Positions 1 through 64,000 of a DNA stretch of 64,000 nt are shown here, piece by piece (the stretch's first letter is position 1; the number at the start of each line of letters is the position of its first letter). Source of the stretch: a virus; the IMG/VR virus record IMGVR_UViG_3300027859_000890, positions 32,001 through 96,000 of that record. One strand, 5' to 3'. A program made the translations under genes and the position numbers. The notes below the pieces were generated by a model. That model had not been told where the DNA came from and ran no database searches. It saw only the letters and a list, made by a program, of their open reading frames with translations.

Positions 1-2
1 GG

Positions 3-575
3 ATGCCAGAACACTTGTGGCCAACAGAACTTAAAGGCTTTAAAGGCAGTGCATTAGCAAGCATAAATATTGCTGATAGATTAACATTACGCATTTTGGA
101 GAAGTTTGATACTATCTTAGATACAGGCACTACATTAGTAGATGCACATAAAGTTCCATTCAACACAACAAGAGTGATACATTATCCAGCATATGATGGA
201 CCTATGTTAGACAAACAAATGCGTATAGGAGAACATAGTGACTACGGTACTATTACTTTACTTTGGCAAATTAATGATGTCCCCGGACTTCAAGTTCAAG
301 ACCTTGCTGGCGACTGGCATCCAGTACCCTATGCGGACGACGGCGTTGTTGTTAACATTGGTGACTTACTACAGCGTTGGACTAATGATTATTTTAAAAG
401 TACTAAACATAGAGTGGTGAACACTCACATACATCAACAGAGATATTCAATGCCACACTTTGTTGATCCTACACCTGGAACAATAGTGAAAAACTTGCGT
501 AAAGGCGAAGAGGATAAGTATGACCCAATTGAATCCAAAGAATATTTGATGTGGCGACTAGCACAGAGTTATTGA
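3..575 (+). CDS. 2OG-Fe(II) oxygenase, isopenicillin N synthase-like (possibly 5' partial)
   Basis: HSD...H facial triad (HSDYG, HRVV) and RYS 2OG-binding motif. Confidence 0.85.
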   Translation: MPEHLWPTELKGFKGSALASINIADRLTLRILEKFDTILDTGTTLVDAHKVPFNTTRVIHYPAYDGPMLDKQMRIGEHSDYGTITLLWQINDVPGLQVQDLAGDWHPVPYADDGVVVNIGDLLQRWTNDYFKSTKHRVVNTHIHQQRYSMPHFVDPTPGTIVKNLRKGEEDKYDPIESKEYLMWRLAQSY

Positions 576-576
576 T

Positions 577-1002
577 ATGACATATAGAACTAATGCAGAT
601 TTATTTGAAGTAGGAGATTTTATAAGCCACGCAGGGTTACCATTGCCTTGGAAGATTGAGTGTGATGCTATACGACCTGAATGGTGGGATGGACTTGCCC
701 GTATGGTTATGGATTACCAAACAAGACCATTTTACAAAGCAGTAGGCATTCCACGAGGCGGTATTCCGTTTGCACAAGCAATGAACAAATATGCAAGTGG
801 TGATCCTAATGATCAAGTTATGATTTGTGACGATGTGTTTACTACAGGTACAAGTATGAAAGAATTCATTGAACAAGAATATCCAGATTGGACAATGGGT
901 CAAGGATATCGTTGGGTTGTGTTTGCAAGGCAACCTAGCAATGTACATCCATATCACGTAAGAGCATTATTCACTATGCCAACAAAGCCAAGGGAAGAAT
1001 AA
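577..1002 (+). CDS. Type I phosphoribosyltransferase (orotate PRTase-like)
   Basis: PRPP loop ICDDVFTTGTS; GIPRGG. Confidence 0.8.
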   Translation: MTYRTNADLFEVGDFISHAGLPLPWKIECDAIRPEWWDGLARMVMDYQTRPFYKAVGIPRGGIPFAQAMNKYASGDPNDQVMICDDVFTTGTSMKEFIEQEYPDWTMGQGYRWVVFARQPSNVHPYHVRALFTMPTKPREE

Positions 1003-1910
1003 TGCAAGTAGAAAGTTTGAACGGTGTAGCAACACAAATTAACAATGTTGATATTACAAATCTAAGTGATAGTGATGCAGATAAAATCAAAAACATTTTA
1101 CGCAAAGATCTTATTGTAGTTTTAAAACATCAAGAAAGATTGCCTTTTTGGTTTGTTAATTTTGTTGAACGTATAGGCACCGTTGCTAACTACAGGCAAA
1201 TGATTTACACAAAAGAAGGGGAGTTTTATATTGGTAAGACTCCTCCAAATACAAATAGCTGGGATAAAGATAAAGAATTATATCCTATACAAAGAACAAC
1301 TGCAAAAAAGAATAAAAAGGGTATATCAACTGGTATATTCAGTTCGGGTATATTAGATTGGCACGCCAACTTAAATGGTTTAGATCGTGCTGATGGTGTA
1401 GCACTACAAGGTTATGAAGGCTGCGAAAACACAAGCACAAGTTATTTGAATACAAATTTAGCCTACAATGACTTAGATGGTGACTTTAAAAAAGAATTAG
1501 AAGGCGTGTATTGTGAATATGAATACACACCAGAAGTATGGGCAAAGGGCTTGCCCGAAACACAATATAAAATGATGAAAAAGGACGGACAAGAAGGTCC
1601 TTATAAAATGTGGCTGCTCCAACAAAATATTGCAGGTGTAAAGGGCATTTATTTTTACACTAATAATAAATGTAAGATTATCACAGAAGATGAAAAACTG
1701 TTCCAACGTTTGTACGATCATATGTTCCAAGACAAATATGTATATCAACATTGGTATGAACCAGGAGATATTGTGTTAATGGATCAACTTTTAACTTTAC
1801 ACAAGCGTGATCAAAATGATCCGGAAATACTTGCACAAAGAGTGCTCCATAGAATTACATTTCGGATAAGTAATTATAATAATTTCATAGCAGACAAAAA
1901 TAAGGTATAG
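1002..1910 (+). CDS. TauD/TfdA-family dioxygenase
   Basis: WHAN, W-x-PGDIVLMDQ-x-x-TLH-x-R, RVLHRIT. Confidence 0.75.
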   Translation: MQVESLNGVATQINNVDITNLSDSDADKIKNILRKDLIVVLKHQERLPFWFVNFVERIGTVANYRQMIYTKEGEFYIGKTPPNTNSWDKDKELYPIQRTTAKKNKKGISTGIFSSGILDWHANLNGLDRADGVALQGYEGCENTSTSYLNTNLAYNDLDGDFKKELEGVYCEYEYTPEVWAKGLPETQYKMMKKDGQEGPYKMWLLQQNIAGVKGIYFYTNNKCKIITEDEKLFQRLYDHMFQDKYVYQHWYEPGDIVLMDQLLTLHKRDQNDPEILAQRVLHRITFRISNYNNFIADKNKV

Positions 1911-1937
1911 TGCTACACTTTAGCGCATCTACAAAAC

Positions 1938-1965
1938 TTGACATACCTACAAAAAAACATATAAT
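1938..1965 (+). promoter_or_regulatory. Consensus sigma70-type promoter of the cox operon
   Basis: TTGACA-16nt-TATAAT just upstream of cox2. Confidence 0.8.
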
Positions 1966-1988
1966 TACTTAATAAGATAAGGAAAACA

Positions 1989-2729
1989 ATGCAAGAACTT
2001 GAAATAGTCGGTGCTCCAAGAAGCGGAGCAATGGGCTTCCAGCCAGCAGCCACTAGCCTAGCGGAAGGCATCTTTGCACTTGATGCAATGCTACTGGTTA
2101 TAATTACAGCAATTAGTATATTTGTTACAGCGTTAATGATATACACATTTATACGCTACAACCGCAAGCGTAATCCAACACCAGCAACGTTTACACATAA
2201 TAGTCCAATAGAAGTAGCGTGGACAATTGTACCTGTGTTTATATTGTTGTTCATAGGTATGCTTACATTACCTGAACTATTTAGGCAACAGATTATACCA
2301 GAAGCAGATGTAAGAATAAAAGTTACAGGCTATAGTTGGTATTGGGGATATGAATACACAGACCACGATTTTGGCTTTGACAGTTATATGCTTGAAAAAG
2401 AACAACTTGCAGAATATGGTTATGACGATGAATACTATTTGTTAGCAACAGATACAGCAGTGGTTGTACCTGTAAACAAAACTGTGGTAATGAATATCAC
2501 AGGAGGCGATGTTATACATAGTTGGAAGATACCTGCGTTTGGAGTAATGCAAGATGCAGTGCCCGGCAGACTAGCACAGTTATGGTTCAAGCCTGAACGT
2601 GAAGGCATTTACTTTGGACAGTGTTCAGAACTATGTGGTAAGAATCACGCATATATGCCTATCACTGTTAAAGTTGTAAGTGAAGTAGAATATAATAAAT
2701 GGCTTGAATGGGCTGCCAATGAATATTAA
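1989..2729 (+). CDS. ctaC: aa3-type cytochrome c oxidase subunit II
   Basis: Two TM helices, WYWGYEY, DVIHSW and CuA motif CSELCGKNHAYM. Confidence 0.97.
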   Translation: MQELEIVGAPRSGAMGFQPAATSLAEGIFALDAMLLVIITAISIFVTALMIYTFIRYNRKRNPTPATFTHNSPIEVAWTIVPVFILLFIGMLTLPELFRQQIIPEADVRIKVTGYSWYWGYEYTDHDFGFDSYMLEKEQLAEYGYDDEYYLLATDTAVVVPVNKTVVMNITGGDVIHSWKIPAFGVMQDAVPGRLAQLWFKPEREGIYFGQCSELCGKNHAYMPITVKVVSEVEYNKWLEWAANEY

Positions 2730-3237
2730 ATTAGCATTGAAACTTGTTTTTATTGGAGTAGCAATGGGAGCATTGGCTTTTGCCAGTGTGCCATTTTATG
2801 ATTGGTTTTGTAGAACAACAGGATTTGGCGGAACACCACTTACAGCAGAAAGTGTAGAAGTAGAAGCATTGGATAAAACTATTACAGTTAGATTTGATGC
2901 AAACGTAGATTCAGACTTTCCTTGGTTGTTTTCACCAATGCAAAAGAAAATGGAAGTGCGTATAGGCGAATCAGAAATGGCTTTTTACCAAGTGCATAAT
3001 CCAACAGATGAAACAATGGCAGGCACTGCTACATTTAATGTAGTGCCTATGAGTGCAGGAGCATACTTTGTTAAGACAGAATGTTTTTGCTTTCAGCACC
3101 AAGAACTAGCACCTGGGCAGACAGAAGAAATGCCTGTTAGTTTTTATATAGATCCGGAGATATTAGAAGACAGAGAAACAGATTATCTTCAAACAATTAC
3201 ACTCAGTTACACATTTTATGAAAAGGATACACAATGA
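2719..3237 (+). CDS. ctaG: Cytochrome c oxidase copper chaperone Cox11/CtaG
   Basis: [15 protein letters not shown] and CFCF Cu motif; ATG at 2719 preferred. Confidence 0.95.
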
Positions 3238-4892
3238 CAGACGCAACACACGATGAATATCAGTCAGGATGGTTCACTAGATGGTTTATGAGTACAAACC
3301 ATAAAGATATTGGAATATTGTATTTGATTACTGCTGCCGTTATAGGTTTTATCAGTGTGGCATTGACAGTTTATATGCGTATGGAACTTATGCAACCTGG
3401 TGTACAATTTATGTGCGATGAAGGCGCTAGACTTATTATAGACAGCAGTGAATGTACACCAAACGGACACTTGTGGAATGTTGTAATTACATCACACGGT
3501 ATCCTTATGATGTTTTTTGTGTTGATACCTGCACTGTTTGGAGGCTTTGGTAACTATTTTATGCCGTTGCAAATTGGTGCACCTGATATGGCTTTTCCTA
3601 GAATGAATAATTTAAGTTATTGGTTGTATGTTGCAGGTGTTACACTTGCTATTTGTAGTTTGTTTGTGCCAGGAGGCAGTGGACAAAACGGTGCTGGTGT
3701 AGGTTGGGTAATGTATCCACCGCTAAGTAGCACTGAAGGTGGTATGAGTATGGACCTAGCTATCTTTGCGTTGCACGTATCGGGCGTCAGCAGTATACTT
3801 GGTGCAATCAATATTATTACTACATTTTTGAATATGCGAGCACCTGGAATGACACTACACAAAGTTCCTTTGTTTGCTTGGAGTATATTTGTAACAGGTT
3901 GGTTAATACTGTTGAGTCTACCTGTGCTGGCAGGTGCAATTACAATGTTGCTTACAGATAGAAACTTTGGTACAACATTCTTTGATCCTGCAGGTGGCGG
4001 TGATCCTATATTGTATCAACACATATTTTGGTTCTTTGGACACCCAGAAGTTTACATTATTATTTTACCAGGCTTTGGATTGATATCACATATTGTTGCA
4101 ACGTTTTCACGTAAGCCTATTTTTGGTTACTTGCCAATGGTATATGCAATGGTTGCAATTGGTGCATTAGGTTTTGTTGTATGGGCTCACCATATGTATA
4201 CAGTTGGTTTGTCAGTTACACAACAATCATATTTTATGTTGGCAACAATGGTAATTGCTATACCAACAGGTATAAAAATCTTCAGCTGGGTAGCAACACT
4301 TTGGGGTGGTAGTATAGAATTTAAAACACCAATGCTATGGGCTTTAGGATTTATATTTTTGTTTACAGTAGGAGGCGTAACAGGTATTGTGCTTTCACAA
4401 TCACCAGTTGATAGAGCATATCACGACACTTATTATGTTGTGGCACACTTTCATTACGTTATGTCGCTAGGTGCTGCCTTCTCAGTGTTTGCTGGAATAT
4501 ATTATTATTGGGGTAAAATGACTGGTAGGATGTACAGTGAATGGATGGGCAAGTTACATTTTTGGATGATGTTTATTGGTTCAAACGTAACATTCTTTCC
4601 ACAGCATTTTTTAGGACGCCAAGGTATGCCAAGACGTTATATTGATTATCCAGAAGCATTTGCATTGTGGAACTATGTAAGCAGTTTGGGTGCGTTCTTA
4701 GCATTTGCAAGTTTCATATTGTTCTTTTGGATAATGGCACATAGTTTCTTTTTTGGCAGACGTATTACAGAAACTAATTATTGGAACGAGTATGCAGATA
4801 CATTAGAATGGACACTACCTTGCCCACCACCAGAACACACTTTTGAAATATTGCCAAAAAGAGAGGATTGGGACAAAAGTGCTACACATTAA
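3234..4892 (+). CDS. ctaD: aa3-type cytochrome c oxidase subunit I (type A1)
   Basis: [49 protein letters not shown]. Confidence 0.98.
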
Positions 4893-4906
4893 CGCAGGCA
4901 ATAAGG

Positions 4907-4935
4907 TTGACTTTTACTTAAAAATTTGCTATATA
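4907..4935 (+). promoter_or_regulatory. Early sigma70-type promoter
   Basis: GGTTGACT-17nt-TATATA with TGn extended -10. Confidence 0.6.
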
Positions 4936-4967
4936 TAATATAAGAATAACACACACACGGAGTTAGT

Positions 4968-5396
4968 ATGAATCAAAAACCAAACCCAATTGGTTGGGCA
5001 AACACCATCTCTTCAATACAAAACGAATTTAAATCTATGTGGTCAATAATAATGACCATCGAAAACTCGCCACTGAAGAAACTTGATCCTAGAGTAGCTC
5101 ATATGTTGTTTCTAATTTTGGCTTTTATGTGGAGCGGAATCTTTGCAGTAATGATTGGCAGTGTAACTGCTTTTGGTATTAGTGCAATAGCACACATTAT
5201 CTTAGTTTCAGGAACAGCAATTACTATTATGGTATTTAATGAAGCAGACAAAAGACCAGACAGTCTAAATAAAACTGTTGAATCTTTTAAACTAGTAAGT
5301 GGCTATCATAGCTTTCCGCGAGCCAGGCAGAATTTGTGGGTAAACGGACAAAAAGTACAATTAGATGATAAAGATCCAGGAGGCGAACACGAATGA
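4968..5396 (+). CDS. Hypothetical membrane protein (2 TM)
   Basis: GGAG RBS, two hydrophobic segments. Confidence 0.7.
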   Translation: MNQKPNPIGWANTISSIQNEFKSMWSIIMTIENSPLKKLDPRVAHMLFLILAFMWSGIFAVMIGSVTAFGISAIAHIILVSGTAITIMVFNEADKRPDSLNKTVESFKLVSGYHSFPRARQNLWVNGQKVQLDDKDPGGEHE

Positions 5397-5584
5397 CTTA
5401 TAATTTTTTTAACAAGAACAATGGTGACGCTTTTTCTATGCAGTTTGATAATGAGCATAAGAAAGATGTGTACGTAAGTAGTAACCCCAATTTGGTTTGT
5501 TTAGGCGAGCAAGAATTTACCTTGCCTACTCGTCACGTAAGAATGCAAAACAAAGAAGAGGAGTTTGCCGGATGGGGAAGCTAA
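5393..5584 (+). CDS. Hypothetical protein
   Basis: ATGA overlap with upstream gene. Confidence 0.55.
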   Translation: MTYNFFNKNNGDAFSMQFDNEHKKDVYVSSNPNLVCLGEQEFTLPTRHVRMQNKEEEFAGWGS

Positions 5585-5642
5585 TTAGAAAAATTAAAGT
5601 TGAATTTCCTTGGACAAAAAATTTACCTGAGGTTACTGGTAG

Positions 5643-5858
5643 GTGACTGATCCAAGAGTAGAAGCCCAAGCAGAAGCTGAACGTACATTTGATCAGTTTA
5701 TGGTTTGGACAAAAAGGGTTGTAATATATAGTATAATATTTTTAATGATTGTGCTATTTGGTTGCAACAATGGTGTAGAAGTAGGCCCTAATGCTACAGG
5801 GTCAAAATATAATGGAGAACAATATGCTCCGTCTAATATTAATGTTAAGGATTATTAA
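5643..5858 (+). CDS. Probable aa3 cytochrome c oxidase subunit IV-like protein
   Basis: EAERTFDQFMVWTKRVVIYSIIFLMIVLF resembles the alphaproteobacterial subunit IV pattern (E-x-TF-x-x-F plus one TM helix); 750 nt downstream of cox1. Confidence 0.6.
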   Translation: MTDPRVEAQAEAERTFDQFMVWTKRVVIYSIIFLMIVLFGCNNGVEVGPNATGSKYNGEQYAPSNINVKDY

Positions 5859-6271
5859 TGAGTAGACTAAAAAATATTGTAAATCGTATACCAGAATTTT
5901 GTATGAGTCACTGGTTAATAAGAATACCTCTTGCTATTGTATTCTTACAACAAGGTTTTAGTAAACTTCCTGTTACTATAGAAGGAGCAGAGTCTTTTGA
6001 CTTGCCTTATATTGTTTGGTGGTTTGCGGCATATGGTGAAATTGGTGCAGGTATAGGTTTACTAGTTGGTGGTTTAGTTTTTTATAAAGCAATAGCTGAA
6101 CTGCAAGATATTATCACAAGATTTTCAGGTATTACTATTTGTAGTATTATGACAGGAGTAATATGGATAGGAGAGCCAGAAAGTCTTTGGGACGTTATTT
6201 GGTACGATAACTTACACGTATTTTTATGGGTAGGAGGTTTGTTCTTTGCTTTGCGAGGCAATAGAACTTGA
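5858..6271 (+). CDS. DoxX-family membrane protein
   Basis: LIRIPLAIVFLQQGFSK, AYGEIGAGIGLLVG, TRFSG. Confidence 0.8.
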   Translation: MSRLKNIVNRIPEFCMSHWLIRIPLAIVFLQQGFSKLPVTIEGAESFDLPYIVWWFAAYGEIGAGIGLLVGGLVFYKAIAELQDIITRFSGITICSIMTGVIWIGEPESLWDVIWYDNLHVFLWVGGLFFALRGNRT

Positions 6272-6477
6272 GCGGACAAAGACGTATGCTCAAATGGTGG
6301 GCAAGAACAGTTGGTATGCCTATTGGTATCACCGACGATGATAAACCAGAGTTCTTGCCTATATCACAAACAGATGTCAAACGTGCTTTATGGGCAAGGA
6401 CATTTTGGATTGTGTTACATATATTAACTTGTTGCTTCATTATAGCAGGCAACGGAAAAACACTAGGAGTTTGGTAG
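6268..6477 (+). CDS. Small membrane protein
   Basis: TTGA overlap; C-terminal TM segment. Confidence 0.6.
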   Translation: MSGQRRMLKWWARTVGMPIGITDDDKPEFLPISQTDVKRALWARTFWIVLHILTCCFIIAGNGKTLGVW

Positions 6478-6605
6478 TGATTAAAATAATTGGATATTTC
6501 AAAGACAGTGTTGTTTCACGTGTGTTTGACAATGAATGGGACGCAATGGATTATAGAGATACATTAGATGCACATTATGCAAAAGTAGAATGGGTGTATC
6601 TATAA
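6477..6605 (+). CDS. Hypothetical protein (42 aa)
   Basis: GTG start after GGAG, abuts flanking genes. Confidence 0.5.
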   Translation: MIKIIGYFKDSVVSRVFDNEWDAMDYRDTLDAHYAKVEWVYL

Positions 6606-6730
6606 TGTGGGACGCAATAATATTTTTTGGTGTAGTTTATGGTTATACATTTGGTATGATTGCATTTGCATATATAAGCCACAATATACATACAAGAGAT
6701 CCTTTTGGTAATAGTGGAATGAGATTATGA
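6605..6730 (+). CDS. Small membrane protein (41 aa, not in ORF track)
   Basis: MWDAIIFFGVVYGYTFGMIAFAYI...; TAATG and ATGA overlaps on both sides. Confidence 0.5.
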   Translation: MWDAIIFFGVVYGYTFGMIAFAYISHNIHTRDPFGNSGMRL

Positions 6731-6951
6731 AGTTTTTAATTATAGTTATGTTAACAATAGGTGATCCTTTTATTATAAAAACACTGAAGTTTGATAGTAA
6801 AGAAGAATGTGTAAAATATGTAATGAATCCAGCGAATGCAGATGTACTTGCAATCGAAACAATAGCAGTGGCAGGTTTCAATGATCCTATGACAGCTATA
6901 CTGTGTTTACCAGAAAATCAAAATGTAGTGGAGGTGCCTAATGAAGCCTAA
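6727..6951 (+). CDS. Small secreted hypothetical protein
   Basis: Hydrophobic N-terminus, FDSKEEC and a second Cys. Confidence 0.6.
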   Translation: MKFLIIVMLTIGDPFIIKTLKFDSKEECVKYVMNPANADVLAIETIAVAGFNDPMTAILCLPENQNVVEVPNEA

Positions 6952-7162
6952 TAATAAATTTGAATTATCAGTTGAGGATATTGATATTATAGAGACTGCT
7001 CTTAGAGCAAAAGCCGGACGTAGAGGTATGAAAATACTTACAGGTGAAGGCGATGTGAATAAGTATAAGAAAGAAGCAGAAGAAATTACCAACCTTCTAG
7101 GACGTATACACGATCAAAAAGTATGGTTTCGTTCTAGAGATAAAGTCTATGTAGGAGGATAA
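6941..7162 (+). CDS. Hypothetical protein
   Basis: GGAGG RBS, overlap with upstream gene. Confidence 0.65.
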   Translation: MKPNNKFELSVEDIDIIETALRAKAGRRGMKILTGEGDVNKYKKEAEEITNLLGRIHDQKVWFRSRDKVYVGG

Positions 7163-7163
7163 T

Positions 7164-7601
7164 ATGATTAGACTATTGACTACTCTAGCAATGCTAGTAG
7201 CAATGGCAATTCCTGCCGTTGCAGAAGATGTTACACTTGAAATGTGGAACAAAGACCCAGAAGATAAGAAACGCAAAATGGTTTTCTCAGAAGAGATTGT
7301 AACTATTGAACCAGGACAATCTATTACTTGGTTAGCATCAGATAAAGGACACAATGTTCAAATGATTGCAGGACCAAAAGGCGTAGACTTACCAGGTAAA
7401 TCAAAAATATCAAAAGATGTTACTTTGTCATTTGATGACCCAGGTGTGTACGTTTATGTTTGTACACCACACGCAACAATGGGTATGATTGGCGTAGTTG
7501 TTGTAGGTGAAGCAACTGAAGAAGCTATTAAAGCAGTTGAAAAAGCAAAAGTACGTGGCAAGTCAAAGAAGAAGCTACAGAAACTATTAAAAGAACTTTG
7601 A
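7164..7601 (+). CDS. Pseudoazurin (type 1 blue copper protein)
   Basis: Signal peptide, DKGHNV and YVCTPHATMGM copper ligands. Confidence 0.9.
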   Translation: MIRLLTTLAMLVAMAIPAVAEDVTLEMWNKDPEDKKRKMVFSEEIVTIEPGQSITWLASDKGHNVQMIAGPKGVDLPGKSKISKDVTLSFDDPGVYVYVCTPHATMGMIGVVVVGEATEEAIKAVEKAKVRGKSKKKLQKLLKEL

Positions 7602-7677
7602 TACTAAAATTGTTGTTTTTAAGCAACACCTATTGCAAATCTGTTACAAAATAGCGCACCTAGTTTCACAAAGTGCA

Positions 7678-7721
7678 TAAATAATACTGCGAAAGGGCAA
7701 GCGTTGAAAAACTTGCCCTTT
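7678..7721 (+). promoter_or_regulatory. TAAATA late-type promoter followed by a 10-bp 5' UTR hairpin
   Basis: TAAATA 7678-7683; AAAGGGCAAG (7692-7701) pairs with CTTGCCCTTT (7712-7721). Confidence 0.55.
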
Positions 7722-7756
7722 GCCATATCCACATAATAAAAAGAAGGAAATATATT

Positions 7757-8548
7757 ATGCGCAAGGTATTTACCACAATGGCAGCAATGATGGTCGCGGG
7801 TGCGGCATTTGCTGAAGCACCAGCAGTATCAGGTCCGATGCTGTCAGGTGAAGTGGAACTAAAGTTCACACAAGATGCAACCACTGACAAATGGGGTGGT
7901 GCAATGGGTCTAGACTTAGGTATAGATGCAAACGGAGTAGCAAGTGTTGATCTTGATCTATCTGCACAAGACGGCGGATCAGTTACATTAGACAACTGGA
8001 CAGTTGGCACAAATGTAGCAGGTGTAGGCGTTGCAGTTGGTGACGACAATGGTGTGTTTGTTGGAGCAGAAGGCGAGCAAACAATCGCAGCCCCAGCAAT
8101 GACTGAGTCAGTAAAAGTAACTGTAGGCGATGCAGCCGTAGCAGTTGGTTTGACAGACTGGACAACTGATGCATTTGATATCAGCAACATTCAAGGTTCG
8201 TATGCAATTGGTGACGTAGCTGGTTTATCAGTTACGGCATCAGGTGACTATAACTTGGACAGTGAAAACATTGTACTAGGTGGTGCAGTAGGCGGACTAG
8301 AAGCAGGACCAGCAGGCATTAGCAGTACTGTAACATATGATGTTGATGCAGAACTATGGGGATTCGAAGGCGTTGCAACAATGGGTGCTATTACAGCATA
8401 TGCAAACGGTGACGATACAGATCTACTACAAAACGTAGGTGGTGACTATGAATACAATTTAGGTGGAGCAACATTGAACACCGGAATGGTATACAACTTA
8501 GATTCAGAAGAATTTACACCATCAGCAAGTGTTAGTTTTAACTTCTAA
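7757..8548 (+). CDS. Outer-membrane porin-like beta-barrel
   Basis: Signal peptide ending AFA, alternating beta-strand pattern, C-terminal VSFNF beta-signal. Confidence 0.75.
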   Translation: MRKVFTTMAAMMVAGAAFAEAPAVSGPMLSGEVELKFTQDATTDKWGGAMGLDLGIDANGVASVDLDLSAQDGGSVTLDNWTVGTNVAGVGVAVGDDNGVFVGAEGEQTIAAPAMTESVKVTVGDAAVAVGLTDWTTDAFDISNIQGSYAIGDVAGLSVTASGDYNLDSENIVLGGAVGGLEAGPAGISSTVTYDVDAELWGFEGVATMGAITAYANGDDTDLLQNVGGDYEYNLGGATLNTGMVYNLDSEEFTPSASVSFNF

Positions 8549-8567
8549 TCACTGCAAACACAAGATT

Positions 8568-8592
8568 AAAAAGAGCCTCCGGGCTCTTTTTT
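8568..8592 (+). terminator. Rho-independent terminator (potentially bidirectional)
   Basis: AAAAAGAGCC-TCCG-GGCTCTTTTTT. Confidence 0.85.
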
Positions 8593-8657
8593 CATTTATA
8601 AATACTTGCACAAAATAATATGTTGTGTTATTATAAAGTATTAGCTAAAAGGTTACT

Positions 8658-10346
8658 ATGAGAAAGAACAGAATTATTCTACTCAATGATATCTTTGATA
8701 ATGATATTAGTGGGCAGACGCAGGACTCTTTGCAAGATTTAGATGACGATACGTTCAATAATTTACATATTGAGCAACAAGAAAAGTCAAATAAAAAGTA
8801 TGAAGTCAAAATGATTTCTACTAATAACAAGTATACCTTTTGGAGTAGGTATATGGGTCCTTATGCAGTGGCCAGTGCTGTACATCAAAACTGTCCTGAT
8901 TGGGAAGTTGTTGTTATTGATTGGTTTACAAAAATTGATCATTTTCACGACTACATAGCAAACTTTATAAATGAGGACACTTACTATATTGGACTAAGCA
9001 CAACATTTTTATTGAATACATTTAATCCAAGAGCACAGGATTTTAATTTATGGTTTACTAGACAACGTCAAGTTGATGACTGGTTCAATAAGATTAAAGA
9101 AATAAATCCTGATATTGAATTTATATTAGGTGGTGCTATTACTGATTTATTTTACAAAATACATTTTAAAACAAGACCAGAAGCAAAGTTTCCTGTTGCG
9201 TTTCAAAATCATATTAACTATGTTTTCAATGGTTACGCAGAAGATACAATGGTAGAGTTTCTTAATGGAGAACTAGAACCTCAAAAAGTACACGAAAAGA
9301 ATGGTATCTTTTTTATCAACGAAACAAAAATGGCATCCACTGGTGCAAAAGTATTACAAAGCAATTATCAACACTCAATGGCTATTAAGAATGGCGAGTG
9401 GTTGCCGCTTGAAGTTAGCAAAGGTTGTAGGTTTGGTTGTAAGTTTTGTTTCTATGATATTAGAGGCACACTAATCAAAGACGCAGATTGTTTACGTGAA
9501 GAACTTATGTACAACTATGAAAACTTTGGCGTAACAGGATATATGCTAACAGATGATACAGTTAACGATAGTCCTGCAAAAATAGATATGTTACACAAAG
9601 TCATTAAGAGTTTGCCATTTAAAATGGAATGGATTAGTTATTGTAGGCCAGATATGTTTAGTAAGTATCCTGAAATGTGGCGTAAAATGATTGATATGGG
9701 TTGTAAAGGTGTTTTCTTAGGTGTTGAAACATTAGATCATACAGCAGGTAAACTTGCAGGCAAAGGACTTGATCCAGAACGTATGAAAGAAATATTAACT
9801 TGGATGCGTGAAGTTGCACAAGACGATGTTTTTATTCTTGCTAGTATGATTATTGGACTGCCTGGAGAAACAAAAGAAAGTTTATACAAAACAGCAGAGT
9901 GGTTCAAAGAGCAAACAGTATTAGACAAGATACAATATGAACTATTCTTTGTAAGTGATGGCAACGATAGTAAGTCTCCTGCATTTACAGGTAAGCCAGA
10001 CAATCCATACGGAATACATTTAGAATATTATCCAAACTATTATTGGAAACACAACAGTATGGATTTACACGATGCACAATTTATGGCGTTGGAATGGGAA
10101 AAGATGCTGATTGATCATCCTAAGACAGCATTTGAAAGACACTTTAGTTACAACACAAATTTTTGGGCTTATCCAAGACTGCGTAGTTTAGGATATGATC
10201 ATTTAGAGTCTGTTGGTATATTGACAGCAAAAGTTGTACCACAAGAAGTTTACGAAAAGAATAGACGTTGGATTGATAATTATCACACAGAATTAAAATT
10301 AATTAACCACGTCAAATCATTACAACAAGAAGAAATGTTAGCGTGA
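8658..10346 (+). CDS. Radical SAM protein, B12-binding class-like
   Basis: EVSKGCRFGCKFC, DDTVN, LGVET, IIGLPGET. Confidence 0.88.
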   Translation: MRKNRIILLNDIFDNDISGQTQDSLQDLDDDTFNNLHIEQQEKSNKKYEVKMISTNNKYTFWSRYMGPYAVASAVHQNCPDWEVVVIDWFTKIDHFHDYIANFINEDTYYIGLSTTFLLNTFNPRAQDFNLWFTRQRQVDDWFNKIKEINPDIEFILGGAITDLFYKIHFKTRPEAKFPVAFQNHINYVFNGYAEDTMVEFLNGELEPQKVHEKNGIFFINETKMASTGAKVLQSNYQHSMAIKNGEWLPLEVSKGCRFGCKFCFYDIRGTLIKDADCLREELMYNYENFGVTGYMLTDDTVNDSPAKIDMLHKVIKSLPFKMEWISYCRPDMFSKYPEMWRKMIDMGCKGVFLGVETLDHTAGKLAGKGLDPERMKEILTWMREVAQDDVFILASMIIGLPGETKESLYKTAEWFKEQTVLDKIQYELFFVSDGNDSKSPAFTGKPDNPYGIHLEYYPNYYWKHNSMDLHDAQFMALEWEKMLIDHPKTAFERHFSYNTNFWAYPRLRSLGYDHLESVGILTAKVVPQEVYEKNRRWIDNYHTELKLINHVKSLQQEEMLA

Positions 10347-10903
10347 AGATTGCATTGACAGGCCATACTAGAGGTATTGGCAATGCGTGTAAACAATTGC
10401 TAGAACCTGAACACGAAATTATTGGCTTTAGTAGAACAAATGGTTACAATATAAACGAACCTAAAGTAATATATGAACTTGCAAAAGATGCAGATGTTTT
10501 TATAAACAATGCACAGTTTCAAGATTATCAAACAAAATTATTTGATTTGTTTTGGGATGATTGGAAATACAAACACAAGACTATTATTAATATTCAAAGT
10601 TCAAGTAAATATCCAGAAACACAAGCACGTTTCGGTAACTATGTAAAATATAAACAAGAGTTAGACGCAAATGTAAAAGCAAAAACATTACGTATGAGAG
10701 CTGGTGTTAGTACATTCAATTGCAGAGTAACAAATTTAATTGTTGGCTGGACTGATACAGATATGATAAAATTTTTAAGACACGTTAAAAAGATGCCGCC
10801 TAGTAAAGTTGCAGAAACACTTAAATGGGTGCTGGATCAACCACAAGATTTACAAATTTTTGAATTAGCAGTTTGGCATCAGAATACCAAGCCTGATAAA
10901 TAA
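10343..10903 (+). CDS. Short-chain dehydrogenase/reductase
   Basis: TGHTRGIG, INNA, YxxxK (YVKYK). Confidence 0.8.
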   Translation: MKIALTGHTRGIGNACKQLLEPEHEIIGFSRTNGYNINEPKVIYELAKDADVFINNAQFQDYQTKLFDLFWDDWKYKHKTIINIQSSSKYPETQARFGNYVKYKQELDANVKAKTLRMRAGVSTFNCRVTNLIVGWTDTDMIKFLRHVKKMPPSKVAETLKWVLDQPQDLQIFELAVWHQNTKPDK

Positions 10904-10933
10904 TATGGGCATATTATTTAGAGAGGGCGAACA

Positions 10934-11407
10934 ATGCAAAATAATGAATACGATGTTAAGGTTGTCAAAGTTGTAGACGGAGACACAGTAGACGTAGATA
11001 TCAACTTAGGCTTTGGTGTTTGGTTATCAGACGAGCGTGTGAGGATAATGGGTATAGACACTCCTGAATCACGCACAAGCGATAAAGTAGAAAAAGTTTT
11101 TGGCTTGGCTGCAAAAGACAGATTGTATCAACTTATGGAGAAAGATGCAAAACTAATTACTACAGAAAACAAAAAAGGCGAAGATATGAAAGGCAAGTTT
11201 GGACGTATCTTAGGTGATTTTCTTACAGCAGATGGACGCAAAGTAACAGACATAATGATTGAAGAAGGACATTGTGTAGCATACTTTGGTGGATCAAAAG
11301 AAGAAATACAAATGAAGCATATGGCCAATAGAGAGAAACTATTGCGTGAAGGTGTGGTAAGTAAAGAAGCAGTAGACGAAGCAAAGAAACTTATGGAAGG
11401 AAAGTAA
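10934..11407 (+). CDS. Thermonuclease (SNase-like)
   Basis: VVDGDTV, RVRIMGIDTPE, GKFGRIL. Confidence 0.9.
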   Translation: MQNNEYDVKVVKVVDGDTVDVDINLGFGVWLSDERVRIMGIDTPESRTSDKVEKVFGLAAKDRLYQLMEKDAKLITTENKKGEDMKGKFGRILGDFLTADGRKVTDIMIEEGHCVAYFGGSKEEIQMKHMANREKLLREGVVSKEAVDEAKKLMEGK

Positions 11408-11646
11408 TGAACACAAATTACTCTACCATTGCTGAAATACAGAGTTGGATTAATCGTGCAGTTTCTAATGTTGAAGATCAACTTAGACGCATTGACGAAA
11501 CTGATCCAAATTATCAGTGGCTTGTGGATAGAAGAGCATATCTCAAGGAGTACAGTGCAAAATACGGAAGTATGATTGGCAAAGAATTGCCAAAAAAGCG
11601 TGATAGAAGTAATATGCGCCATTACAATAGGCCAAGAACGTTTTAG
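11407..11646 (+). CDS. Hypothetical protein
   Basis: TAATG overlap. Confidence 0.55.
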   Translation: MNTNYSTIAEIQSWINRAVSNVEDQLRRIDETDPNYQWLVDRRAYLKEYSAKYGSMIGKELPKKRDRSNMRHYNRPRTF

Positions 11647-11647
11647 G

Positions 11648-11675
11648 TTGACAGCATAATAACTCCTGCTATACT
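11648..11675 (+). promoter_or_regulatory. Early sigma70-type promoter
   Basis: GGTTGACA-16nt-TATACT with TGn. Confidence 0.7.
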
Positions 11676-11705
11676 AAGTGTGTAGTAACAAAACAGGAGT
11701 TTATT

Positions 11706-12068
11706 ATGAGTATGCATCTTGTAGGTCCTTATATGACCACAACTAATTACAAGAAACGCAAACAAAAAGGTCTTACAAAGAAAGATCGACAAGCACAAGT
11801 AGAACACGAAAAGTTCCTTGCTAAGATGGGTGTCAAGAAACCCACAACAGATTATCGTGCGCCAATGCCAGATTATAGGTCACACAGTGGTAACACTGTT
11901 CCTACTAGCGACCGCATTGATGGACACGCACCACAGATAGAACGCAATGTGTATTCAGGCGAAAGACAACTATTAGGTATCGCTACAATGCACAAAAGCA
12001 ATATGGTTCCTGTGTTTGCAGACAAGAAAGAAGATGCAAAAGACATTGCCAATATGAGGAGAGGATGA
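11706..12068 (+). CDS. Phage hypothetical protein
   Basis: AGGAG RBS; GIATMHKSNMVPVF motif recalled from large myophages. Confidence 0.7.
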   Translation: MSMHLVGPYMTTTNYKKRKQKGLTKKDRQAQVEHEKFLAKMGVKKPTTDYRAPMPDYRSHSGNTVPTSDRIDGHAPQIERNVYSGERQLLGIATMHKSNMVPVFADKKEDAKDIANMRRG

Positions 12069-12301
12069 AAAAACTTATTTTAGTTGTAGCCAGTGTATTA
12101 CTATCTAATGTTGCACAAGCAAATGAAACAATAGACGAGTATATCACAGACAACTATATTAAGATGCCTGTACATATTCAAAAAGAAATAGACAAACTTA
12201 TGGAGTATGGAGATAGATACAAAGAAGCAATATTTGCAATAATCCATACTCAGTTAGTATATGATGGCAACCCAAGTTGTCACGATTCAGAAGATGTCTA
12301 A
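12065..12301 (+). CDS. Secreted hypothetical protein
   Basis: Signal peptide ending AQA. Confidence 0.6.
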   Translation: MKKLILVVASVLLSNVAQANETIDEYITDNYIKMPVHIQKEIDKLMEYGDRYKEAIFAIIHTQLVYDGNPSCHDSEDV

Positions 12302-12333
12302 ACGAAAGTAAATACTGTAACAGAGGAGCAGTT

Positions 12334-12813
12334 ATGAAACACTTTATTATGGCGGCTATTCTATTAGTCGCGGCTAAGGCCGCTGATGCGTCAGAGAGCC
12401 TTTTTAATCCTGAAAGTTATCCACAAATACATTGCTTGGCTTTGAATGTTTATTTTGAAGCAAGAGGCAGCAACCTAGCAGATAAGGCAGCAGTAGCAGA
12501 TGTAGTTTTGAACAGGAAAAATGATACACGTTATCCACAAACTATTTGCGAAGTTGTACACGATGGTTACAAGAAAGGTCGCAGAGATTGTCAATTCAGT
12601 TGGTTCTGTGATGGTAAAGCAGATGTACCTAAGGAATATGATCGATGGGCCGAAGCACAAATGATTGCTTGGGGTATGGTCAAGTTTGACAAGTACCGCG
12701 GTATCACAGAAGGTGCAACACATTATCACGCAACTTATGTCAGTCCAAGATGGGCAAAATCGTTGCAAATGGTGGGTAGAATAGGTGCGCATATATTCTA
12801 CCGTTGGGAGTGA
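12334..12813 (+). CDS. Cell wall hydrolase, SleB/Hydrolase_2 family
   Basis: CLALNVYFEARG, CQFSW, GATHYHA, IGAHIFY; start reset to ATG after GGAG. Confidence 0.92.
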   Translation: MKHFIMAAILLVAAKAADASESLFNPESYPQIHCLALNVYFEARGSNLADKAAVADVVLNRKNDTRYPQTICEVVHDGYKKGRRDCQFSWFCDGKADVPKEYDRWAEAQMIAWGMVKFDKYRGITEGATHYHATYVSPRWAKSLQMVGRIGAHIFYRWE

Positions 12814-12825
12814 TTAAATAATATA

Positions 12826-15072
12826 ATGATATTTGGTATTTTTGTTATGATAACGGCGCTAACAATAAGCGCCGTTGCTATCTATTACTCGGTAAGCGGG
12901 CTTGTGGCTATTTTTGCCGCCGCCGCTATACCTATAATCATAATGGGTACTGCTCTTGAAGTAGGCAAGTTAGTTACAGCAGTTTGGTTACACTGGTATT
13001 GGGATAAAGCCAAATGGTGGCTTAAAACATATTTGAGTATTAGTGTCCTTGTGTTGATGTTTATTACGTCAATGGGTATATTTGGCTTTTTAAGTAAAGC
13101 ACATATTGAACAAACTAGTGCCGCTGAAGAAGGCATTGCACAAATTGAACGTATAGAACAAGAAGTGCTAAGAGTACAAGATTTAATTGTAAGAGCTGAA
13201 TCACGCATAGCAGATGCAGAAGCAAGTGTAGGCGAAGGCAATGAAGATACACAAGCACAAATAGACAAAGAACAAACACGTATTGATACAGCGTATGATA
13301 GAGCTCAACCTGCTATTGATGAACAAAACGCTATAATTTCAGGACAACTCGATAGTTTAGAAGATAGAGTTGCAGTCTATGTAGAAGAAATAAAAAGTTT
13401 AGATCAAGAACTTAGTAGACTGAAATCTCTCATAGAAGAATATAGAAGTGAAATAGCAAATACAAGTGTAGCAAGTATTGAAGCACAAGTGCAACCCTAT
13501 AACGACCAAATTGCACAACTAGATGCAGATTTACAACGTATAAACACACAAGCAAATGAATACGAAAAACGTATTAGTGAATTACAAATAGACAACAGTG
13601 CAATTGAAGCACTCAAAACTAGAGTTGCTGCTGTTGAAGAAAAAATTGTTTTAGTAACAAACAAGTTACAAAGCAACGAACGTGCTAAAGTTAAAGAAGG
13701 TCAAGCAGTAATAGGTGTAACCAGTGATGGACTTTTTGGTGGTAACACTACTAGAGCATATAATGCTTGGCTAGAAGCACAGAGAGCTCGTATAAGCGAG
13801 CTACAAGCACAGGAAACAGATTTACGTATACAAGCACAAGCAACACTTGATGCTGAAAGAACACGATTGACAGATCTTGTAAAAGATTTGCGTGGGGCAC
13901 AGACCGAGACAATACTACAACGCAAACAAAGTTTATTAGATGCTATAGATAAAGTAAGAACAAACAGCATTGACGAAGCTAAAATTGCAAAAGCTGACAT
14001 ACAGTTAAAGATTGATACAGTCTTGAACACAGACATTCCTGCTAATAGGAGCGCAAGGCAAACTGCTCAAGAGCAAATCACTGCCTTGCGTCAAGCAGAC
14101 GATCCACGTATCAATGCAGCCAGACAGACAATAAAAGATTTAAGATCAAGTGCAGATGCACAAATTGCGGCAAGCAATGATCTTATACAGAGATTGCGTA
14201 ACAGCCTTACAGTAGGCAAAGACGCAGACGTTGAAGCACTAGTAGATGCTCAACAAAAAAAGATTGTAGAGTTTAATAATACTATTGACAAATTAACTGA
14301 AAACAAGTATGCTCTACAAGCTGATTATAGAAAACTAGAAGCAGAAGTAGGACCAATAAAGTACCTAGCAGAATTTATATATGGTGAAACAAACGAAGAT
14401 ATACTCGAAGAAGCAGTAAGATGGGTAATAATAGTAATCATATTTGTATTCGATCCTTTAGCAGTTCTCCTGCTCATTGCGAGCCAAGCCACATTCGAGA
14501 TGCGCAGACAGGAGCGACATCGGCTAGCCGCGGAGGGAAAAGACAATGACAATACAAGCAATGATCATCAGTATGATGAATATGCACAATCCGGAAGCGA
14601 AGACACACCACCTAGTGGAACCACAAGTACCGATACCAGAGGAAGCGACAGTGAAAGTAGCGCAGAAGAAAAAAATATCGCCTATGCCAGCTTGTATGCA
14701 GAAACTGGAACCAGATCTGATAGAGGAAGCACTGCCCCAGTCGTTTTGGAACAACACCAACAACAAGGTATAATGTTCGGAGAAGATAATCTCAAATCAA
14801 AAGAGATTAAAGAAAGAGTTACTGAAGTTGCAAAACACGCAGACGATCCAGTATGGATAGAAGCAAGACGTAAATGGAAAGATGAAAATCCAGATCAGAA
14901 TGTAAAGGATTATCAACAGGCATATATATCTGGTAGAATACACGAACTACCGTGGGACGTATCTTATATTGCCAAAGACGAAAAAGGCAAACAGTTTACA
15001 GGTTACGTTCAAAACAACGAACAAGATGAAAACAGTATATGGCAAAAAATAGGTAAAAATGACAAAAATTAA
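12826..15072 (+). CDS. Membrane-anchored long coiled-coil protein with a PG-binding-like motif
   Basis: Three N-terminal TM segments, about 400 aa of heptad-rich sequence, central DGLFGGNT, C-terminal TM. Confidence 0.75.
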   Translation: MIFGIFVMITALTISAVAIYYSVSGLVAIFAAAAIPIIIMGTALEVGKLVTAVWLHWYWDKAKWWLKTYLSISVLVLMFITSMGIFGFLSKAHIEQTSAAEEGIAQIERIEQEVLRVQDLIVRAESRIADAEASVGEGNEDTQAQIDKEQTRIDTAYDRAQPAIDEQNAIISGQLDSLEDRVAVYVEEIKSLDQELSRLKSLIEEYRSEIANTSVASIEAQVQPYNDQIAQLDADLQRINTQANEYEKRISELQIDNSAIEALKTRVAAVEEKIVLVTNKLQSNERAKVKEGQAVIGVTSDGLFGGNTTRAYNAWLEAQRARISELQAQETDLRIQAQATLDAERTRLTDLVKDLRGAQTETILQRKQSLLDAIDKVRTNSIDEAKIAKADIQLKIDTVLNTDIPANRSARQTAQEQITALRQADDPRINAARQTIKDLRSSADAQIAASNDLIQRLRNSLTVGKDADVEALVDAQQKKIVEFNNTIDKLTENKYALQADYRKLEAEVGPIKYLAEFIYGETNEDILEEAVRWVIIVIIFVFDPLAVLLLIASQATFEMRRQERHRLAAEGKDNDNTSNDHQYDEYAQSGSEDTPPSGTTSTDTRGSDSESSAEEKNIAYASLYAETGTRSDRGSTAPVVLEQHQQQGIMFGEDNLKSKEIKERVTEVAKHADDPVWIEARRKWKDENPDQNVKDYQQAYISGRIHELPWDVSYIAKDEKGKQFTGYVQNNEQDENSIWQKIGKNDKN

Positions 15073-15454
15073 TGTAATTACTCCACCGGATATTTTACAT
15101 AATCAAAACCAAAGCATCTTATTAATATATCCAAGCACTGAGTTGCGACAAGAATTTCAAACGTATTTAGAAGTTGTTGGCAAATCAATCAATGTATATT
15201 TATACGATCCAACTGATGAAGATGTAGATGTTGCTTGGTTGTTGGCTTTGGCCAAAGTATGTGAAACTGTAATATTAGATTTAGATCAAATGCAACCGCT
15301 AGAAAAAAAGTTTGCAAGTTATTTAATTAGTTTGCCAAATACTTTTTACTTGACAAAAGACGATGTTACACCTTATAATAAACTTAGCCTTAATAGAGTT
15401 TATGACTTGAAATGGCTCATTGAAACTGATGAAGGACAAAATGAAAAACAATAG
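15059..15454 (+). CDS. Hypothetical protein
   Basis: Overlapping ORF in operon. Confidence 0.65.
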   Translation: MTKINVITPPDILHNQNQSILLIYPSTELRQEFQTYLEVVGKSINVYLYDPTDEDVDVAWLLALAKVCETVILDLDQMQPLEKKFASYLISLPNTFYLTKDDVTPYNKLSLNRVYDLKWLIETDEGQNEKQ

Positions 15455-15692
15455 AAGAAAACATAACGACGATTGGAATAGAACAGGCTTGCAAGTAAAT
15501 GTTGTTAACAACGATGTTACTAAGGCAATGCGTAAACTTAAAAAGAAAATTTCAGAAGATGGTTTGATGCAAGAACTAAGAAAGCGTGAATACTTTGAAA
15601 GCAAAGGCACACGCAAAAGACTTGCTAAAAAAGCAGCCATTAGACGTTACAAAAGAAATCAAGCAAAACTAAAAGAACAGTTAGGTTATTAA
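15441..15692 (+). CDS. rpsU: Ribosomal protein bS21
   Basis: VVNNDVTKAMRKLKKK...ELRKREYFES. Confidence 0.9.
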   Translation: MKNNRRKHNDDWNRTGLQVNVVNNDVTKAMRKLKKKISEDGLMQELRKREYFESKGTRKRLAKKAAIRRYKRNQAKLKEQLGY

Positions 15693-16841
15693 ATGCGTTT
15701 AGAAGAAGATTTAAAACTTGATTACAAAGATGTGCTAATACGTCCTAAGCGTAGCACATTACAAAGTCGTAAGCAAGTTAGATTAAATCGTAAATTTCAA
15801 TTTCGTAATTACGATCACGACATTGCAGAACCTTTGCCAGACGAATATCATTATATTGGTATTCCTATTATGGCAAGTAATATGGATGGTGTTGGTACTA
15901 TGCGAATGGCTGATAAGTTAGCAGAAGGTGAAATGTTTACCTGTCTTGTAAAAACTTATACAGCAGAAGAACTTATAGATTTTTACAATTATGATGTTGG
16001 ATTAGAACGCACAGAAAATGTTGCTATGAGCATAGGTACTGGCGACAGTGATTACAATAAATTATACAAAGTAAAAAAAGAATGTGAACACAGACTAAAA
16101 TATGTTTGTATGGATATTGCAAATGGTTACAGTGACCATTTTGCCGCTCACGTTCGCAAAGTTAGAGCAGAATTTCCAGACTTGGTTATCATTGCTGGAA
16201 ATGTTGTTACTAGAGAAATGACAGAGGAGTTGATACTTGCAGGAGCAGACATCGTCAAAGTCGGAATCGGACCAGGGTCGGTTTGCACGACTCGCATACA
16301 AACTGGGGTGGGCTATCCCCAACTTAGTGCGGTTATTGAGTGTGCCGATGCGGCGCACGGGTTGGGCGGACATATTATTGCTGACGGGGGCTGTACTACT
16401 CCTGGTGATGTGGCAAAAGCTTTTGCTGCCGGTGCTGACTTCGTAATGCTTGGCGGTATGCTTGCTGGACACAATGAAGGTGGTGGTGATATTGTTACTG
16501 AACATATTGCTACAGGAGGAGCATATAAAACACCTGAAGGAACATATGTTCCTTATTTCAAAGAAAAAAAGTTTGTGCAGTTCTACGGTATGAGTAGTGA
16601 AAGCGCAAATGATAAGCATTTTGGTGGATTGAAAAACTATCGTTCATCAGAAGGACGCACAGTGCTTGTGCCTTATAAAGGTCCTGTGGCTATGTCAGTA
16701 CAGGAAATTTTAGGAGGTGTGCGTAGTGCTTGTACTTACACAGGCGCATTAAAACTCAAGCAACTAAGTAAGTGTGCAACGTTTATTCGTTGTTCACAAA
16801 CCCATAATCCGGTGTATGAATCATCGACAATTGGTAAATAA
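15693..16841 (+). CDS. guaC: GMP reductase
   Basis: [53 protein letters not shown]. Confidence 0.95.
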
Positions 16842-16898
16842 CTATGAGCGCCGAAAGGGCTCTTTAACATATCTTGCTTAATAAGGAGAAATGAAATG
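16835..16898 (+). promoter_or_regulatory. Late promoter plus ROSE-like RNA thermometer of hsp20
   Basis: TAAATA 16835; GAAA-loop hairpin 16846-16862; TCTTGCTT (16872-16879) pairs with SD AAGGAGA (16883-16889) leaving a bulged G. Confidence 0.65.
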
Positions 16899-17342
16899 AC
16901 AAGATTTACAACACTAAACCTACCTGACTTCCACAGAGCAACTATTGGCTTTGATAGAATGTTTAATCAACTAAACCAAGAGTTTGCAAATAGTAAGTCA
17001 CAAGGGTATCCACCATACAATGTAGTACAAGAGAATGACGATGAGTATACAATCTCATTGGCTATTGCAGGTTTTGCAATGGATGATCTAGACATTACAT
17101 TGGAGAAAAATGTCCTAACAATTGAAGGCACTTCGCCAGACGTTCCCGAAGATAGAAACTTTCTACACAAGGGTATTGGCAACCGTAACTTCCGTAGAGA
17201 CTTTACATTAGCTGAACATATTGAAGTTGATTCAGCTGAACTAGAAAACGGTATGCTCCATATCAATTTGGTTAGAAATGTGCCAGAAGCACAAAAACCA
17301 AAGAAGATTGAGATCCGTGAAGTTGGAACTATCGACGGCTAA
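16896..17342 (+). CDS. ibpA: Small heat-shock protein Hsp20 (IbpA-like)
   Basis: IGFDR, YPPYN, LAIAGF, GIGNRNFRRDF, LENGML. Confidence 0.92.
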   Translation: MTRFTTLNLPDFHRATIGFDRMFNQLNQEFANSKSQGYPPYNVVQENDDEYTISLAIAGFAMDDLDITLEKNVLTIEGTSPDVPEDRNFLHKGIGNRNFRRDFTLAEHIEVDSAELENGMLHINLVRNVPEAQKPKKIEIREVGTIDG

Positions 17343-17348
17343 TAGTTA

Positions 17349-17376
17349 GGGGGAGTGAAATATCTCCCCCATTTTT
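17349..17376 (+). terminator. Rho-independent terminator
   Basis: GGGGGAG/CTCCCCC stem followed by ATTTTT. Confidence 0.65.
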
Positions 17377-17387
17377 AGGGAAAAGAA

Positions 17388-17690
17388 ATGAGTAAGACAG
17401 ACGTTGTAATTGACGAAAAAATTGAAATAGAAATCAGAGAGCCAAAAGATTGTAAAGTTATTTTCTTAAATGACGATACAACTCCTATGGATTTTGTAGT
17501 AAACATTCTACAAACAATATTCAAACATTCATTGGACAATGCAACAGCATTGACTGTCCAGATCCACGAAGAAGGCAGCGGAATAGCAGGTATATATAGT
17601 TACGAAATAGCTGAACAGAAAGCCACCGAAACAGTAAATTTATCTAGACAAAACGGCTTTCAGCTTAAAGTAAAAATAGAGGAAGAATGA
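17388..17690 (+). CDS. clpS: Clp protease adaptor ClpS
   Basis: VIFLNDDTTPMDFVV, IHEEG, YEIAEQK. Confidence 0.92.
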   Translation: MSKTDVVIDEKIEIEIREPKDCKVIFLNDDTTPMDFVVNILQTIFKHSLDNATALTVQIHEEGSGIAGIYSYEIAEQKATETVNLSRQNGFQLKVKIEEE

Positions 17691-18004
17691 TAGTTTTTAT
17701 AATTGGTTACCTAATAATGTTTTTTAATGAAGGATTCGTGATTATGCGTCACGTTAGTCCTTGGTTTGCAAAAAAACGCAGCCTGTTGCATCTAAAATTT
17801 GGTAGAGAAAGAGTAAAACGTATCCACGGACTTACAGATTGGACTTGGATAATTTTACTTGTGATAGGAGTATATTTAGATTTTGAGAATTGGAAAGTGT
17901 ACGCAGTGCTTGTGTTTGCTTTCTGGATAGTAGTAGCAGTAGGAGTGTATCTTCCTATGCTATATAGAAAAATAAGAAAACAGCCAACGGGATATGTAAA
18001 ATGA
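17687..18004 (+). CDS. Hypothetical membrane protein
   Basis: Three hydrophobic segments, ATGA overlaps. Confidence 0.65.
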   Translation: MIVFIIGYLIMFFNEGFVIMRHVSPWFAKKRSLLHLKFGRERVKRIHGLTDWTWIILLVIGVYLDFENWKVYAVLVFAFWIVVAVGVYLPMLYRKIRKQPTGYVK

Positions 18005-18534
18005 GTAAATTAAAAGAGCTTACCTGGGAAAATCACCAAAATGCAGAACGTACTGCATTCGCTAGAAGATTAATGGGAGGTATTACACCAGAAGAATATC
18101 ACACATATCTTTATAATCAGTTTTTGATTTATGGTTCACTTGAATCATTAACTAATCTTGAAGGCATAGAAGATATACGTAGAACAAAGCGTATTGGTAT
18201 TGACTTAAAAGAGTTAGAAAAAACACAAGGACTTAAACGTACCAAAGAACAGTTACAACCTAGTGCATTAGATTATATAAATTATTTGCCAACACTTGAT
18301 AACGATGAATTAATGGCACACATATATGTAAGACACTTTGGCGATATGTATGGCGGGCAAATGATTAAAAAACGTTTAGACTTTACCAGCGGCACAATGT
18401 ATGACTTTGACAATGTTGAAGATCTTAAAACGAAAGTCCGTTCAATGGTAGGTGAAGATATGGCAGACGAAGCAAACATTTGTTTTAAGTATGCCGCAAA
18501 GTTATTCGAAGAGCTCAATAACGTGTATGCCTAA
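18001..18534 (+). CDS. hemO: Heme oxygenase (HemO/Ho1-like)
   Basis: Proximal His in TWENHQNAE; HIYVRHFGDMYGGQ. Confidence 0.9.
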   Translation: MSKLKELTWENHQNAERTAFARRLMGGITPEEYHTYLYNQFLIYGSLESLTNLEGIEDIRRTKRIGIDLKELEKTQGLKRTKEQLQPSALDYINYLPTLDNDELMAHIYVRHFGDMYGGQMIKKRLDFTSGTMYDFDNVEDLKTKVRSMVGEDMADEANICFKYAAKLFEELNNVYA

Positions 18535-19222
18535 GACTGTTGTTGCAATTGGTTGTAGTCACACAGCTGGATCCGAAATAGACGGAGAATTTACCAGTGA
18601 TTACAATCGCCAAAACAGTTATGCAGGACAAATAGCAAAACATTTAGATTGTGATATTATAAACTTAGGTTTCAATGGCGGCAGTAATCAATATATTTGC
18701 AGAGCCGCAACACAATTTGTTACAGAAAATCATTACAAAATAAACGAATATTTTTTTGTTATAGGCTGGACCAGTCCATCTAGGATGGAACTACGTTATG
18801 ATGGCAGAAGCACACAAGAGTTTGATCCTACACCTCCGGGTATGGATCCAAAATATGTGCCATTTAGTTTAGGACAAAAAGACAATATAAAGTTACCTCT
18901 TGGCAAGGTTACACCTTATGCAGTTGATATATTCGAAACGTCAATGATGTTTGATCATTGGGCAATGTATATTATGAGTTTACAAAATTTATTTTTACAC
19001 TACAAAGTTCCATATATAATGTGTAATACTTGTGTGCCATTAGAATATACAAAAAACAGCAAAGCAACATCTGCACATATAGATAGGCGATATTATTATT
19101 TAGGTGATAATTTTTACGACTATAGCACTAGCAAGGCACATACATCATCCCAACATAATCATTTTGGGGAGCAGGCTCATATTGATTGGGCAAACAAATT
19201 AACAAAGGAGTTAAAACTATGA
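18527..19222 (+). CDS. SGNH-hydrolase-like protein
   Basis: AIGCSHTAG, GGSN, IGWTSPSRMELRY, H-F-G-E-Q-A-H; paralogue of 57906. Confidence 0.65.
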   Translation: MPKTVVAIGCSHTAGSEIDGEFTSDYNRQNSYAGQIAKHLDCDIINLGFNGGSNQYICRAATQFVTENHYKINEYFFVIGWTSPSRMELRYDGRSTQEFDPTPPGMDPKYVPFSLGQKDNIKLPLGKVTPYAVDIFETSMMFDHWAMYIMSLQNLFLHYKVPYIMCNTCVPLEYTKNSKATSAHIDRRYYYLGDNFYDYSTSKAHTSSQHNHFGEQAHIDWANKLTKELKL

Positions 19223-19905
19223 GCGAAGTTTGGGAAACATTAATCGAAATACAGGATAGACTAATTGATGCATTTGAAGAAACAGGAGTAGAAATACAAG
19301 AACCTGGAATGGATAGATTCAATCAGCCTGGTTGGATAAACAGAGTATGGCAAAGTGATAGTTATCGTAGAGCACACATTGATGTTGTAGACGCACGTGA
19401 GTCAAAAGGCTTATGGATGATGCATTGTTGTGTTTTTCCAAGACTTGATAACAATGGACCTATATTTGGATTAGATGTTATTGCTGGCAAAAGAAAGATT
19501 ACAGGATTTTTCCACGACTATAGTAGAACAATTGAACCTAACCACGCAATGATAAGTGCATTTGGAGAAGAAGTAGGCAAACTTGAATGGCGGAAAGAAC
19601 GTGAACTTCCTGAGTGGGCGCAAGCAATTTTTTCACCACATATGGTAGCGGCTGGTAATGTTAGCAAACGTGAAGAACTAGATCAGTTATTAGAGCTAAG
19701 TTTAGATAGTGTAGATGCATACCTTACTGATATTGGAAATTACAATAACGAAGCAGATTCAGATGAAGTTAAGGCAGCACAAAATCGCTATGCACATTAT
19801 CAAAAACAAAATCCACATACACCTAAAACAATGACCAGTTTAGGATTAGATGAAGAAGATGTGCGTGTGTTCGTACAAGAATGTTTATTCCCTGATATCG
19901 ACTAA
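19219..19905 (+). CDS. pcyX: Ferredoxin-dependent bilin reductase (PcyX/PcyA-like)
   Basis: RRAHIDVVD, WMMHCCVFP, PIFGLDVIAG, LPEWAQAIFS, QKQNPHT; next to heme oxygenase. Confidence 0.8.
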   Translation: MSEVWETLIEIQDRLIDAFEETGVEIQEPGMDRFNQPGWINRVWQSDSYRRAHIDVVDARESKGLWMMHCCVFPRLDNNGPIFGLDVIAGKRKITGFFHDYSRTIEPNHAMISAFGEEVGKLEWRKERELPEWAQAIFSPHMVAAGNVSKREELDQLLELSLDSVDAYLTDIGNYNNEADSDEVKAAQNRYAHYQKQNPHTPKTMTSLGLDEEDVRVFVQECLFPDID

Positions 19906-19926
19906 ATACTATATCAGGAGTTCAAA

Positions 19927-20997
19927 ATGCGTTATAAAGATATATTAGAGTATACAGATCTAAGTAAAGAAAAAGAACAAATTATATCAACTATATCTGG
20001 CTTATCTGCAGATAATCAAGACGAAGCAAATTTGCTAGATAGGATTTGGAAAATACTTAACAGTGGAACTATTTCACAGAATATTGACACAGCATTTGGT
20101 ATTCCGTTACAAGACGAAAATATGGGTGATAAAGAAAAACTTATTATTCGTCAAGATATGACTAAAATTTTCAGTACCATTGACAGTGACTACAAAACAA
20201 TGGATGCCTTGTTAAAAAGATTAGAAGCAGGAGGCATTGTAGATATTGCAGCTCTTTCTAAGCCAATGAATACTTTCAATGCAGTATTTGGTGACGAAGC
20301 TTCAGGTGCAGCATTTAGAAAATTAGCAGCATATGGCGTGGGTAAAAAACAAAAAGGTCCAGGAGAATACGGACTAGCCTGTTTGTCAAACAAAATTAGA
20401 CTAGCAGCAGGTGAAGGCGACTTAGAAATAGATGGTATTGGTAAAGTAGAACTCAAAGCAGCAATGAGTTCAAGTGGCGGACGTATTGGCTACGGTGGTG
20501 GCAGTCAAAAAGCTAAACGTGCAGTGCTACAAAAGTATGAACAAAAAATACCTTCAGTAATAGGTGCTATAGGAGCAAAAGGTGGTAGCCTTGGGCTAGG
20601 ACCTTTTATGGCAAACTTAAATCAGGATCTTCCTACAAACGTTCCAGAAAATCAACAAGTAAGAAAAGCACTAATGATTGATTTACTAGAAATGGATATG
20701 GAAGGTTATGCAGGACCTGTTGCAGATAAAATTGCAACTACTGAAGATACAATGCAAGTTGAACTTGCATACTTACAAGCAAACTTTGAATGGTATAAAA
20801 ACAGAGATGACTTTGATGCATTGTTGTTAATGAGTATACCTAATCAAAAAACCGCAATGTTAAAAAATGCAGCAGATTTACAAGCATTTAGACAGGGCGG
20901 ACACGCAGGCGGACTATCAATAAGTATTATACCAACGCAAGCTGGTGCCGGCAGAGAACAATGGGCACAACTAACATTGAATAAGGCGAAGATATAA
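19927..20997 (+). CDS. Probable virion-associated protein with a PD-(D/E)xK-like motif
   Basis: TAAATA promoter at 19903; N-terminal MRYKDILE; GPGE...GDLEIDGIGKVELK. Confidence 0.55.
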   Translation: MRYKDILEYTDLSKEKEQIISTISGLSADNQDEANLLDRIWKILNSGTISQNIDTAFGIPLQDENMGDKEKLIIRQDMTKIFSTIDSDYKTMDALLKRLEAGGIVDIAALSKPMNTFNAVFGDEASGAAFRKLAAYGVGKKQKGPGEYGLACLSNKIRLAAGEGDLEIDGIGKVELKAAMSSSGGRIGYGGGSQKAKRAVLQKYEQKIPSVIGAIGAKGGSLGLGPFMANLNQDLPTNVPENQQVRKALMIDLLEMDMEGYAGPVADKIATTEDTMQVELAYLQANFEWYKNRDDFDALLLMSIPNQKTAMLKNAADLQAFRQGGHAGGLSISIIPTQAGAGREQWAQLTLNKAKI

Positions 20998-21012
20998 TAC
21001 TACGGAGAATGG

Positions 21013-21480
21013 ATGAAACATTTATTACTAGTAGGGTTAATATTATTACCAACAATCGCAAACGCTGATCTTGTACACAAGTTCAGAAATCCAGCCTTTA
21101 ATGGCGGCGGTGGTTATAGTGCTCACGTTTTAGCATTAGAGCAACTACAAAAACAACGTAAAGAAGAAATGGAAAAAGAAGCAGAACGTCTTGCAGATGA
21201 ACTTGAACGTGAAGCAGATAACACAGTGCTTGCAAAATTTACCAGAAACTTAGAGTCACGTATCTATGCGACACTAAGTAAACAGCTAGTGGACAGTATG
21301 TTTGCAACTTGCGGTGACGGCACTGATCTTGAATGTGCAACAAGTGGCACAACTGAAATAGAAGGTGCAGAGATTGCTTGGACAAAAGATACAACCACAG
21401 GCAGCATAACACTTGTAGTTGACGGGCCAGATGGCTATACAGAAGTAACAATACCAGGACCAGGAGAATTTAACTTTTGA
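21013..21480 (+). CDS. csgF: Curli assembly protein CsgF
   Basis: Signal peptide then LVHKFRNPAFNG; FTRNLESRIYATLSKQL. Confidence 0.85.
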   Translation: MKHLLLVGLILLPTIANADLVHKFRNPAFNGGGGYSAHVLALEQLQKQRKEEMEKEAERLADELEREADNTVLAKFTRNLESRIYATLSKQLVDSMFATCGDGTDLECATSGTTEIEGAEIAWTKDTTTGSITLVVDGPDGYTEVTIPGPGEFNF

Positions 21481-22283
21481 AACATTTAGTAGCGATATTA
21501 TTAGCAGCCACTTTAGCAGGATGCAGTTGGATACCAAAAAACGTTCCAGATTCTATAAAAGCGCCTCCTAGAGTACAAGAGAATCCAGAAGTAAGAAGTT
21601 TGCATAAATTGCCAGCACTAAACGGTCCTAAGATGACCATAGGCGTTTATGGTTTTACAGATAAAACAGGACAACGTAAACCAGCAGACAATATGGCAAG
21701 CTTGAGCAGTGCAGTTACACAAGGCGCAGAAGTATGGGTAATTGATGCACTATTAGAAGCAGGTGGTGGTGAATGGTTTGAAGTTGTTGAACGCACAGGA
21801 ATGGACAACGTAATCAAAGAACGCCAACTAATTCGCAGCACTAGAGAAAACTATGAAAATGGTGTAGATAGAAATCTAGCACCTATGAAGTTTGCAGGAA
21901 TATTATTAGAAGGTGGTATTGTAGGATATGACAGCAATATTACCACAGGTGGTGCTGGAGCAAGATATATGAACATTGGTACAAGTACAGAGTACCGTGT
22001 AGACACAGTCACAGTCGCAATGCGTCTCGTAAGCGTTAGCACAGGTCGTGTGCTTATGAGCGTAGCAACACAAAAAACCATAGCTAGTTTTAGGCAAAGT
22101 GCAGATGCATTTCAATTCCTAGATATGGGCACCAAGGCATTGGAACTTGAAGCCGGTTACAGTGCAAATGAGCCAACTAATTACGCTGTAAGGGCAGTTA
22201 TTGACGCAGCAATCGTAGAATTAGTGTATGAAGGTGTAAGAAAAGGGCTTTGGAACTTCAAAGACGGTGAATTACAACCATAA
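21477..22283 (+). CDS. csgG: Curli secretion channel CsgG (lipoprotein)
   Basis: Lipobox LAGC, FTDKTGQRKP, SSAVTQG, VVER, EGGIVGYD, TGGAGARY, NEP. Confidence 0.93.
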   Translation: MKHLVAILLAATLAGCSWIPKNVPDSIKAPPRVQENPEVRSLHKLPALNGPKMTIGVYGFTDKTGQRKPADNMASLSSAVTQGAEVWVIDALLEAGGGEWFEVVERTGMDNVIKERQLIRSTRENYENGVDRNLAPMKFAGILLEGGIVGYDSNITTGGAGARYMNIGTSTEYRVDTVTVAMRLVSVSTGRVLMSVATQKTIASFRQSADAFQFLDMGTKALELEAGYSANEPTNYAVRAVIDAAIVELVYEGVRKGLWNFKDGELQP

Positions 22284-22300
22284 AGAAGAAAACTAAAAGG

Positions 22301-22328
22301 TAAATACCTGGACGACCGACGGGTTGTC
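22301..22328 (+). promoter_or_regulatory. Late promoter plus 5' hairpin of the curlin gene
   Basis: TAAATA 22301; GACGACC/GGTTGTC stem 22311-22328. Confidence 0.5.
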
Positions 22329-22351
22329 ATAAAATGAAATGAGGGCAAATA

Positions 22352-23107
22352 ATGAAAAGATCGATCATAACATTGGTCGCTTTCCTTTGGGCAACCGCGA
22401 GCGTTGCTAACGAAATCTATATAGATCAAGTTGGTGACAATTTAGACTTGACCATTTCTCAAACAGGAAGCGGCAACGAAGTAGGTGACTCAACAACCGA
22501 CCTAACTTTGGACGGTGCAAATATGACCTTCAGCATAACGCAAACAGGTGACAACAACAAAATTGACGCAGTCATTAAAGGCGCAACGTACACAGGTACT
22601 TGGGCATTTACTGGTGACGACAATACTGTTGATTTGAAATGTAGTAGCGCAAGCACAGGCAACTGTGATACTGTAACAGTTAACATTACAGTAGGTGCTA
22701 ATACCACTGGCGGCGCAGACGATAACGTATTCCAAATCTATATGGGAGAAGCATCTGGACAAGATGTAGACAATATGGTGGCAGCTTTCACAGTCGACGG
22801 TGATGGCAACGTTGTTGATGTAGCAAGCGGCAGTGGAGCAAGTGATATCACTGTTACAGTTGATAACACTGCAACTAATAGTACTGAGCAGTATACAGAT
22901 TCAAACACAAGTTTAGCAACAACAGCTGGTGGTAACTATGTTGACATCGACCAAACAGAAGGCGGTGTTGCAGGACACAGCATAGTATTAGACATTACCG
23001 GAGGTGGTGGACACTTTGACATTGATCAAGCCGGATTAAATGACAGCAAAATAAATGCTACATTTGACGGTGACGATGCAGATGTATCCATATCACAGAA
23101 CGACTAA
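22352..23107 (+). CDS. Curlin-repeat protein (major subunit-like)
   Basis: Signal peptide; repeated I-x-Q-x-G-x-x-N motifs; D/N/G/T-rich. Confidence 0.8.
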   Translation: MKRSIITLVAFLWATASVANEIYIDQVGDNLDLTISQTGSGNEVGDSTTDLTLDGANMTFSITQTGDNNKIDAVIKGATYTGTWAFTGDDNTVDLKCSSASTGNCDTVTVNITVGANTTGGADDNVFQIYMGEASGQDVDNMVAAFTVDGDGNVVDVASGSGASDITVTVDNTATNSTEQYTDSNTSLATTAGGNYVDIDQTEGGVAGHSIVLDITGGGGHFDIDQAGLNDSKINATFDGDDADVSISQND

Positions 23108-24210
23108 TGTTTAGGATATTGTTAGTTGCCTTGTTGGCAGCGAATACAGCTTGGGGCAGTGTAGGCGAAATTACTGCAAGCACTGGCCCAGGCCAAATCA
23201 AAAGACAATCAGAGAAATTTGATGGTAATGTAGGTACTGACCTCCAAATGCAGGACACCATTACTACTCAAAACGGTGCGTGGCAACTTGAGTTTATAGA
23301 TGAAACTCGTGTAGATGTAACCGAACATAGCCGTATGGTTATAGATGAATTTATATATGATCCTGAAACAAAAACAGGAGCATTGAGTATGAAAGCTACA
23401 CTAGGTGCTGTGCGTTACGCTAGTGGGCAAATAGCAAAGAATAGTAGACAACGTGTAAACATAAGAACTCCAAGTGCAACAATCAGTGTTCGTGGTACAG
23501 ACTTTATGATGATTGTAGACGAAGTAGGCGGTTCTATGATTACATTATTACCAAGTTGTGACAACACTGGTGCTTGTGTAGTAGGAGAGATTGCAGTTGA
23601 AAGCGAAGTGGGACAGGTTATTATGAATCAAGCATTTCAAACAACTGTTGTAGCAAATCCTTACAGCAAGCCTGCAAATCCGCTTGTTATAGACTTACCA
23701 GGTCACTTGCTTCGTGCAATGTTAATTGTACGTAAAAAGCAACCTTATGACGAAATATTAGAAACTGTACGACCACGTACAGACATATTAGAAGTTGACT
23801 TCTTAGCGTTTGACGAGTTAGATGATGATCCGCTTGTTGAAAGCATTAAACGTATATGGCTAACAGATTTGGATAATATGACATACTTGAAAGAAGTATG
23901 GACAGATGAAATGGAAGAACAGTTACGTGAAATCTTAGCAAAATGGATTAATGAACTGAATAGACAAGATACTGAAATATTTGTAAGTAAAACTATGGGT
24001 TTGGATCCAGACACTGGTATTGTTTATGAAGAATTTCCTCCAAAATTTATTATTGAAAGACGAGAACAAGACTTACACTTTTTTAGATTAACGCTAGATG
24101 ACGGGGAGGGTTACACTATTGATATGCACCAAGACTACTTCAGTGAGTTTGGCTATCGTGTTGGTATGGGCGGCTACAGCACTATTACCATCAATCAGCA
24201 AAGCCAATGA
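23107..24210 (+). CDS. Exported FecR-domain protein
   Basis: Signal peptide; DTITT, FIDETRV, G-x-VRYASG, IRTPSATISVRGTDF. Confidence 0.85.
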   Translation: MFRILLVALLAANTAWGSVGEITASTGPGQIKRQSEKFDGNVGTDLQMQDTITTQNGAWQLEFIDETRVDVTEHSRMVIDEFIYDPETKTGALSMKATLGAVRYASGQIAKNSRQRVNIRTPSATISVRGTDFMMIVDEVGGSMITLLPSCDNTGACVVGEIAVESEVGQVIMNQAFQTTVVANPYSKPANPLVIDLPGHLLRAMLIVRKKQPYDEILETVRPRTDILEVDFLAFDELDDDPLVESIKRIWLTDLDNMTYLKEVWTDEMEEQLREILAKWINELNRQDTEIFVSKTMGLDPDTGIVYEEFPPKFIIERREQDLHFFRLTLDDGEGYTIDMHQDYFSEFGYRVGMGGYSTITINQQSQ

Positions 24211-24964
24211 AATATACTTAGAGCAAGTTGGTAACGATGCAACTGTGACTATTATCCAAGAAGGAGCAGATAATTATGTTGGTCCTAAGGATGCTAATAG
24301 TACCTTTCACGGTGATGGAAATACTGTAATTGTAAAACAATGGGGAGAAGATCATTCTGCAAAAGCAAATGTAGATGGAGATAACAATTATTTAAAAGCA
24401 CTACAAGGTAATGGTTCTACTACAAACAATGAGTGTATTGGAGATATTGTAGGCGATGACAATAGAGCAGTTTGCACACAAGATAGAACAGATAATGGTA
24501 ATTCAGATACTCACGCATACGGTCATCATTATTCAAGTATTACTTTACTTGGCGATGATAATATTGTTAATACAATTCAACGTAACAACGTAAATGCTAC
24601 AGATGGACATAACGTAACAGTAGACATAGCTGGTGACAACGCAGATATAGATGTAAAACAAACAGCAGACTATGATAAGACTGCAAATGTAGATATAGAC
24701 GCAGACAATGTAACAGTAGACATATACCAGAATGGACACGGAGATCATAACGTAGATTTAACAGTAAGCAACGACAACAGTACGTTTGATATAGATCAAG
24801 GATACAATCCAGGAACTACAGGACACGATATAGACATTACAACATCAGGATCATACGCAAGCGATGTTACAGTGTCACAACAAAGCAACACTCCTAAATC
24901 TTATTCATTAACGCAAATCTGCACTAACCCTGCAGGTTGTTCAGTTTCTATATTACAACAATAA
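24098..24964 (+). CDS. Second curlin-repeat protein
   Basis: ANEIYLEQVGND and many Q-x-G-x-x-N/H repeats; overlaps FecR gene by 113 nt. Confidence 0.78.
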   Translation: MTGRVTLLICTKTTSVSLAIVLVWAATALLPSISKANEIYLEQVGNDATVTIIQEGADNYVGPKDANSTFHGDGNTVIVKQWGEDHSAKANVDGDNNYLKALQGNGSTTNNECIGDIVGDDNRAVCTQDRTDNGNSDTHAYGHHYSSITLLGDDNIVNTIQRNNVNATDGHNVTVDIAGDNADIDVKQTADYDKTANVDIDADNVTVDIYQNGHGDHNVDLTVSNDNSTFDIDQGYNPGTTGHDIDITTSGSYASDVTVSQQSNTPKSYSLTQICTNPAGCSVSILQQ

Positions 24965-24983
24965 ATACCGTTGGAGGGCAACA

Positions 24984-25334
24984 ATGGATTTTATTTGGGC
25001 TTTAGCACTTAGCAGCCATTTAGGTATGGCAGGTGACTATAATGAAATTCATCCGCACGTTAGATTTATAGAGGATGAATATATAGCAGGAGCATATCAC
25101 AACAGCGTTGATAACATTAGTTTATACGCTGGTAAACGTTTCGAAATGGGTAGTAGCATAGGTATTGAACTAGCTGCTGTAACAGGATACGAATTGGAAT
25201 ATCCTGTAACACCATATGTAAGAGGAACATATGATTTAGGTGATTTTCGCTTGTTTGTAGCACCATCTGGTGAACAAATTGACGGTGAAACGAATATTGG
25301 TGTAGTATTAGGCATAGAATTACGATTTAACTAG
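24984..25334 (+). CDS. Small putative outer-membrane beta-barrel protein
   Basis: Beta-strand pattern, AVTGY, C-terminal IELRFN. Confidence 0.5.
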   Translation: MDFIWALALSSHLGMAGDYNEIHPHVRFIEDEYIAGAYHNSVDNISLYAGKRFEMGSSIGIELAAVTGYELEYPVTPYVRGTYDLGDFRLFVAPSGEQIDGETNIGVVLGIELRFN

Positions 25335-25378
25335 TAGTTTTATAATCTCAATGATAAATACCATTGAGGGCTATTATT

Positions 25379-25777
25379 ATGAAATATTTTTTACTATTTG
25401 TCGTGCTGGCATTCCCAGCGATGGCAGACGTTAACGAGGGCTCAAAGTTATGTCTTGCAAAATATGGTTACACACAAGAAAATTTTGATACCTTTGACTG
25501 GGGCAAAGCGGCGGCTTGTGCCAGTAAACTAAGACTACAAAAATCAGCAGTGGATCTTGCAGAAATGCGTGACTTCCTGAAACACAATCCAAGATACAGA
25601 GTACCTGGGCAAAGCAACAATAAATGTTGGGGCAAGCCAAGAGAAATGCCTTTTGAAAGTGTAACAGCAAGTGCGAGTTCAGATGGCAGTTGGTATGTCG
25701 GTGTAAATTATAAAGACAAATTACCAGCAGGATGCTACGAAAACGGTCCGTGGGATAACCGCGATGCTAAAAAATAG
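25379..25777 (+). CDS. Secreted hypothetical protein (4 Cys)
   Basis: Signal peptide ending AMA. Confidence 0.65.
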   Translation: MKYFLLFVVLAFPAMADVNEGSKLCLAKYGYTQENFDTFDWGKAAACASKLRLQKSAVDLAEMRDFLKHNPRYRVPGQSNNKCWGKPREMPFESVTASASSDGSWYVGVNYKDKLPAGCYENGPWDNRDAKK

Positions 25778-25916
25778 TTTAGCAGTGCTATTTGTAATAT
25801 TTCTTGTGGTTTGTATTGTAATGTGGTACAAACCAAGTAGCGAGGAATATTGGCAAAGCATAGGACCTAGTTGGGACAAGATGTTGAATCCAAATAAATA
25901 CTCACAACAGGAGTAG
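25764..25916 (+). CDS. Small single-TM protein (50 aa, not in ORF track)
   Basis: MLKNSLAVLFVIFLVVCIVMWY...; fills the gap before the cyclase. Confidence 0.5.
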   Translation: MLKNSLAVLFVIFLVVCIVMWYKPSSEEYWQSIGPSWDKMLNPNKYSQQE

Positions 25917-25919
25917 TTT

Positions 25920-27965
25920 ATGAGGAAAATATTGTTTTCGCCGTTATGGAGCCTTTTGGTGTTAGGTGTCCTATCGTATTTGTTTTATCTAAATCCAGCA
26001 TTTATTGAAAGCATTAGATTAAGATACTTTGACCAGCTAATTGTAAACCAAGAACCAGTAGAAAATAATATATATGCAGTAAACATTGACGAAGCTACTA
26101 TAGACAAATACGGACAATGGCCTTTTCCAAGAGCCGACTACGGAGACTTAATTATAGACCTGTACAATCGTGGTGCAGGTTTAGTTGTTTTTAATGTCCT
26201 AATGAGCGAAACAGATCGCAGTGGAGAAGATGAAATACTTGCATTGACAATGCAGCAACTACCAGTTATAATTACAATGTTAGGTGCAGAGGAGAATAAA
26301 AATGAACCAATTAATCCAGGTGCTACTATCGTTAACAGCGATTACATTTATCTTATACCTAGTGTTCCGGGTATTATTGCAAACGTTCCGGATATCGAAA
26401 ATAACGCCGTTGGATCAGGCATCACGAACAGCTGGCCGGAAATCGACGGAGTTACTAGACGCATACCGTTGGTGGTAGAAAGTGGAGGCACATTATATCC
26501 AAATGTTACTATGGAAGTTCTGCGTGTCATAGCAGGAGACCCTAGTTTTCAAATAAAACTATCACCACTAGGCGTTGATAAATTACGAATACCACAATTT
26601 GGCACAATACAAACATCACCCACAGGCGAAGTATGGGTTGATTGGAGTCAAAAATTTAAGAATGTAAGTGCAGTAGATTTGCCAGATGACTTTGCTGGCG
26701 GCATAGTTTTTGTAGGACCTACAGCCGCTGGTGTAACACAACCGCTTGCAACAGCAACAGGCAGTGTGTTTCCTCATCAAATACAGGCAGCAATGCTTGG
26801 TACAGTTTTTAATGAATCAAATATAAGCAGACATCCTGATGCAGAACAGTGGGCTGAATTAGCAGCTCTTATCACAGCAGGTATATTGTTAATCGTACTC
26901 GCCCGTTGGACTTATGTAGGCATAGCCTTTTTTGTATTGTCCGTGGGCGGGTTTACAGGAGTTAGCATTTATGTTTTCAATACACAAAATATTCTTATTG
27001 ATGGTGCTACTATAAGTGCTTTTCTATTACTTGTTGGCTTACAAAGATACGTCCTTAAATTCATAGATGAGTTTTTACAAAAGCAAGCAATCAAAAAACA
27101 ATTTGAAGGATATGCATCACCAACTGTCGTTAAACTATTACAAGAGTCTCCAGAGCTTGTTAAACAAGGTATAAAGAAAGATGTAAGTATTGTTTTTTCA
27201 GACTTGCGTGGCTTTACACCATTAGGTGAATCATTTGGCGATGATGTGCAAGGGCTAACAAGAATAATGAATGGCTATATGGATGCAATAACAAAACCTG
27301 TGCTAGATGCAGATGGTATGATTATAAAGTATATAGGCGATGCTAGTATGCACATACACAATGCGCCAATAGATGATGTTAAACACGCACATACTGCCGT
27401 AGAAACAGGGCTAAATATGTTGCGAGCAGTAGAGGACTTCAATAAAAATGTTATTATACCAGAGGGACGGCCGGCAGTTGGTATGGGCGCTGGGATCAAT
27501 ACTGGTCTTGGCTACATTGGTGAAATGGGTAGCACTAAGCGTCATAGTTATGACGTCCTTGGAGATGCTGTCAGCACAGCGGCAAGAGTCGAAAGTAAAT
27601 GTAAAGAATATGGATGCCTCTTACTTGTTGGAGAAAACACATATGAAGCAACCAAAGATGATTTCTTCTACCTTAAAGTAGACGACTTACAAGTTAAAGG
27701 TAAATCAGTAGGATTAGGCATTTACACAGTTTTAGATCGTACTGTGCCTGCTTGGAAAGTACCGCAACGCAAACATCAACAAATGCACATAGCATACCAA
27801 GCACAAGATTTTGACGAAGCTATACGTTTGTGTAAAACAGTTTACACAAGTTTTGATCATAGAATGGAAAAATACTATGATATGTGGATTGAACGCTGTG
27901 AGTATATGAAAACACAAGATTTGCCTCAAGATTGGAATGGTGTATTCATAGCAACAAGTAAGTAA
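25920..27965 (+). CDS. CHASE2-domain class III adenylate cyclase
   Basis: IDE...GQWPFPR CHASE2 signature, three TM segments, FSDLRGFT, IKYIGDA, YDVLGDAVSTAARVE, VKGK. Confidence 0.93.
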   Translation: MRKILFSPLWSLLVLGVLSYLFYLNPAFIESIRLRYFDQLIVNQEPVENNIYAVNIDEATIDKYGQWPFPRADYGDLIIDLYNRGAGLVVFNVLMSETDRSGEDEILALTMQQLPVIITMLGAEENKNEPINPGATIVNSDYIYLIPSVPGIIANVPDIENNAVGSGITNSWPEIDGVTRRIPLVVESGGTLYPNVTMEVLRVIAGDPSFQIKLSPLGVDKLRIPQFGTIQTSPTGEVWVDWSQKFKNVSAVDLPDDFAGGIVFVGPTAAGVTQPLATATGSVFPHQIQAAMLGTVFNESNISRHPDAEQWAELAALITAGILLIVLARWTYVGIAFFVLSVGGFTGVSIYVFNTQNILIDGATISAFLLLVGLQRYVLKFIDEFLQKQAIKKQFEGYASPTVVKLLQESPELVKQGIKKDVSIVFSDLRGFTPLGESFGDDVQGLTRIMNGYMDAITKPVLDADGMIIKYIGDASMHIHNAPIDDVKHAHTAVETGLNMLRAVEDFNKNVIIPEGRPAVGMGAGINTGLGYIGEMGSTKRHSYDVLGDAVSTAARVESKCKEYGCLLLVGENTYEATKDDFFYLKVDDLQVKGKSVGLGIYTVLDRTVPAWKVPQRKHQQMHIAYQAQDFDEAIRLCKTVYTSFDHRMEKYYDMWIERCEYMKTQDLPQDWNGVFIATSK

Positions 27966-27969
27966 TGTT

Positions 27970-28632
27970 ATGCAACCATTAAAAGAATATTTTGCAAATT
28001 GGTTTGGCATACAACAAACTGAAGAAATCCGTACAACGGAGGATGATCTCAATGTTATTTGGATACACGGAGCAAATCAAACTAGTTTAAGTTTTAATTA
28101 TTTACGTGAACATACAAACTTCAAAAATGAAATACTTGTAAATTACAGCAGTGCAGATAAATTTGATTATAATTTAGATAAAATAAGCGAACAAATACAA
28201 AATAAAGGACCACACTTTATAATAGGACACAGTATGGGCGGCTTATATGCACTACACCTAACGCAGTTACATAGGATTGTTGCAGGTGTAAGTATAAGCA
28301 CTCCTTATGCAGGAAGCTGGACAGCAGATTGGGCAAAGTATATTGTGCCTAGTTATCCACTTTTCAAAGACATAGGACGTAGGAGTGTACCTGTTAAAAC
28401 TGGTTTAAATATTGATTTAAGTATTCCTTGGACACAGATTGTTACTACAAGTGGGATGGTTCCATATCACGGAGGTCCGAATGATGGTGTTGTTACAATA
28501 GAAAGTATGAAAGCAAGAACTGATATGTTGCAAATAGAACTGCCGCATACACATTATGAAACTATGGTATCAGACAGAGTTGCCGATGTTATTCAGACTT
28601 GTTACTCTCGTGCTTTAGCAATAGAGCATTAA
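27970..28632 (+). CDS. Alpha/beta hydrolase
   Basis: IHGA, GHSMGG, NDGVV, terminal His. Confidence 0.85.
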   Translation: MQPLKEYFANWFGIQQTEEIRTTEDDLNVIWIHGANQTSLSFNYLREHTNFKNEILVNYSSADKFDYNLDKISEQIQNKGPHFIIGHSMGGLYALHLTQLHRIVAGVSISTPYAGSWTADWAKYIVPSYPLFKDIGRRSVPVKTGLNIDLSIPWTQIVTTSGMVPYHGGPNDGVVTIESMKARTDMLQIELPHTHYETMVSDRVADVIQTCYSRALAIEH

Positions 28633-28810
28633 CTTCATCAGTTTTACGTAGCCAGCCTGAATCATCTACTATGAACACATCACCAGGTTTGTATAGGAAA
28701 TTGTCTTTCCTAGTTCCATCTTCTGCAACGCCCATTACTTCACCAGGCCAATCACCTTCTACTTTAAAATGAGGACCTGCTTGGTGTATACTATAGTCCA
28801 TCCAAATCAT
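28589..28810 (-). CDS. Hypothetical protein
   Basis: ATG at 28810 overlapping upstream stop, GGAG RBS. Confidence 0.6.
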   Translation of the reverse strand: MIWMDYSIHQAGPHFKVEGDWPGEVMGVAEDGTRKDNFLYKPGDVFIVDDSGWLRKTDEVNALLLKHESNKSE

Positions 28811-29079
28811 AATGCTTTCTCCACTAGTTGTGCTTGCGGATACTTTAACATAAACCAAGTACCCTTTGTGCTATTAGGTATTTCTACGTAGATGTCACAA
28901 CGGCAATATGTATCGCCAGGTAGAGTTTGACTATTTGAATGTATCCAAACCCAATGCCAGTCATTTTCTTCTACAGTTTTGAAAATATCATCGCCAATTG
29001 CTCGTCTTATCCATAACACTTCCATTGGCTTGTTGACGTGCGACCATTTATATTCGCATTGTCCAATATAATATCTCAT
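28807..29079 (-). CDS. Hypothetical protein
   Basis: Part of minus-strand operon. Confidence 0.6.
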   Translation of the reverse strand: MRYYIGQCEYKWSHVNKPMEVLWIRRAIGDDIFKTVEENDWHWVWIHSNSQTLPGDTYCRCDIYVEIPNSTKGTWFMLKYPQAQLVEKAL

Positions 29080-29087
29080 ACTATTAC

Positions 29088-29213
29088 TTATTGTTCGATT
29101 TTGTCTTCACAATCACATCTGAAACATACATCATTTACACATTCAGGACAATCAGGTTTCTCACAATGGCAGTCGTGTCCGCACGTTTTACACTTGCGAA
29201 CAGGACCACTCAT
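29088..29213 (-). CDS. Cys-rich metallothionein-like peptide (41 aa, not in ORF track)
   Basis: MSGPVRKCKTCGHDCHCEKPDCPECVNDVCFRCDCEDKIEQ; ATGA overlap with upstream gene. Confidence 0.7.
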   Translation of the reverse strand: MSGPVRKCKTCGHDCHCEKPDCPECVNDVCFRCDCEDKIEQ

Positions 29214-29581
29214 CTAGCCGTCCTTTTCTTTAATGGCTGCTTTTCAGGCTTGTTACCCGTACTATCAAATTGTTCATTACTGCTTTGATACTTGCCTACA
29301 ATTTCTTTCAACTCTTCTTTTTGCTCATCGTCTAAATTTTTATCGATTTTTGCACGGTTTTCTAGCACCATACTGAGTTTACTGTTTAATCGTATCATAT
29401 CATTATCTAGCATACGCACACGATCAACAAGTTTGATCAGTGTCCCCATAGTTTCACCTAGCACTGGATCTATTACTGTGGTTACCCATTTCCATATAAA
29501 ATATATAAAGTAGCCCATACCCATAGCGGCAATGATAGGGAATCCATATTCGCTTACTGCCTTTGCTAGATCAAACTCCAT
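29210..29581 (-). CDS. Small membrane protein, YvrJ/holin-like
   Basis: YGFPIIAA TM segment then LVDRVRMLDNDMIRL. Confidence 0.65.
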   Translation of the reverse strand: MEFDLAKAVSEYGFPIIAAMGMGYFIYFIWKWVTTVIDPVLGETMGTLIKLVDRVRMLDNDMIRLNSKLSMVLENRAKIDKNLDDEQKEELKEIVGKYQSSNEQFDSTGNKPEKQPLKKRTAR

Positions 29582-29776
29582 TTATTCTCCGAACATATTA
29601 ATAAGTTCTGGTCCAAAATTACCAGCAGCCCAACCTAGTGCTACAATGGCTACAACTCCCATTACTAACCATTTCATTTTGAAATCGTCTACGTCCATTC
29701 TTAGTGCTACTAGTTCATTGCCTAGTATTCTTACACTTACTTCTAGTTTACCTTTATCATCAGTCGCGTCTGGCAT
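29582..29776 (-). CDS. Small membrane protein
   Basis: C-terminal TM; abuts flanking genes. Confidence 0.6.
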   Translation of the reverse strand: MPDATDDKGKLEVSVRILGNELVALRMDVDDFKMKWLVMGVVAIVALGWAAGNFGPELINMFGE

Positions 29777-30038
29777 CTTCTTTTCCTTCATTTGCTGCTA
29801 TACGATCTATGTTTGGTCTTACATTAAGTGCATAACTTAGTAATGCATCTATTTTAACAAGATCGTTATTCATAGTTTGAACCCTATTATCTAGTGAACC
29901 AATTATGTTCTTTAATGTAGTTACATTTCCTGTAACACCAGCGAGAATGAATTTGAGTGTTAAAAAAACAAATCCACCTGCTGCTAGTGCTCCAGCTATT
30001 GGAAATCCTACATCACCTACTAACGTCAAAAAATCCAT
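29760..30038 (-). CDS. Small membrane protein, paralogue of 29210
   Basis: VGFPIAGA TM segment then LDNRVQTMNNDLVKI; minus-strand TAAATA at 30070-30075. Confidence 0.65.
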   Translation of the reverse strand: MDFLTLVGDVGFPIAGALAAGGFVFLTLKFILAGVTGNVTTLKNIIGSLDNRVQTMNNDLVKIDALLSYALNVRPNIDRIAANEGKEDARRD

Positions 30039-30078
30039 ATTTGTGCGCCCTCACGCTCTGCTATACTTCTATTTAGCA

Positions 30079-31005
30079 TTACAAAACCTTTTTGAAGGGG
30101 CAGCCACGCTCAGGCCAACAGTCGTCCATATTAAAATAAGATAAGAATGATTTTACATCATCTGGACTTAACATTTTTCTTGTATGCGTGTGTAATCCTG
30201 CTACAAAATATTTGTAGCCCATACATTCAGCGGCGTGTTGTAAACTTTTGACGTAAAAGTCAAGTCCTTTTAGTGTTCGTGGATCTTTAAAACAATGTTC
30301 CCAAATAGTAAGTGTGTTTCCTGGTACTTCTCCTGGATCTTGTATATCTTTTGCAATACAAAATATTTCGTATAGATAAAATTCTGCCATATTAGAATAT
30401 TCACCGCACCAACTTAACATCCATTTGTGCAGTTCTTTCTTACCTTTGAAATGTTTTATAAGTTTTTGCACTGATTTTTTCTTCATTATAAACGGTGTAA
30501 TATTTGTACTAAGTTGTAAATGTTGTACACCTCTAAATCTTACATCAAGTTTTGCACAACAAACCATACACCAAGTTCTTAAATAATGATCAGCATAAGA
30601 TATATCTTCTGGGTGTGTTTGTTTTATATCATTAATTCTGCAAGGTTCAACAAAGAAATTTTTACAATCAAACACTGTATAATTTTCTGTAACCACAACA
30701 TCTGCAACAAATAGTTTTAGCATTTGTTGATTATAAATTGGCTCAGTATGTAACCTATGTTCCATATCGTTCAAATCATAATCGTTAAAAAACAATTCCT
30801 TGTGATAAAGTTTTACATCAAACTTTTGCAACAATGGCTCACAGGTATCTTTATACCATTTTCTAAAATGCGGGTATCTTTCTGCATCTTCGTTGTAAAT
30901 GAATATTAATCTACAAGGTTGCAAAAACTTATGTATTGATCTTACAAGTAATTCAAAGTTCCATAAATCTCTGTCACAAACTACACAAACTAATGTTGTA
31001 TTCAT
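30079..31005 (-). CDS. Glycosyltransferase-like protein (DUF6492-like)
   Basis: QQMLKL and VFDCKNFF motifs. Confidence 0.5.
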   Translation of the reverse strand: MNTTLVCVVCDRDLWNFELLVRSIHKFLQPCRLIFIYNEDAERYPHFRKWYKDTCEPLLQKFDVKLYHKELFFNDYDLNDMEHRLHTEPIYNQQMLKLFVADVVVTENYTVFDCKNFFVEPCRINDIKQTHPEDISYADHYLRTWCMVCCAKLDVRFRGVQHLQLSTNITPFIMKKKSVQKLIKHFKGKKELHKWMLSWCGEYSNMAEFYLYEIFCIAKDIQDPGEVPGNTLTIWEHCFKDPRTLKGLDFYVKSLQHAAECMGYKYFVAGLHTHTRKMLSPDDVKSFLSYFNMDDCWPERGCPFKKVL

Positions 31006-31012
31006 AAAAAGG

Positions 31013-31041
31013 TTGACCTCCGTGAATATTTATGTTACACT
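31013..31041 (+). promoter_or_regulatory. Early sigma70-type promoter
   Basis: GGTTGACC-17nt-TACACT with TGn. Confidence 0.55.
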
Positions 31042-31071
31042 ATGCGTGACTGAATATAGAATGGAAAGACA

Positions 31072-31791
31072 ATGGCAACCAGTGAAGAAAAACAAGAATT
31101 AGTTGAAGAACTAAAAGGTCCGCGATTCTACCACGTTACAATTAGTGGGTATGGCGGTGAGTCAGCTTATATGAGTATTAACAAAGAAGCATTTGAATTT
31201 TGGAATCCTATTACAGAAGAAAATGGCGATAGTGATTTAACAAACTATATGGTTAATGCTGAAGATGGCGATTTTGAGTTTGAAGATATCGAACAAGTAC
31301 CTGACAGCGCAGACTTTTTGAAAAGCGCAGATGCTGATGGAGAAGTATGGCGTAGTCCTTGGTACGAAGCACCTACAGAGTTTGAACACAGTTGGGGTGT
31401 TGAATACAACAGTGCAAATATAACTGTTGATGAAGTAGCATCAGATGACTACAGTGCAAAATGGGTTGCAGATGTTATAGAAAATGTAAACATATGCGAT
31501 AGTATCGATAATGAAGAACTTGATATTGAAGTTGAAATGGATGTATGTAGTGAAGCACCAGACGGCACTGAATATATTGCACAAATGTACAGCAGTGAAA
31601 AAGGTCAATTCTTTGATGGCGTTATAGAAACTGTTGGTGACTTTGACATAAACAAACTGAAAATATATACAATGGAATATATGAACGGCGAAGATACTAT
31701 CACTAGTGTAGAATACAACGGTGTTGAAATTGACAACCAAGGCGGTGATACTAATGGCAAGGGCTACTATGGTGCAGTTTGGAAAGCATAA
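31072..31791 (+). CDS. Highly acidic hypothetical protein
   Basis: D/E-rich 239-aa ORF. Confidence 0.7.
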   Translation: MATSEEKQELVEELKGPRFYHVTISGYGGESAYMSINKEAFEFWNPITEENGDSDLTNYMVNAEDGDFEFEDIEQVPDSADFLKSADADGEVWRSPWYEAPTEFEHSWGVEYNSANITVDEVASDDYSAKWVADVIENVNICDSIDNEELDIEVEMDVCSEAPDGTEYIAQMYSSEKGQFFDGVIETVGDFDINKLKIYTMEYMNGEDTITSVEYNGVEIDNQGGDTNGKGYYGAVWKA

Positions 31792-31798
31792 ATAGCAT

Positions 31799-31975
31799 AT
31801 GATAGAATATAAAGTAGAAGAAATATTTGAAGACGATCCAAATAATCCTGATAATGTTCTAATGAAAATTCCAGACGAAATTAGTGAAAAAATGGGCTGG
31901 AAGCCTGGAGATGTGTTGAAGATTACACAAGATAAGGAAGGAAACATCTCCATTACAAAATCCAAAGATGGCTAA
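31799..31975 (+). CDS. AbrB/MazE-like small DNA-binding protein (58 aa, not in ORF track)
   Basis: [22 protein letters not shown]; TAAATA at 31789. Confidence 0.7.
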
Positions 31976-32186
31976 AAATAGTGATATAATAGAAGTAGAA
32001 GGCAACATAATAGATGTATTGCCTAATCAAATGTTTAAGGTAGAACTAGACAATAAACACGTAGTCATATGTTACACAGGCGGAAAGATGCGCCAGTTTA
32101 AGATAAGACTAGTTGCAGGCGACAGAGTAAAAATAGAAATGACGCCTTATGATTTAGAAAAAGGCCGTATTACCCGAAGATTATAG
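31968..32186 (+). CDS. infA: Translation initiation factor IF-1
   Basis: [34 protein letters not shown]. Confidence 0.95.
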
Positions 32187-32187
32187 G

Positions 32188-32216
32188 TTGACAACCAATC
32201 TAAGGTGTGCTATAAA
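32188..32216 (+). promoter_or_regulatory. Early sigma70-type promoter
   Basis: GGTTGACA-17nt-TATAAA with TGn. Confidence 0.7.
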
Positions 32217-32237
32217 ATTAGTACACAGGAGGGCACT

Positions 32238-32525
32238 ATGGCGATTTTAGAATACAAAAGTTTTGAACCTAAGCAAGTTTTAGATGGTACGCAAGTCATC
32301 TTATTTTTTGGTGACTATGAACTCAGCATTGTAAGACATAGTGGAAGTTATGGTGGCAACAAAGGTCTTTATGAGATCGGAGTGTTCAATGGCAACACTA
32401 TGATTAACTTACCAGGTATCACAGCAGAACACGACACAGTCAAAGGCTGGTTGACAGAAAGTGATGTGGATGATATAATAAAGAAAATGTATTTCTTAAC
32501 AGGCGTATCACCGGAGCAACTATGA
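32238..32525 (+). CDS. Phage hypothetical protein
   Basis: SYGG-x-x-GLYEI, D-x-VKGWLT motif. Confidence 0.7.
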   Translation: MAILEYKSFEPKQVLDGTQVILFFGDYELSIVRHSGSYGGNKGLYEIGVFNGNTMINLPGITAEHDTVKGWLTESDVDDIIKKMYFLTGVSPEQL

Positions 32526-32920
32526 TTTACGTACAAGGCGGCACAAAACAACAACGTAGGTATGCATACAGCATTATAGAGTTTGTATGCAATAAGTTCA
32601 ATATCAATCCTGACATTGAAGTTTACTTTCGCAGGCTTACAAATGAACACAGCCTTGGCGGATGTGTACAAGTAGACAAAGGCGAGTATGAAATTGATAT
32701 AAAACGTAGTTTGCGATTGCGTGATTTATTGACTACAATAGCACACGAAATTGTACACGTAAAGCAATACGAGCTAGGTGAGCTTACACAGAACAACGAA
32801 AGTGATATTGAATATTGGGATAGACCAAGTGAAATAGAAGCACACGGACGTGAAACAGGCTTGTTTATCAAGTGGGCTGAAGCAAACAAACTAGCAAGTA
32901 GGAAGTGGACACAGGTATGA
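32522..32920 (+). CDS. HExxH zinc metallopeptidase-like protein
   Basis: TIAHEIVHVKQ, PSEIEA. Confidence 0.8.
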   Translation: MIYVQGGTKQQRRYAYSIIEFVCNKFNINPDIEVYFRRLTNEHSLGGCVQVDKGEYEIDIKRSLRLRDLLTTIAHEIVHVKQYELGELTQNNESDIEYWDRPSEIEAHGRETGLFIKWAEANKLASRKWTQV

Positions 32921-34116
32921 AGTATCCAGAAACACAACTTAGAAATTTTTTGGTTGAAAAGTTACCATTGAATAAAGAGCGTGTAACTAGACACAACGGT
33001 GAAACACCTGTGCATTTGCGTTTCAAAAGTAATTGTGGACTGAAAACATTTGAGCAGTTGCAAGAAAGTTTGGACAAAGTAGGACTTACCTACAAGTCAG
33101 TGCCTTATAAACATTTCAGTAGAAGTCCTGATTATGGAGATCAAGGATTAGTTGTAGACTTTCAAGGTGAAAAAGTCGGTGTGCAGTTCAATGTGCCAAA
33201 AGATGGTAATATGTCACGTAAACAATTTACACCTGATGCACTCGGATTAAATGGTAAAACATTTGATAACAAGCAAGAGTTTGCAACAGCAGTTAGAGAT
33301 GGTATTAGAAGCAGTGAGTTTGGCGATTTCTTACTAAGTTTGTTATACAATGTAGAAACAGAATGGCCAATTGAAGGTTTAGAAGCTATACGTGAAGCTG
33401 ATGTAAATAGAATTACAAGCGATTACGGTGAAGTTCTTTGTGCATATTCTTTTGTGTTAAAAGGACATACTGTATACTTTCCAGAAGGCAGCAATCACAA
33501 AATTGCAGACTTTTATGTAGATGGACAAGGCGTAAGTGCAAAAGGCAGAGGTACTGGTGGTAAAGTAAATTTAAGTGCATTTGCAGAATTTATTGACACA
33601 TACACTACAACAGGAAAATTTTTACACAGTATTGCAACACACAATAGGAATGACTTTGTAAAATACGCCTCTGAACTTTGTCCTGAAGTAGAAGCAATTA
33701 CTGATTGGATAGGCGGTACAGATAGAGATGCATTAGCAAAGTTTGTTGCTGAAACATCATACAAAGAGTTTTATGATTATATCCAAAAAACACCAGAACA
33801 CAAAGGCTTAGGTATGCCTGATGCAGGTGGACGTCCTGAAGCATTATGGAACGAAGGCAGTTTAGATCCTATTGATTTTACAATCAATACTTTGGTAAGT
33901 CGCTTGTGGGGTGAAACTGCTACCAAAGAAATAAGTACAATTGTTACACAGTTTCTAAATGAACCAATGTTTGTTGTACTTGACATTGAAAACAATCAAT
34001 GTATAATTAAAGAAACTAACTTTAGCGATGTTGCTAATTGGAAAACAGTTTATTGGAGTCGTGCTACAAAAGCGTGGCACAATTGGATGGGCGTTGAGCC
34101 ACTGAAAGGTCTATAA
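32917..34116 (+). CDS. Putative PD-(D/E)xK endonuclease-like protein
   Basis: DYGEV...FPEGSN...ADF...VSAK; directly upstream of a DNA MTase. Confidence 0.45.
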   Translation: MKYPETQLRNFLVEKLPLNKERVTRHNGETPVHLRFKSNCGLKTFEQLQESLDKVGLTYKSVPYKHFSRSPDYGDQGLVVDFQGEKVGVQFNVPKDGNMSRKQFTPDALGLNGKTFDNKQEFATAVRDGIRSSEFGDFLLSLLYNVETEWPIEGLEAIREADVNRITSDYGEVLCAYSFVLKGHTVYFPEGSNHKIADFYVDGQGVSAKGRGTGGKVNLSAFAEFIDTYTTTGKFLHSIATHNRNDFVKYASELCPEVEAITDWIGGTDRDALAKFVAETSYKEFYDYIQKTPEHKGLGMPDAGGRPEALWNEGSLDPIDFTINTLVSRLWGETATKEISTIVTQFLNEPMFVVLDIENNQCIIKETNFSDVANWKTVYWSRATKAWHNWMGVEPLKGL

Positions 34117-35045
34117 TGATTACAACTTATCAAGGTGCTATGCAAGAACAACTTGATAATGTTGCAGATGATAGCATAGATTTATTACTTACTGATCCGC
34201 CATATAATATAAGCGACAAGGGTGCAAAGCCTGAATGGGTTGATAAAGAAACTGGTGAAAACAAAAACACAATACACAATCAAAAGTTTGGTGAAGGTTT
34301 TGAAGAAGATTGGGATAGTGTAACACACGAACAATTTTTATTACAACTTGATGAATGGAGCAAACTTTGGTTTACAAAAATGCGTAAAGGTGCTGCCTTT
34401 GCAGTATTCATAAGTGATCAATATGTATCTTACCTATATAAAATTATGGAGGCAAATGGCTTTGAGCCCAAGCGTGTTTTTACTTGGAAAAAGCCATCAG
34501 CAGTTCCGTTCAATAGGAAAGTAAATCCTGTGAGTGGTTGCGAATATATTTTGTGGGGTATAAAGCCTAAAGGACCAAGAACATTCAATAGTGCTACTGA
34601 CTGGGGCAACATTGTAGATAGATATGCAGTTGCTGATAAAGTTAGTAGTATTGTTTATAAAATGGTAAAAAACAATATAAACAACAAAAGTATGGATGAA
34701 ATTTTTACTGACGCACTATTTGAAGCAGAACAAATGATTGCAAAACGCAAAGTTGAAAATGGCAAAATACAAGCAATTATACCAAATACAATTACATTCA
34801 GTGGAGGCATTGTTAACAAAATACATCCAACGCAAAAGCCAGTGGAATTATTACAATACTTTATTGAATTATTAAGCAACGAAGGTGATACAATATTAGA
34901 TACATTTGCAGGAAGCGGCAGCACAGGACTTGCTTGTAAAGAATGCAATAGAAATGCAATATTGATTGAACAAGATCCAAAGATGTATCAAAAGATGAGC
35001 AAACAATTTGCAACACTAGATAAAACTTTGTTTGAGGAACTATGA
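34116..35045 (+). CDS. DNA N6-adenine/N4-cytosine methyltransferase (beta class)
   Basis: TDPPY, HPTQKP, LDTFAGSGST. Confidence 0.92.
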   Translation: MITTYQGAMQEQLDNVADDSIDLLLTDPPYNISDKGAKPEWVDKETGENKNTIHNQKFGEGFEEDWDSVTHEQFLLQLDEWSKLWFTKMRKGAAFAVFISDQYVSYLYKIMEANGFEPKRVFTWKKPSAVPFNRKVNPVSGCEYILWGIKPKGPRTFNSATDWGNIVDRYAVADKVSSIVYKMVKNNINNKSMDEIFTDALFEAEQMIAKRKVENGKIQAIIPNTITFSGGIVNKIHPTQKPVELLQYFIELLSNEGDTILDTFAGSGSTGLACKECNRNAILIEQDPKMYQKMSKQFATLDKTLFEEL

Positions 35046-35500
35046 TGCAACCACAAGACTTTTATCACGATTTTTTGTTAATTAGAAAAATGAGAGCACC
35101 TACTAGCAAGCGTTATCGTATGCTAGGAGAGCTGTTTGCTGTCAATCCTAATGCGTGGAGAGTAATTGGTATTACCGAAAATGCACTACAGGTTTTTAAA
35201 GAACACAATTTTAAAAGAGTAAGTCGTATGGGTATCAATCGCAGTCACTTAGTTGACCGTATCCAAACTTATACTACTATGCTTGAAGGCCCGCTAATGG
35301 AATGCGATGAATGGTGGAATTTTTATTTAGAAACAGACAAAACTATATTGGCAACTAGCACAGAAAATATGGGCAACAGCGAGTGGAGTAAAGTGTACGA
35401 TATAGACCCTGGTTTAGGTTTGTTTAAATCACAGGGTTTTGCTTGGAGTCACAAAGATCCTGAGATTAGTTTCTTACAAGAAATGGTTGACAATGGATGA
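35042..35500 (+). CDS. Hypothetical protein
   Basis: GAGG RBS, ATGA overlap. Confidence 0.65.
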   Translation: MMQPQDFYHDFLLIRKMRAPTSKRYRMLGELFAVNPNAWRVIGITENALQVFKEHNFKRVSRMGINRSHLVDRIQTYTTMLEGPLMECDEWWNFYLETDKTILATSTENMGNSEWSKVYDIDPGLGLFKSQGFAWSHKDPEISFLQEMVDNG

Positions 35501-35515
35501 TAGTCCTGCTATAAA
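35487..35515 (+). promoter_or_regulatory. Early sigma70-type promoter
   Basis: GGTTGACA-17nt-TATAAA with TGn. Confidence 0.6.
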
Positions 35516-35531
35516 AATATATGATCACTAT

Positions 35532-36257
35532 ATGGCAAAAGTAAAGGCAAAGATAAAAGATATGACAACTTATAAAACAGAATACTTGATAGAGCTTGCT
35601 TATGCGGCTTATAGAGTAAACAAAGGCTATGAAAAACTAACTAAAAGACATAGCGAATCACCGCCTACGTATAGTAACAAAGAACTAATTGCATACACTG
35701 CAAGTTCACAGAACGAACAAAGTCCTTTTATTCCAGAAGACTTTACTCCTTTGAAAGTTGTCAAAGCTGATAAAGATGCAGCCGAATCTGGTGCAAAACA
35801 TATGCGTCGATATACACTTTTGGCTATGGGTGAACTGCCACAATTCGAAGCAGACTTGTTTGCTGCCTACAGCAGTGATGAATTACCAATAGGACGTATT
35901 GGTCTTGTTGCTTATTTGCCAGCGTTTATTGAACGTCAAGTTAAAGATAAAGTGTACAAACAAAGATTGAAAACAGAGTTTGCAAACAGTGTTTGTCTTA
36001 CAGAAAATATTACAGATCCAGTGGATGTTGAAATATTGAAAATTATTCCGTTGAACAACTATGATTTTGGTGATAGTGCCTTTTTGCATTTTGGTGCAAT
36101 AGGCAAAGACCTAGTTTGTTTTACCAAAAAAGAAATGTATGCAATCGGCGAAACATATGAAATTGTTGGTCGTGTAAAAGGTATAGATAAAGAACGAGAC
36201 AGTGGTTTGCCTATGACAAGGTTAAACTATGTAAAGTTACGGAAGCTAAAGGTGTAA
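35532..36257 (+). CDS. Hypothetical protein (start uncertain; possible OB-fold C-terminus)
   Basis: Long ORF after promoter; ends TRLNYVK. Confidence 0.6.
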   Translation: MAKVKAKIKDMTTYKTEYLIELAYAAYRVNKGYEKLTKRHSESPPTYSNKELIAYTASSQNEQSPFIPEDFTPLKVVKADKDAAESGAKHMRRYTLLAMGELPQFEADLFAAYSSDELPIGRIGLVAYLPAFIERQVKDKVYKQRLKTEFANSVCLTENITDPVDVEILKIIPLNNYDFGDSAFLHFGAIGKDLVCFTKKEMYAIGETYEIVGRVKGIDKERDSGLPMTRLNYVKLRKLKV

Positions 36258-36264
36258 ATACAGT

Positions 36265-36477
36265 ATGATTGATATATTTTATAATGAGGTAACCTACTGG
36301 TTACTAGGAACTGCTCTAATTTTTACTTTTGTTGGACGACATTTTCAAGCCAGAAAAGATATGAAAGATGTAGTTGAAGCTACTATTGATAGTTTGGTTT
36401 TGGAAGGATATTTAAGAACAAAAGGTGTAGGCGATAAAATGGAAATTTTAAAGCATTGGGAAAAGGCAGATGATTAA
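36265..36477 (+). CDS. Small membrane protein
   Basis: N-terminal TM; TAAATA at 36255. Confidence 0.6.
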   Translation: MIDIFYNEVTYWLLGTALIFTFVGRHFQARKDMKDVVEATIDSLVLEGYLRTKGVGDKMEILKHWEKADD

Positions 36478-36625
36478 AACTTTTATTGTAGAAACAAGTG
36501 ATATTGAATATCACATTTACGCAATGGATTTAGATGATGCTTTAAATACCTATGATGGAAATGCTGAGGATATTATTTGCATCAAAGAATACGAAAATAA
36601 AAATAGAACAGATACTTTGCATTAG
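36470..36625 (+). CDS. Hypothetical protein (51 aa, not in ORF track)
   Basis: MIKTFIVETSD...TLH; fills the gap between genes. Confidence 0.5.
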   Translation: MIKTFIVETSDIEYHIYAMDLDDALNTYDGNAEDIICIKEYENKNRTDTLH

Positions 36626-36638
36626 GGAGTGTGGACTT

Positions 36639-36842
36639 ATGAGTCACGATTATTTAGGTTTTGATAAAACATTAGATGACGATGATTATGGTTTTATTTT
36701 AGACCAACAAGGTAATCTAAAAGGCATTTGGGTGCCTGCAGGACACGAAGATGAAGATGTTCCAGAACCTATAGTACAATTACTCAAAGAGAAGTGGGGT
36801 GTTGATGTTAACGATGATCGTAATTATGGATATTTACATTGA
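36639..36842 (+). CDS. Hypothetical protein
   Basis: GGGAG RBS, acidic. Confidence 0.6.
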   Translation: MSHDYLGFDKTLDDDDYGFILDQQGNLKGIWVPAGHEDEDVPEPIVQLLKEKWGVDVNDDRNYGYLH

Positions 36843-37069
36843 CACCAATTGAAATTTTTGAGTATAAACTAAACTGGAAGCCTGGTCACACTGTGAGATT
36901 ACACAGTGATTTAAGATCTTATGGCAAAGAATGGTGTAAACAAACATTAGAAAAACACCAATGGGACGTTACTGACTACACCAATGTGTACGAAGATACA
37001 TATAATTTTGAAAACAAATCAGACGCAGATAACTTTAGAACAAAATGGCCGAGGTATACAGACCAATGA
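36839..37069 (+). CDS. Hypothetical protein
   Basis: TTGA overlap. Confidence 0.6.
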   Translation: MTPIEIFEYKLNWKPGHTVRLHSDLRSYGKEWCKQTLEKHQWDVTDYTNVYEDTYNFENKSDADNFRTKWPRYTDQ

Positions 37070-37341
37070 CAGATACATTAACAAAAACTGAAGCAATAGG
37101 AAAGATTACAGCACTTGCAAAAGACATCGATGTCAAAGACACACTGGACTATAGTTTTTTGAATATGTCTGAAGATGATGCTTACGATATGGTTGCAAAT
37201 AACGTACTGACACAAATGTACGAAACACCAGAACAATACAGAGAAACAATTATGATGGCGAGTATGACTAAAATCCTTGTTGAAAGTCTTGTTTTGAAAG
37301 CTAGGATCCAATCACTTGAAAAAGCAGCCAGAGAAAGATAA
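37066..37341 (+). CDS. Hypothetical protein
   Basis: ATGA overlap, GAGG RBS. Confidence 0.6.
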   Translation: MTDTLTKTEAIGKITALAKDIDVKDTLDYSFLNMSEDDAYDMVANNVLTQMYETPEQYRETIMMASMTKILVESLVLKARIQSLEKAARER

Positions 37342-38572
37342 CACATTTTGCGGCTACCCATTCAAGGAAATGACCTTGAAACTTTGGAACGAAGAGGGCA
37401 AACTTAAATCAACTAGTCCGTGTTGTATGATGTTGAACTTTGATCATACAGGTATTCCATTATATAGATTAGCATCACATAGACCAGATTGGATTTTTGA
37501 TAGCAAGCCTTGGAAGCGTTTACGCAAAGATGCATTACAAGGAATTAGAAATCCTGCTTGCAAAGTTTGTTGGGATATGGAGGATAGAGGACAGCCTAGT
37601 TACAGAATGTTCAGTCCAGAAGTGTCTGTAGAAGAATTAAAAAATCCAAAAGTTAGAACAATAGATCTTACATTAAGCAATGTATGTAATTTGGCTTGCA
37701 GAATGTGTGATGTATCCAGTAGTAACCAATTAAACAAAGATTATGATAAGTTTGTAGAACAAGGCACAAAAGAAGAAATACAAAATATTACATCCGGCTT
37801 TACACACAAATACCCCCGTAGAAACCAACATCTATCAAGACAGTTTAGATGGTTACAAAAAAACACAAGCGAAATTACAACTATCAGAGCCAGCGGCGGT
37901 GAACCTTTTTATGACAAACACGTTATGAACCTACTGAATTTGTATATACAAAAGGGCAACGCACCTAGCACAAGTTTAGAATTTCATACAAACGGAACTG
38001 TTATAGATGATAGAGTAATTAATGTAATATCAAAGTTCAAAAGCAATGCACATACTTTCAGTGTTGACGGCACTGGTAAGACTTATGAGTACATTAGACA
38101 CAACGCAGACTTTCAAGTATTAGATAACAACATTAGAAAATATCTAACATTAGATAATGTAGAAGTTTTAGATTTTAACTATGTTATTTCAGCACACAAT
38201 TTACATAACATTGTAGATTGGGTGAAATGGATACACAGTTTTGATACTGAATTTAGATTAGCGTGGAGCGATGTCTATCCAGTTTATAGAGGTATACATA
38301 TTGGGCACCTACCTACAAAAATACTCAAACCAGTGTATGACGAAATTGAAGCACAAGACTGGGGATGGAGAGAACAAAAAGATTCTGTGTTGAAATTTAT
38401 AAAACTTGCTATGGATCAGCCTTTTACAAAAGAAGGTGCTATGAAATTGTATAGAGAAACTGAAATTTTTGATATGTCAAGAAATCAATCCTATAAAAAT
38501 TTTCTGTATCATCCAATGGTAGAATATCTCACATCAGTAAAGCAGAAATATTTGACAAAAATCAAAAAATAA
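37316..38572 (+). CDS. Radical SAM protein with N-terminal twitch/SPASM-like Cys domain
   Basis: FCGYP...PCC...CKVC; CNLACRMC; SGGEP; TNG. Confidence 0.88.
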   Translation: MKKQPEKDNTFCGYPFKEMTLKLWNEEGKLKSTSPCCMMLNFDHTGIPLYRLASHRPDWIFDSKPWKRLRKDALQGIRNPACKVCWDMEDRGQPSYRMFSPEVSVEELKNPKVRTIDLTLSNVCNLACRMCDVSSSNQLNKDYDKFVEQGTKEEIQNITSGFTHKYPRRNQHLSRQFRWLQKNTSEITTIRASGGEPFYDKHVMNLLNLYIQKGNAPSTSLEFHTNGTVIDDRVINVISKFKSNAHTFSVDGTGKTYEYIRHNADFQVLDNNIRKYLTLDNVEVLDFNYVISAHNLHNIVDWVKWIHSFDTEFRLAWSDVYPVYRGIHIGHLPTKILKPVYDEIEAQDWGWREQKDSVLKFIKLAMDQPFTKEGAMKLYRETEIFDMSRNQSYKNFLYHPMVEYLTSVKQKYLTKIKK

Positions 38573-38580
38573 TGTAAAAT
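38552..38580 (+). promoter_or_regulatory. Sigma70-type promoter of clpP
   Basis: TTGACA-17nt-TAAAAT. Confidence 0.6.
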
Positions 38581-38598
38581 AATAAAAAAGGAGAGCAA

Positions 38599-39216
38599 AT
38601 GCCACTAGTACCTATTGTTGTAGAAAGTGAATCTAAAGGTGAACGCAGTTATGACATTTATAGTAGACTGCTGAAAGACCGAATTATTATGATGCAAGGT
38701 GTTGTTGAGGACACAATGGCAAATCTTATTGTAGCACAAATGCTATTTTTAGAAAGTCAAAATCAAAATAAAGCAATCAAGTTGTATGTAAACAGCCCAG
38801 GTGGCAGCGTTACATCAGGACTTGCAATTTATGACACAATGCAATTTGTAAAGACACCTGTGCATACAATGGTAATGGGTCAAGCCGCAAGTATGGGTAG
38901 TTTCTTAGCACAAGCAGGTGAACCAGGACATCGTTATGTCTTACCAGAATCACGCACAATGATTCATAGGGTAAGTTCAGGCACAAGAGGCACGAGCGGT
39001 AGTGTACACGTACAAGAGCTTGAGTTTGAAGATGCACGTAGACATTTTGAAGAAAGCAAACGATTAAACAAACGTCTTACTGAATTATATGTGCGTCATA
39101 ATACGGCTGAAAAGACATATGAAGAATTATTTGAAACAATGAAATTTGATACTTTTTTAAGTGCAGAAGAGGCAGTAGAAAATGGACTCGCAGACAAAGT
39201 CATCGAAAGTCGCTGA
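38599..39216 (+). CDS. clpP: Clp protease proteolytic subunit
   Basis: [26 protein letters not shown]-x-FLSAEEA. Confidence 0.95.
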
Positions 39217-39541
39217 TACAGTAGCGGCACTCAAAGGTATTCCTACTAGAGAAGAATTAGTAGAAACATTGGGTAAAGAAATAGTTGATGTAACATTTAA
39301 GAAGCTAAGTGGTGATGAACGTAAAATGAAATGCACACTTATTCCTAGTATGTTACCACCTGCACAACGTGACGATAAACTAAGCCAAACTAAAATACGT
39401 AACTTAGAAGAAAAAACCATTGTTGTATGGGCTATAGATATTGAGCCTAGTGCTTGGCGTAGCTTCCGTTATGATAGAGTTACAGCAGTTGAAATTGATA
39501 AGTACTATGGTAACGGAACAGAGGACACAGCAAACTATTGA
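39182..39541 (+). CDS. SH3/WYL-like beta-barrel phage protein
   Basis: [17 protein letters not shown]...WRSFRYD. Confidence 0.7.
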
Positions 39542-40077
39542 TACTTACAACCAAATTAAATTTTGATCTTAGCACCTTCTTAAACGCAGATTATGAACAA
39601 CACAAAGGTAGTTGTATCAGTTATCAGGTGCGTGAACAAGAAGATATTCACAAAACTTTTGGCGGCTTTCCAGATAGCTACAGTGAAGACAATACTAAGA
39701 TACAGCAACTATGGTTTGATGACGGTGATGTTGATTATGCTAGTTTAGGCGAAAAATTAAATATAGATATAGTCACTGTAAGCAGTATTTTGCAACCACC
39801 AGGTAACACAATTACAATGCATAGAGATACATTTTTTAAAATAAAAAATATGTATCCAGATGATACTAGGAAAAAAGTACGTGCAAACATCTATTTAGAA
39901 GATTGGCAGCCAGGACATATAATACATTATCAAGACACATATAAAGAATGGCAATCAAGCACACATTGGCACGCCGGTGAAGGATTTATTTGGGATAGTG
40001 ATCATTTACACCTAAGTGCAAATGCAGGATTGAAGCCTAAATATACGCTACAAATTTCAGGATTTTGGAAAATATAG
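39538..40077 (+). CDS. 2OG-Fe(II)/cupin hydroxylase-like protein
   Basis: QPPG...HRD, LEDW-x-x-GH, HLSANAG, LQISG. Confidence 0.65.
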   Translation: MILTTKLNFDLSTFLNADYEQHKGSCISYQVREQEDIHKTFGGFPDSYSEDNTKIQQLWFDDGDVDYASLGEKLNIDIVTVSSILQPPGNTITMHRDTFFKIKNMYPDDTRKKVRANIYLEDWQPGHIIHYQDTYKEWQSSTHWHAGEGFIWDSDHLHLSANAGLKPKYTLQISGFWKI

Positions 40078-40078
40078 G

Positions 40079-40107
40079 TTGACAATTATTTGTTAATTTG
40101 CTATAAA
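40079..40107 (+). promoter_or_regulatory. Early sigma70-type promoter
   Basis: GGTTGACA-17nt-TATAAA with TGn. Confidence 0.7.
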
Positions 40108-40136
40108 AAAGCATAGGCAATTAAGAAAGGCTTGAA

Positions 40137-40382
40137 ATGTATAAACTATATAAAGCAACAGTGCCAGCGGCACGTAATCACGTTAAGTGTAAATATCCTT
40201 TTCCTGATATGAAAGTAGGACAGGCATTTAATGTTCCCGGCAATGATCCTGCCGCAAAACGCAACAACAGTGGAGGCAGTGCAATTTTAAGTGCTGTTTA
40301 TAGCTGGCAACGTAGAAATGGTGGACAGTTTGCCACTCGGCGTAATCCTGATGACAGTATATCAGTTTATCGTGTTAAATAA
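40137..40382 (+). CDS. Small basic putative DNA-binding protein
   Basis: KYPFPDMKVGQAF...F-x-TR...VYRV. Confidence 0.65.
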   Translation: MYKLYKATVPAARNHVKCKYPFPDMKVGQAFNVPGNDPAAKRNNSGGSAILSAVYSWQRRNGGQFATRRNPDDSISVYRVK

Positions 40383-40408
40383 ATATAAGCACACAGAGAG
40401 AGGCTAAT

Positions 40409-40912
40409 ATGAAAAAACTATTAATTACAACAGCAATTTTAGCAACTACAGCAACGAGCGCAGTTGCTGACACAGTATACGCACGTATTACAGGTGTTGA
40501 ACCAAGATACGAAACACGTATACAAAACACACCAACCACACAATGTCAAGACGTACAAGTTCCTATTTACGGACAAACACAAGGCAGCGGTGCTAGTGGT
40601 GGAGATGTATTAGGCGGTATGATTTTAGGTGGCTTGCTAGGTAAAGGTGTAGCAGGTGACGACAAAGGTGCGGCAATAGGTGCAATTTTAGGCGGCGTAG
40701 TTGCAGCCGACAATAAAAAATCTAAAAAAGTTGTAACTGGTTATCGTACAGAACGTCAATGTACAGAAGTAATGGCAAGACAGCAAGTTACAGTTGTAAA
40801 AGATTTTGTTATTCATTTTGAATGGCAAGGACATAGAGGTAAAGCATATACCTTCAACGATTATCGTATTGGCGATCAAATACCAGTAGAAGTATCACTA
40901 AGAGCAAAGTAA
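40409..40912 (+). CDS. Glycine-zipper 2TM (YcfJ-like) exported protein
   Basis: Signal peptide; GMILGGLLG...GAAIGAILGG. Confidence 0.8.
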   Translation: MKKLLITTAILATTATSAVADTVYARITGVEPRYETRIQNTPTTQCQDVQVPIYGQTQGSGASGGDVLGGMILGGLLGKGVAGDDKGAAIGAILGGVVAADNKKSKKVVTGYRTERQCTEVMARQQVTVVKDFVIHFEWQGHRGKAYTFNDYRIGDQIPVEVSLRAK

Positions 40913-41112
40913 TGGCTAGTCAAGAAATTTTTACACTACTATATGATATTATAGACAGACTTGAACGAATTGAAGAAAAGCTAGACTTTGATTTAGATAA
41001 CTTACCTGATGATATTGACGAAACATTTGATCGTGTTTTCGAAGATGTTAAGAAACCAAAGCTAAGTATTGTTCGTACAGATAACGTAGTAGAGTTTGAT
41101 AAGAATGATTGA
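40912..41112 (+). CDS. Hypothetical protein
   Basis: TAATG overlap. Confidence 0.55.
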   Translation: MASQEIFTLLYDIIDRLERIEEKLDFDLDNLPDDIDETFDRVFEDVKKPKLSIVRTDNVVEFDKND

Positions 41113-41314
41113 TATTTTAGACATAACCCCAGGCGAAACTTATGCCTGCAAATATAAGTTAGGCGAGGACAAAGAAGAAAAGTTTGGACTAATTTTACTA
41201 CGTGATGTAGATCAAAAATTAGTTAAACTTCAGGATTTGTCCTCGTCAGAACAATTTGTTGTTTCATTTAATGACATTTGGGACGTTGATGAAGTGGAAT
41301 GGGTTGATGGCTAA
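41105..41314 (+). CDS. Hypothetical protein
   Basis: Overlapping ORF in operon. Confidence 0.55.
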   Translation: MIDILDITPGETYACKYKLGEDKEEKFGLILLRDVDQKLVKLQDLSSSEQFVVSFNDIWDVDEVEWVDG

Positions 41315-42777
41315 TGCATTGCTTAATTTTGAGCAATGCTGTTCAACGCTCTCACGGTGGACATAGAATTGCAAGCCATTTAAGATATTTAGGTTGGGAT
41401 TGCGAAGTCCTTGACTATTGTCAAATCCTTGATAAAGAAACTATATTAGAGTTTCTAAGACAACGTATCAATAAACAAACAAAATTTATAGGCTTTAGCC
41501 ACATATTCTTATGGTGGCGTAAAGAATTTAAAGAAATTATGTCTTGGGTTAAAAATAATCACCCAGACATAATGATAATAAGTGGCGCACAAAACTTCTA
41601 TACAAAACAGAGCCAGCCGTTGGTTGATTATAACTTTGCAGGATATTCAGAATGGCAACTAGAAAAGTTTCTAAAATGGAAATTTAGTAACGGTAATCCT
41701 ATTGAATTAGTTAACGGCAATATAATTAATTGCCACAGTGATGGCGGGGCGGCACCTATGCGTGATCCTTTCATAAGATATCAAAAAAGAGATTATTTAA
41801 TGCCCTGGGAAATGGTAGGTATGGAATTTGCACGTGGTTGTAAATTTGCTTGTGCGTTTTGCGACTTACCTAATTTGGGAGTAAAAGGTGATTACACTAG
41901 AGATGTTAAAAGTGTTGAAGAATATCTGAAATATAATTATGATAACTTTGGTGTACACAAATATTTGTGTAGTGATGAAACATTCAACGATGCAACAGCA
42001 AAAATACAAAAATATGCTGAGGTAGTGCAAAAGCTAGATTTTACACCGTACTTTGTTGGATACATAAGACTTGATTTGTGGATTGCTAGACCACAAGATA
42101 GAGAATTTTTGGAAGCAATGAACTTTGTAGGACAATTCTATGGCATAGAAAGTTTTAATCACGATACAAGAAAAGCAGTAAAAAAAGGTATGCATCCTGA
42201 TAAAATAAAACAGGGGTTGCTTGATGTTCTAGATTTTTATAAAGGTAAATTATATAGAGGTACTGTTAGCTTAATAGCAGGTTTACCACACGAAACATTA
42301 CAAACTTTATACGAAACAAAGCAATGGATATTAAAAAATTGGATGCCTCAAAATGTCTATGTTAACGCATATCATATTGCTCCCCAACAGGATTCAGTAA
42401 AAATAAGTCATATTGATAACAATCTAACAAAATATGGTTATGAAGACACAGGATTACCTTCTCCGCACGAAAAACTTCAACTAGTTGGTAATAACATTGC
42501 AATGGGTACAGGACAAGATGCTTATCCACACGTAGTTTGGAAAAACAAACATATGACCTATGTACAGGCAAATAATTTTGCAGCCAGATTTCATCACTCA
42601 AACATAGCAAGCGGAATGAAAACTAGTGCGTGGTTGAATCCTGGTCAAGTTGTAACAAACAAACCTCTTAAAGAATTATTTGATGCACCTCAAGGTAGAA
42701 TTGTAGGTTGGTATAATCCTTTAAAGAAAGAGTTTCTTCCTAAATATATAGAAAAAAAGTTAGGACAATCATTCTAA
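41314..42777 (+). CDS. Radical SAM protein, B12-binding class-like
   Basis: EFARGCKFACAFC, DETFND, GIES, IAGLPHET. Confidence 0.88.
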   Translation: MHCLILSNAVQRSHGGHRIASHLRYLGWDCEVLDYCQILDKETILEFLRQRINKQTKFIGFSHIFLWWRKEFKEIMSWVKNNHPDIMIISGAQNFYTKQSQPLVDYNFAGYSEWQLEKFLKWKFSNGNPIELVNGNIINCHSDGGAAPMRDPFIRYQKRDYLMPWEMVGMEFARGCKFACAFCDLPNLGVKGDYTRDVKSVEEYLKYNYDNFGVHKYLCSDETFNDATAKIQKYAEVVQKLDFTPYFVGYIRLDLWIARPQDREFLEAMNFVGQFYGIESFNHDTRKAVKKGMHPDKIKQGLLDVLDFYKGKLYRGTVSLIAGLPHETLQTLYETKQWILKNWMPQNVYVNAYHIAPQQDSVKISHIDNNLTKYGYEDTGLPSPHEKLQLVGNNIAMGTGQDAYPHVVWKNKHMTYVQANNFAARFHHSNIASGMKTSAWLNPGQVVTNKPLKELFDAPQGRIVGWYNPLKKEFLPKYIEKKLGQSF

Positions 42778-42783
42778 ATAAGG

Positions 42784-42812
42784 TTGACTTGCATTGTAAA
42801 GTAATGTAAATT
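42784..42812 (+). promoter_or_regulatory. Sigma70-type promoter
   Basis: GGTTGACT-17nt-TAAATT. Confidence 0.5.
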
Positions 42813-42833
42813 GTTTATGTAGGAGTAAGCAAT

Positions 42834-43019
42834 ATGGACTTTATGAAATTTTACAGTGTTGAAGGCACATTTACACAGCCATACAAAACACACGGCACAC
42901 TTTGGGAAGCAATTCAAACGAATGCAATATGTGACGAAATGGAGTTTCTTGAAACACAGTTGCGTACTACTTCGTTAGCATCAAAGATGCTGGATGATAT
43001 TGGAGTAAAAACAAAATGA
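42834..43019 (+). CDS. Hypothetical protein
   Basis: AGGAG RBS. Confidence 0.55.
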   Translation: MDFMKFYSVEGTFTQPYKTHGTLWEAIQTNAICDEMEFLETQLRTTSLASKMLDDIGVKTK

Positions 43020-43207
43020 TGGTAATTGGATATAAACCAAATGCAAACTTTGTAGAAGCAAGAAATGTAATCAAGAAGCATACAAATTTTAGCATTAGTG
43101 ACGTGAAACAAATAGTTGATCATATTCGTGAAGGCAATGGCGTAAACTTACCGGATGATTTTGTTTTACGAGAAGACTTAGAAGACTTGAATTTTACGCT
43201 TGACTAA
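43016..43207 (+). CDS. Hypothetical protein, possible L7/L12 C-terminal-like fold
   Basis: VIKKHTNFSISDVKQIVD loosely resembles the L7/L12 CTD motif. Confidence 0.35.
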   Translation: MMVIGYKPNANFVEARNVIKKHTNFSISDVKQIVDHIREGNGVNLPDDFVLREDLEDLNFTLD

Positions 43208-43216
43208 ATAGGTTGT

Positions 43217-43307
43217 GGATGGGTGGCTGAGTGGTCGAAAGCGGCTCCCTGCTAAGGAGTTGAACGTGTAAAGCGTTCCCAGGGTTCGAATCCCTGTCCG
43301 TCCGCCA
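43217..43307 (+). tRNA. tRNA-Ser(GCT)
   Basis: Cloverleaf, anticodon GCT, long variable arm, G73, encoded CCA. Confidence 0.95.
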
Positions 43308-43312
43308 TATGT

Positions 43313-43387
43313 GGCCCGTTCGTCTATCGGTTAGGACGCAAGGTTTTCAACCTTGAAAGAGGAGTTCGATTCTCCTACGGGCTACCA
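43313..43387 (+). tRNA. tRNA-Glu(TTC)
   Basis: GGCCCGT/ACGGGCT acceptor stem, CAAGG-TTTTCAA-CCTTG, CCA. Confidence 0.95.
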
Positions 43388-43391
43388 CAAT

Positions 43392-43476
43392 GCAGGTGCG
43401 ATACAGTTGGAGAGGTATGCTGGTCTCCAAAACCAGTGCGTAAGCTGAGCGAGTTCGAATCTCGCCACCTGTGCCA
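43392..43476 (+). tRNA. tRNA-Trp(CCA), atypical long variable arm
   Basis: CTGGT-CTCCAAA-ACCAG; 12-nt variable region; G73; CCA. Confidence 0.85.
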
Positions 43477-43479
43477 AAT

Positions 43480-43552
43480 GCGGAATTTCTCCTGGGAGAG
43501 GACTCAGCCTTCCAAGCTGATGGAATCGGTTCGAATCCGGTATTCCGCTCCA
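43480..43552 (+). tRNA. tRNA-Gly(TCC), atypical D-arm
   Basis: GCGGAAT/ATTCCGC, TCAGC-CTTCCAA-GCTGA, U73, CCA. Confidence 0.88.
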
Positions 43553-43556
43553 TTAA

Positions 43557-43633
43557 GTGGGTGTGTCCGGAATTGGTTACGGACCGGATTGCAAATCCGT
43601 GTTATGCTGGTTCGAGTCCAGTCACCCACTCCA
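43557..43633 (+). tRNA. tRNA-Cys(GCA)
   Basis: GTGGGTG/CACCCAC, CGGA-TTGCAAA-TCCG, U73, CCA. Confidence 0.93.
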
Positions 43634-43655
43634 GCACTGATGTATAAATATCTTT

Positions 43656-43883
43656 ATGTATACAGTAGAGTTTGAACACGATGAGGTTTGCATAACTGTT
43701 ATGGACGACACCGGTACCCACGGTGATATTAAAGTGCGGGCATACGAAGACGCAGTCTATATAACCCAAGATGATGAAGAACTAGATGTGGAGTTTATTT
43801 TAGAAATGAATCCACAAATGTGGGATGAACTTATTTCTGCTATACATTCGCCTGAGGGCTGTTTCAGAATAAAGAGAAAGTAA
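43656..43883 (+). CDS. Acidic hypothetical protein
   Basis: Exact TATAAATA at 43643-43650 just upstream. Confidence 0.6.
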   Translation: MYTVEFEHDEVCITVMDDTGTHGDIKVRAYEDAVYITQDDEELDVEFILEMNPQMWDELISAIHSPEGCFRIKRK

Positions 43884-44041
43884 TGTTCAAAGCCGTTAAA
43901 GAAACTATTTGGCATCTAACTTGTGGTAAATGTAAAAACTGGTTCACCTATGCAACTATGGAAAGAATGTGTATTGATAGATATACTTTTCATTGTCCGC
44001 ATTGTGGACACAAGGGTGGTTGTGAAATAGAAAAAGATTGA
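43883..44041 (+). CDS. Small zinc-ribbon protein (52 aa, not in ORF track)
   Basis: CGKC...CPHCG; TAATG overlap. Confidence 0.7.
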   Translation: MFKAVKETIWHLTCGKCKNWFTYATMERMCIDRYTFHCPHCGHKGGCEIEKD

Positions 44042-44083
44042 CATAATAAGTTCTTTATGTTATATTTTTTAATGCGATAAATA
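44038..44083 (+). promoter_or_regulatory. Tandem sigma70-type and late promoters
   Basis: TTGACA-17nt-TATATT plus TAAATA 44078-44083. Confidence 0.55.
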
Positions 44084-44100
44084 CTCTATAATAGGAGAAA

Positions 44101-44847
44101 ATGATGGGCGGCAGAGTATTTGATGGTACTAGTGATTTTGATCACAATGCTATAGAAGAACTTTTGGATCTAGTCAATAATAAGATTCTCAAAGGCACAG
44201 GAATTGAATGTATTCCTGTGGGCAGTGCCGCAACACCTACACCAGGTAAACGTTCTGGTGATTTAGATGTTATTGTTGATGCTAATGCTGTGATAAGCTA
44301 TTTTAAAAGCACAAATGTAAAAGAAGCAAAACAAGCATTGAGTGATTATATTACCCAAAGAGGTTTCAATACAAAAGTTATAGGTACAAATGTACACGTA
44401 CAAATGCCACTTGGCGGCGAAAGTCATCAATTAGATATAATGGTGGTTGATGATGCAGCCGTTGTAAGTAAATTCCATAAACACGATATTCCACAAGGTT
44501 CTAAGTATAAAGGTATACACAAGCAACTTGCTATCGCAAAACTTGCAAAAGCCAAAGGTATGTTGTGGAGTGCTTGGAAAGGTTTATTTTACCGCACAGA
44601 ACAAAATAAAGCAGGCGAATTTATTTCTAACGATCTAAATGATATTGCAAAAGCATTGTTAGGAGATGCTGCCAATGCTAACGATCTTGGTAGTTTAGAA
44701 ACAATAATGGCAAAGTTGCCACCACAAGAAGCAGATGCATTAATGGCAGAACTAGAACAAGATCGTAACTGGAAAACAGAATCATTAGAGTTGAATAGAA
44801 TTAAACAACTAGCAGGATTAAGTTTGAACAGTGTGAGAATGCTATGA
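44101..44847 (+). CDS. Pol-beta-superfamily nucleotidyltransferase-like protein
   Basis: GS...SGDLDVIVD and QLDIM; C-terminal ELNRIKQLAGL. Confidence 0.7.
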   Translation: MMGGRVFDGTSDFDHNAIEELLDLVNNKILKGTGIECIPVGSAATPTPGKRSGDLDVIVDANAVISYFKSTNVKEAKQALSDYITQRGFNTKVIGTNVHVQMPLGGESHQLDIMVVDDAAVVSKFHKHDIPQGSKYKGIHKQLAIAKLAKAKGMLWSAWKGLFYRTEQNKAGEFISNDLNDIAKALLGDAANANDLGSLETIMAKLPPQEADALMAELEQDRNWKTESLELNRIKQLAGLSLNSVRML

Positions 44848-45968
44848 GATATGCAGAGCTAATTGAAGCCAAACAACTTGGTAGAGCATTTAACCATTTA
44901 GAAGATCTAGTATTTTTCTATGGCAGTGCTGGAACAATTGAAGCTCTAGAACATTTGAAAGACTTTGCAACACAAGAAGGCAGCAACAGCATTCGTATGA
45001 AGTGGGATGGCAATCCGCAGATATATTGGGGTAGAGCAGAAAAAGGCGGTCCGCTTGTATTGGCAGGACATAATGCTTGGAGCAAAGGTGCTGCCGCTAC
45101 AAGTGCAGAAGAAGTTGCAGACTTTATTATAAACAAATCAGGTAATCCTAAAACATCAGAAGAAGTTGCTGCTCGTAGAGAATTTGGCAATAAATTTGCA
45201 AGTTTATATGACGACTTTGATAAAGCAACACCAAGTGACTTTGTAGGTTATGTATATGCAGATGGTTTATTTTTGGATCAACCTACACAAGAGAATGGTG
45301 TATATACTTTTTGTCCAAATCCAAAAAGTGAAACTTGCTATCACGTCAAAGCAGACAGCGATTTAGGAAGACAGATTTCACAAGCAAATATAATGGTTGT
45401 TGGACACGCTTATTTTCCAGAGTTTGGTGCAGCAGATGCAACACAGGAACCTATGCAAGATTTTAGTGCGTTTAATGCCAATCCAAATGTTATTGTTTTA
45501 GGACCAGTTTACAATACAAAGCCAGTAAAAGTAAACACATCAGCAATAGATAAAGTAGAATCGTTTGTCAAAACACACGGACCTAAAATAGATGAATTTT
45601 TGGCTAGTGTACCTGGCCTAAGTGATCTAAAAAATATAATTTACACATATGTAAATCAAACAGCAAAAGCAAAACAATTAGACAGCCTAAGTGAACAGCA
45701 TTTCTTCCAATGGTTAGAAAGCAGTAAAGTAAGCGCACCAAAACAGGCCAAAATAGGCGAACTAAACCAACGTACAAAAGCAATAGGTGCTATATTCGAA
45801 CTTGTGAAAATGATACAACGTATGAAAGATCAAATTATTGATCAAGTAGAAGGCGAACAAGGAGACATTTGGGACACTAATGGAGAAGGAAGAGTACGTT
45901 ACGGGGGAATGGATAAACAATTTGGTAATGTTAAATTAGTACCAAGGAAAAGGTGGACACCGTCTTGA
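44844..45968 (+). CDS. DUF6267-like protein (ligase-type KxDG motif)
   Basis: HLEDL, KWDG, GEG-x-V, KLVPR; N-terminal MRYAELIEA. Confidence 0.65.
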   Translation: MRYAELIEAKQLGRAFNHLEDLVFFYGSAGTIEALEHLKDFATQEGSNSIRMKWDGNPQIYWGRAEKGGPLVLAGHNAWSKGAAATSAEEVADFIINKSGNPKTSEEVAARREFGNKFASLYDDFDKATPSDFVGYVYADGLFLDQPTQENGVYTFCPNPKSETCYHVKADSDLGRQISQANIMVVGHAYFPEFGAADATQEPMQDFSAFNANPNVIVLGPVYNTKPVKVNTSAIDKVESFVKTHGPKIDEFLASVPGLSDLKNIIYTYVNQTAKAKQLDSLSEQHFFQWLESSKVSAPKQAKIGELNQRTKAIGAIFELVKMIQRMKDQIIDQVEGEQGDIWDTNGEGRVRYGGMDKQFGNVKLVPRKRWTPS

Positions 45969-46492
45969 GATATAGAGAAATTATAAAAGAAGCAAGCTAT
46001 AATAATTGGGACCATAAGGAAGCAGTTGATTACAGCAAATTTTTGGAACAAACATTTGGTGCTCCTGATGAAATGACTGACGAACAAACAGTTTGGCATA
46101 ACATTGATGGATTCAAACGTGTAGTATGTAGAGATGAATATATCTTACACGGATCACCAGCACCGCATTATGATTTTGTATACAGCTATGTTGATATGGA
46201 AGTGCCAGAAAGTTTATCAGACGAACTAGCAAAGTGCTCAGGTAGTATACTTATTGACCATTTGAAGAATGAAGTAGGCGCACGTTGTGGTAGCCTTACA
46301 GCAAATGCAACAACACTTAATTTTGTTATGGATGTAGTAGCAGGCAGAGCAGAACCAGAAAAAGAAGAATACGAAAAGCGTATACTTGGTATGAAAGACA
46401 AGTTTGAGCGTGGTATGAAATATACATTAGATTGGTGGCCTGATGAAGCAGGAGATGCGGATCCTGAAAATCCGTATTATGCTGAGGAATAA
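45965..46492 (+). CDS. Hypothetical protein
   Basis: TTGA overlap; N-terminal MRYREIIKEA. Confidence 0.6.
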   Translation: MRYREIIKEASYNNWDHKEAVDYSKFLEQTFGAPDEMTDEQTVWHNIDGFKRVVCRDEYILHGSPAPHYDFVYSYVDMEVPESLSDELAKCSGSILIDHLKNEVGARCGSLTANATTLNFVMDVVAGRAEPEKEEYEKRILGMKDKFERGMKYTLDWWPDEAGDADPENPYYAEE

Positions 46493-46494
46493 CA

Positions 46495-47253
46495 ATGCAA
46501 TTGCTTGAGTTGACAAATAAGTTTCAGCACTTGGATCCTAATATGTCTAGAGGATTGTACAGTCGCGGAGACAAAGAGGCAACTAAAGAACTACAAACGT
46601 GGTTGAATGATAACGGATATGATTCAGGCAAAGTAGATGGCATTTATGGTCCAGAAACCACTCAAGCAGTAAGAAACTTTCAAAGCGATGCTGGACTAAA
46701 AGTAGACGGCGATGCTGGTAGAGAAACTATTACTATGATAGTAAAAATTGATACAGGCGTTGAACCATTACCAACAAAAATTCAAAGAGGTGTTGACCCT
46801 GATATCAAAAAACGTGCTAAAATAAGTGCGTGGAAAGCAACAGATGTTGTAAATTTACTTGGACACTATGCACAAAAATATAGATTAAACAAAGATTTTG
46901 TTATGTCAATTGCACAAAAAGAAAGTAATATGGATCCTATGGCAATAGGTGATAAGAATCTTGAACATAAAGCATATGGCATAATGCAAGTACGTAAGCC
47001 AGCAATGGATGAAGTAAATAGTATATACGGTACTGACTATACTGAAGATGACTTAATGGAGTTTAATCCACAAGCAATAGCAGAAGTTGGTGTTGGATAT
47101 CTTGCAGCCGCAAGAGACAAATATGGAGCAAAAACATTTTTTGATGTAGCAGCCACTTACAATGGAGGTCCAGCAGGTCCTCGTAACCAGCGAGCTAGAA
47201 ATTATGCGACGGATGTTTTACAAATAATGCAGGAAAGGTCTAGAAGCAGATGA
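46495..47253 (+). CDS. Peptidoglycan-binding plus SLT lytic transglycosylase
   Basis: VDGIYGPET...FQ...DG PG-binding domain; ES, GIMQ, A-T-YNGG. Confidence 0.88.
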   Translation: MQLLELTNKFQHLDPNMSRGLYSRGDKEATKELQTWLNDNGYDSGKVDGIYGPETTQAVRNFQSDAGLKVDGDAGRETITMIVKIDTGVEPLPTKIQRGVDPDIKKRAKISAWKATDVVNLLGHYAQKYRLNKDFVMSIAQKESNMDPMAIGDKNLEHKAYGIMQVRKPAMDEVNSIYGTDYTEDDLMEFNPQAIAEVGVGYLAAARDKYGAKTFFDVAATYNGGPAGPRNQRARNYATDVLQIMQERSRSR

Positions 47254-47468
47254 ATATAACAGATATGGTAGTATTAGTAATTAGTATGTGGGGACAAACA
47301 GAATTAGGCGAATGGGTATACATTGGCAATCAATATGTAAACCAAGAACCAATGACACTTGCTGAATGCAGTGAATTAATTAGTCCTGACAAATGGGCAA
47401 AGTATCAAGAAAATCAGTTTTACAAAATTGAATTGGCTTGCTATTATGCAGGAGAACCTAAAGAATGA
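47250..47468 (+). CDS. Small hypothetical protein
   Basis: ATGA overlaps on both sides. Confidence 0.55.
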   Translation: MNITDMVVLVISMWGQTELGEWVYIGNQYVNQEPMTLAECSELISPDKWAKYQENQFYKIELACYYAGEPKE

Positions 47469-48055
47469 AACTAAGAGAACTTTTCGAAGCGCCAGGCGAA
47501 ACAGTAGGTCTTATATTTGGAAGATTTAATCCGCCACATAAAGGTCACAAGGCAGCTTGGGAAATGGCAGCAAAAGAAACACATTGGTATGTAGGTACTA
47601 ATGCAGGAACAGTTGGTCCTAAAGATCCGCTGCCATCACAAGTAAAAGTTCTTGCAATGGAAACAATTATGCCTGAAGTATCAGAACACATTGTTTTCAG
47701 TCAAAGTTGGCTCACACTTGCAAGTGAGTTATATTCAAAGCATCCTAATGCAACTCTTGTTCTATTTACAGACGAAGCTTGGGTGCCAAAAACAATTGCA
47801 CAATACAATGGTCAAGAAGGTCCACACGGAACCTACAATTTCAAAGATATAGAAACAAAACCTACACCAAGATTAAGCAGTGCAACAGCATTGCGTAAAG
47901 CAGTATTAGACAATAGTCCAGAGGAGTTTGCTGATGCTGCTGGTGTTCCTGCTGATACTATTATTGATGTACCAGGTGAAAACATAACATTCTTTGATAT
48001 GGTTGCAAAGTACTTAGAACCACATAGAGAAAAACTACTTGCAAAAAAGAAGTAG
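47465..48055 (+). CDS. Cytidyltransferase-like (HxGH) nucleotidyltransferase
   Basis: FGRFNPPHKGH, SATALR; N-terminal MKLRELFEA. Confidence 0.8.
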   Translation: MKLRELFEAPGETVGLIFGRFNPPHKGHKAAWEMAAKETHWYVGTNAGTVGPKDPLPSQVKVLAMETIMPEVSEHIVFSQSWLTLASELYSKHPNATLVLFTDEAWVPKTIAQYNGQEGPHGTYNFKDIETKPTPRLSSATALRKAVLDNSPEEFADAAGVPADTIIDVPGENITFFDMVAKYLEPHREKLLAKKK

Positions 48056-48072
48056 TTGTTATATAATACATT

Positions 48073-49233
48073 ATGACTCACGGCTTTTTTCTAGCAAACA
48101 TCAAATCTTACCCCTTCGGACAAACAGCATTAGGCACTGAATTTATAGATCAAGGATTCAGTTTAGAAAATATGTTTGGGCATTTTGATGACTTTACATT
48201 TAGAAACTTTTATAATTTAAACAGAATAGATAAAATTAAGTGCGATACAAATTTTATTATGCTGTCTGTAAATATGCCTGTGACATATAAAATAAAATTA
48301 AGTTTTGACACAATACAAAAAATAAACAATGACACTAACACTTTCTTAGTTATGATAAGCATACTTGAAGGTGAAATGGATTATGCTAAAATACTAAAAG
48401 AACTTTCTAAACAGCGTATTAACAAAGAAAAAGTTATCATAGTAACAAGTTGTTATTCGCATTTAGAAAACCAGTTTGGCTTAAAATTTGTTTATATAGA
48501 TTATTGGGAAAGTTTTACAAGATATCATCAACGTTTTTTACCTAATGCAACAGACAGACGTGCAATTAATTTAGATGCACAAAAAAAGTTTTTGTGTTTG
48601 AATAGAAATCAAAAAGCACACAGGATTTGGTTTTATTTTAATTTATATAGAATGAAAATGCACAAGCAAAGTCATTCAAGTTATCATTTACCTATACTAG
48701 ATATACAAGAATACAATAGGATGGCCAGAAGTAGTTTTGTAATGAAATATATTCCCAGCAGTTTACATCCAGAATATCAACATTTTTTGAATCATACATA
48801 CGAAGGCGCAGTCTTAGATAAATTAAGTTCTGATCCTATTAATTATAATTCAACAATATATGATTATTACAACGATAGTCTGTTTAGTGTTGTTACTGAA
48901 AGTAGTTTTAGACATACTTTTCTCACAGAAAAAACATTCAAAGCAATTGTACACTGCCATCCATTTTATGTAATAGGCAACAAACAACATCATTGGCTAC
49001 TAAGAGAAAACGGTTATCATACATTTGAGGATTTCTTTGGCATAGAAGCAGTAGAAAACTTTGATCAAGCAAGTGCGTTGTTAAGTAACATTAAATACAC
49101 TGATATTAGTGAATATAGAAATAAATTAAATAAGGAAACAGTAGATAAATTATATAGTAACTATGACAACTTTTACAATAGACTCATTAGCTGGTTGGAC
49201 ATAGAAAAAAGATTGTTAAGAGCCACGAGGTAA
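48073..49233 (+). CDS. Glycosyltransferase-like phage protein
   Basis: FLCLNR...HR, VVTES, FLTEKTFK-x-I...PF. Confidence 0.5.
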   Translation: MTHGFFLANIKSYPFGQTALGTEFIDQGFSLENMFGHFDDFTFRNFYNLNRIDKIKCDTNFIMLSVNMPVTYKIKLSFDTIQKINNDTNTFLVMISILEGEMDYAKILKELSKQRINKEKVIIVTSCYSHLENQFGLKFVYIDYWESFTRYHQRFLPNATDRRAINLDAQKKFLCLNRNQKAHRIWFYFNLYRMKMHKQSHSSYHLPILDIQEYNRMARSSFVMKYIPSSLHPEYQHFLNHTYEGAVLDKLSSDPINYNSTIYDYYNDSLFSVVTESSFRHTFLTEKTFKAIVHCHPFYVIGNKQHHWLLRENGYHTFEDFFGIEAVENFDQASALLSNIKYTDISEYRNKLNKETVDKLYSNYDNFYNRLISWLDIEKRLLRATR

Positions 49234-50442
49234 ATGTCAGAGTTTAAAGAAAACTTTTGTATGGCGCCTTGGACACATATGAGCGTTTGGCAAACAGGAG
49301 ATGCGTATCCGTGTTGTATATATCATTGGGATATGCCTGTTGATAATATCAATCGCAGTGGACTAAAAGGTGCGTGGAACAGTAAAAAAATGCGTGAACT
49401 TCGTTTACGTATGCTTTCCAATGAGCCAAGCGAAGGTTGTGCTAAATGCACAAACTATGACAAGCAAGGTATTATTAGTTATAGACATAAGTTCAACACT
49501 GAGTATGATCATCACTACAATTTAGTCAAAACAACACAGGAAGATGGCACAGTAGATCAAATGAATTTGGCCTACTTTGATATTAGATTTAGCAACTTGT
49601 GCAATATGAAATGTAGAAGTTGTGGACCGCATTTCAGTAGTAAATGGTCTGAAGATTTAATAGGCAAGCCAGAAATAGTACAAATTAACCACCAAGATAT
49701 GTGGGAAGAAATAGAAGATGTTTTACCTAGCATCGAAGAAGTATACTTTACAGGCGGCGAAAGTTTGTTTATGCCACAGCATTATAGATTGCTAGATATG
49801 CTTATAGAGCGTGGACTCAAACCGAGACTGACATATAACAGCAACGCCACACGCCTAAGTCTTAAAGGCAAACACATAAAAGATTATTGGCAGCACTTTG
49901 ATAATATTTTTTATTGTGTAAGTTTAGACCAAGTAGAACGCAAAGCAGAATACACAAGAGCAGGACAAACTTGGGATACAGTGTTTACAAACTTGTGTTG
50001 GATACGTGATAATTTTGAACACAGTTATGATAAAGGTGTGGTTATACAACCAAACCCAACTATCAGTGCGTTGAATGTTGTTGACTTGCGTCATATTGTA
50101 AATTATCTGTTTGAACACAACATTCCTACTGACTATGATATTAATTTAAGTAATTTGTTGGTTGGTCCAGAATGGATGAGTTGTACAATATTGCCAGAAC
50201 AAATTAAAGCAAAAGCAAAAGAAAATATTGAATTACTCAAGCAAGATATTGATAAAAGAAAAATGTATCCTCAAAGAAGAGAATTTTTGCATAATGGACT
50301 CGACAACATTGTAAACTTTATGTATAATAGTGATGATACACATTTGATACCTGAATTTAGAGTACAGATGCAAAAAATGGATATGAAGCGTGGCGAAAAC
50401 TTTTTAAAGGTTTTTCCTGAACTAAAGGATTTGTATGTCTAG
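49234..50442 (+). CDS. Radical SAM protein with N-terminal twitch-like domain
   Basis: FCMAPW...PCC...CAKC; CNMKCRSC; TGGE. Confidence 0.9.
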   Translation: MSEFKENFCMAPWTHMSVWQTGDAYPCCIYHWDMPVDNINRSGLKGAWNSKKMRELRLRMLSNEPSEGCAKCTNYDKQGIISYRHKFNTEYDHHYNLVKTTQEDGTVDQMNLAYFDIRFSNLCNMKCRSCGPHFSSKWSEDLIGKPEIVQINHQDMWEEIEDVLPSIEEVYFTGGESLFMPQHYRLLDMLIERGLKPRLTYNSNATRLSLKGKHIKDYWQHFDNIFYCVSLDQVERKAEYTRAGQTWDTVFTNLCWIRDNFEHSYDKGVVIQPNPTISALNVVDLRHIVNYLFEHNIPTDYDINLSNLLVGPEWMSCTILPEQIKAKAKENIELLKQDIDKRKMYPQRREFLHNGLDNIVNFMYNSDDTHLIPEFRVQMQKMDMKRGENFLKVFPELKDLYV

Positions 50443-51643
50443 TGTAAAGGAAAACAAACATTTTTGTATGATGCCTTGGGTACATATGCATCTGTGGCCT
50501 GCTGGCTTTACATATCCTTGCTGTATGAGTGATCCAGATTATCCTATAGGCAACACACAAACACAAACTTTACAAGACGTTTGGAACGGCGATAAAATGC
50601 GTAAAATACGTTTGAATATGTTGTCAGGACAACCAAGTCAAGAATGTAGACGTTGTTATGAACTAGAAGAAAACGGTATGCAAACATTGCGTAACAGCAG
50701 TATCAATAACTTTTCAGAAAAACACTGGCAGAAAGTTATGAACACAGCTGAAGATGGCAGTGCTGGTGATGTAAATATGGCATATATGGATATACGTTTC
50801 AGTAATTTATGTAATTTGAAATGTCGTAGTTGTGGCCCACAGTTCAGCAGTAGCTGGTTTGAAGATCACAAACAAATGTATGGAGAACTTAATCATCCTA
50901 AAATATTACAAGTGCGTAAAGATATGACTAGTTTTATGGACGAACTTGATCCGTTATTAGAAAGTGTTGAACGTGTTTATTGGGCAGGTGGCGAGCCACT
51001 AATTACAAAAGAGCATTATCATATACTTGATAAATGGATTGATATGGGCAAGACAGATGTCAATATGGATTACACAACAAACTTTACACAAATGTATTAC
51101 AAAAAGAAAACAGCATTTGAATATTGGAATAAGTTTGAACACGTAAGAGTAGCAGGTAGTTTAGATGCTAACCACGCACGTGGAGAATATTTACGTAAGA
51201 ATATGATTTGGGATATAGTTGTACAAAACAGACGCACTATGCTAGAGCAGTGTCCACACGTATACTTTGAGATAACCCCCACAGTAAGCGTTTATAACGT
51301 GTTAAACCTACCAGATTTCCACAAAGAATGGATTGAAGAAGGACTATTAGAACCAGGTAACATAAGAATCAATATATTGCTTGATCCAACTTATATGAGA
51401 TTAAGTATATTACCAGAGGAAAAGAAAGATAGAATTAGGAAACGTTACGCAGAACATTTAGATTATTTGAAACAATTTAAGAATATAAATCACGTAAAGA
51501 ATGATTATGAAAGTATTTTAAATTTTATCAATGACGATAGGACTCAAGAAGTTAAAATGTTTTTGTTTAAAACATTCAAAGTAGACAAACTTAGACAAGA
51601 AAATGTGTTTAAGATATTTCCTGAATTAGAAGGTATCGCATAA
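50435..51643 (+). CDS. Radical SAM protein with N-terminal twitch-like domain
   Basis: FCMMPW...PCC...CRRC; CNLKCRSC; AGGEP. Confidence 0.9.
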   Translation: MSSVKENKHFCMMPWVHMHLWPAGFTYPCCMSDPDYPIGNTQTQTLQDVWNGDKMRKIRLNMLSGQPSQECRRCYELEENGMQTLRNSSINNFSEKHWQKVMNTAEDGSAGDVNMAYMDIRFSNLCNLKCRSCGPQFSSSWFEDHKQMYGELNHPKILQVRKDMTSFMDELDPLLESVERVYWAGGEPLITKEHYHILDKWIDMGKTDVNMDYTTNFTQMYYKKKTAFEYWNKFEHVRVAGSLDANHARGEYLRKNMIWDIVVQNRRTMLEQCPHVYFEITPTVSVYNVLNLPDFHKEWIEEGLLEPGNIRINILLDPTYMRLSILPEEKKDRIRKRYAEHLDYLKQFKNINHVKNDYESILNFINDDRTQEVKMFLFKTFKVDKLRQENVFKIFPELEGIA

Positions 51644-53799
51644 TGGGATTTTTTGAGTACAAAGATCCGGATAGAGAAAAGCCAGACAAACCTACGTTTA
51701 GCGAAGATAAACACGTTGCGACAATGCAGGTTATACAGCAATACAGCAGACCTGTGCAAAAAGGCTTGCAAGAGCTTACCATTGAGTATGATGTAAATAG
51801 AAAAACAAAAGTATGTTTGTGTTTACTTCCAGAATGGGATCCTAGTTTTCCTCCTTACAATGTAGCAAAGTTAGCAAGTGCAATAAAACGTGCTGGCTAT
51901 GCTTGTAAAAGTTTTGATATAAACGTCGATAGTTACAGCAGATTTTTAAATGAGAAATGGAATATTCCATTTGATCCTTGGAATCCACTACGTGACTGGC
52001 ATTGGTACAAGGATGAATACTACAAAGATATACATCATCATTTGAAACCTATATTGCTTGAATACATTGATGAAATGGAAAAATTTCAACCAGATGTTGT
52101 AGGCTTTAGTTTATACTATTGTAATGAAGAACCTTGTAAGTGGATGGCAACAGAAATAAAAAAACGTATGCCAAATGTAAAAATAATAGTAGGAGGTCCT
52201 GCTACACACGCAAGTTATTACAAAGGCGAAGAAATATATGATTATGTTGTTAACGGTGAAGGCGAACAACCATTACTACTAATGCTTGCCAGTATTGAAG
52301 CAAAAAAGACTATCGAATACAATGAAGATGCTGTAAGTAAAATTGTTAGACAACCTGAGAATCAGCGTTACAATCTAAGCACACTGCCATTGCCTGATTA
52401 CAGTGACTTTGACTTCAGCAAGTATAAATTTCCTAATGGTGCTTTGTGTGAAATATCAAGAGGTTGCATTGCTAAATGTACTTTTTGTGAAGAGACACAT
52501 TTTTGGAAATACAGACAAAGAAATGCATTTAGCACGTTGAATGAAATTGAACATATGTACTATGAACACGGAACAAATGTGTTTTGGTTTATTGATAGTC
52601 TTGTAAATGGTAATCTCAATGAGCTACGTGGCTTTGTTAAAGGTGTAGCAGAAAAAGGTTTGGACATACATTGGACAGGCTATGCACGTTGTGATGGACG
52701 TATGGATGCTGAATATTTTAGAGATTTGAAAGCAGGTGGTTGCGAAGTTCTTAATTATGGTATTGAATCAGGCAGTCAAGTTGTGTTAGACGCAATGGAT
52801 AAAAAAGTAAAAGTAGAAGAAATGGAAGCAAACTTCCGTGATGGCTTTGCTGCTGGTGTTGATGCTATGACTAATTGGATTGTAGGTTTTCCAAACGAAG
52901 GTCCAAAAGAACTAGAAGAAACACTTACATTTTTATGGCGTATACGTAACCAAGGATTGATAGCAGTTAGTCAAGGCACAGGCTTCAGCGTTGGTGTTGA
53001 TACTATTGTAGGACAAAACTTTGAAAAGTTTGAGCTAATGCCTTTTTATTATTACGACCACTGGATAAGAAAAGATCTTACAGCAAGCATTGTACATAAA
53101 CTAATTAAAATGAAAAGTTTTAGTATTTTTACAGACTTCTTACAAACAGATAAAATTTGTAGTTTGCCTACAAGACACAGTTTACGTGAAAAACATTATA
53201 AGATTGAATTCAATGATCCAAATAGATTGAATACTCTTGAGTATGATTTTGAAGAATTCAATTATAATATTATTACGCCAGGACTAGGCAACTTTGCAGA
53301 TAGTCTTGTAAATGAGATATGGCCTTTCTTACGTATACTTTGGAGAACAAAAGGTGGATACAAACTTTGTTTGAAGTTCCGCAAAGAATGGGAATACGAA
53401 GAATGGGGAAACAGAAATGCTGCTCCGTTGGATGCACAATATGATTTTGAAATAGATGATGAAGGAAATTGGACTGCTGACTTTTGGTGGGATTATCAAC
53501 AAGATCCATATGATACTTGGGATGACAAATATTGGATTGAAGATGGCAGAGAAAAAATGAGTGTAGATCCGTGGAGCCCTGTGTGGGCAATTATGGACTT
53601 TACTAGGGATAATGGAAACGCAGTAATACGTGCTAGAAAACTTGCGTGGAAAGGTGACCCAGACAAAAAAGGCAAAGACCCTTACAATGCTTTTGACAAC
53701 GATGTATTTAGACAGCACCAAAAAGAGTTTTTTAGATTTAGGGATACTGATTTGAGTTTCAAGTATGCTTGGCAAGGCAAAGGACATTGGAATGTCTGA
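51643..53799 (+). CDS. B12-binding radical SAM protein
   Basis: PDVVGFS, VGGP, GEGE, SRGCIAKCTFC, GIESGS, IVGFP. Confidence 0.9.
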   Translation: MGFFEYKDPDREKPDKPTFSEDKHVATMQVIQQYSRPVQKGLQELTIEYDVNRKTKVCLCLLPEWDPSFPPYNVAKLASAIKRAGYACKSFDINVDSYSRFLNEKWNIPFDPWNPLRDWHWYKDEYYKDIHHHLKPILLEYIDEMEKFQPDVVGFSLYYCNEEPCKWMATEIKKRMPNVKIIVGGPATHASYYKGEEIYDYVVNGEGEQPLLLMLASIEAKKTIEYNEDAVSKIVRQPENQRYNLSTLPLPDYSDFDFSKYKFPNGALCEISRGCIAKCTFCEETHFWKYRQRNAFSTLNEIEHMYYEHGTNVFWFIDSLVNGNLNELRGFVKGVAEKGLDIHWTGYARCDGRMDAEYFRDLKAGGCEVLNYGIESGSQVVLDAMDKKVKVEEMEANFRDGFAAGVDAMTNWIVGFPNEGPKELEETLTFLWRIRNQGLIAVSQGTGFSVGVDTIVGQNFEKFELMPFYYYDHWIRKDLTASIVHKLIKMKSFSIFTDFLQTDKICSLPTRHSLREKHYKIEFNDPNRLNTLEYDFEEFNYNIITPGLGNFADSLVNEIWPFLRILWRTKGGYKLCLKFRKEWEYEEWGNRNAAPLDAQYDFEIDDEGNWTADFWWDYQQDPYDTWDDKYWIEDGREKMSVDPWSPVWAIMDFTRDNGNAVIRARKLAWKGDPDKKGKDPYNAFDNDVFRQHQKEFFRFRDTDLSFKYAWQGKGHWNV

Positions 53800-55000
53800 T
53801 ACTTATTGCGTATATCCATTCATAAATGTGCATACAAACACTGACGGCAGATGTAAATTATGTTGTCACGTTTATGGCGAAGATTATATAAAAGTAGATG
53901 GCAAAGATGCTGTGCTTGGCAAAACAAATTGGAACAATATTTGGAACAGCAAGTATATGCTAGATGTACGTGCAAACTTACTTTCAGGAAAGAAAGTAAA
54001 AGAGTGCAATAGATGTTACGAGCACGAAGAGAAAGGTTTACAAAGCAGTAGGCAATGGGCAAATGAAAATTATAAACAACCATTATTGCATAGCAACCCT
54101 ACTCACCTGGAACTTCGGCTCGGCAACAAATGTAATTTAAAGTGCAACAGTTGCTGGAGTGTAAGTAGTAGTCAAATATACAAAGAACGTAAAAAAATAT
54201 TAGCAAACGAAACTGTGCCGAAATGGTTAGATGATCAATGGCAACACGAAATAAAAAGTGTAGAATCTTTTGATTGGCAGTGGTATGAAACACAAGAGTT
54301 TCGTGACTTTGTAGACCAAGTTGCACCAACATTAGAACGTTTGTATATGACAGGTGGTGAGCCAACTATGATTGATGCTAATCAGTATGTGCTTGACAAA
54401 CTTGTAGAAGCAGGTAATACAAAATGTCACGTTGCTTGGACAACAAATATGACAACGTGGCCTGAAGGATTTTATGACAAACTAGATTTTTTTGACAGCA
54501 GCGAAGTGCAGATGAGCATAGATGGTTATGGCGATCACAATATGTACATACGCTATCCAACTGATTGGAAAAAAGTAGAAGAAAATTTTACAAAAGCAAT
54601 GACATTGCCTGAAAAAGTACAACTAAAAATTTACTTTGTATATCAAGCGTGGAATGTATTTGATGTAGATAGGCTAATACGTTGGCTAGAAGAACGACAA
54701 ACAAGACGTGTAGACTTTGTGCCTATATTCTTAGAACATCCAGATCAACTACACAGTTGCGTATGGCCAAGAGAAATACAGCACAAAATTATAGGTAAAT
54801 TATTTACATTGCAAACAACAATGCATAGAGATCCTGTTCAAAGAATCATAAACTACACACAAAACACTAATAAATATTCTGCTGAGAATATAAACAGGAT
54901 GAAACAATTCATTTCAATCAACGACAGATATAGGAAATACAAGTTTGCAGATGTGTTTCCGTTACTAAATTATATATTGGAAGATGTATGCGAGACATAA
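53792..55000 (+). CDS. Radical SAM protein with N-terminal twitch-like domain
   Basis: YCVYPF...LCC...CNRC; CNLKCNSC; TGGEP. Confidence 0.9.
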   Translation: MSDTYCVYPFINVHTNTDGRCKLCCHVYGEDYIKVDGKDAVLGKTNWNNIWNSKYMLDVRANLLSGKKVKECNRCYEHEEKGLQSSRQWANENYKQPLLHSNPTHLELRLGNKCNLKCNSCWSVSSSQIYKERKKILANETVPKWLDDQWQHEIKSVESFDWQWYETQEFRDFVDQVAPTLERLYMTGGEPTMIDANQYVLDKLVEAGNTKCHVAWTTNMTTWPEGFYDKLDFFDSSEVQMSIDGYGDHNMYIRYPTDWKKVEENFTKAMTLPEKVQLKIYFVYQAWNVFDVDRLIRWLEERQTRRVDFVPIFLEHPDQLHSCVWPREIQHKIIGKLFTLQTTMHRDPVQRIINYTQNTNKYSAENINRMKQFISINDRYRKYKFADVFPLLNYILEDVCET

Positions 55001-55980
55001 AGGCTATAATACCTGCAAAAGATAAATGGGTCAGTTTGGTATGGCAAGTCAACGACTGGTGTAACTTCCGTTGTACGTATTGTAGTGAATGGAATTGGGC
55101 TGGACGTAACAAAAACGAAGATGACATTGATCTGATTGTTACAACATTAGAACGCATTATGCTACACTACAAAGACAAAGGATACAAATATTTTAAACTT
55201 TATCTCAGTGGTGGTGAGCCTACTTTTTGGAAAGCAATTATTCCTGTTGTAGAAAAGTTTAGAGAAATAGCAGAATGGCCTGGTAGTTGTGTAGGTATAA
55301 ACACAAACTTCAGTAGGCCTATATCTTGGTGGGAAAAGCATCATCATTTGTTTGAAGATGTAGTTGCAAGTTATCACGCAGAATGGACAAAAGAAGAAAA
55401 GTATTTACAAACTTATAAGTTTTTACAAGACAAGAAAAATTATCTTTGCAGTAGAATTATGATGCATCACAAATACTTTCAGCAGTGTGTGGATTTTGGA
55501 GATAAAATTAAAGACACTTGCGATAATTATATGATTGAATATGCGCCAGTGTATGATGAACTACGTCCTAGCACTGATCCATATTTTTATGAAGAACAGT
55601 GGCAAATGGATTTCTTCAAAACACGCAGTAGTGCAAGACAGCAAGTTATACCAATACACAAAGAACCAAACTATGCTTGGGCAAAAGTAATGCACACAGA
55701 TGATACTGTTACAGATATTGATACAAATGCAATCATTACAGAAGGTAAAAACTTTTTTAAAGGTTGGACTTGTAACATACACGAAAGTTTACACATACAT
55801 CCTAACGGTAGGATACAACAAGCAAGTTGCGGTGTTGGACCAATAGTTGGAAATATTGTACAAGGTAAGTTTGATATAAAATTAAACGAAGCAATTGTTT
55901 GTCCTAAAACACATTGTCACTGTGCAGCCGATTTCAACATAAGTAAAGCGAGGCCTGAAAATGTCAACCTCATCGCCTGA
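54988..55980 (+). CDS. Radical SAM protein with C-terminal Cys cluster
   Basis: CNFRCTYC, SGGEP, GWTC...SC...CPKTHCHC. Confidence 0.88.
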   Translation: MRDIKAIIPAKDKWVSLVWQVNDWCNFRCTYCSEWNWAGRNKNEDDIDLIVTTLERIMLHYKDKGYKYFKLYLSGGEPTFWKAIIPVVEKFREIAEWPGSCVGINTNFSRPISWWEKHHHLFEDVVASYHAEWTKEEKYLQTYKFLQDKKNYLCSRIMMHHKYFQQCVDFGDKIKDTCDNYMIEYAPVYDELRPSTDPYFYEEQWQMDFFKTRSSARQQVIPIHKEPNYAWAKVMHTDDTVTDIDTNAIITEGKNFFKGWTCNIHESLHIHPNGRIQQASCGVGPIVGNIVQGKFDIKLNEAIVCPKTHCHCAADFNISKARPENVNLIA

Positions 55981-57286
55981 TACATTTTGCTACCACGCTA
56001 TGCAAAGTTTTAGCACTCATCCTCACGGACGTAGCAGGCCTTGTTGTTTTAGTAGACAGGAAACAAGAAAGTTTATGCCTGGTATAAACTTCCAAGATAC
56101 TCCAGAATACAATGATAAAGTAAATGCAGCTCAAAACATCAGCGAATTTATCAATGATCCTGAGATAATGAAAATTAGAGAAGGCTTGTTGAAAGGAGAA
56201 CAACCAAAAGGTTGTGCTGAATGTTTCAAGTTAGAAAAAGATGGTATACGTAGTTTTAGGCAAACTTCAAATGAAATATATGAAGAACATATAGATAAAA
56301 GTCTAAAGAACGTAAGTGAAGATGGCTTTTTAGATCCAAAAGCAATTACATACTTGGACATTAGTTTAGGCAATGTTTGTAATTTAAAATGTAGAAGTTG
56401 TAATCCTTGGGCTAGTCATAGATGGATTGAAGAAGGTCCTACTGTGCCACACACAGATTGGGATGACACAGCATACAAAATTGGTAAACTAAGCAGTACA
56501 GATCCTTGGTTTATCAAAGCGTTTGCAGAAGACTTTTTTGATGACGTTTTACCAAATGTAAAAATAATAAATTTTATTGGTGGCGAACCTTTGGTTGTCA
56601 ATGAACACTATACTTGGTTAGAACACATAATAGAAATGGGCTGGAGCCAAAACATTGAGTTACACTACAACACAAATGGCACAACTATACCAGATAGGTT
56701 GCTAGATATTTGGGATAAGTTTAGAGGTGTAGTTCTAAGTTTAAGTATTGATGCTACAGAAGATTTAGCATACTATGTTAGATATCCAAGCAAGTGGAAA
56801 ATAATAAAACGCAATATAGAAAAATTAAAACAATTCAGTAAAACTCGCACAGGAGTAATTGTTCATACGCACGTAACTCTAAGTGTAATGAACTTGCACG
56901 ACTTGCCTAATGTTTTGAATTGGTGTAAAGAAAACTATGATACTTGGCACTACACTTGGGATTGGGGTAATCACGGATATCAAAATTGCTTACCGCATTT
57001 CAATATTGTAGAATATCCACGCAACCAACACATAAGAAACTTGCCAGAAGAGCGTAAAAAACTTATGAACAATATGTTAGAACAGCAACACGCAAAGTTT
57101 CAAAATGCTGGCTTGCCAGATTGGGAACAGTGGGCAGTAGATGCAATACTAGGATTGAAAAATCAATTAAACGAACAACCCAACGAAGGTGATTGGCAAA
57201 AGTACATTAATAATACTAGAGCAAGTGATAGGTTTAGAAAAGTAAACATCATAGATTATATTCCTTGGATGGAGGAATATATGTAA
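55961..57286 (+). CDS. Radical SAM protein with N-terminal twitch-like domain
   Basis: FC...PCC...CAEC; CNLKCRSC; GGEP; TNG. Confidence 0.9.
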   Translation: MSTSSPDTFCYHAMQSFSTHPHGRSRPCCFSRQETRKFMPGINFQDTPEYNDKVNAAQNISEFINDPEIMKIREGLLKGEQPKGCAECFKLEKDGIRSFRQTSNEIYEEHIDKSLKNVSEDGFLDPKAITYLDISLGNVCNLKCRSCNPWASHRWIEEGPTVPHTDWDDTAYKIGKLSSTDPWFIKAFAEDFFDDVLPNVKIINFIGGEPLVVNEHYTWLEHIIEMGWSQNIELHYNTNGTTIPDRLLDIWDKFRGVVLSLSIDATEDLAYYVRYPSKWKIIKRNIEKLKQFSKTRTGVIVHTHVTLSVMNLHDLPNVLNWCKENYDTWHYTWDWGNHGYQNCLPHFNIVEYPRNQHIRNLPEERKKLMNNMLEQQHAKFQNAGLPDWEQWAVDAILGLKNQLNEQPNEGDWQKYINNTRASDRFRKVNIIDYIPWMEEYM

Positions 57287-57909
57287 TGTACATTGTTGCA
57301 TTTGGCTGCAAAGACTTGGTTGGAAATAAAAATGCAGCATATTTTTTATCAAAAAAATTAGATTGTAATTATATAGATTGCACTACAGAAACTACAAGTC
57401 CACAAAGTATATTTAGAATAGTTACAAAGTATGCAAGTGAACACGAAGACTTCCTTCCTATCATAGGTTGGAGCAATACAGCAAGTTTACAACTTAGAAC
57501 AATATACAGTCGTTTAGAATACACAGGCTTCCACGATCCAAACTATTGGAACTACAGTGCTAATGGCAAAAACTTAAAATTAGAAAACCGTAGACTTGAT
57601 AGATTCAAAGATGTTTTGTTTGATGAACACTTGGTCAATATACGTTGGTGTAATATTGTTGTTAGTTTACAAGAATTCTTAAAAAGTTACAAAATAGATT
57701 ATGTAATGTACAATGTTGAAAATGCTATTGACTGGAATGCAAATACAATGCATATGATAAAATTTATAGATAGATCAAAATACATAGGTGTAGAAAATCC
57801 TAAGGCTAATATAAAAAAGTATGTAAAGAAACTAGGATATAATTTTGCCACAGACGAAGGTCAAAAATGTATTGCTGGTTTACTAAAAGATAAATTGGAT
57901 AGCAAATGA
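57286..57909 (+). CDS. Degenerate SGNH-like protein
   Basis: VAFGCKD, IIGWS; lacks the Ser of GCS; paralogue of 57906. Confidence 0.5.
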   Translation: MYIVAFGCKDLVGNKNAAYFLSKKLDCNYIDCTTETTSPQSIFRIVTKYASEHEDFLPIIGWSNTASLQLRTIYSRLEYTGFHDPNYWNYSANGKNLKLENRRLDRFKDVLFDEHLVNIRWCNIVVSLQEFLKSYKIDYVMYNVENAIDWNANTMHMIKFIDRSKYIGVENPKANIKKYVKKLGYNFATDEGQKCIAGLLKDKLDSK

Positions 57910-58628
57910 CAACTATAGTTGCAATTGGTTGCAGTCATACATATGGCACAAGGCTTGATGGTATTCAAAGCAGTAGTCTATTCAATATTAATAATAACTT
58001 TGCTGCCTTGCTTGCAAAAAGAAACAATTTTAAAATAGCACATTTAAGTCAGCCAGGTGGTAGTAATGAATTTATTCATAGACAAACAGTTGATTGGTTA
58101 ACAAGACATAGAAAACGTGACGAAGATTATATCGTGTTAATTGGTTGGACCAGTCCGTTTAGAATGGAACTTAGATATCCAGAGGATTCAGATGTTGAAC
58201 ACGCTGCTCTAAGCAAAATAGATATGAAATACTTTCCTGTTAGCATAGGACAGGAACCAGAGATTGCACAAACAAAACAGTTCAAAAATATACACAGCAT
58301 ATTGCCTATTATGTTTGAAGAAACTAAGGAATATGATATGTGGGCAAGTTATGCACTAGCCACACAGCGTATGCTACAAAAAAACAAAGTAAAATTTTTG
58401 ATGTATAATACTTGCGAAGAAATAAAAATTACGCAAAATAATTCAAGTATTATTAATTTGTTTGATACAATAACTTACCTTAATCCTACTACAAAAGATG
58501 CTAATTTTTTGTATTGGGGATTGAAAAACGGGTATGAAAAGACAGAATGTTGGCATTTGAAACTAGATGCACACATTGCTTGGAGTGAATATTTAGAAAA
58601 AGAGTGTAAAAAACTTGACTACTTTTGA
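57906..58628 (+). CDS. SGNH-hydrolase-like protein
   Basis: AIGCSHTYG, GGSN, IGWTSPFRMELRY, H-x4-H. Confidence 0.65.
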   Translation: MTTIVAIGCSHTYGTRLDGIQSSSLFNINNNFAALLAKRNNFKIAHLSQPGGSNEFIHRQTVDWLTRHRKRDEDYIVLIGWTSPFRMELRYPEDSDVEHAALSKIDMKYFPVSIGQEPEIAQTKQFKNIHSILPIMFEETKEYDMWASYALATQRMLQKNKVKFLMYNTCEEIKITQNNSSIINLFDTITYLNPTTKDANFLYWGLKNGYEKTECWHLKLDAHIAWSEYLEKECKKLDYF

Positions 58629-58643
58629 TAACTGTGTTATAAG
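58615..58643 (+). promoter_or_regulatory. Sigma70-type promoter
   Basis: TTGACT-17nt-TATAAG with TGn. Confidence 0.55.
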
Positions 58644-58666
58644 TACAAAACAGTGAGGAGAAATTG

Positions 58667-58867
58667 ATGTCTAAATATGGTCCAAGAGTTTACGCTAGTG
58701 ATTTGATAAACACAAAAAATCATTGGGCAGTTGGTGTAGTTTGGAATAGAGAAGGCAGTAAAGGTGTTTACAAAATAGAAATGCAAGATAAAGGTTTTAC
58801 TTGTGATTGTCCAGCGTTTAAGAAATGTAAACATATAAAATCAGTAGAGGAGCAGTTCATTGGCTAA
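58667..58867 (+). CDS. SWIM zinc-finger protein
   Basis: TCDCPAFKKCKHI; GAGGAG RBS. Confidence 0.8.
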   Translation: MSKYGPRVYASDLINTKNHWAVGVVWNREGSKGVYKIEMQDKGFTCDCPAFKKCKHIKSVEEQFIG

Positions 58868-60038
58868 AAGTGTAGTGAAACGCAAAAAACCCAGAGCAAA
58901 ACGTAATCTAAATGATTGGGATGTTATACGTGAAGACTGGGGTTGGCAAAAAGCAGGCTATTATATCCATTACGAAATTGATAGTAAGCAATGGCTTGTT
59001 AAGATAAAAGAGTTTATAAAAAAGAGATATGATAAAAAAGTTGTAACTTCAATCAACAAACTCCCTGATTGGAAAATTGGTGGTAAAAGTCATTGGGCAA
59101 CAGCGGCACACTTTGAAGAACATTGGCCAGATAAAATACACGAAGGTTATGTAGGCAAACTAAATGAATGGATTCTAAAACTTGCAGAAGAAGGTGCAAA
59201 AGTAGTAGAAGAAAAGAAGAAAGAAGAAAAAGCAAAAAAGAATGTATATGTTCCTAGCATACAAGAACGTATTCGTGATCAAGCATTTCTTGCCTGTGAA
59301 GCCATAGAAGAATGGATGGATGGTTTTATTACAGATAATAAAACGTTTGATCCTAAAGGATTTGATTTTGTAAAACACTTCGCAAAATATAAAGTTACTC
59401 AAGCACACGCAAGAAAAATTAAAGGTTTGTATCAAGGTGAATTAGAAGAAGCATATCTAATACAAGATTTGCCAACACCAGGACAAATTAAAAAATGCAA
59501 GAATGAACGTGAAGCAGATCAATTACAGCAATTACGCGAAGGCTACAGTCATCTAACAAAAAAGGATGCAAAAGCATACTTGACTGCATTAGAGCTACTA
59601 CACGGCGCTTGTGACGTTGTTATAGACGCCGCTAAAGCAAATCGTAAGCCACGTGCTAAGAAAGCACCAAGTAAAGAAAAACTAGTTGCTAAGTTGAAGT
59701 ATATGTTGCGTGATGACAAACTACAACTTGTCAGTGTAAATCCATTAGATATTTTGGATAGCAAAGAAGTTTGGGTATACAATGTTAAGACACGTAAACT
59801 TGGAAAGTATATTGCAGAAGATCACGCAACTTTGCAAGTTAAAGGTACAACACTATTGCATTTCAACGAATTGCAAAGTAAACAAAAAACATTGCGTAAA
59901 CCTGCAGAAACACTTAAAGAATTTAAGAATGCCGGCAAAGTGCAACTAAGAAAATTTATGGATGATATTAAAACCACTGATATCAAATTAAATGGCAGAT
60001 TAAATAGTGATACTATTATTCTCAAATGTGTAAAATAA
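58860..60038 (+). CDS. Large-phage hypothetical protein
   Basis: 392-aa basic ORF; YNVKTRKL, KTLRKP, NGRLN. Confidence 0.7.
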   Translation: MAKSVVKRKKPRAKRNLNDWDVIREDWGWQKAGYYIHYEIDSKQWLVKIKEFIKKRYDKKVVTSINKLPDWKIGGKSHWATAAHFEEHWPDKIHEGYVGKLNEWILKLAEEGAKVVEEKKKEEKAKKNVYVPSIQERIRDQAFLACEAIEEWMDGFITDNKTFDPKGFDFVKHFAKYKVTQAHARKIKGLYQGELEEAYLIQDLPTPGQIKKCKNEREADQLQQLREGYSHLTKKDAKAYLTALELLHGACDVVIDAAKANRKPRAKKAPSKEKLVAKLKYMLRDDKLQLVSVNPLDILDSKEVWVYNVKTRKLGKYIAEDHATLQVKGTTLLHFNELQSKQKTLRKPAETLKEFKNAGKVQLRKFMDDIKTTDIKLNGRLNSDTIILKCVK

Positions 60039-60098
60039 ATATATTGCTAAGGAGTTCGCCACGAGCCTCCTATATCAAAAGGCAGGGGATACATAAAT

Positions 60099-60404
60099 TT
60101 GACATTAGAAAAACTTAAAAAACAACTATTGTGGTGGAATAAAGCGGCAGTGGTGGCACCAATCTTTGTTACTACATTTTTGGTGTTACTGTGGTATGCT
60201 TCTATATGTCCGCCCGACCAATTATTTTTAACAGCCTGTGGGCTGTATTTCGCTACCGCAGTAATCTGGTGGTGGTGGACAATGCGAGGTATAGCATACC
60301 TTGTAGCATTGATGCAGAAGATACAGGAAGATATGCTCGAAGCATCAAAAGACCTAAAAAGTATTCGTAATGAGATACAGGTTGACAACCAATCTACTAA
60401 GTAG
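60099..60404 (+). CDS. Membrane protein (2 TM plus coiled tail)
   Basis: Two hydrophobic segments; TAAATA at 60036. Confidence 0.55.
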   Translation: MTLEKLKKQLLWWNKAAVVAPIFVTTFLVLLWYASICPPDQLFLTACGLYFATAVIWWWWTMRGIAYLVALMQKIQEDMLEASKDLKSIRNEIQVDNQSTK

Positions 60405-60481
60405 TATTATTAAACTAAGAGGACTATGTGTTCGACCCTCTATAAATATTCCGCACACTCCGTATTGACAAGGAGTATAAT
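60382..60481 (+). promoter_or_regulatory. Promoter and structured queD leader (preQ1-I-like candidate)
   Basis: TTGACA-17nt-TATTAT; AGAGG/CCTCT stem with A-rich tail; ACTCC can pair with SD GGAGT. Confidence 0.45.
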
Positions 60482-60925
60482 ATGAGTTATTACAGTACAA
60501 AAACATATGGGCACAACATTGGATTGAGTGCCTGCTTTAGACAACCTAATGCACATTCACATTGCAAATTTTTACACGGATATAGTTTGCAATTTAAATT
60601 TACGTTTTCAGCAATTAATCTTGATGAGCGTAATTGGGTAGTTGACTTTGGTGGCTTGAAGCCGTTGAAAGCGTGGCTTGAAGAAAAGTTTGATCACAAA
60701 GTTATACTAGACGTTGAAGATCCTTTTATGGAGCATTTTGATAATCTTGCGGCAGCAGGACTATGTGAACTTACAAAGTTTGATGGTGTAGGCGTTGAAC
60801 GTTTTGCATATCACGCTTGGGTGTTTGCAAATAAACTTGTTGACGAAATGACTGACGGACGTTGTAAATGCGTTGAAGTAGAATGTGCTGAACACGGTGC
60901 AAATTCGGCGATATACAAAGTATGA
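60482..60925 (+). CDS. queD: 6-carboxytetrahydropterin synthase
   Basis: HCKFLHGY, VDFG, FDH, E-H-G-A-N-S. Confidence 0.88.
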   Translation: MSYYSTKTYGHNIGLSACFRQPNAHSHCKFLHGYSLQFKFTFSAINLDERNWVVDFGGLKPLKAWLEEKFDHKVILDVEDPFMEHFDNLAAAGLCELTKFDGVGVERFAYHAWVFANKLVDEMTDGRCKCVEVECAEHGANSAIYKV

Positions 60926-61347
60926 AGATATTAATATTTGGCCTACCAGGAAGCGGCAAAACAACATTGGCAAAATCATTTGCTGAGTTGATAGGTGGAG
61001 TACATTTAAACGCTGACGCAGTACGAACCAAATATAATGATTGGGACTTTAGTAAAGCAGGGCGTGTAAAGCAAGCACAACGTATGCGTCTTTTAGCAGA
61101 TGGTGTAGTTATGGCAGGCAAAACTGCCATAGCAGACTTTGTATGTCCTACTTACATAACTAGATTAGAGTTTAATCCTGACTTTACAGTTTGGATGGAT
61201 ACTGTTGATGGTTGTGAATATAATGACACTAATATTTTATTTGAACCACCTGAAAAAGTAGATTATCACGTAGGTGAATGGTTCAGTAACACACACGAAG
61301 CATTAGAACCTGTCATCAAAAGATGGATGGAAAGAAATGGTGTTTGA
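60922..61347 (+). CDS. cysC: Adenylylsulfate kinase-like protein
   Basis: GLPGSGKTT, NADAVR, DFS-x-x-GR, FEPP. Confidence 0.75.
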   Translation: MKILIFGLPGSGKTTLAKSFAELIGGVHLNADAVRTKYNDWDFSKAGRVKQAQRMRLLADGVVMAGKTAIADFVCPTYITRLEFNPDFTVWMDTVDGCEYNDTNILFEPPEKVDYHVGEWFSNTHEALEPVIKRWMERNGV

Positions 61348-61741
61348 TTTTAAAAAACCTACTGTACAGTTGTTAGGCAGATGGCAACCTTGGCACGAAG
61401 GACATACTGCTCTTTTTAAAAAAGCACTAGAACAAACAGGCCAAGTTGTTATAATGGTGCGTGATGTAAATGGTGCTGATGCTGGAATGGGCAATAAAGA
61501 CAATCCTTTTCATATGCGTGAAGTGCGTGGACAAATAGATCGTGCCTTAGAAGCAGAAGGTTATACAAACGGTATTGAATATCACGTTATGTTAGTACCA
61601 AACATTGTAGACATAAGTTATGGTCGTAAAGTTGGTTACACATTTACAGAACAGGATTTAGGTGAAGAGATACACGAAATAAGTGCAACCAAAATTAGAC
61701 GTAGAATGCGCAGAGAAGGTACACTTGAAAAAAGAAAATGA
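61337..61741 (+). CDS. HxGH nucleotidyltransferase
   Basis: GRWQPWHEGH, DNPF, ISATKIR. Confidence 0.8.
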   Translation: MVFDFKKPTVQLLGRWQPWHEGHTALFKKALEQTGQVVIMVRDVNGADAGMGNKDNPFHMREVRGQIDRALEAEGYTNGIEYHVMLVPNIVDISYGRKVGYTFTEQDLGEEIHEISATKIRRRMRREGTLEKRK

Positions 61742-62430
61742 ATTACATTATATGTCTAAAATGGGGAAAGAAATATTCTGCTGAATACGTAAACAAACTT
61801 TATGCAATGACGCAAAGGCATTGTAAAGTACCGCACCAATTTATTTGTTTTACTGAAAGCAGAAAAGACATAGACAAAGAAATCAAAACAATAAATTTAC
61901 CCACTATAAATTTAGATGGTTGGTGGTTCAAACCTTGGTTCTTTAGTAAAGATTTGCCAATACAAGGTACAATGTTATATTTTGATTTAGATGTAATCGT
62001 ATTTAGAAATATAGATAAGTTGTTTGAATACAAACCAAAACAGTTTTGTATCATTAGAGATTTCAATAGAAGTATTAGGCCTGGCTTTGATAGAATAAAC
62101 AGCAGTGTGTTTCGTTTAGAAACAGGAATGTTTGATCCTATATGGAAACAGTTTGAAAATGATCCTAAATTACATATGCAAAAGAATAGAGGTGATCAAG
62201 ACTGGATGTACAAAAACATAAGAAACTTCAGTTACTGGCCAGATGAATGGATACAAAGTTATAAATGGGAAATGCGTGATAGGAGAGATCTAGCAATACA
62301 CAAAGGCAAAAGAAACTTTATTGTAGATTCACCGCCTAAAATACTAGATGATTGCAGTGTTGCTGTATTTCACGGTGAACCAAACCCATTAGATGCAAAT
62401 GATACTTGGGTAAGGAATAATTGGGGTTGA
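61738..62430 (+). CDS. Glycosyltransferase (GT-A, DxD)
   Basis: CLKWG-x-KY, YFDLD, NSSV, GDQ, FHGEPNP. Confidence 0.8.
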   Translation: MNYIICLKWGKKYSAEYVNKLYAMTQRHCKVPHQFICFTESRKDIDKEIKTINLPTINLDGWWFKPWFFSKDLPIQGTMLYFDLDVIVFRNIDKLFEYKPKQFCIIRDFNRSIRPGFDRINSSVFRLETGMFDPIWKQFENDPKLHMQKNRGDQDWMYKNIRNFSYWPDEWIQSYKWEMRDRRDLAIHKGKRNFIVDSPPKILDDCSVAVFHGEPNPLDANDTWVRNNWG

Positions 62431-62455
62431 CAAGCACATTTGTTTGTGTTATATT
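62427..62455 (+). promoter_or_regulatory. Early sigma70-type promoter
   Basis: GGTTGACA-17nt-TATATT with TGn. Confidence 0.65.
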
Positions 62456-62485
62456 ACTTATATAACGTAACACAAAGAGGGTAAT

Positions 62486-62833
62486 ATGACAAACACTATT
62501 GAATGGGGCCAAACACCTACTACTAAGCCAATCGTTGAAAAATTAGATGAACTAATACCATTAGAAGGTATGGTTACTAATCCTGTAAAAAACAAACATT
62601 TAGAAAAGTTTCGTAAAGCACAAAATGTTGTTTACGATATTTTTAACAATGGTCTTGGTAACAGAGGTAAGTCTTTAAAAGTTTTAGGGCTTATGAAATA
62701 TGATCTTGCACTAGAAGAATACAGAGGTGGCGAGATAATTATGCGAGCTAATTGGGATAGAGTCAACGAAGTTGTTGAACAAGCATTTACGCCAATCGTT
62801 ATGGCGGCAGCAAAGGAACAAGGAATCAAGTGA
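62486..62833 (+). CDS. Phage hypothetical protein
   Basis: YDIFNNGLGN motif; GAGG RBS. Confidence 0.65.
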   Translation: MTNTIEWGQTPTTKPIVEKLDELIPLEGMVTNPVKNKHLEKFRKAQNVVYDIFNNGLGNRGKSLKVLGLMKYDLALEEYRGGEIIMRANWDRVNEVVEQAFTPIVMAAAKEQGIK

Positions 62834-63366
62834 TGCCAAATACTTGGGTCATCAGTGACACACATTTCAGACACGAAGCAATCCTTACGTTCAAGGACTA
62901 TGCTGGCAAGCCTCCAAGAGAAGGGTTTGACAATGTTGATCATATGGATCAGCATATGATGGATATGTGGAATGAAACTGTTAAGCCTGAAGATACAATA
63001 TATCATTTAGGTGATGTTTTGTTTGGACACGATAAACTTGAGTGGATGCAAAATAACTTCAAAAAGTTGCCTGGTAAAAAGTATTTGGTGCTTGGTAATC
63101 ACGATAACCCAAAGTTTATGGCTATGTTCTTTAAACAGATAATGTTGTGGAAGGACTACAGTGAATTAGGGTTATTGCTTAGCCACACACCTGTACATCC
63201 AAGCACACTTGCTGAAACACATAGGTTTGGTGATAAACCTGTGTTGAATGTTCACGGACACATACATAGTAATCCTTCACCAGAAGGTCCTTACAAATGT
63301 GTGAGCGTAGAACAAATAAACTATACGCCTGTCAATTTAGACAGTCTTAGAGAAGGAGTAATGTAA
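62830..63366 (+). CDS. Calcineurin-like metallophosphoesterase
   Basis: SDTH, HLGD, GNHD, HGHIH. Confidence 0.9.
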   Translation: MMPNTWVISDTHFRHEAILTFKDYAGKPPREGFDNVDHMDQHMMDMWNETVKPEDTIYHLGDVLFGHDKLEWMQNNFKKLPGKKYLVLGNHDNPKFMAMFFKQIMLWKDYSELGLLLSHTPVHPSTLAETHRFGDKPVLNVHGHIHSNPSPEGPYKCVSVEQINYTPVNLDSLREGVM

Positions 63367-63611
63367 TGACTAGACTACAACGTAAATTTTTAGCGAAAAT
63401 AGCACCGCCATTTGTAATTATGGCTTATGTTGCATTTGTCTTATTGTTGTTTCTTGCATCACCAAGTGTTTGGTTTGCAGTTGGTGTTATTATACTTTTT
63501 CTTATGGTACCACTGTTTGGTTGGTTTTTCTATGAATCTTGGAAAGATGCAAAGTGGGAAATAGAAAGAGAAAATCAGCAAATGCTGTACGAAATTAAAA
63601 AAGATGCTTGA
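63366..63611 (+). CDS. Small membrane protein
   Basis: Two TM segments. Confidence 0.6.
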   Translation: MTRLQRKFLAKIAPPFVIMAYVAFVLLLFLASPSVWFAVGVIILFLMVPLFGWFFYESWKDAKWEIERENQQMLYEIKKDA

Positions 63612-63924
63612 CGAACACGCCGCAAAACTTTTTGCGAAAAATATTAATATGATGGTGCCGTGGTATCTCATGGCATCATATGCCTATTATGAACAAGACG
63701 ATGCTATCTTTTCAGATGGCTTTTTTGATGATATGGGTAAAACTATGTTAGCCTGTTGGGACGACATTGAACACTTTCATAAAGAATTTATTACAAAGGG
63801 CGACTTAGAAGCAGGTACTTTTTTAGGTAAGTACCCTAGTAGGGTTGAGGGAGCATTAAAAAGTTTGCGTGAAGCATACTACACAAAAAGCGGCACAGTT
63901 CGCAAGAAACCGAAACTCTCTTGA
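63604..63924 (+). CDS. Stand-alone LigA N-terminal (domain Ia)-like protein
   Basis: AYYEQDDAIFSDGFFD resembles YY-x-x-D-x-P-x-ISD-x-EYD. Confidence 0.55.
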   Translation: MLDEHAAKLFAKNINMMVPWYLMASYAYYEQDDAIFSDGFFDDMGKTMLACWDDIEHFHKEFITKGDLEAGTFLGKYPSRVEGALKSLREAYYTKSGTVRKKPKLS

Positions 63925-63949
63925 CAAACAGACACATAGAAAGTATATT
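63921..63949 (+). promoter_or_regulatory. Sigma70-type promoter
   Basis: TTGACA-17nt-TATATT. Confidence 0.6.
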
Positions 63950-64000
63950 AGTATTATGCAAGACTTAATTTTTACAAATGTAGAGGACTTCTTACGATCT

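Follow-up and report, generated by a model that had tools for sequence, protein, structure and literature searches.

Genes for subunits I and II and Cox11 of an A-type cytochrome c oxidase on a marine phage contig: a probable auxiliary respiratory module

Can a phage of marine heterotrophs take over part of its host's aerobic respiration? The question is raised by a 64,000-nucleotide stretch of DNA (the window), which corresponds to positions 32,001 to 96,000 of the 134-kb IMG/VR virus record IMGVR_UViG_3300027859_000890 (G000) and in which genes for a cytochrome c oxidase lie among phage genes. We consider it likely that these genes form a true auxiliary metabolic module carried by a large, uncultured, apparently T4-like marine myophage, encoding subunit II, Cox11, and subunit I of a putatively active A-type (aa3-like) oxidase. 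The features are collected in Table 1.

Table 1. Features of the oxidase locus and its surroundings. Positions are those of the window unless prefixed C1.
Feature	Position	Strand	Description	Evidence
Predicted sigma-70-type promoter	1938..1965	+	TTGACA (1938-1943), 16-nt spacer, TATAAT (1960-1965)	12/12 consensus match only
cox2 / ctaC	1989..2729	+	Subunit II, 246 aa; two TM helices and CuA domain, no signal peptide, no C-terminal tail	
ctaG / cox11	2704..3237	+	CuB-insertion chaperone, 177 aa; N-terminal membrane anchor; start TTG 2704 or ATG 2719	
cox1 / ctaD	3234..4892	+	Catalytic subunit I, 552 aa	Pfam COX1, TIGR02891, 1ar1_A
orf142	4968-5396	+	142 aa; not an oxidase gene; inside earlier interval	
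orf63	5393-5584	+	63 aa; not an oxidase gene; inside earlier interval	
orf71	5643-5858	+	71 aa; not an oxidase gene; inside earlier interval	
Pseudoazurin-like protein	7164..7601	+	Blue copper protein with signal peptide	Pfam Copper-bind E 1e-14
5-aminolevulinate synthase (AlaS)	C1:5977-7170	-		TIGR01821 562.8 bits, cut-off 338.55

Three overlapping genes for an A-type oxidase core

COX2, CtaG/Cox11, and COX1 are encoded by three overlapping plus-strand genes at 1989-4892. The cox2 and cox11 genes overlap by 26 nt (11 nt with the ATG start of cox11) and cox11 and cox1 by 4 nt, an AGGA lies 5 nt upstream of the cox2 ATG, and the predicted promoter is the sole perfect consensus match within positions 1-9000. 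Across the window, five perfect promoter matches were observed where 0.18 would be expected, four of them inside ORFs. This is the layout given in the original prediction, overlapping cox2-cox11-cox1 behind a perfect TTGACA/TATAAT, except that its interval ran too far, to 5858: the oxidase genes stop at 4892 and are followed by three unrelated small ORFs. From cox1 to positions 8568-8591, no plus-strand terminator-like site was found outside ORFs. Two metatranscriptome runs of one sample contain short contigs 97-99% identical to cox2, cox11, cox1, and orf142, for which carry-over of DNA is possible. As for orf71, we rejected a weak match to COX4_pro_2 (19.7 bits, below the cut-off of 22); the ORF had no PDB match, and COX4_pro_2 occurred in none of the 120 homologues listed.

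The cox1 product matched Pfam COX1 (E 9e-159, 529 bits) and the NCBIfam family CtaD_CoxA TIGR02891 (694.9 bits, equivalog cut-off 670.75). Its nearest known counterparts are the aa3 oxidases of Paracoccus denitrificans and Rhodobacter sphaeroides, and it aligned end to end with P. denitrificans subunit I (1ar1_A, 1029 bits). All 17 residues checked against 1ar1_A are intact (H88, D118, N125, W266, H270, E272, Y274, H319, H320, T345, K348, H397, D398, H405, H407, R467, and R468), which we take to be the sites of haem a, haem a3, CuB, Mg, and the D- and K-channels. Among them are what we regard as the hallmarks of an A-type subunit I, that is, six metal-ligand histidines (H88, H405, H407, H270, H319, H320), the cross-linked tyrosine (Y274), the D-channel Asp, Asn, and Glu (D118, N125, E272), and the K-channel Thr and Lys (T345, K348). 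The motifs quoted when the locus was first described as having intact metal ligands, D-channel Asp, Glu, and K-channel Lys are all present (PDMAFPR at 117, GHPEVY at 269, and GIKIFSW at 346), and of the 354 COX1 columns that are at least 98% conserved, 345 are kept and the nine changes are all conservative.

Subunit II is recognizable by its matches to Pfam COX2_TM (E 3e-21) and COX2 (E 1e-45) and to NCBIfam CoxB TIGR02866 (184.5 bits, equivalog cut-off 147.7). Its CuA ligands (H177, C212, E214, C216, H220, and M223) do not vary across alignment A1, with the CuA motif CSELCGKNHAYM at position 212, and it shares the YWGYEY tryptophan region with the Paracoccus and Rhodobacter proteins. It differs from the cellular aa3 oxidases at both ends: R. 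sphaeroides 1m56_B aligns with it (348 bits) from the mature N-terminus onward, and it lacks both the signal peptide and the C-terminal extension that Rhodobacteraceae subunit II typically carries, neither of them catalytic. Only 8 codons separate the cox2 ATG from the in-frame stop before it, whereas in 56 of 56 cellular COX2 ORFs the frame is open for 18 or more further codons on the N-terminal side, and these proteins carry a median of 13 extra C-terminal residues. The phage form and three metagenomic relatives make up one clade of signal-less COX2 (SH-aLRT 99.6), which has diverged to 72-78%.

The hallmarks of CtaG/Cox11 are an N-terminal membrane anchor, a copper-binding CFCF motif, and a third cysteine upstream. 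The cox11 product has all three, with CFCF and the cysteine of FCR aligned to 1so9_A (E 3e-45), and it matched Pfam CtaG_Cox11 (E 2e-56) and NCBIfam CtaG NF003465 (219.6 bits, equivalog cut-off 162).

The window also holds at least eight radical-SAM genes, and a peroxiredoxin-like protein is encoded on the contig. These genes are compatible with a role other than energy conservation, in which the phage oxidase would act as an O2 or electron sink that protects radical-SAM enzymes by lowering O2 or ROS, or would re-tune or displace the host oxidase; so is L007, a related phage contig, where a non-proton-pumping alternative oxidase adjoins the cox genes. The strong constraint on the D- and K-channel residues counts against a mere sink, however, because a sink would not need those residues. 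Furthermore, the contig's RNR genes matched the aerobic families NrdA/NrdB, a class that requires O2. We regard this role as improbable.

Viral context, gene order, and selection

The auxiliary-module reading requires that the cox genes belong to a phage, and viral genes on the same contig had been named as a check. The contig has PHROG matches to a tail fibre (phrog_9851, E 7e-53), a clamp loader (E 2e-78), an endolysin (E 1e-66), and baseplate-wedge N-termini, in addition to RNR and a cluster of five tRNA genes. Methylophilales phage Melnitz was matched by 47 of 414 ORFs (about 35 genes without antisense shadows), a curli-FecR-cyclase block has the same order on the contig and in Melnitz, and orf142, directly 3' of cox1, matched a hypothetical Melnitz gene (E 1e-11). 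None of the fragment's ORFs matched the capsid, portal, terminase, sheath, or DNA polymerase of Melnitz, and the fragment thus lacks the core genes that mark T4-like marine myophages of the Kyanoviridae-like kind, such as Melnitz and HTVC008M (gp23 capsid, gp20 portal, gp17 terminase, gp18 sheath, gp43 polymerase); a Gp23 search of the record gave zero matches, as did its positive control. CheckV rates the record 37% complete, and gene absences apply to this fragment only.

Even read coverage across the cox junctions, a second check, was borne out by independent assemblies. In IMG/VR, contig L005 of a different metagenome matches C1:24507-38195 at 95-97% identity, a span with both cox junctions inside, and a third IMG/VR contig covers 7.9 kb upstream of the cox genes and cox2. 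Two further studies supplied contigs (runs X2 and X7) that bridge 1852-3607, 4827-6025, 1000-2345, 2363-3598, and 4734-5585 at an even depth of 13-18. Of 24 listed runs, 20 contain the stretch; they come from 11 studies dated 2014-2025, and one of the runs may be the source of the window. Composition agrees with the description of the genes as AT-rich like their neighbours: their GC is 37-39% compared with 36.4% for the window, and their GC3 of 0.24-0.29 lies within the 0.19-0.29 of six of the seven neighbours measured, the seventh being orf63 at 0.41.

The gene order likewise has no counterpart among the cellular loci examined, in line with the earlier proposal of a new assembly. In Rhodobacterales-type genomes cox1 stood without cox2 or cox11 in 70 of 70 loci (flanks up to 8 kb), cox1 was near none of 80 cellular Cox11 loci, and one annotated cellular locus reads COX2-UbiA-Cox11-COX3-SURF1; among 160 cellular loci we found neither the phage gene order nor a signal-less COX2. 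The proteins nonetheless point to a cellular source. COX1 is 81-84% identical to Rhodobacteraceae homologues (none above 84% among the matches listed, bar the window's own), COX2 is at most 78% identical among the matches listed, the window's own aside, and Cox11 at most 59% among the fetched loci. Phylogeny, also named as a check, nests COX1 and COX2 among Rhodobacteraceae homologues, with COX1 adjoining P0003 (SH-aLRT 99).

These data bear on whether the cox genes came from a low-GC marine alphaproteobacterium through an assembly chimera, or the contig is a cellular one miscalled viral. There are indeed low-GC (36-40%) cellular contigs that carry cox2 and cox11, COX1 also occurs on short unannotated contigs in a "phages" collection that resemble host carry-over, and the fragment lacks capsid and terminase genes. 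Against this stand the bridging of the junctions at even depth in three independent IMG/VR assemblies and in two further studies, the gene order and signal-less COX2, neither of them found among the 160 cellular loci, the distance to the listed proteins, and the Melnitz-homologous gene directly 3' of cox1. Such an artefact is very improbable and already largely refuted: the cox module sits on a real phage contig, and chimerism is unlikely.

Between the window and L005, cox1 has 28 synonymous and one non-synonymous change (dN/dS 0.009), cox2 three and none, and cox11 four and none, a three-gene total of 35 to 1. Asked of dN/dS, the original prediction's concern about relaxed selection found nothing in its favor, and the counts indicate intact genes under purifying selection. 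A newly captured passenger, host DNA that is neutral or being lost, might be read from a COX1 still 82-84% identical to cellular proteins and from the lack of subunit III or haem A genes alongside, but it is highly unlikely given the synonymous excess, the phage-like GC3, the divergence of Cox11 and of the signal-less COX2 clade itself, the rebuilt operon with its signal peptide removed, and the recovery of the stretch across 11 studies.

With phage genes on both sides, bridged junctions, and Rhodobacteraceae affinity, the locus has the makeup of an auxiliary metabolic gene set, namely host-derived metabolic genes inside a viral genome. The cox genes apparently came from roseobacter-type (Rhodobacteraceae) hosts, whereas the hosts of the cultured phage relatives are OM43 and SAR11, not roseobacters. 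The cellular loci examined read ctaC-ctaB-ctaG-ctaE plus a lone ctaD, unlike the overlapping ctaC-ctaG-ctaD of the phage, whose GC is 36%, which suggests that two separate Rhodobacteraceae loci were joined into one compact unit that omits ctaB and ctaE. Subunit II would also have lost its signal peptide and its C-terminal tail.

Missing parts and a likely hybrid enzyme

Unlike the Paracoccus and Rhodobacter systems, the phage fragment does not hold all the genes of a complete aa3 holoenzyme: searches of the 134-kb fragment for COX3, UbiA/CtaB, and CtaA gave zero matches while positive controls matched, and Sco (the CuA chaperone) and cytochrome c gave zero matches as well. The original description as a proton-pumping aa3 module therefore holds for the intact genes of subunit I, subunit II, and Cox11, but is overstated as a whole, because the fragment has neither a subunit III gene nor one for haem A synthesis or a CuA chaperone. 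A core of subunits I and II without subunit III inactivates during turnover. A full enzyme would lie beyond the fragment's own gene set, and since COX3, CtaA, CtaB, and Sco are missing from it, the oxidase formed is likely to be a hybrid of phage and host parts.

Two other genes on the contig may contribute. The pseudoazurin-like protein matched PDB pseudoazurin 3tu6_A (E 8e-24) and scored 100 bits against TIGR02375, below the cut-off of 109.85; it is a candidate periplasmic electron carrier with a putative link to the oxidase. The second gene encodes AlaS.

From the gene content we infer the following course of expression, assembly with host components, enzyme activity, and advantage for the phage. 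Host RNA polymerase would transcribe the cox unit early in infection, and subunits I and II would enter the inner membrane of the host. Subunit II would insert its N-tail via a YidC-type route, although without a signal peptide this subunit may insert poorly. Haem A would come from host CtaA/CtaB, with the phage 5-aminolevulinate synthase possibly boosting precursor supply; phage Cox11 would supply CuB, whereas CuA would depend on host Sco/PCuAC, and host subunits III and IV would be joined by the phage subunits. The hybrid oxidase would then keep or raise the flow of electrons to O2 from cytochrome c, and possibly also from the phage pseudoazurin, and proton-motive force and ATP would be sustained after host gene expression drops. 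Infected cells thus probably keep respiring with a part-viral oxidase.

Related phages and known systems

A search of IMG/VR for further phage cox genes, another of the checks, returned four related contigs (L007-L010) that have non-cox genes in common with G000 and carry a COX1 with all checked residues kept, L007 also having cox2 and cox11. Their COX1 is a second, separate type, 72-92% identical among themselves and 49-60% to that of the window, and the gene orders in the related contigs (cox2-cox1-cox11, cox1-cox11, and DUF2244-cox1) are unlike the cox2-cox11-cox1 of the window. In L007, AlaS and the gene for the haem-binding oxidase subunit lie within about 3 kb.

The module resembles cyanophage psbA/psbD, PTOX, and petE in comprising host-derived core subunits of a membrane energy-transducing complex together with a blue copper carrier. 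It differs in being a heterotroph's respiratory haem-copper oxidase, known here from genes, whereas the cyanophage genes are backed by expression and protein data. A di-iron quinol oxidase, PTOX does not pump protons. Cyanophage PTOX occurs in 35 of 153 genomes, and cyanophage plastocyanin has been proposed to feed the host cytochrome oxidase (PMC10452541). Other members of the same superfamily or the same KEGG genes have been ascribed to viruses: clean viromes have yielded coxA reads (PMC3877843), viral fractions have yielded reads of a cbb3-type subunit I (PMC3474794), a viral norB has been published (PMC8115048), and a 2026 preprint includes coxA/coxB in its list of viral AMGs (10.64898/2026.04.10.717577). 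The last four are read counts, an NO reductase, and catalogue entries, and in their accessible text none describes an A-type operon of subunits I and II with Cox11, or its residues, origin, or selection. The original statement that no characterised phage terminal oxidase is known accordingly calls for qualification in view of PTOX and these reports. Phage Shemin-pathway AlaS (vAlaS) has been argued to help sustain haem enzymes such as cytochrome c oxidase (PMC11480375). The contig's AlaS, which passes the equivalog cut-off, is like those enzymes; here the haem-precursor enzyme and a haem-binding oxidase subunit are on one phage, whereas the accessible text of PMC11480375 mentions no phage oxidase.

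Taken together, the window and its relatives allow a wider but tentative reading, which we put forward as possible rather than favored. A large marine myophage lineage would carry a kit for rebuilding the end of the host respiratory chain, in varying combinations of AlaS, subunits I and II with Cox11, and a blue-copper carrier, to which relatives add an alternative oxidase and an SdhB-like protein. Its oxidase modules would be of at least two types, one recent, Rhodobacteraceae-derived, and host-matched, the other with an older, virus-specific COX1 clade, and the signal-less subunit II would have arisen in the viruses as a form whose enzyme can be assembled with no need for the host to process a signal peptide.

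Phage takeover of photosynthetic electron transport is well known, while for aerobic respiration in marine heterotrophs the only hints so far have come from read counts and gene lists. What anchors the case here is an oxidase core operon that has been rebuilt, is under selection, and includes its copper chaperone, together with a haem-precursor enzyme and a copper carrier on the same phage, and relatives with other oxidase types. It makes testable the question of whether part-viral oxidases keep or raise respiration in roseobacter-type hosts, which could alter models of O2 use and carbon turnover in infected cells. The signal-less subunit II offers a natural experiment on the membrane insertion of this subunit. 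If the wider reading is true, the kit would be a respiratory counterpart, in abundant ocean heterotrophs, of the cyanophage photosystem cassettes.

Genes and proteins of the cox unit

The original prediction read positions 1938-5858 as a phage-borne, proton-pumping aa3 cytochrome c oxidase module in which cox2, cox11 and cox1 overlap behind a perfect promoter and the metal and proton-channel residues are intact, and this observation of the cox genes is confirmed. The three ORFs overlap, give Pfam E-values from 3e-21 to 9e-159 and all score above their NCBIfam equivalog cut-offs (table). An AGGA stands 5 nt 5' of the cox2 ATG, and the TTGACA-16 nt-TATAAT sequence matches the promoter consensus at 12 of 12 positions, the sole perfect match in the first 9 kb. 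The window holds five perfect matches against 0.18 expected, and because four of the five fall inside ORFs, we treat the cox promoter as a consensus match rather than a mapped start.

The alignment of subunit I with the Paracoccus denitrificans protein (1ar1_A) covers residues 10-552 and is broken by a single gap of one residue, and all 17 residues checked are conserved. We take these to be the histidines of haem a, haem a3 and CuB, the cross-linked tyrosine, the ligands of Mg, the Asp, Asn and Glu of the D-channel, the Thr and Lys of the K-channel and two haem-propionate arginines. Across 354 columns that are at least 98% conserved, the phage COX1 differs at nine, all by conservative changes; a leave-one-out control gave a median of 1 difference and a maximum of 7 (116 other sequences from the homologue search, some of which may not be cellular). 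In subunit II all CuA ligands are kept (H177, C212, E214, C216, H220 and M223), and Cox11 matches the Sinorhizobium CtaG domain (1so9_A, E 3e-45) and retains the CFCF motif. An apparent 14-residue deletion in the phage COX2 relative to Rhodobacter sphaeroides 1m56_B was found to be an insertion in that species (COX2 alignment A1).

Two of the three small ORFs at 4968-5858, downstream of cox1, were considered as further oxidase subunits and rejected. The first, orf142, lies immediately 3' of cox1; as a short subunit III it gave no Pfam or NCBIfam match, and it has instead a homologue in Methylophilales phage Melnitz. As a subunit IV, orf71 fell below the COX4_pro_2 cut-off (19.7 vs 22 bits) and matched nothing in the PDB at E up to 10, and PF07835 was found in none of the 120 listed of its 252 homologues. 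These homologues come from marine metagenomes, where their contigs reach 336 kb; the 120 listed share 67-100% identity, and no Pfam family or name is attached to any of them. orf71 is a strongly conserved, widespread small protein without an assigned role.

Features of the cox region, of the rest of its contig and of related contigs. Unprefixed positions are those of the window; C1 and L001 both denote the whole virus contig in its own numbering, and L007-L010 are other IMG/VR contigs.
Feature	Position	Strand	Remarks
2OG-Fe(II) oxygenase	3-575		upstream of cox promoter
Phosphoribosyltransferase-like ORF	577-1002		weak match; upstream of cox promoter
TauD/TfdA-family dioxygenase	1002-1910		directly 5' of cox promoter
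TTGACA-16 nt-TATAAT	1938-1965		consensus promoter match
cox2	1989-2729	+	Pfam COX2_TM+COX2; above equivalog cut-off for CoxB
cox11	2704-3237	+	Pfam CtaG_Cox11; above equivalog cut-off for CtaG
cox1	3234-4892	+	Pfam COX1; above equivalog cut-off for CtaD_CoxA
orf71	5643-5858		71 aa, single TM
DoxX-family membrane protein	5858-6271		E 1e-7
263-aa exported protein	7757-8548		weak outer-membrane beta-barrel match, E 8e-4, below cut-off
Terminator-like hairpin	8568-8591		strong
Radical-SAM genes	8658-10346, 37316-38572, 49234-57286		at least eight, with a run of paralogues
5-Aminolevulinate synthase	C1:5977-7170	-	TIGR01821, 562.8 bits (cut-off 338.55)
DUF454 membrane protein	L001:7593-8072	-	adjoins 5-aminolevulinate synthase gene
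Redoxin/AhpC-type peroxiredoxin	L001:10519-11052		60% identical to one on L010
Glyceraldehyde-3-phosphate dehydrogenase	L001:18338-19300		Gp_dh_N + Gp_dh_C
Respiratory gene cluster	L007:1-15915		AlaS - alternative oxidase - tetraspanin-like - ClpP-like - DUF454 - cox2 - cox1 - cox11; contig 23.4 kb
SdhB-like 2Fe-2S/4Fe-4S protein	L007:13233-13952
DUF2244-cox1	L008:9536-11560		contig 194.5 kb
cox1	L009:1-1338		at contig end
cox1-cox11	L010:1-1658		peroxiredoxin further on; phage-type exonuclease

Viral context and integrity of the locus

The source record is a linear IMG/VR virus contig of 134,166 bp, and the window corresponds to its positions 32001-96000. Measured every 2 kb, GC ranges over 32-41%, and almost every long ORF lies on the + strand. 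Viral genes accompany the cox unit on the contig: PHROG matches identify a tail-fibre protein of 2185 aa (E 7e-53), baseplate-wedge-type N-termini, a clamp loader (E 2e-78), an endolysin (E 1e-66), NrdA and NrdB, and a Lon-type protease, and the contig carries a five-gene tRNA cluster. A comparison of its 414 ORFs (minimum length 60 aa) with phage Melnitz gave matches for 47 at E <=1e-5, or about 35 genes without antisense shadows. A csgF-csgG-curlin-FecR-curlin-cyclase block is common to both in conserved order, as are genes for ribosomal protein S21, Hsp20, ThyX, PhoH and peptide deformylase. These findings support a phage origin of the cox unit.

None of the 414 ORFs matched the Melnitz polymerase, terminase, sheath, portal or capsid, and the T4 core is therefore absent from this 134-kb fragment. 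This absence, together with a CheckV completeness of 37%, suggests that the complete phage genome is much larger. A Pfam search of the contig for Gp23 gave no match, but the control likewise matched in no genome. COX3, UbiA (CtaB), CtaA, Sco1 and cytochrome c had no Pfam match on the 134 kb, with positive controls matching; since the fragment is incomplete, this result applies to the fragment and not to the whole genome.

A pseudoazurin-like cupredoxin with a signal peptide is encoded 2.3 kb downstream of cox1 (3tu6_A, E 8e-24; TIGR02375, 100 bits, just below the cut-off). No + strand terminator-like hairpin outside ORFs occurs between cox1 and the one at 8568-8591, and a single early transcript could possibly run from cox2 to past the pseudoazurin gene. 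The DoxX-family gene and the gene for the 263-aa protein both belong to the gene train of the cox and pseudoazurin genes and precede that hairpin. Far upstream, the 5-aminolevulinate synthase gene sits 24.8 kb before the window start.

The junctions of the cox genes were recovered independently. L005, an IMG/VR contig from a different metagenome, is 95-97% identical over C1:24507-38195 (window -7494 to 6195), and a third contig spans 7.9 kb of upstream sequence, cox2 and the start of cox11. The 6-kb cox stretch is present in 20 of 24 listed runs (11 studies), with at least half of its words in 15 runs; one of the runs may be the window's own source. Contigs from two runs of other studies bridge both TauD-cox2-cox11-cox1 (1852-3607, 1000-2345 and 2363-3598) and cox1-orf142 and beyond (4827-6025 and 4734-5585). 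Coverage is even across the junctions, the bridging contigs having a depth of 13-18, equal to the flanks. We gave no weight to the many short joints with sides of 20-44 letters in metagenome contigs, nor to depth peaks at 3412-3612 and 4015-4416, which reflect conserved cox1 of other organisms at the 90% threshold.

Between the window and L005, cox1 shows 28 synonymous and 1 non-synonymous differences (dN/dS 0.009), cox2 3 and 0, and cox11 4 and 0. The cox genes are AT-rich like their neighbours, as had been predicted: their GC3 is 0.24-0.29, and that of six of seven measured neighbour genes is 0.19-0.29, orf63 being at 0.41. TauD is 92.7% identical in nucleotides between the strains (dS 0.38), the cox genes being far closer at 98.3-99.6%. 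About 730 bp at C1:27616-28349, 5.6 kb upstream of the cox promoter, are absent from the otherwise 95-97% identical L005 (L005:3110-3117), a strain-level insertion or deletion.

Origin, gene order and the short subunit II

In a collection of 5.8 billion proteins, the top non-self matches of COX1 were 81-84% identical, the named ones being from Rhodobacteraceae, and the top match among GTDB species genomes was 82%. A quick tree built from 34 hits (120 were listed) and two IMG/VR outgroups placed the phage COX1 as sister to the database protein P0003 among Rhodobacteraceae (SH-aLRT 99). A GTDB scan with P0121, another database COX1, reached 83% identity at most. Apart from the window's own protein, no database protein listed exceeds 78% identity to COX2, and no fetched locus exceeds 59% to Cox11. 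When metagenomes were scanned with Cox11, every homologue recovered was at <=59% and lay on a contig that was long or of high GC, and no second phage lineage emerged.

All 70 Rhodobacterales-type genome loci lacked both cox2 and cox11 in the flanks of cox1 (up to 8 kb). The 10 other Alphaproteobacteria returned had cox2-cox1, then a gap of at least ~1.1 kb before cox11, which did not appear in one of them. Among 80 metagenome loci found through Cox11, none had cox1 in the flanks, and cox2 lay ~1.2-1.3 kb upstream of cox11 in 63; the single annotated cellular locus reads COX2-UbiA-Cox11-COX3-SURF1. Thus cox1 lies apart, or a gap precedes cox11, in the cellular loci examined, whereas the phage has overlapping ctaC-ctaG-ctaD. 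Because of this difference, the phage order is a rebuilt unit with ctaB and ctaE left out, and the view of it as a new assembly holds across all of these loci.

The phage COX2 starts where the mature cellular protein starts, 8 codons from an upstream in-frame stop. All 56 measurable cellular COX2 ORFs have room for at least 18 extra N-terminal codons, the 12 cellular N-termini printed contain signal-peptide-like sequences, and at the C-terminal end the cellular ORFs are longer by a median of 13 residues. Three metagenomic proteins, P0256 (247 aa, 78%), P0257 (247 aa, 76%) and P0333 (248 aa, 72%), have start and stop places identical to those of the phage protein; the named Rhodobacteraceae proteins among those listed have 274-283 aa. 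The four short proteins form one clade on a long stem (SH-aLRT 99.6) in a quick tree built from 26 hits (120 were listed) and three partial outgroups. Scans of IMG/VR with P0257 and P0333 gave no match, and amino-acid composition gave no separation of P0003, P0121 and the three short COX2 proteins. From its sequence, the short COX2 appears to be a viral form of subunit II, with P0256, P0257 and P0333 as candidates for phage-borne genes.

Related phages, expression and proposed function

A scan of IMG/VR with COX1 returned five further contigs, one of them (L006) a giant-virus MAG fragment. The other four, L007-L010, share with the phage contig AlaS, DUF454, SNase, a lipase-like protein, radical-SAM paralogues, tail fibre, peroxiredoxin and a block syntenic with C1:11.7-17.3 kb. 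Their COX1 proteins are divergent, with 72-92% mutual identity, 49-60% identity to the window's and <=63% to the cellular loci compared, and keep all checked residues. The cox order is cox2-cox11-cox1 in the window, whereas it is cox2-cox1-cox11 on L007 and cox1-cox11 on L010. L007 encodes an alternative oxidase (PF01786, E 4e-68), and its first 15,915 bases resemble a compact island of respiratory and haem genes; genes for 5-aminolevulinate synthase and DUF454 lie just upstream of its cox genes. On L008, a SPASM/radical-SAM homologue adjoins cox1. Judged by these sequences, oxidase genes of at least two types recur in a related phage group.

Among 50,697 phage records, tblastn with COX1 matched 12, none of which holds a convincing phage oxidase. 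Ten are either short unannotated contigs or "Acinetobacter phage MD-2021a" contigs, the latter 232-305 kb long with annotated cyoB, and the remaining two represent a single Flavobacterium phage 6H fragment that spans 21% of the query. The pseudoazurin had no match in the phage records, and blastn of the cox region found only the two Acinetobacter records, with 4% of the region aligned.

Short contigs from two metatranscriptome runs of one sample, with 1-5 differences per 120-230 bases, fall in cox2 (2364-2593), cox11 (3005-3170), cox1 (3576-3695 and 4366-4531) and orf142. Because no cellular homologue exceeds 59% identity to Cox11, these contigs must derive from this phage population; DNA carry-over in the RNA libraries is possible, and they give a hint of transcription of the cox genes. 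The lack of RNA cover over 1000-2205 and 4819-5019 was given no weight.

We propose that the cox unit would be transcribed early, that the signal-less subunit II would insert into the membrane, and that the phage subunits would receive cofactors from host CtaA/CtaB and Sco and associate with host subunits III and IV. Cytochrome c or the phage pseudoazurin would supply the electrons, and proton-motive force would be gained. Gene identity, conservation, viral context, selection and rearrangement are established; a proton-pumping oxidase module is plausible and exceeds what the phage alone encodes.

Searches of open-access papers and bioRxiv turned up no account of an aa3 oxidase operon in a phage, and supplementary AMG tables may list such genes. 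The nearest precedents in print are reads of cbb3-type subunit I from viral fractions (Williamson et al. 2012, PMC3474794), viral norB (Gazitua et al. 2020, PMC8115048), and coxA and coxB in a viral AMG list (2026 preprint, 10.64898/2026.04.10.717577), together with coxA reads in clean viromes (Roux et al., PMC3877843). According to a review (PMC10452541), 35 of 153 cyanophage genomes carry PTOX and 70 carry plastocyanin; it also raises the idea of phage plastocyanin feeding host cytochrome oxidase, and the vAlaS paper (PMC11480375) proposes that phage AlaS may help sustain cytochrome c oxidase. In the pelagimyophage paper (PMC7029224), the term "oxidase" was found only as coproporphyrinogen oxidase. 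The cox unit is of a kind already known, a set of phage auxiliary genes serving a membrane complex that transduces energy; it is noteworthy for being so complete, for its rebuilt architecture and for recurring among related phages.
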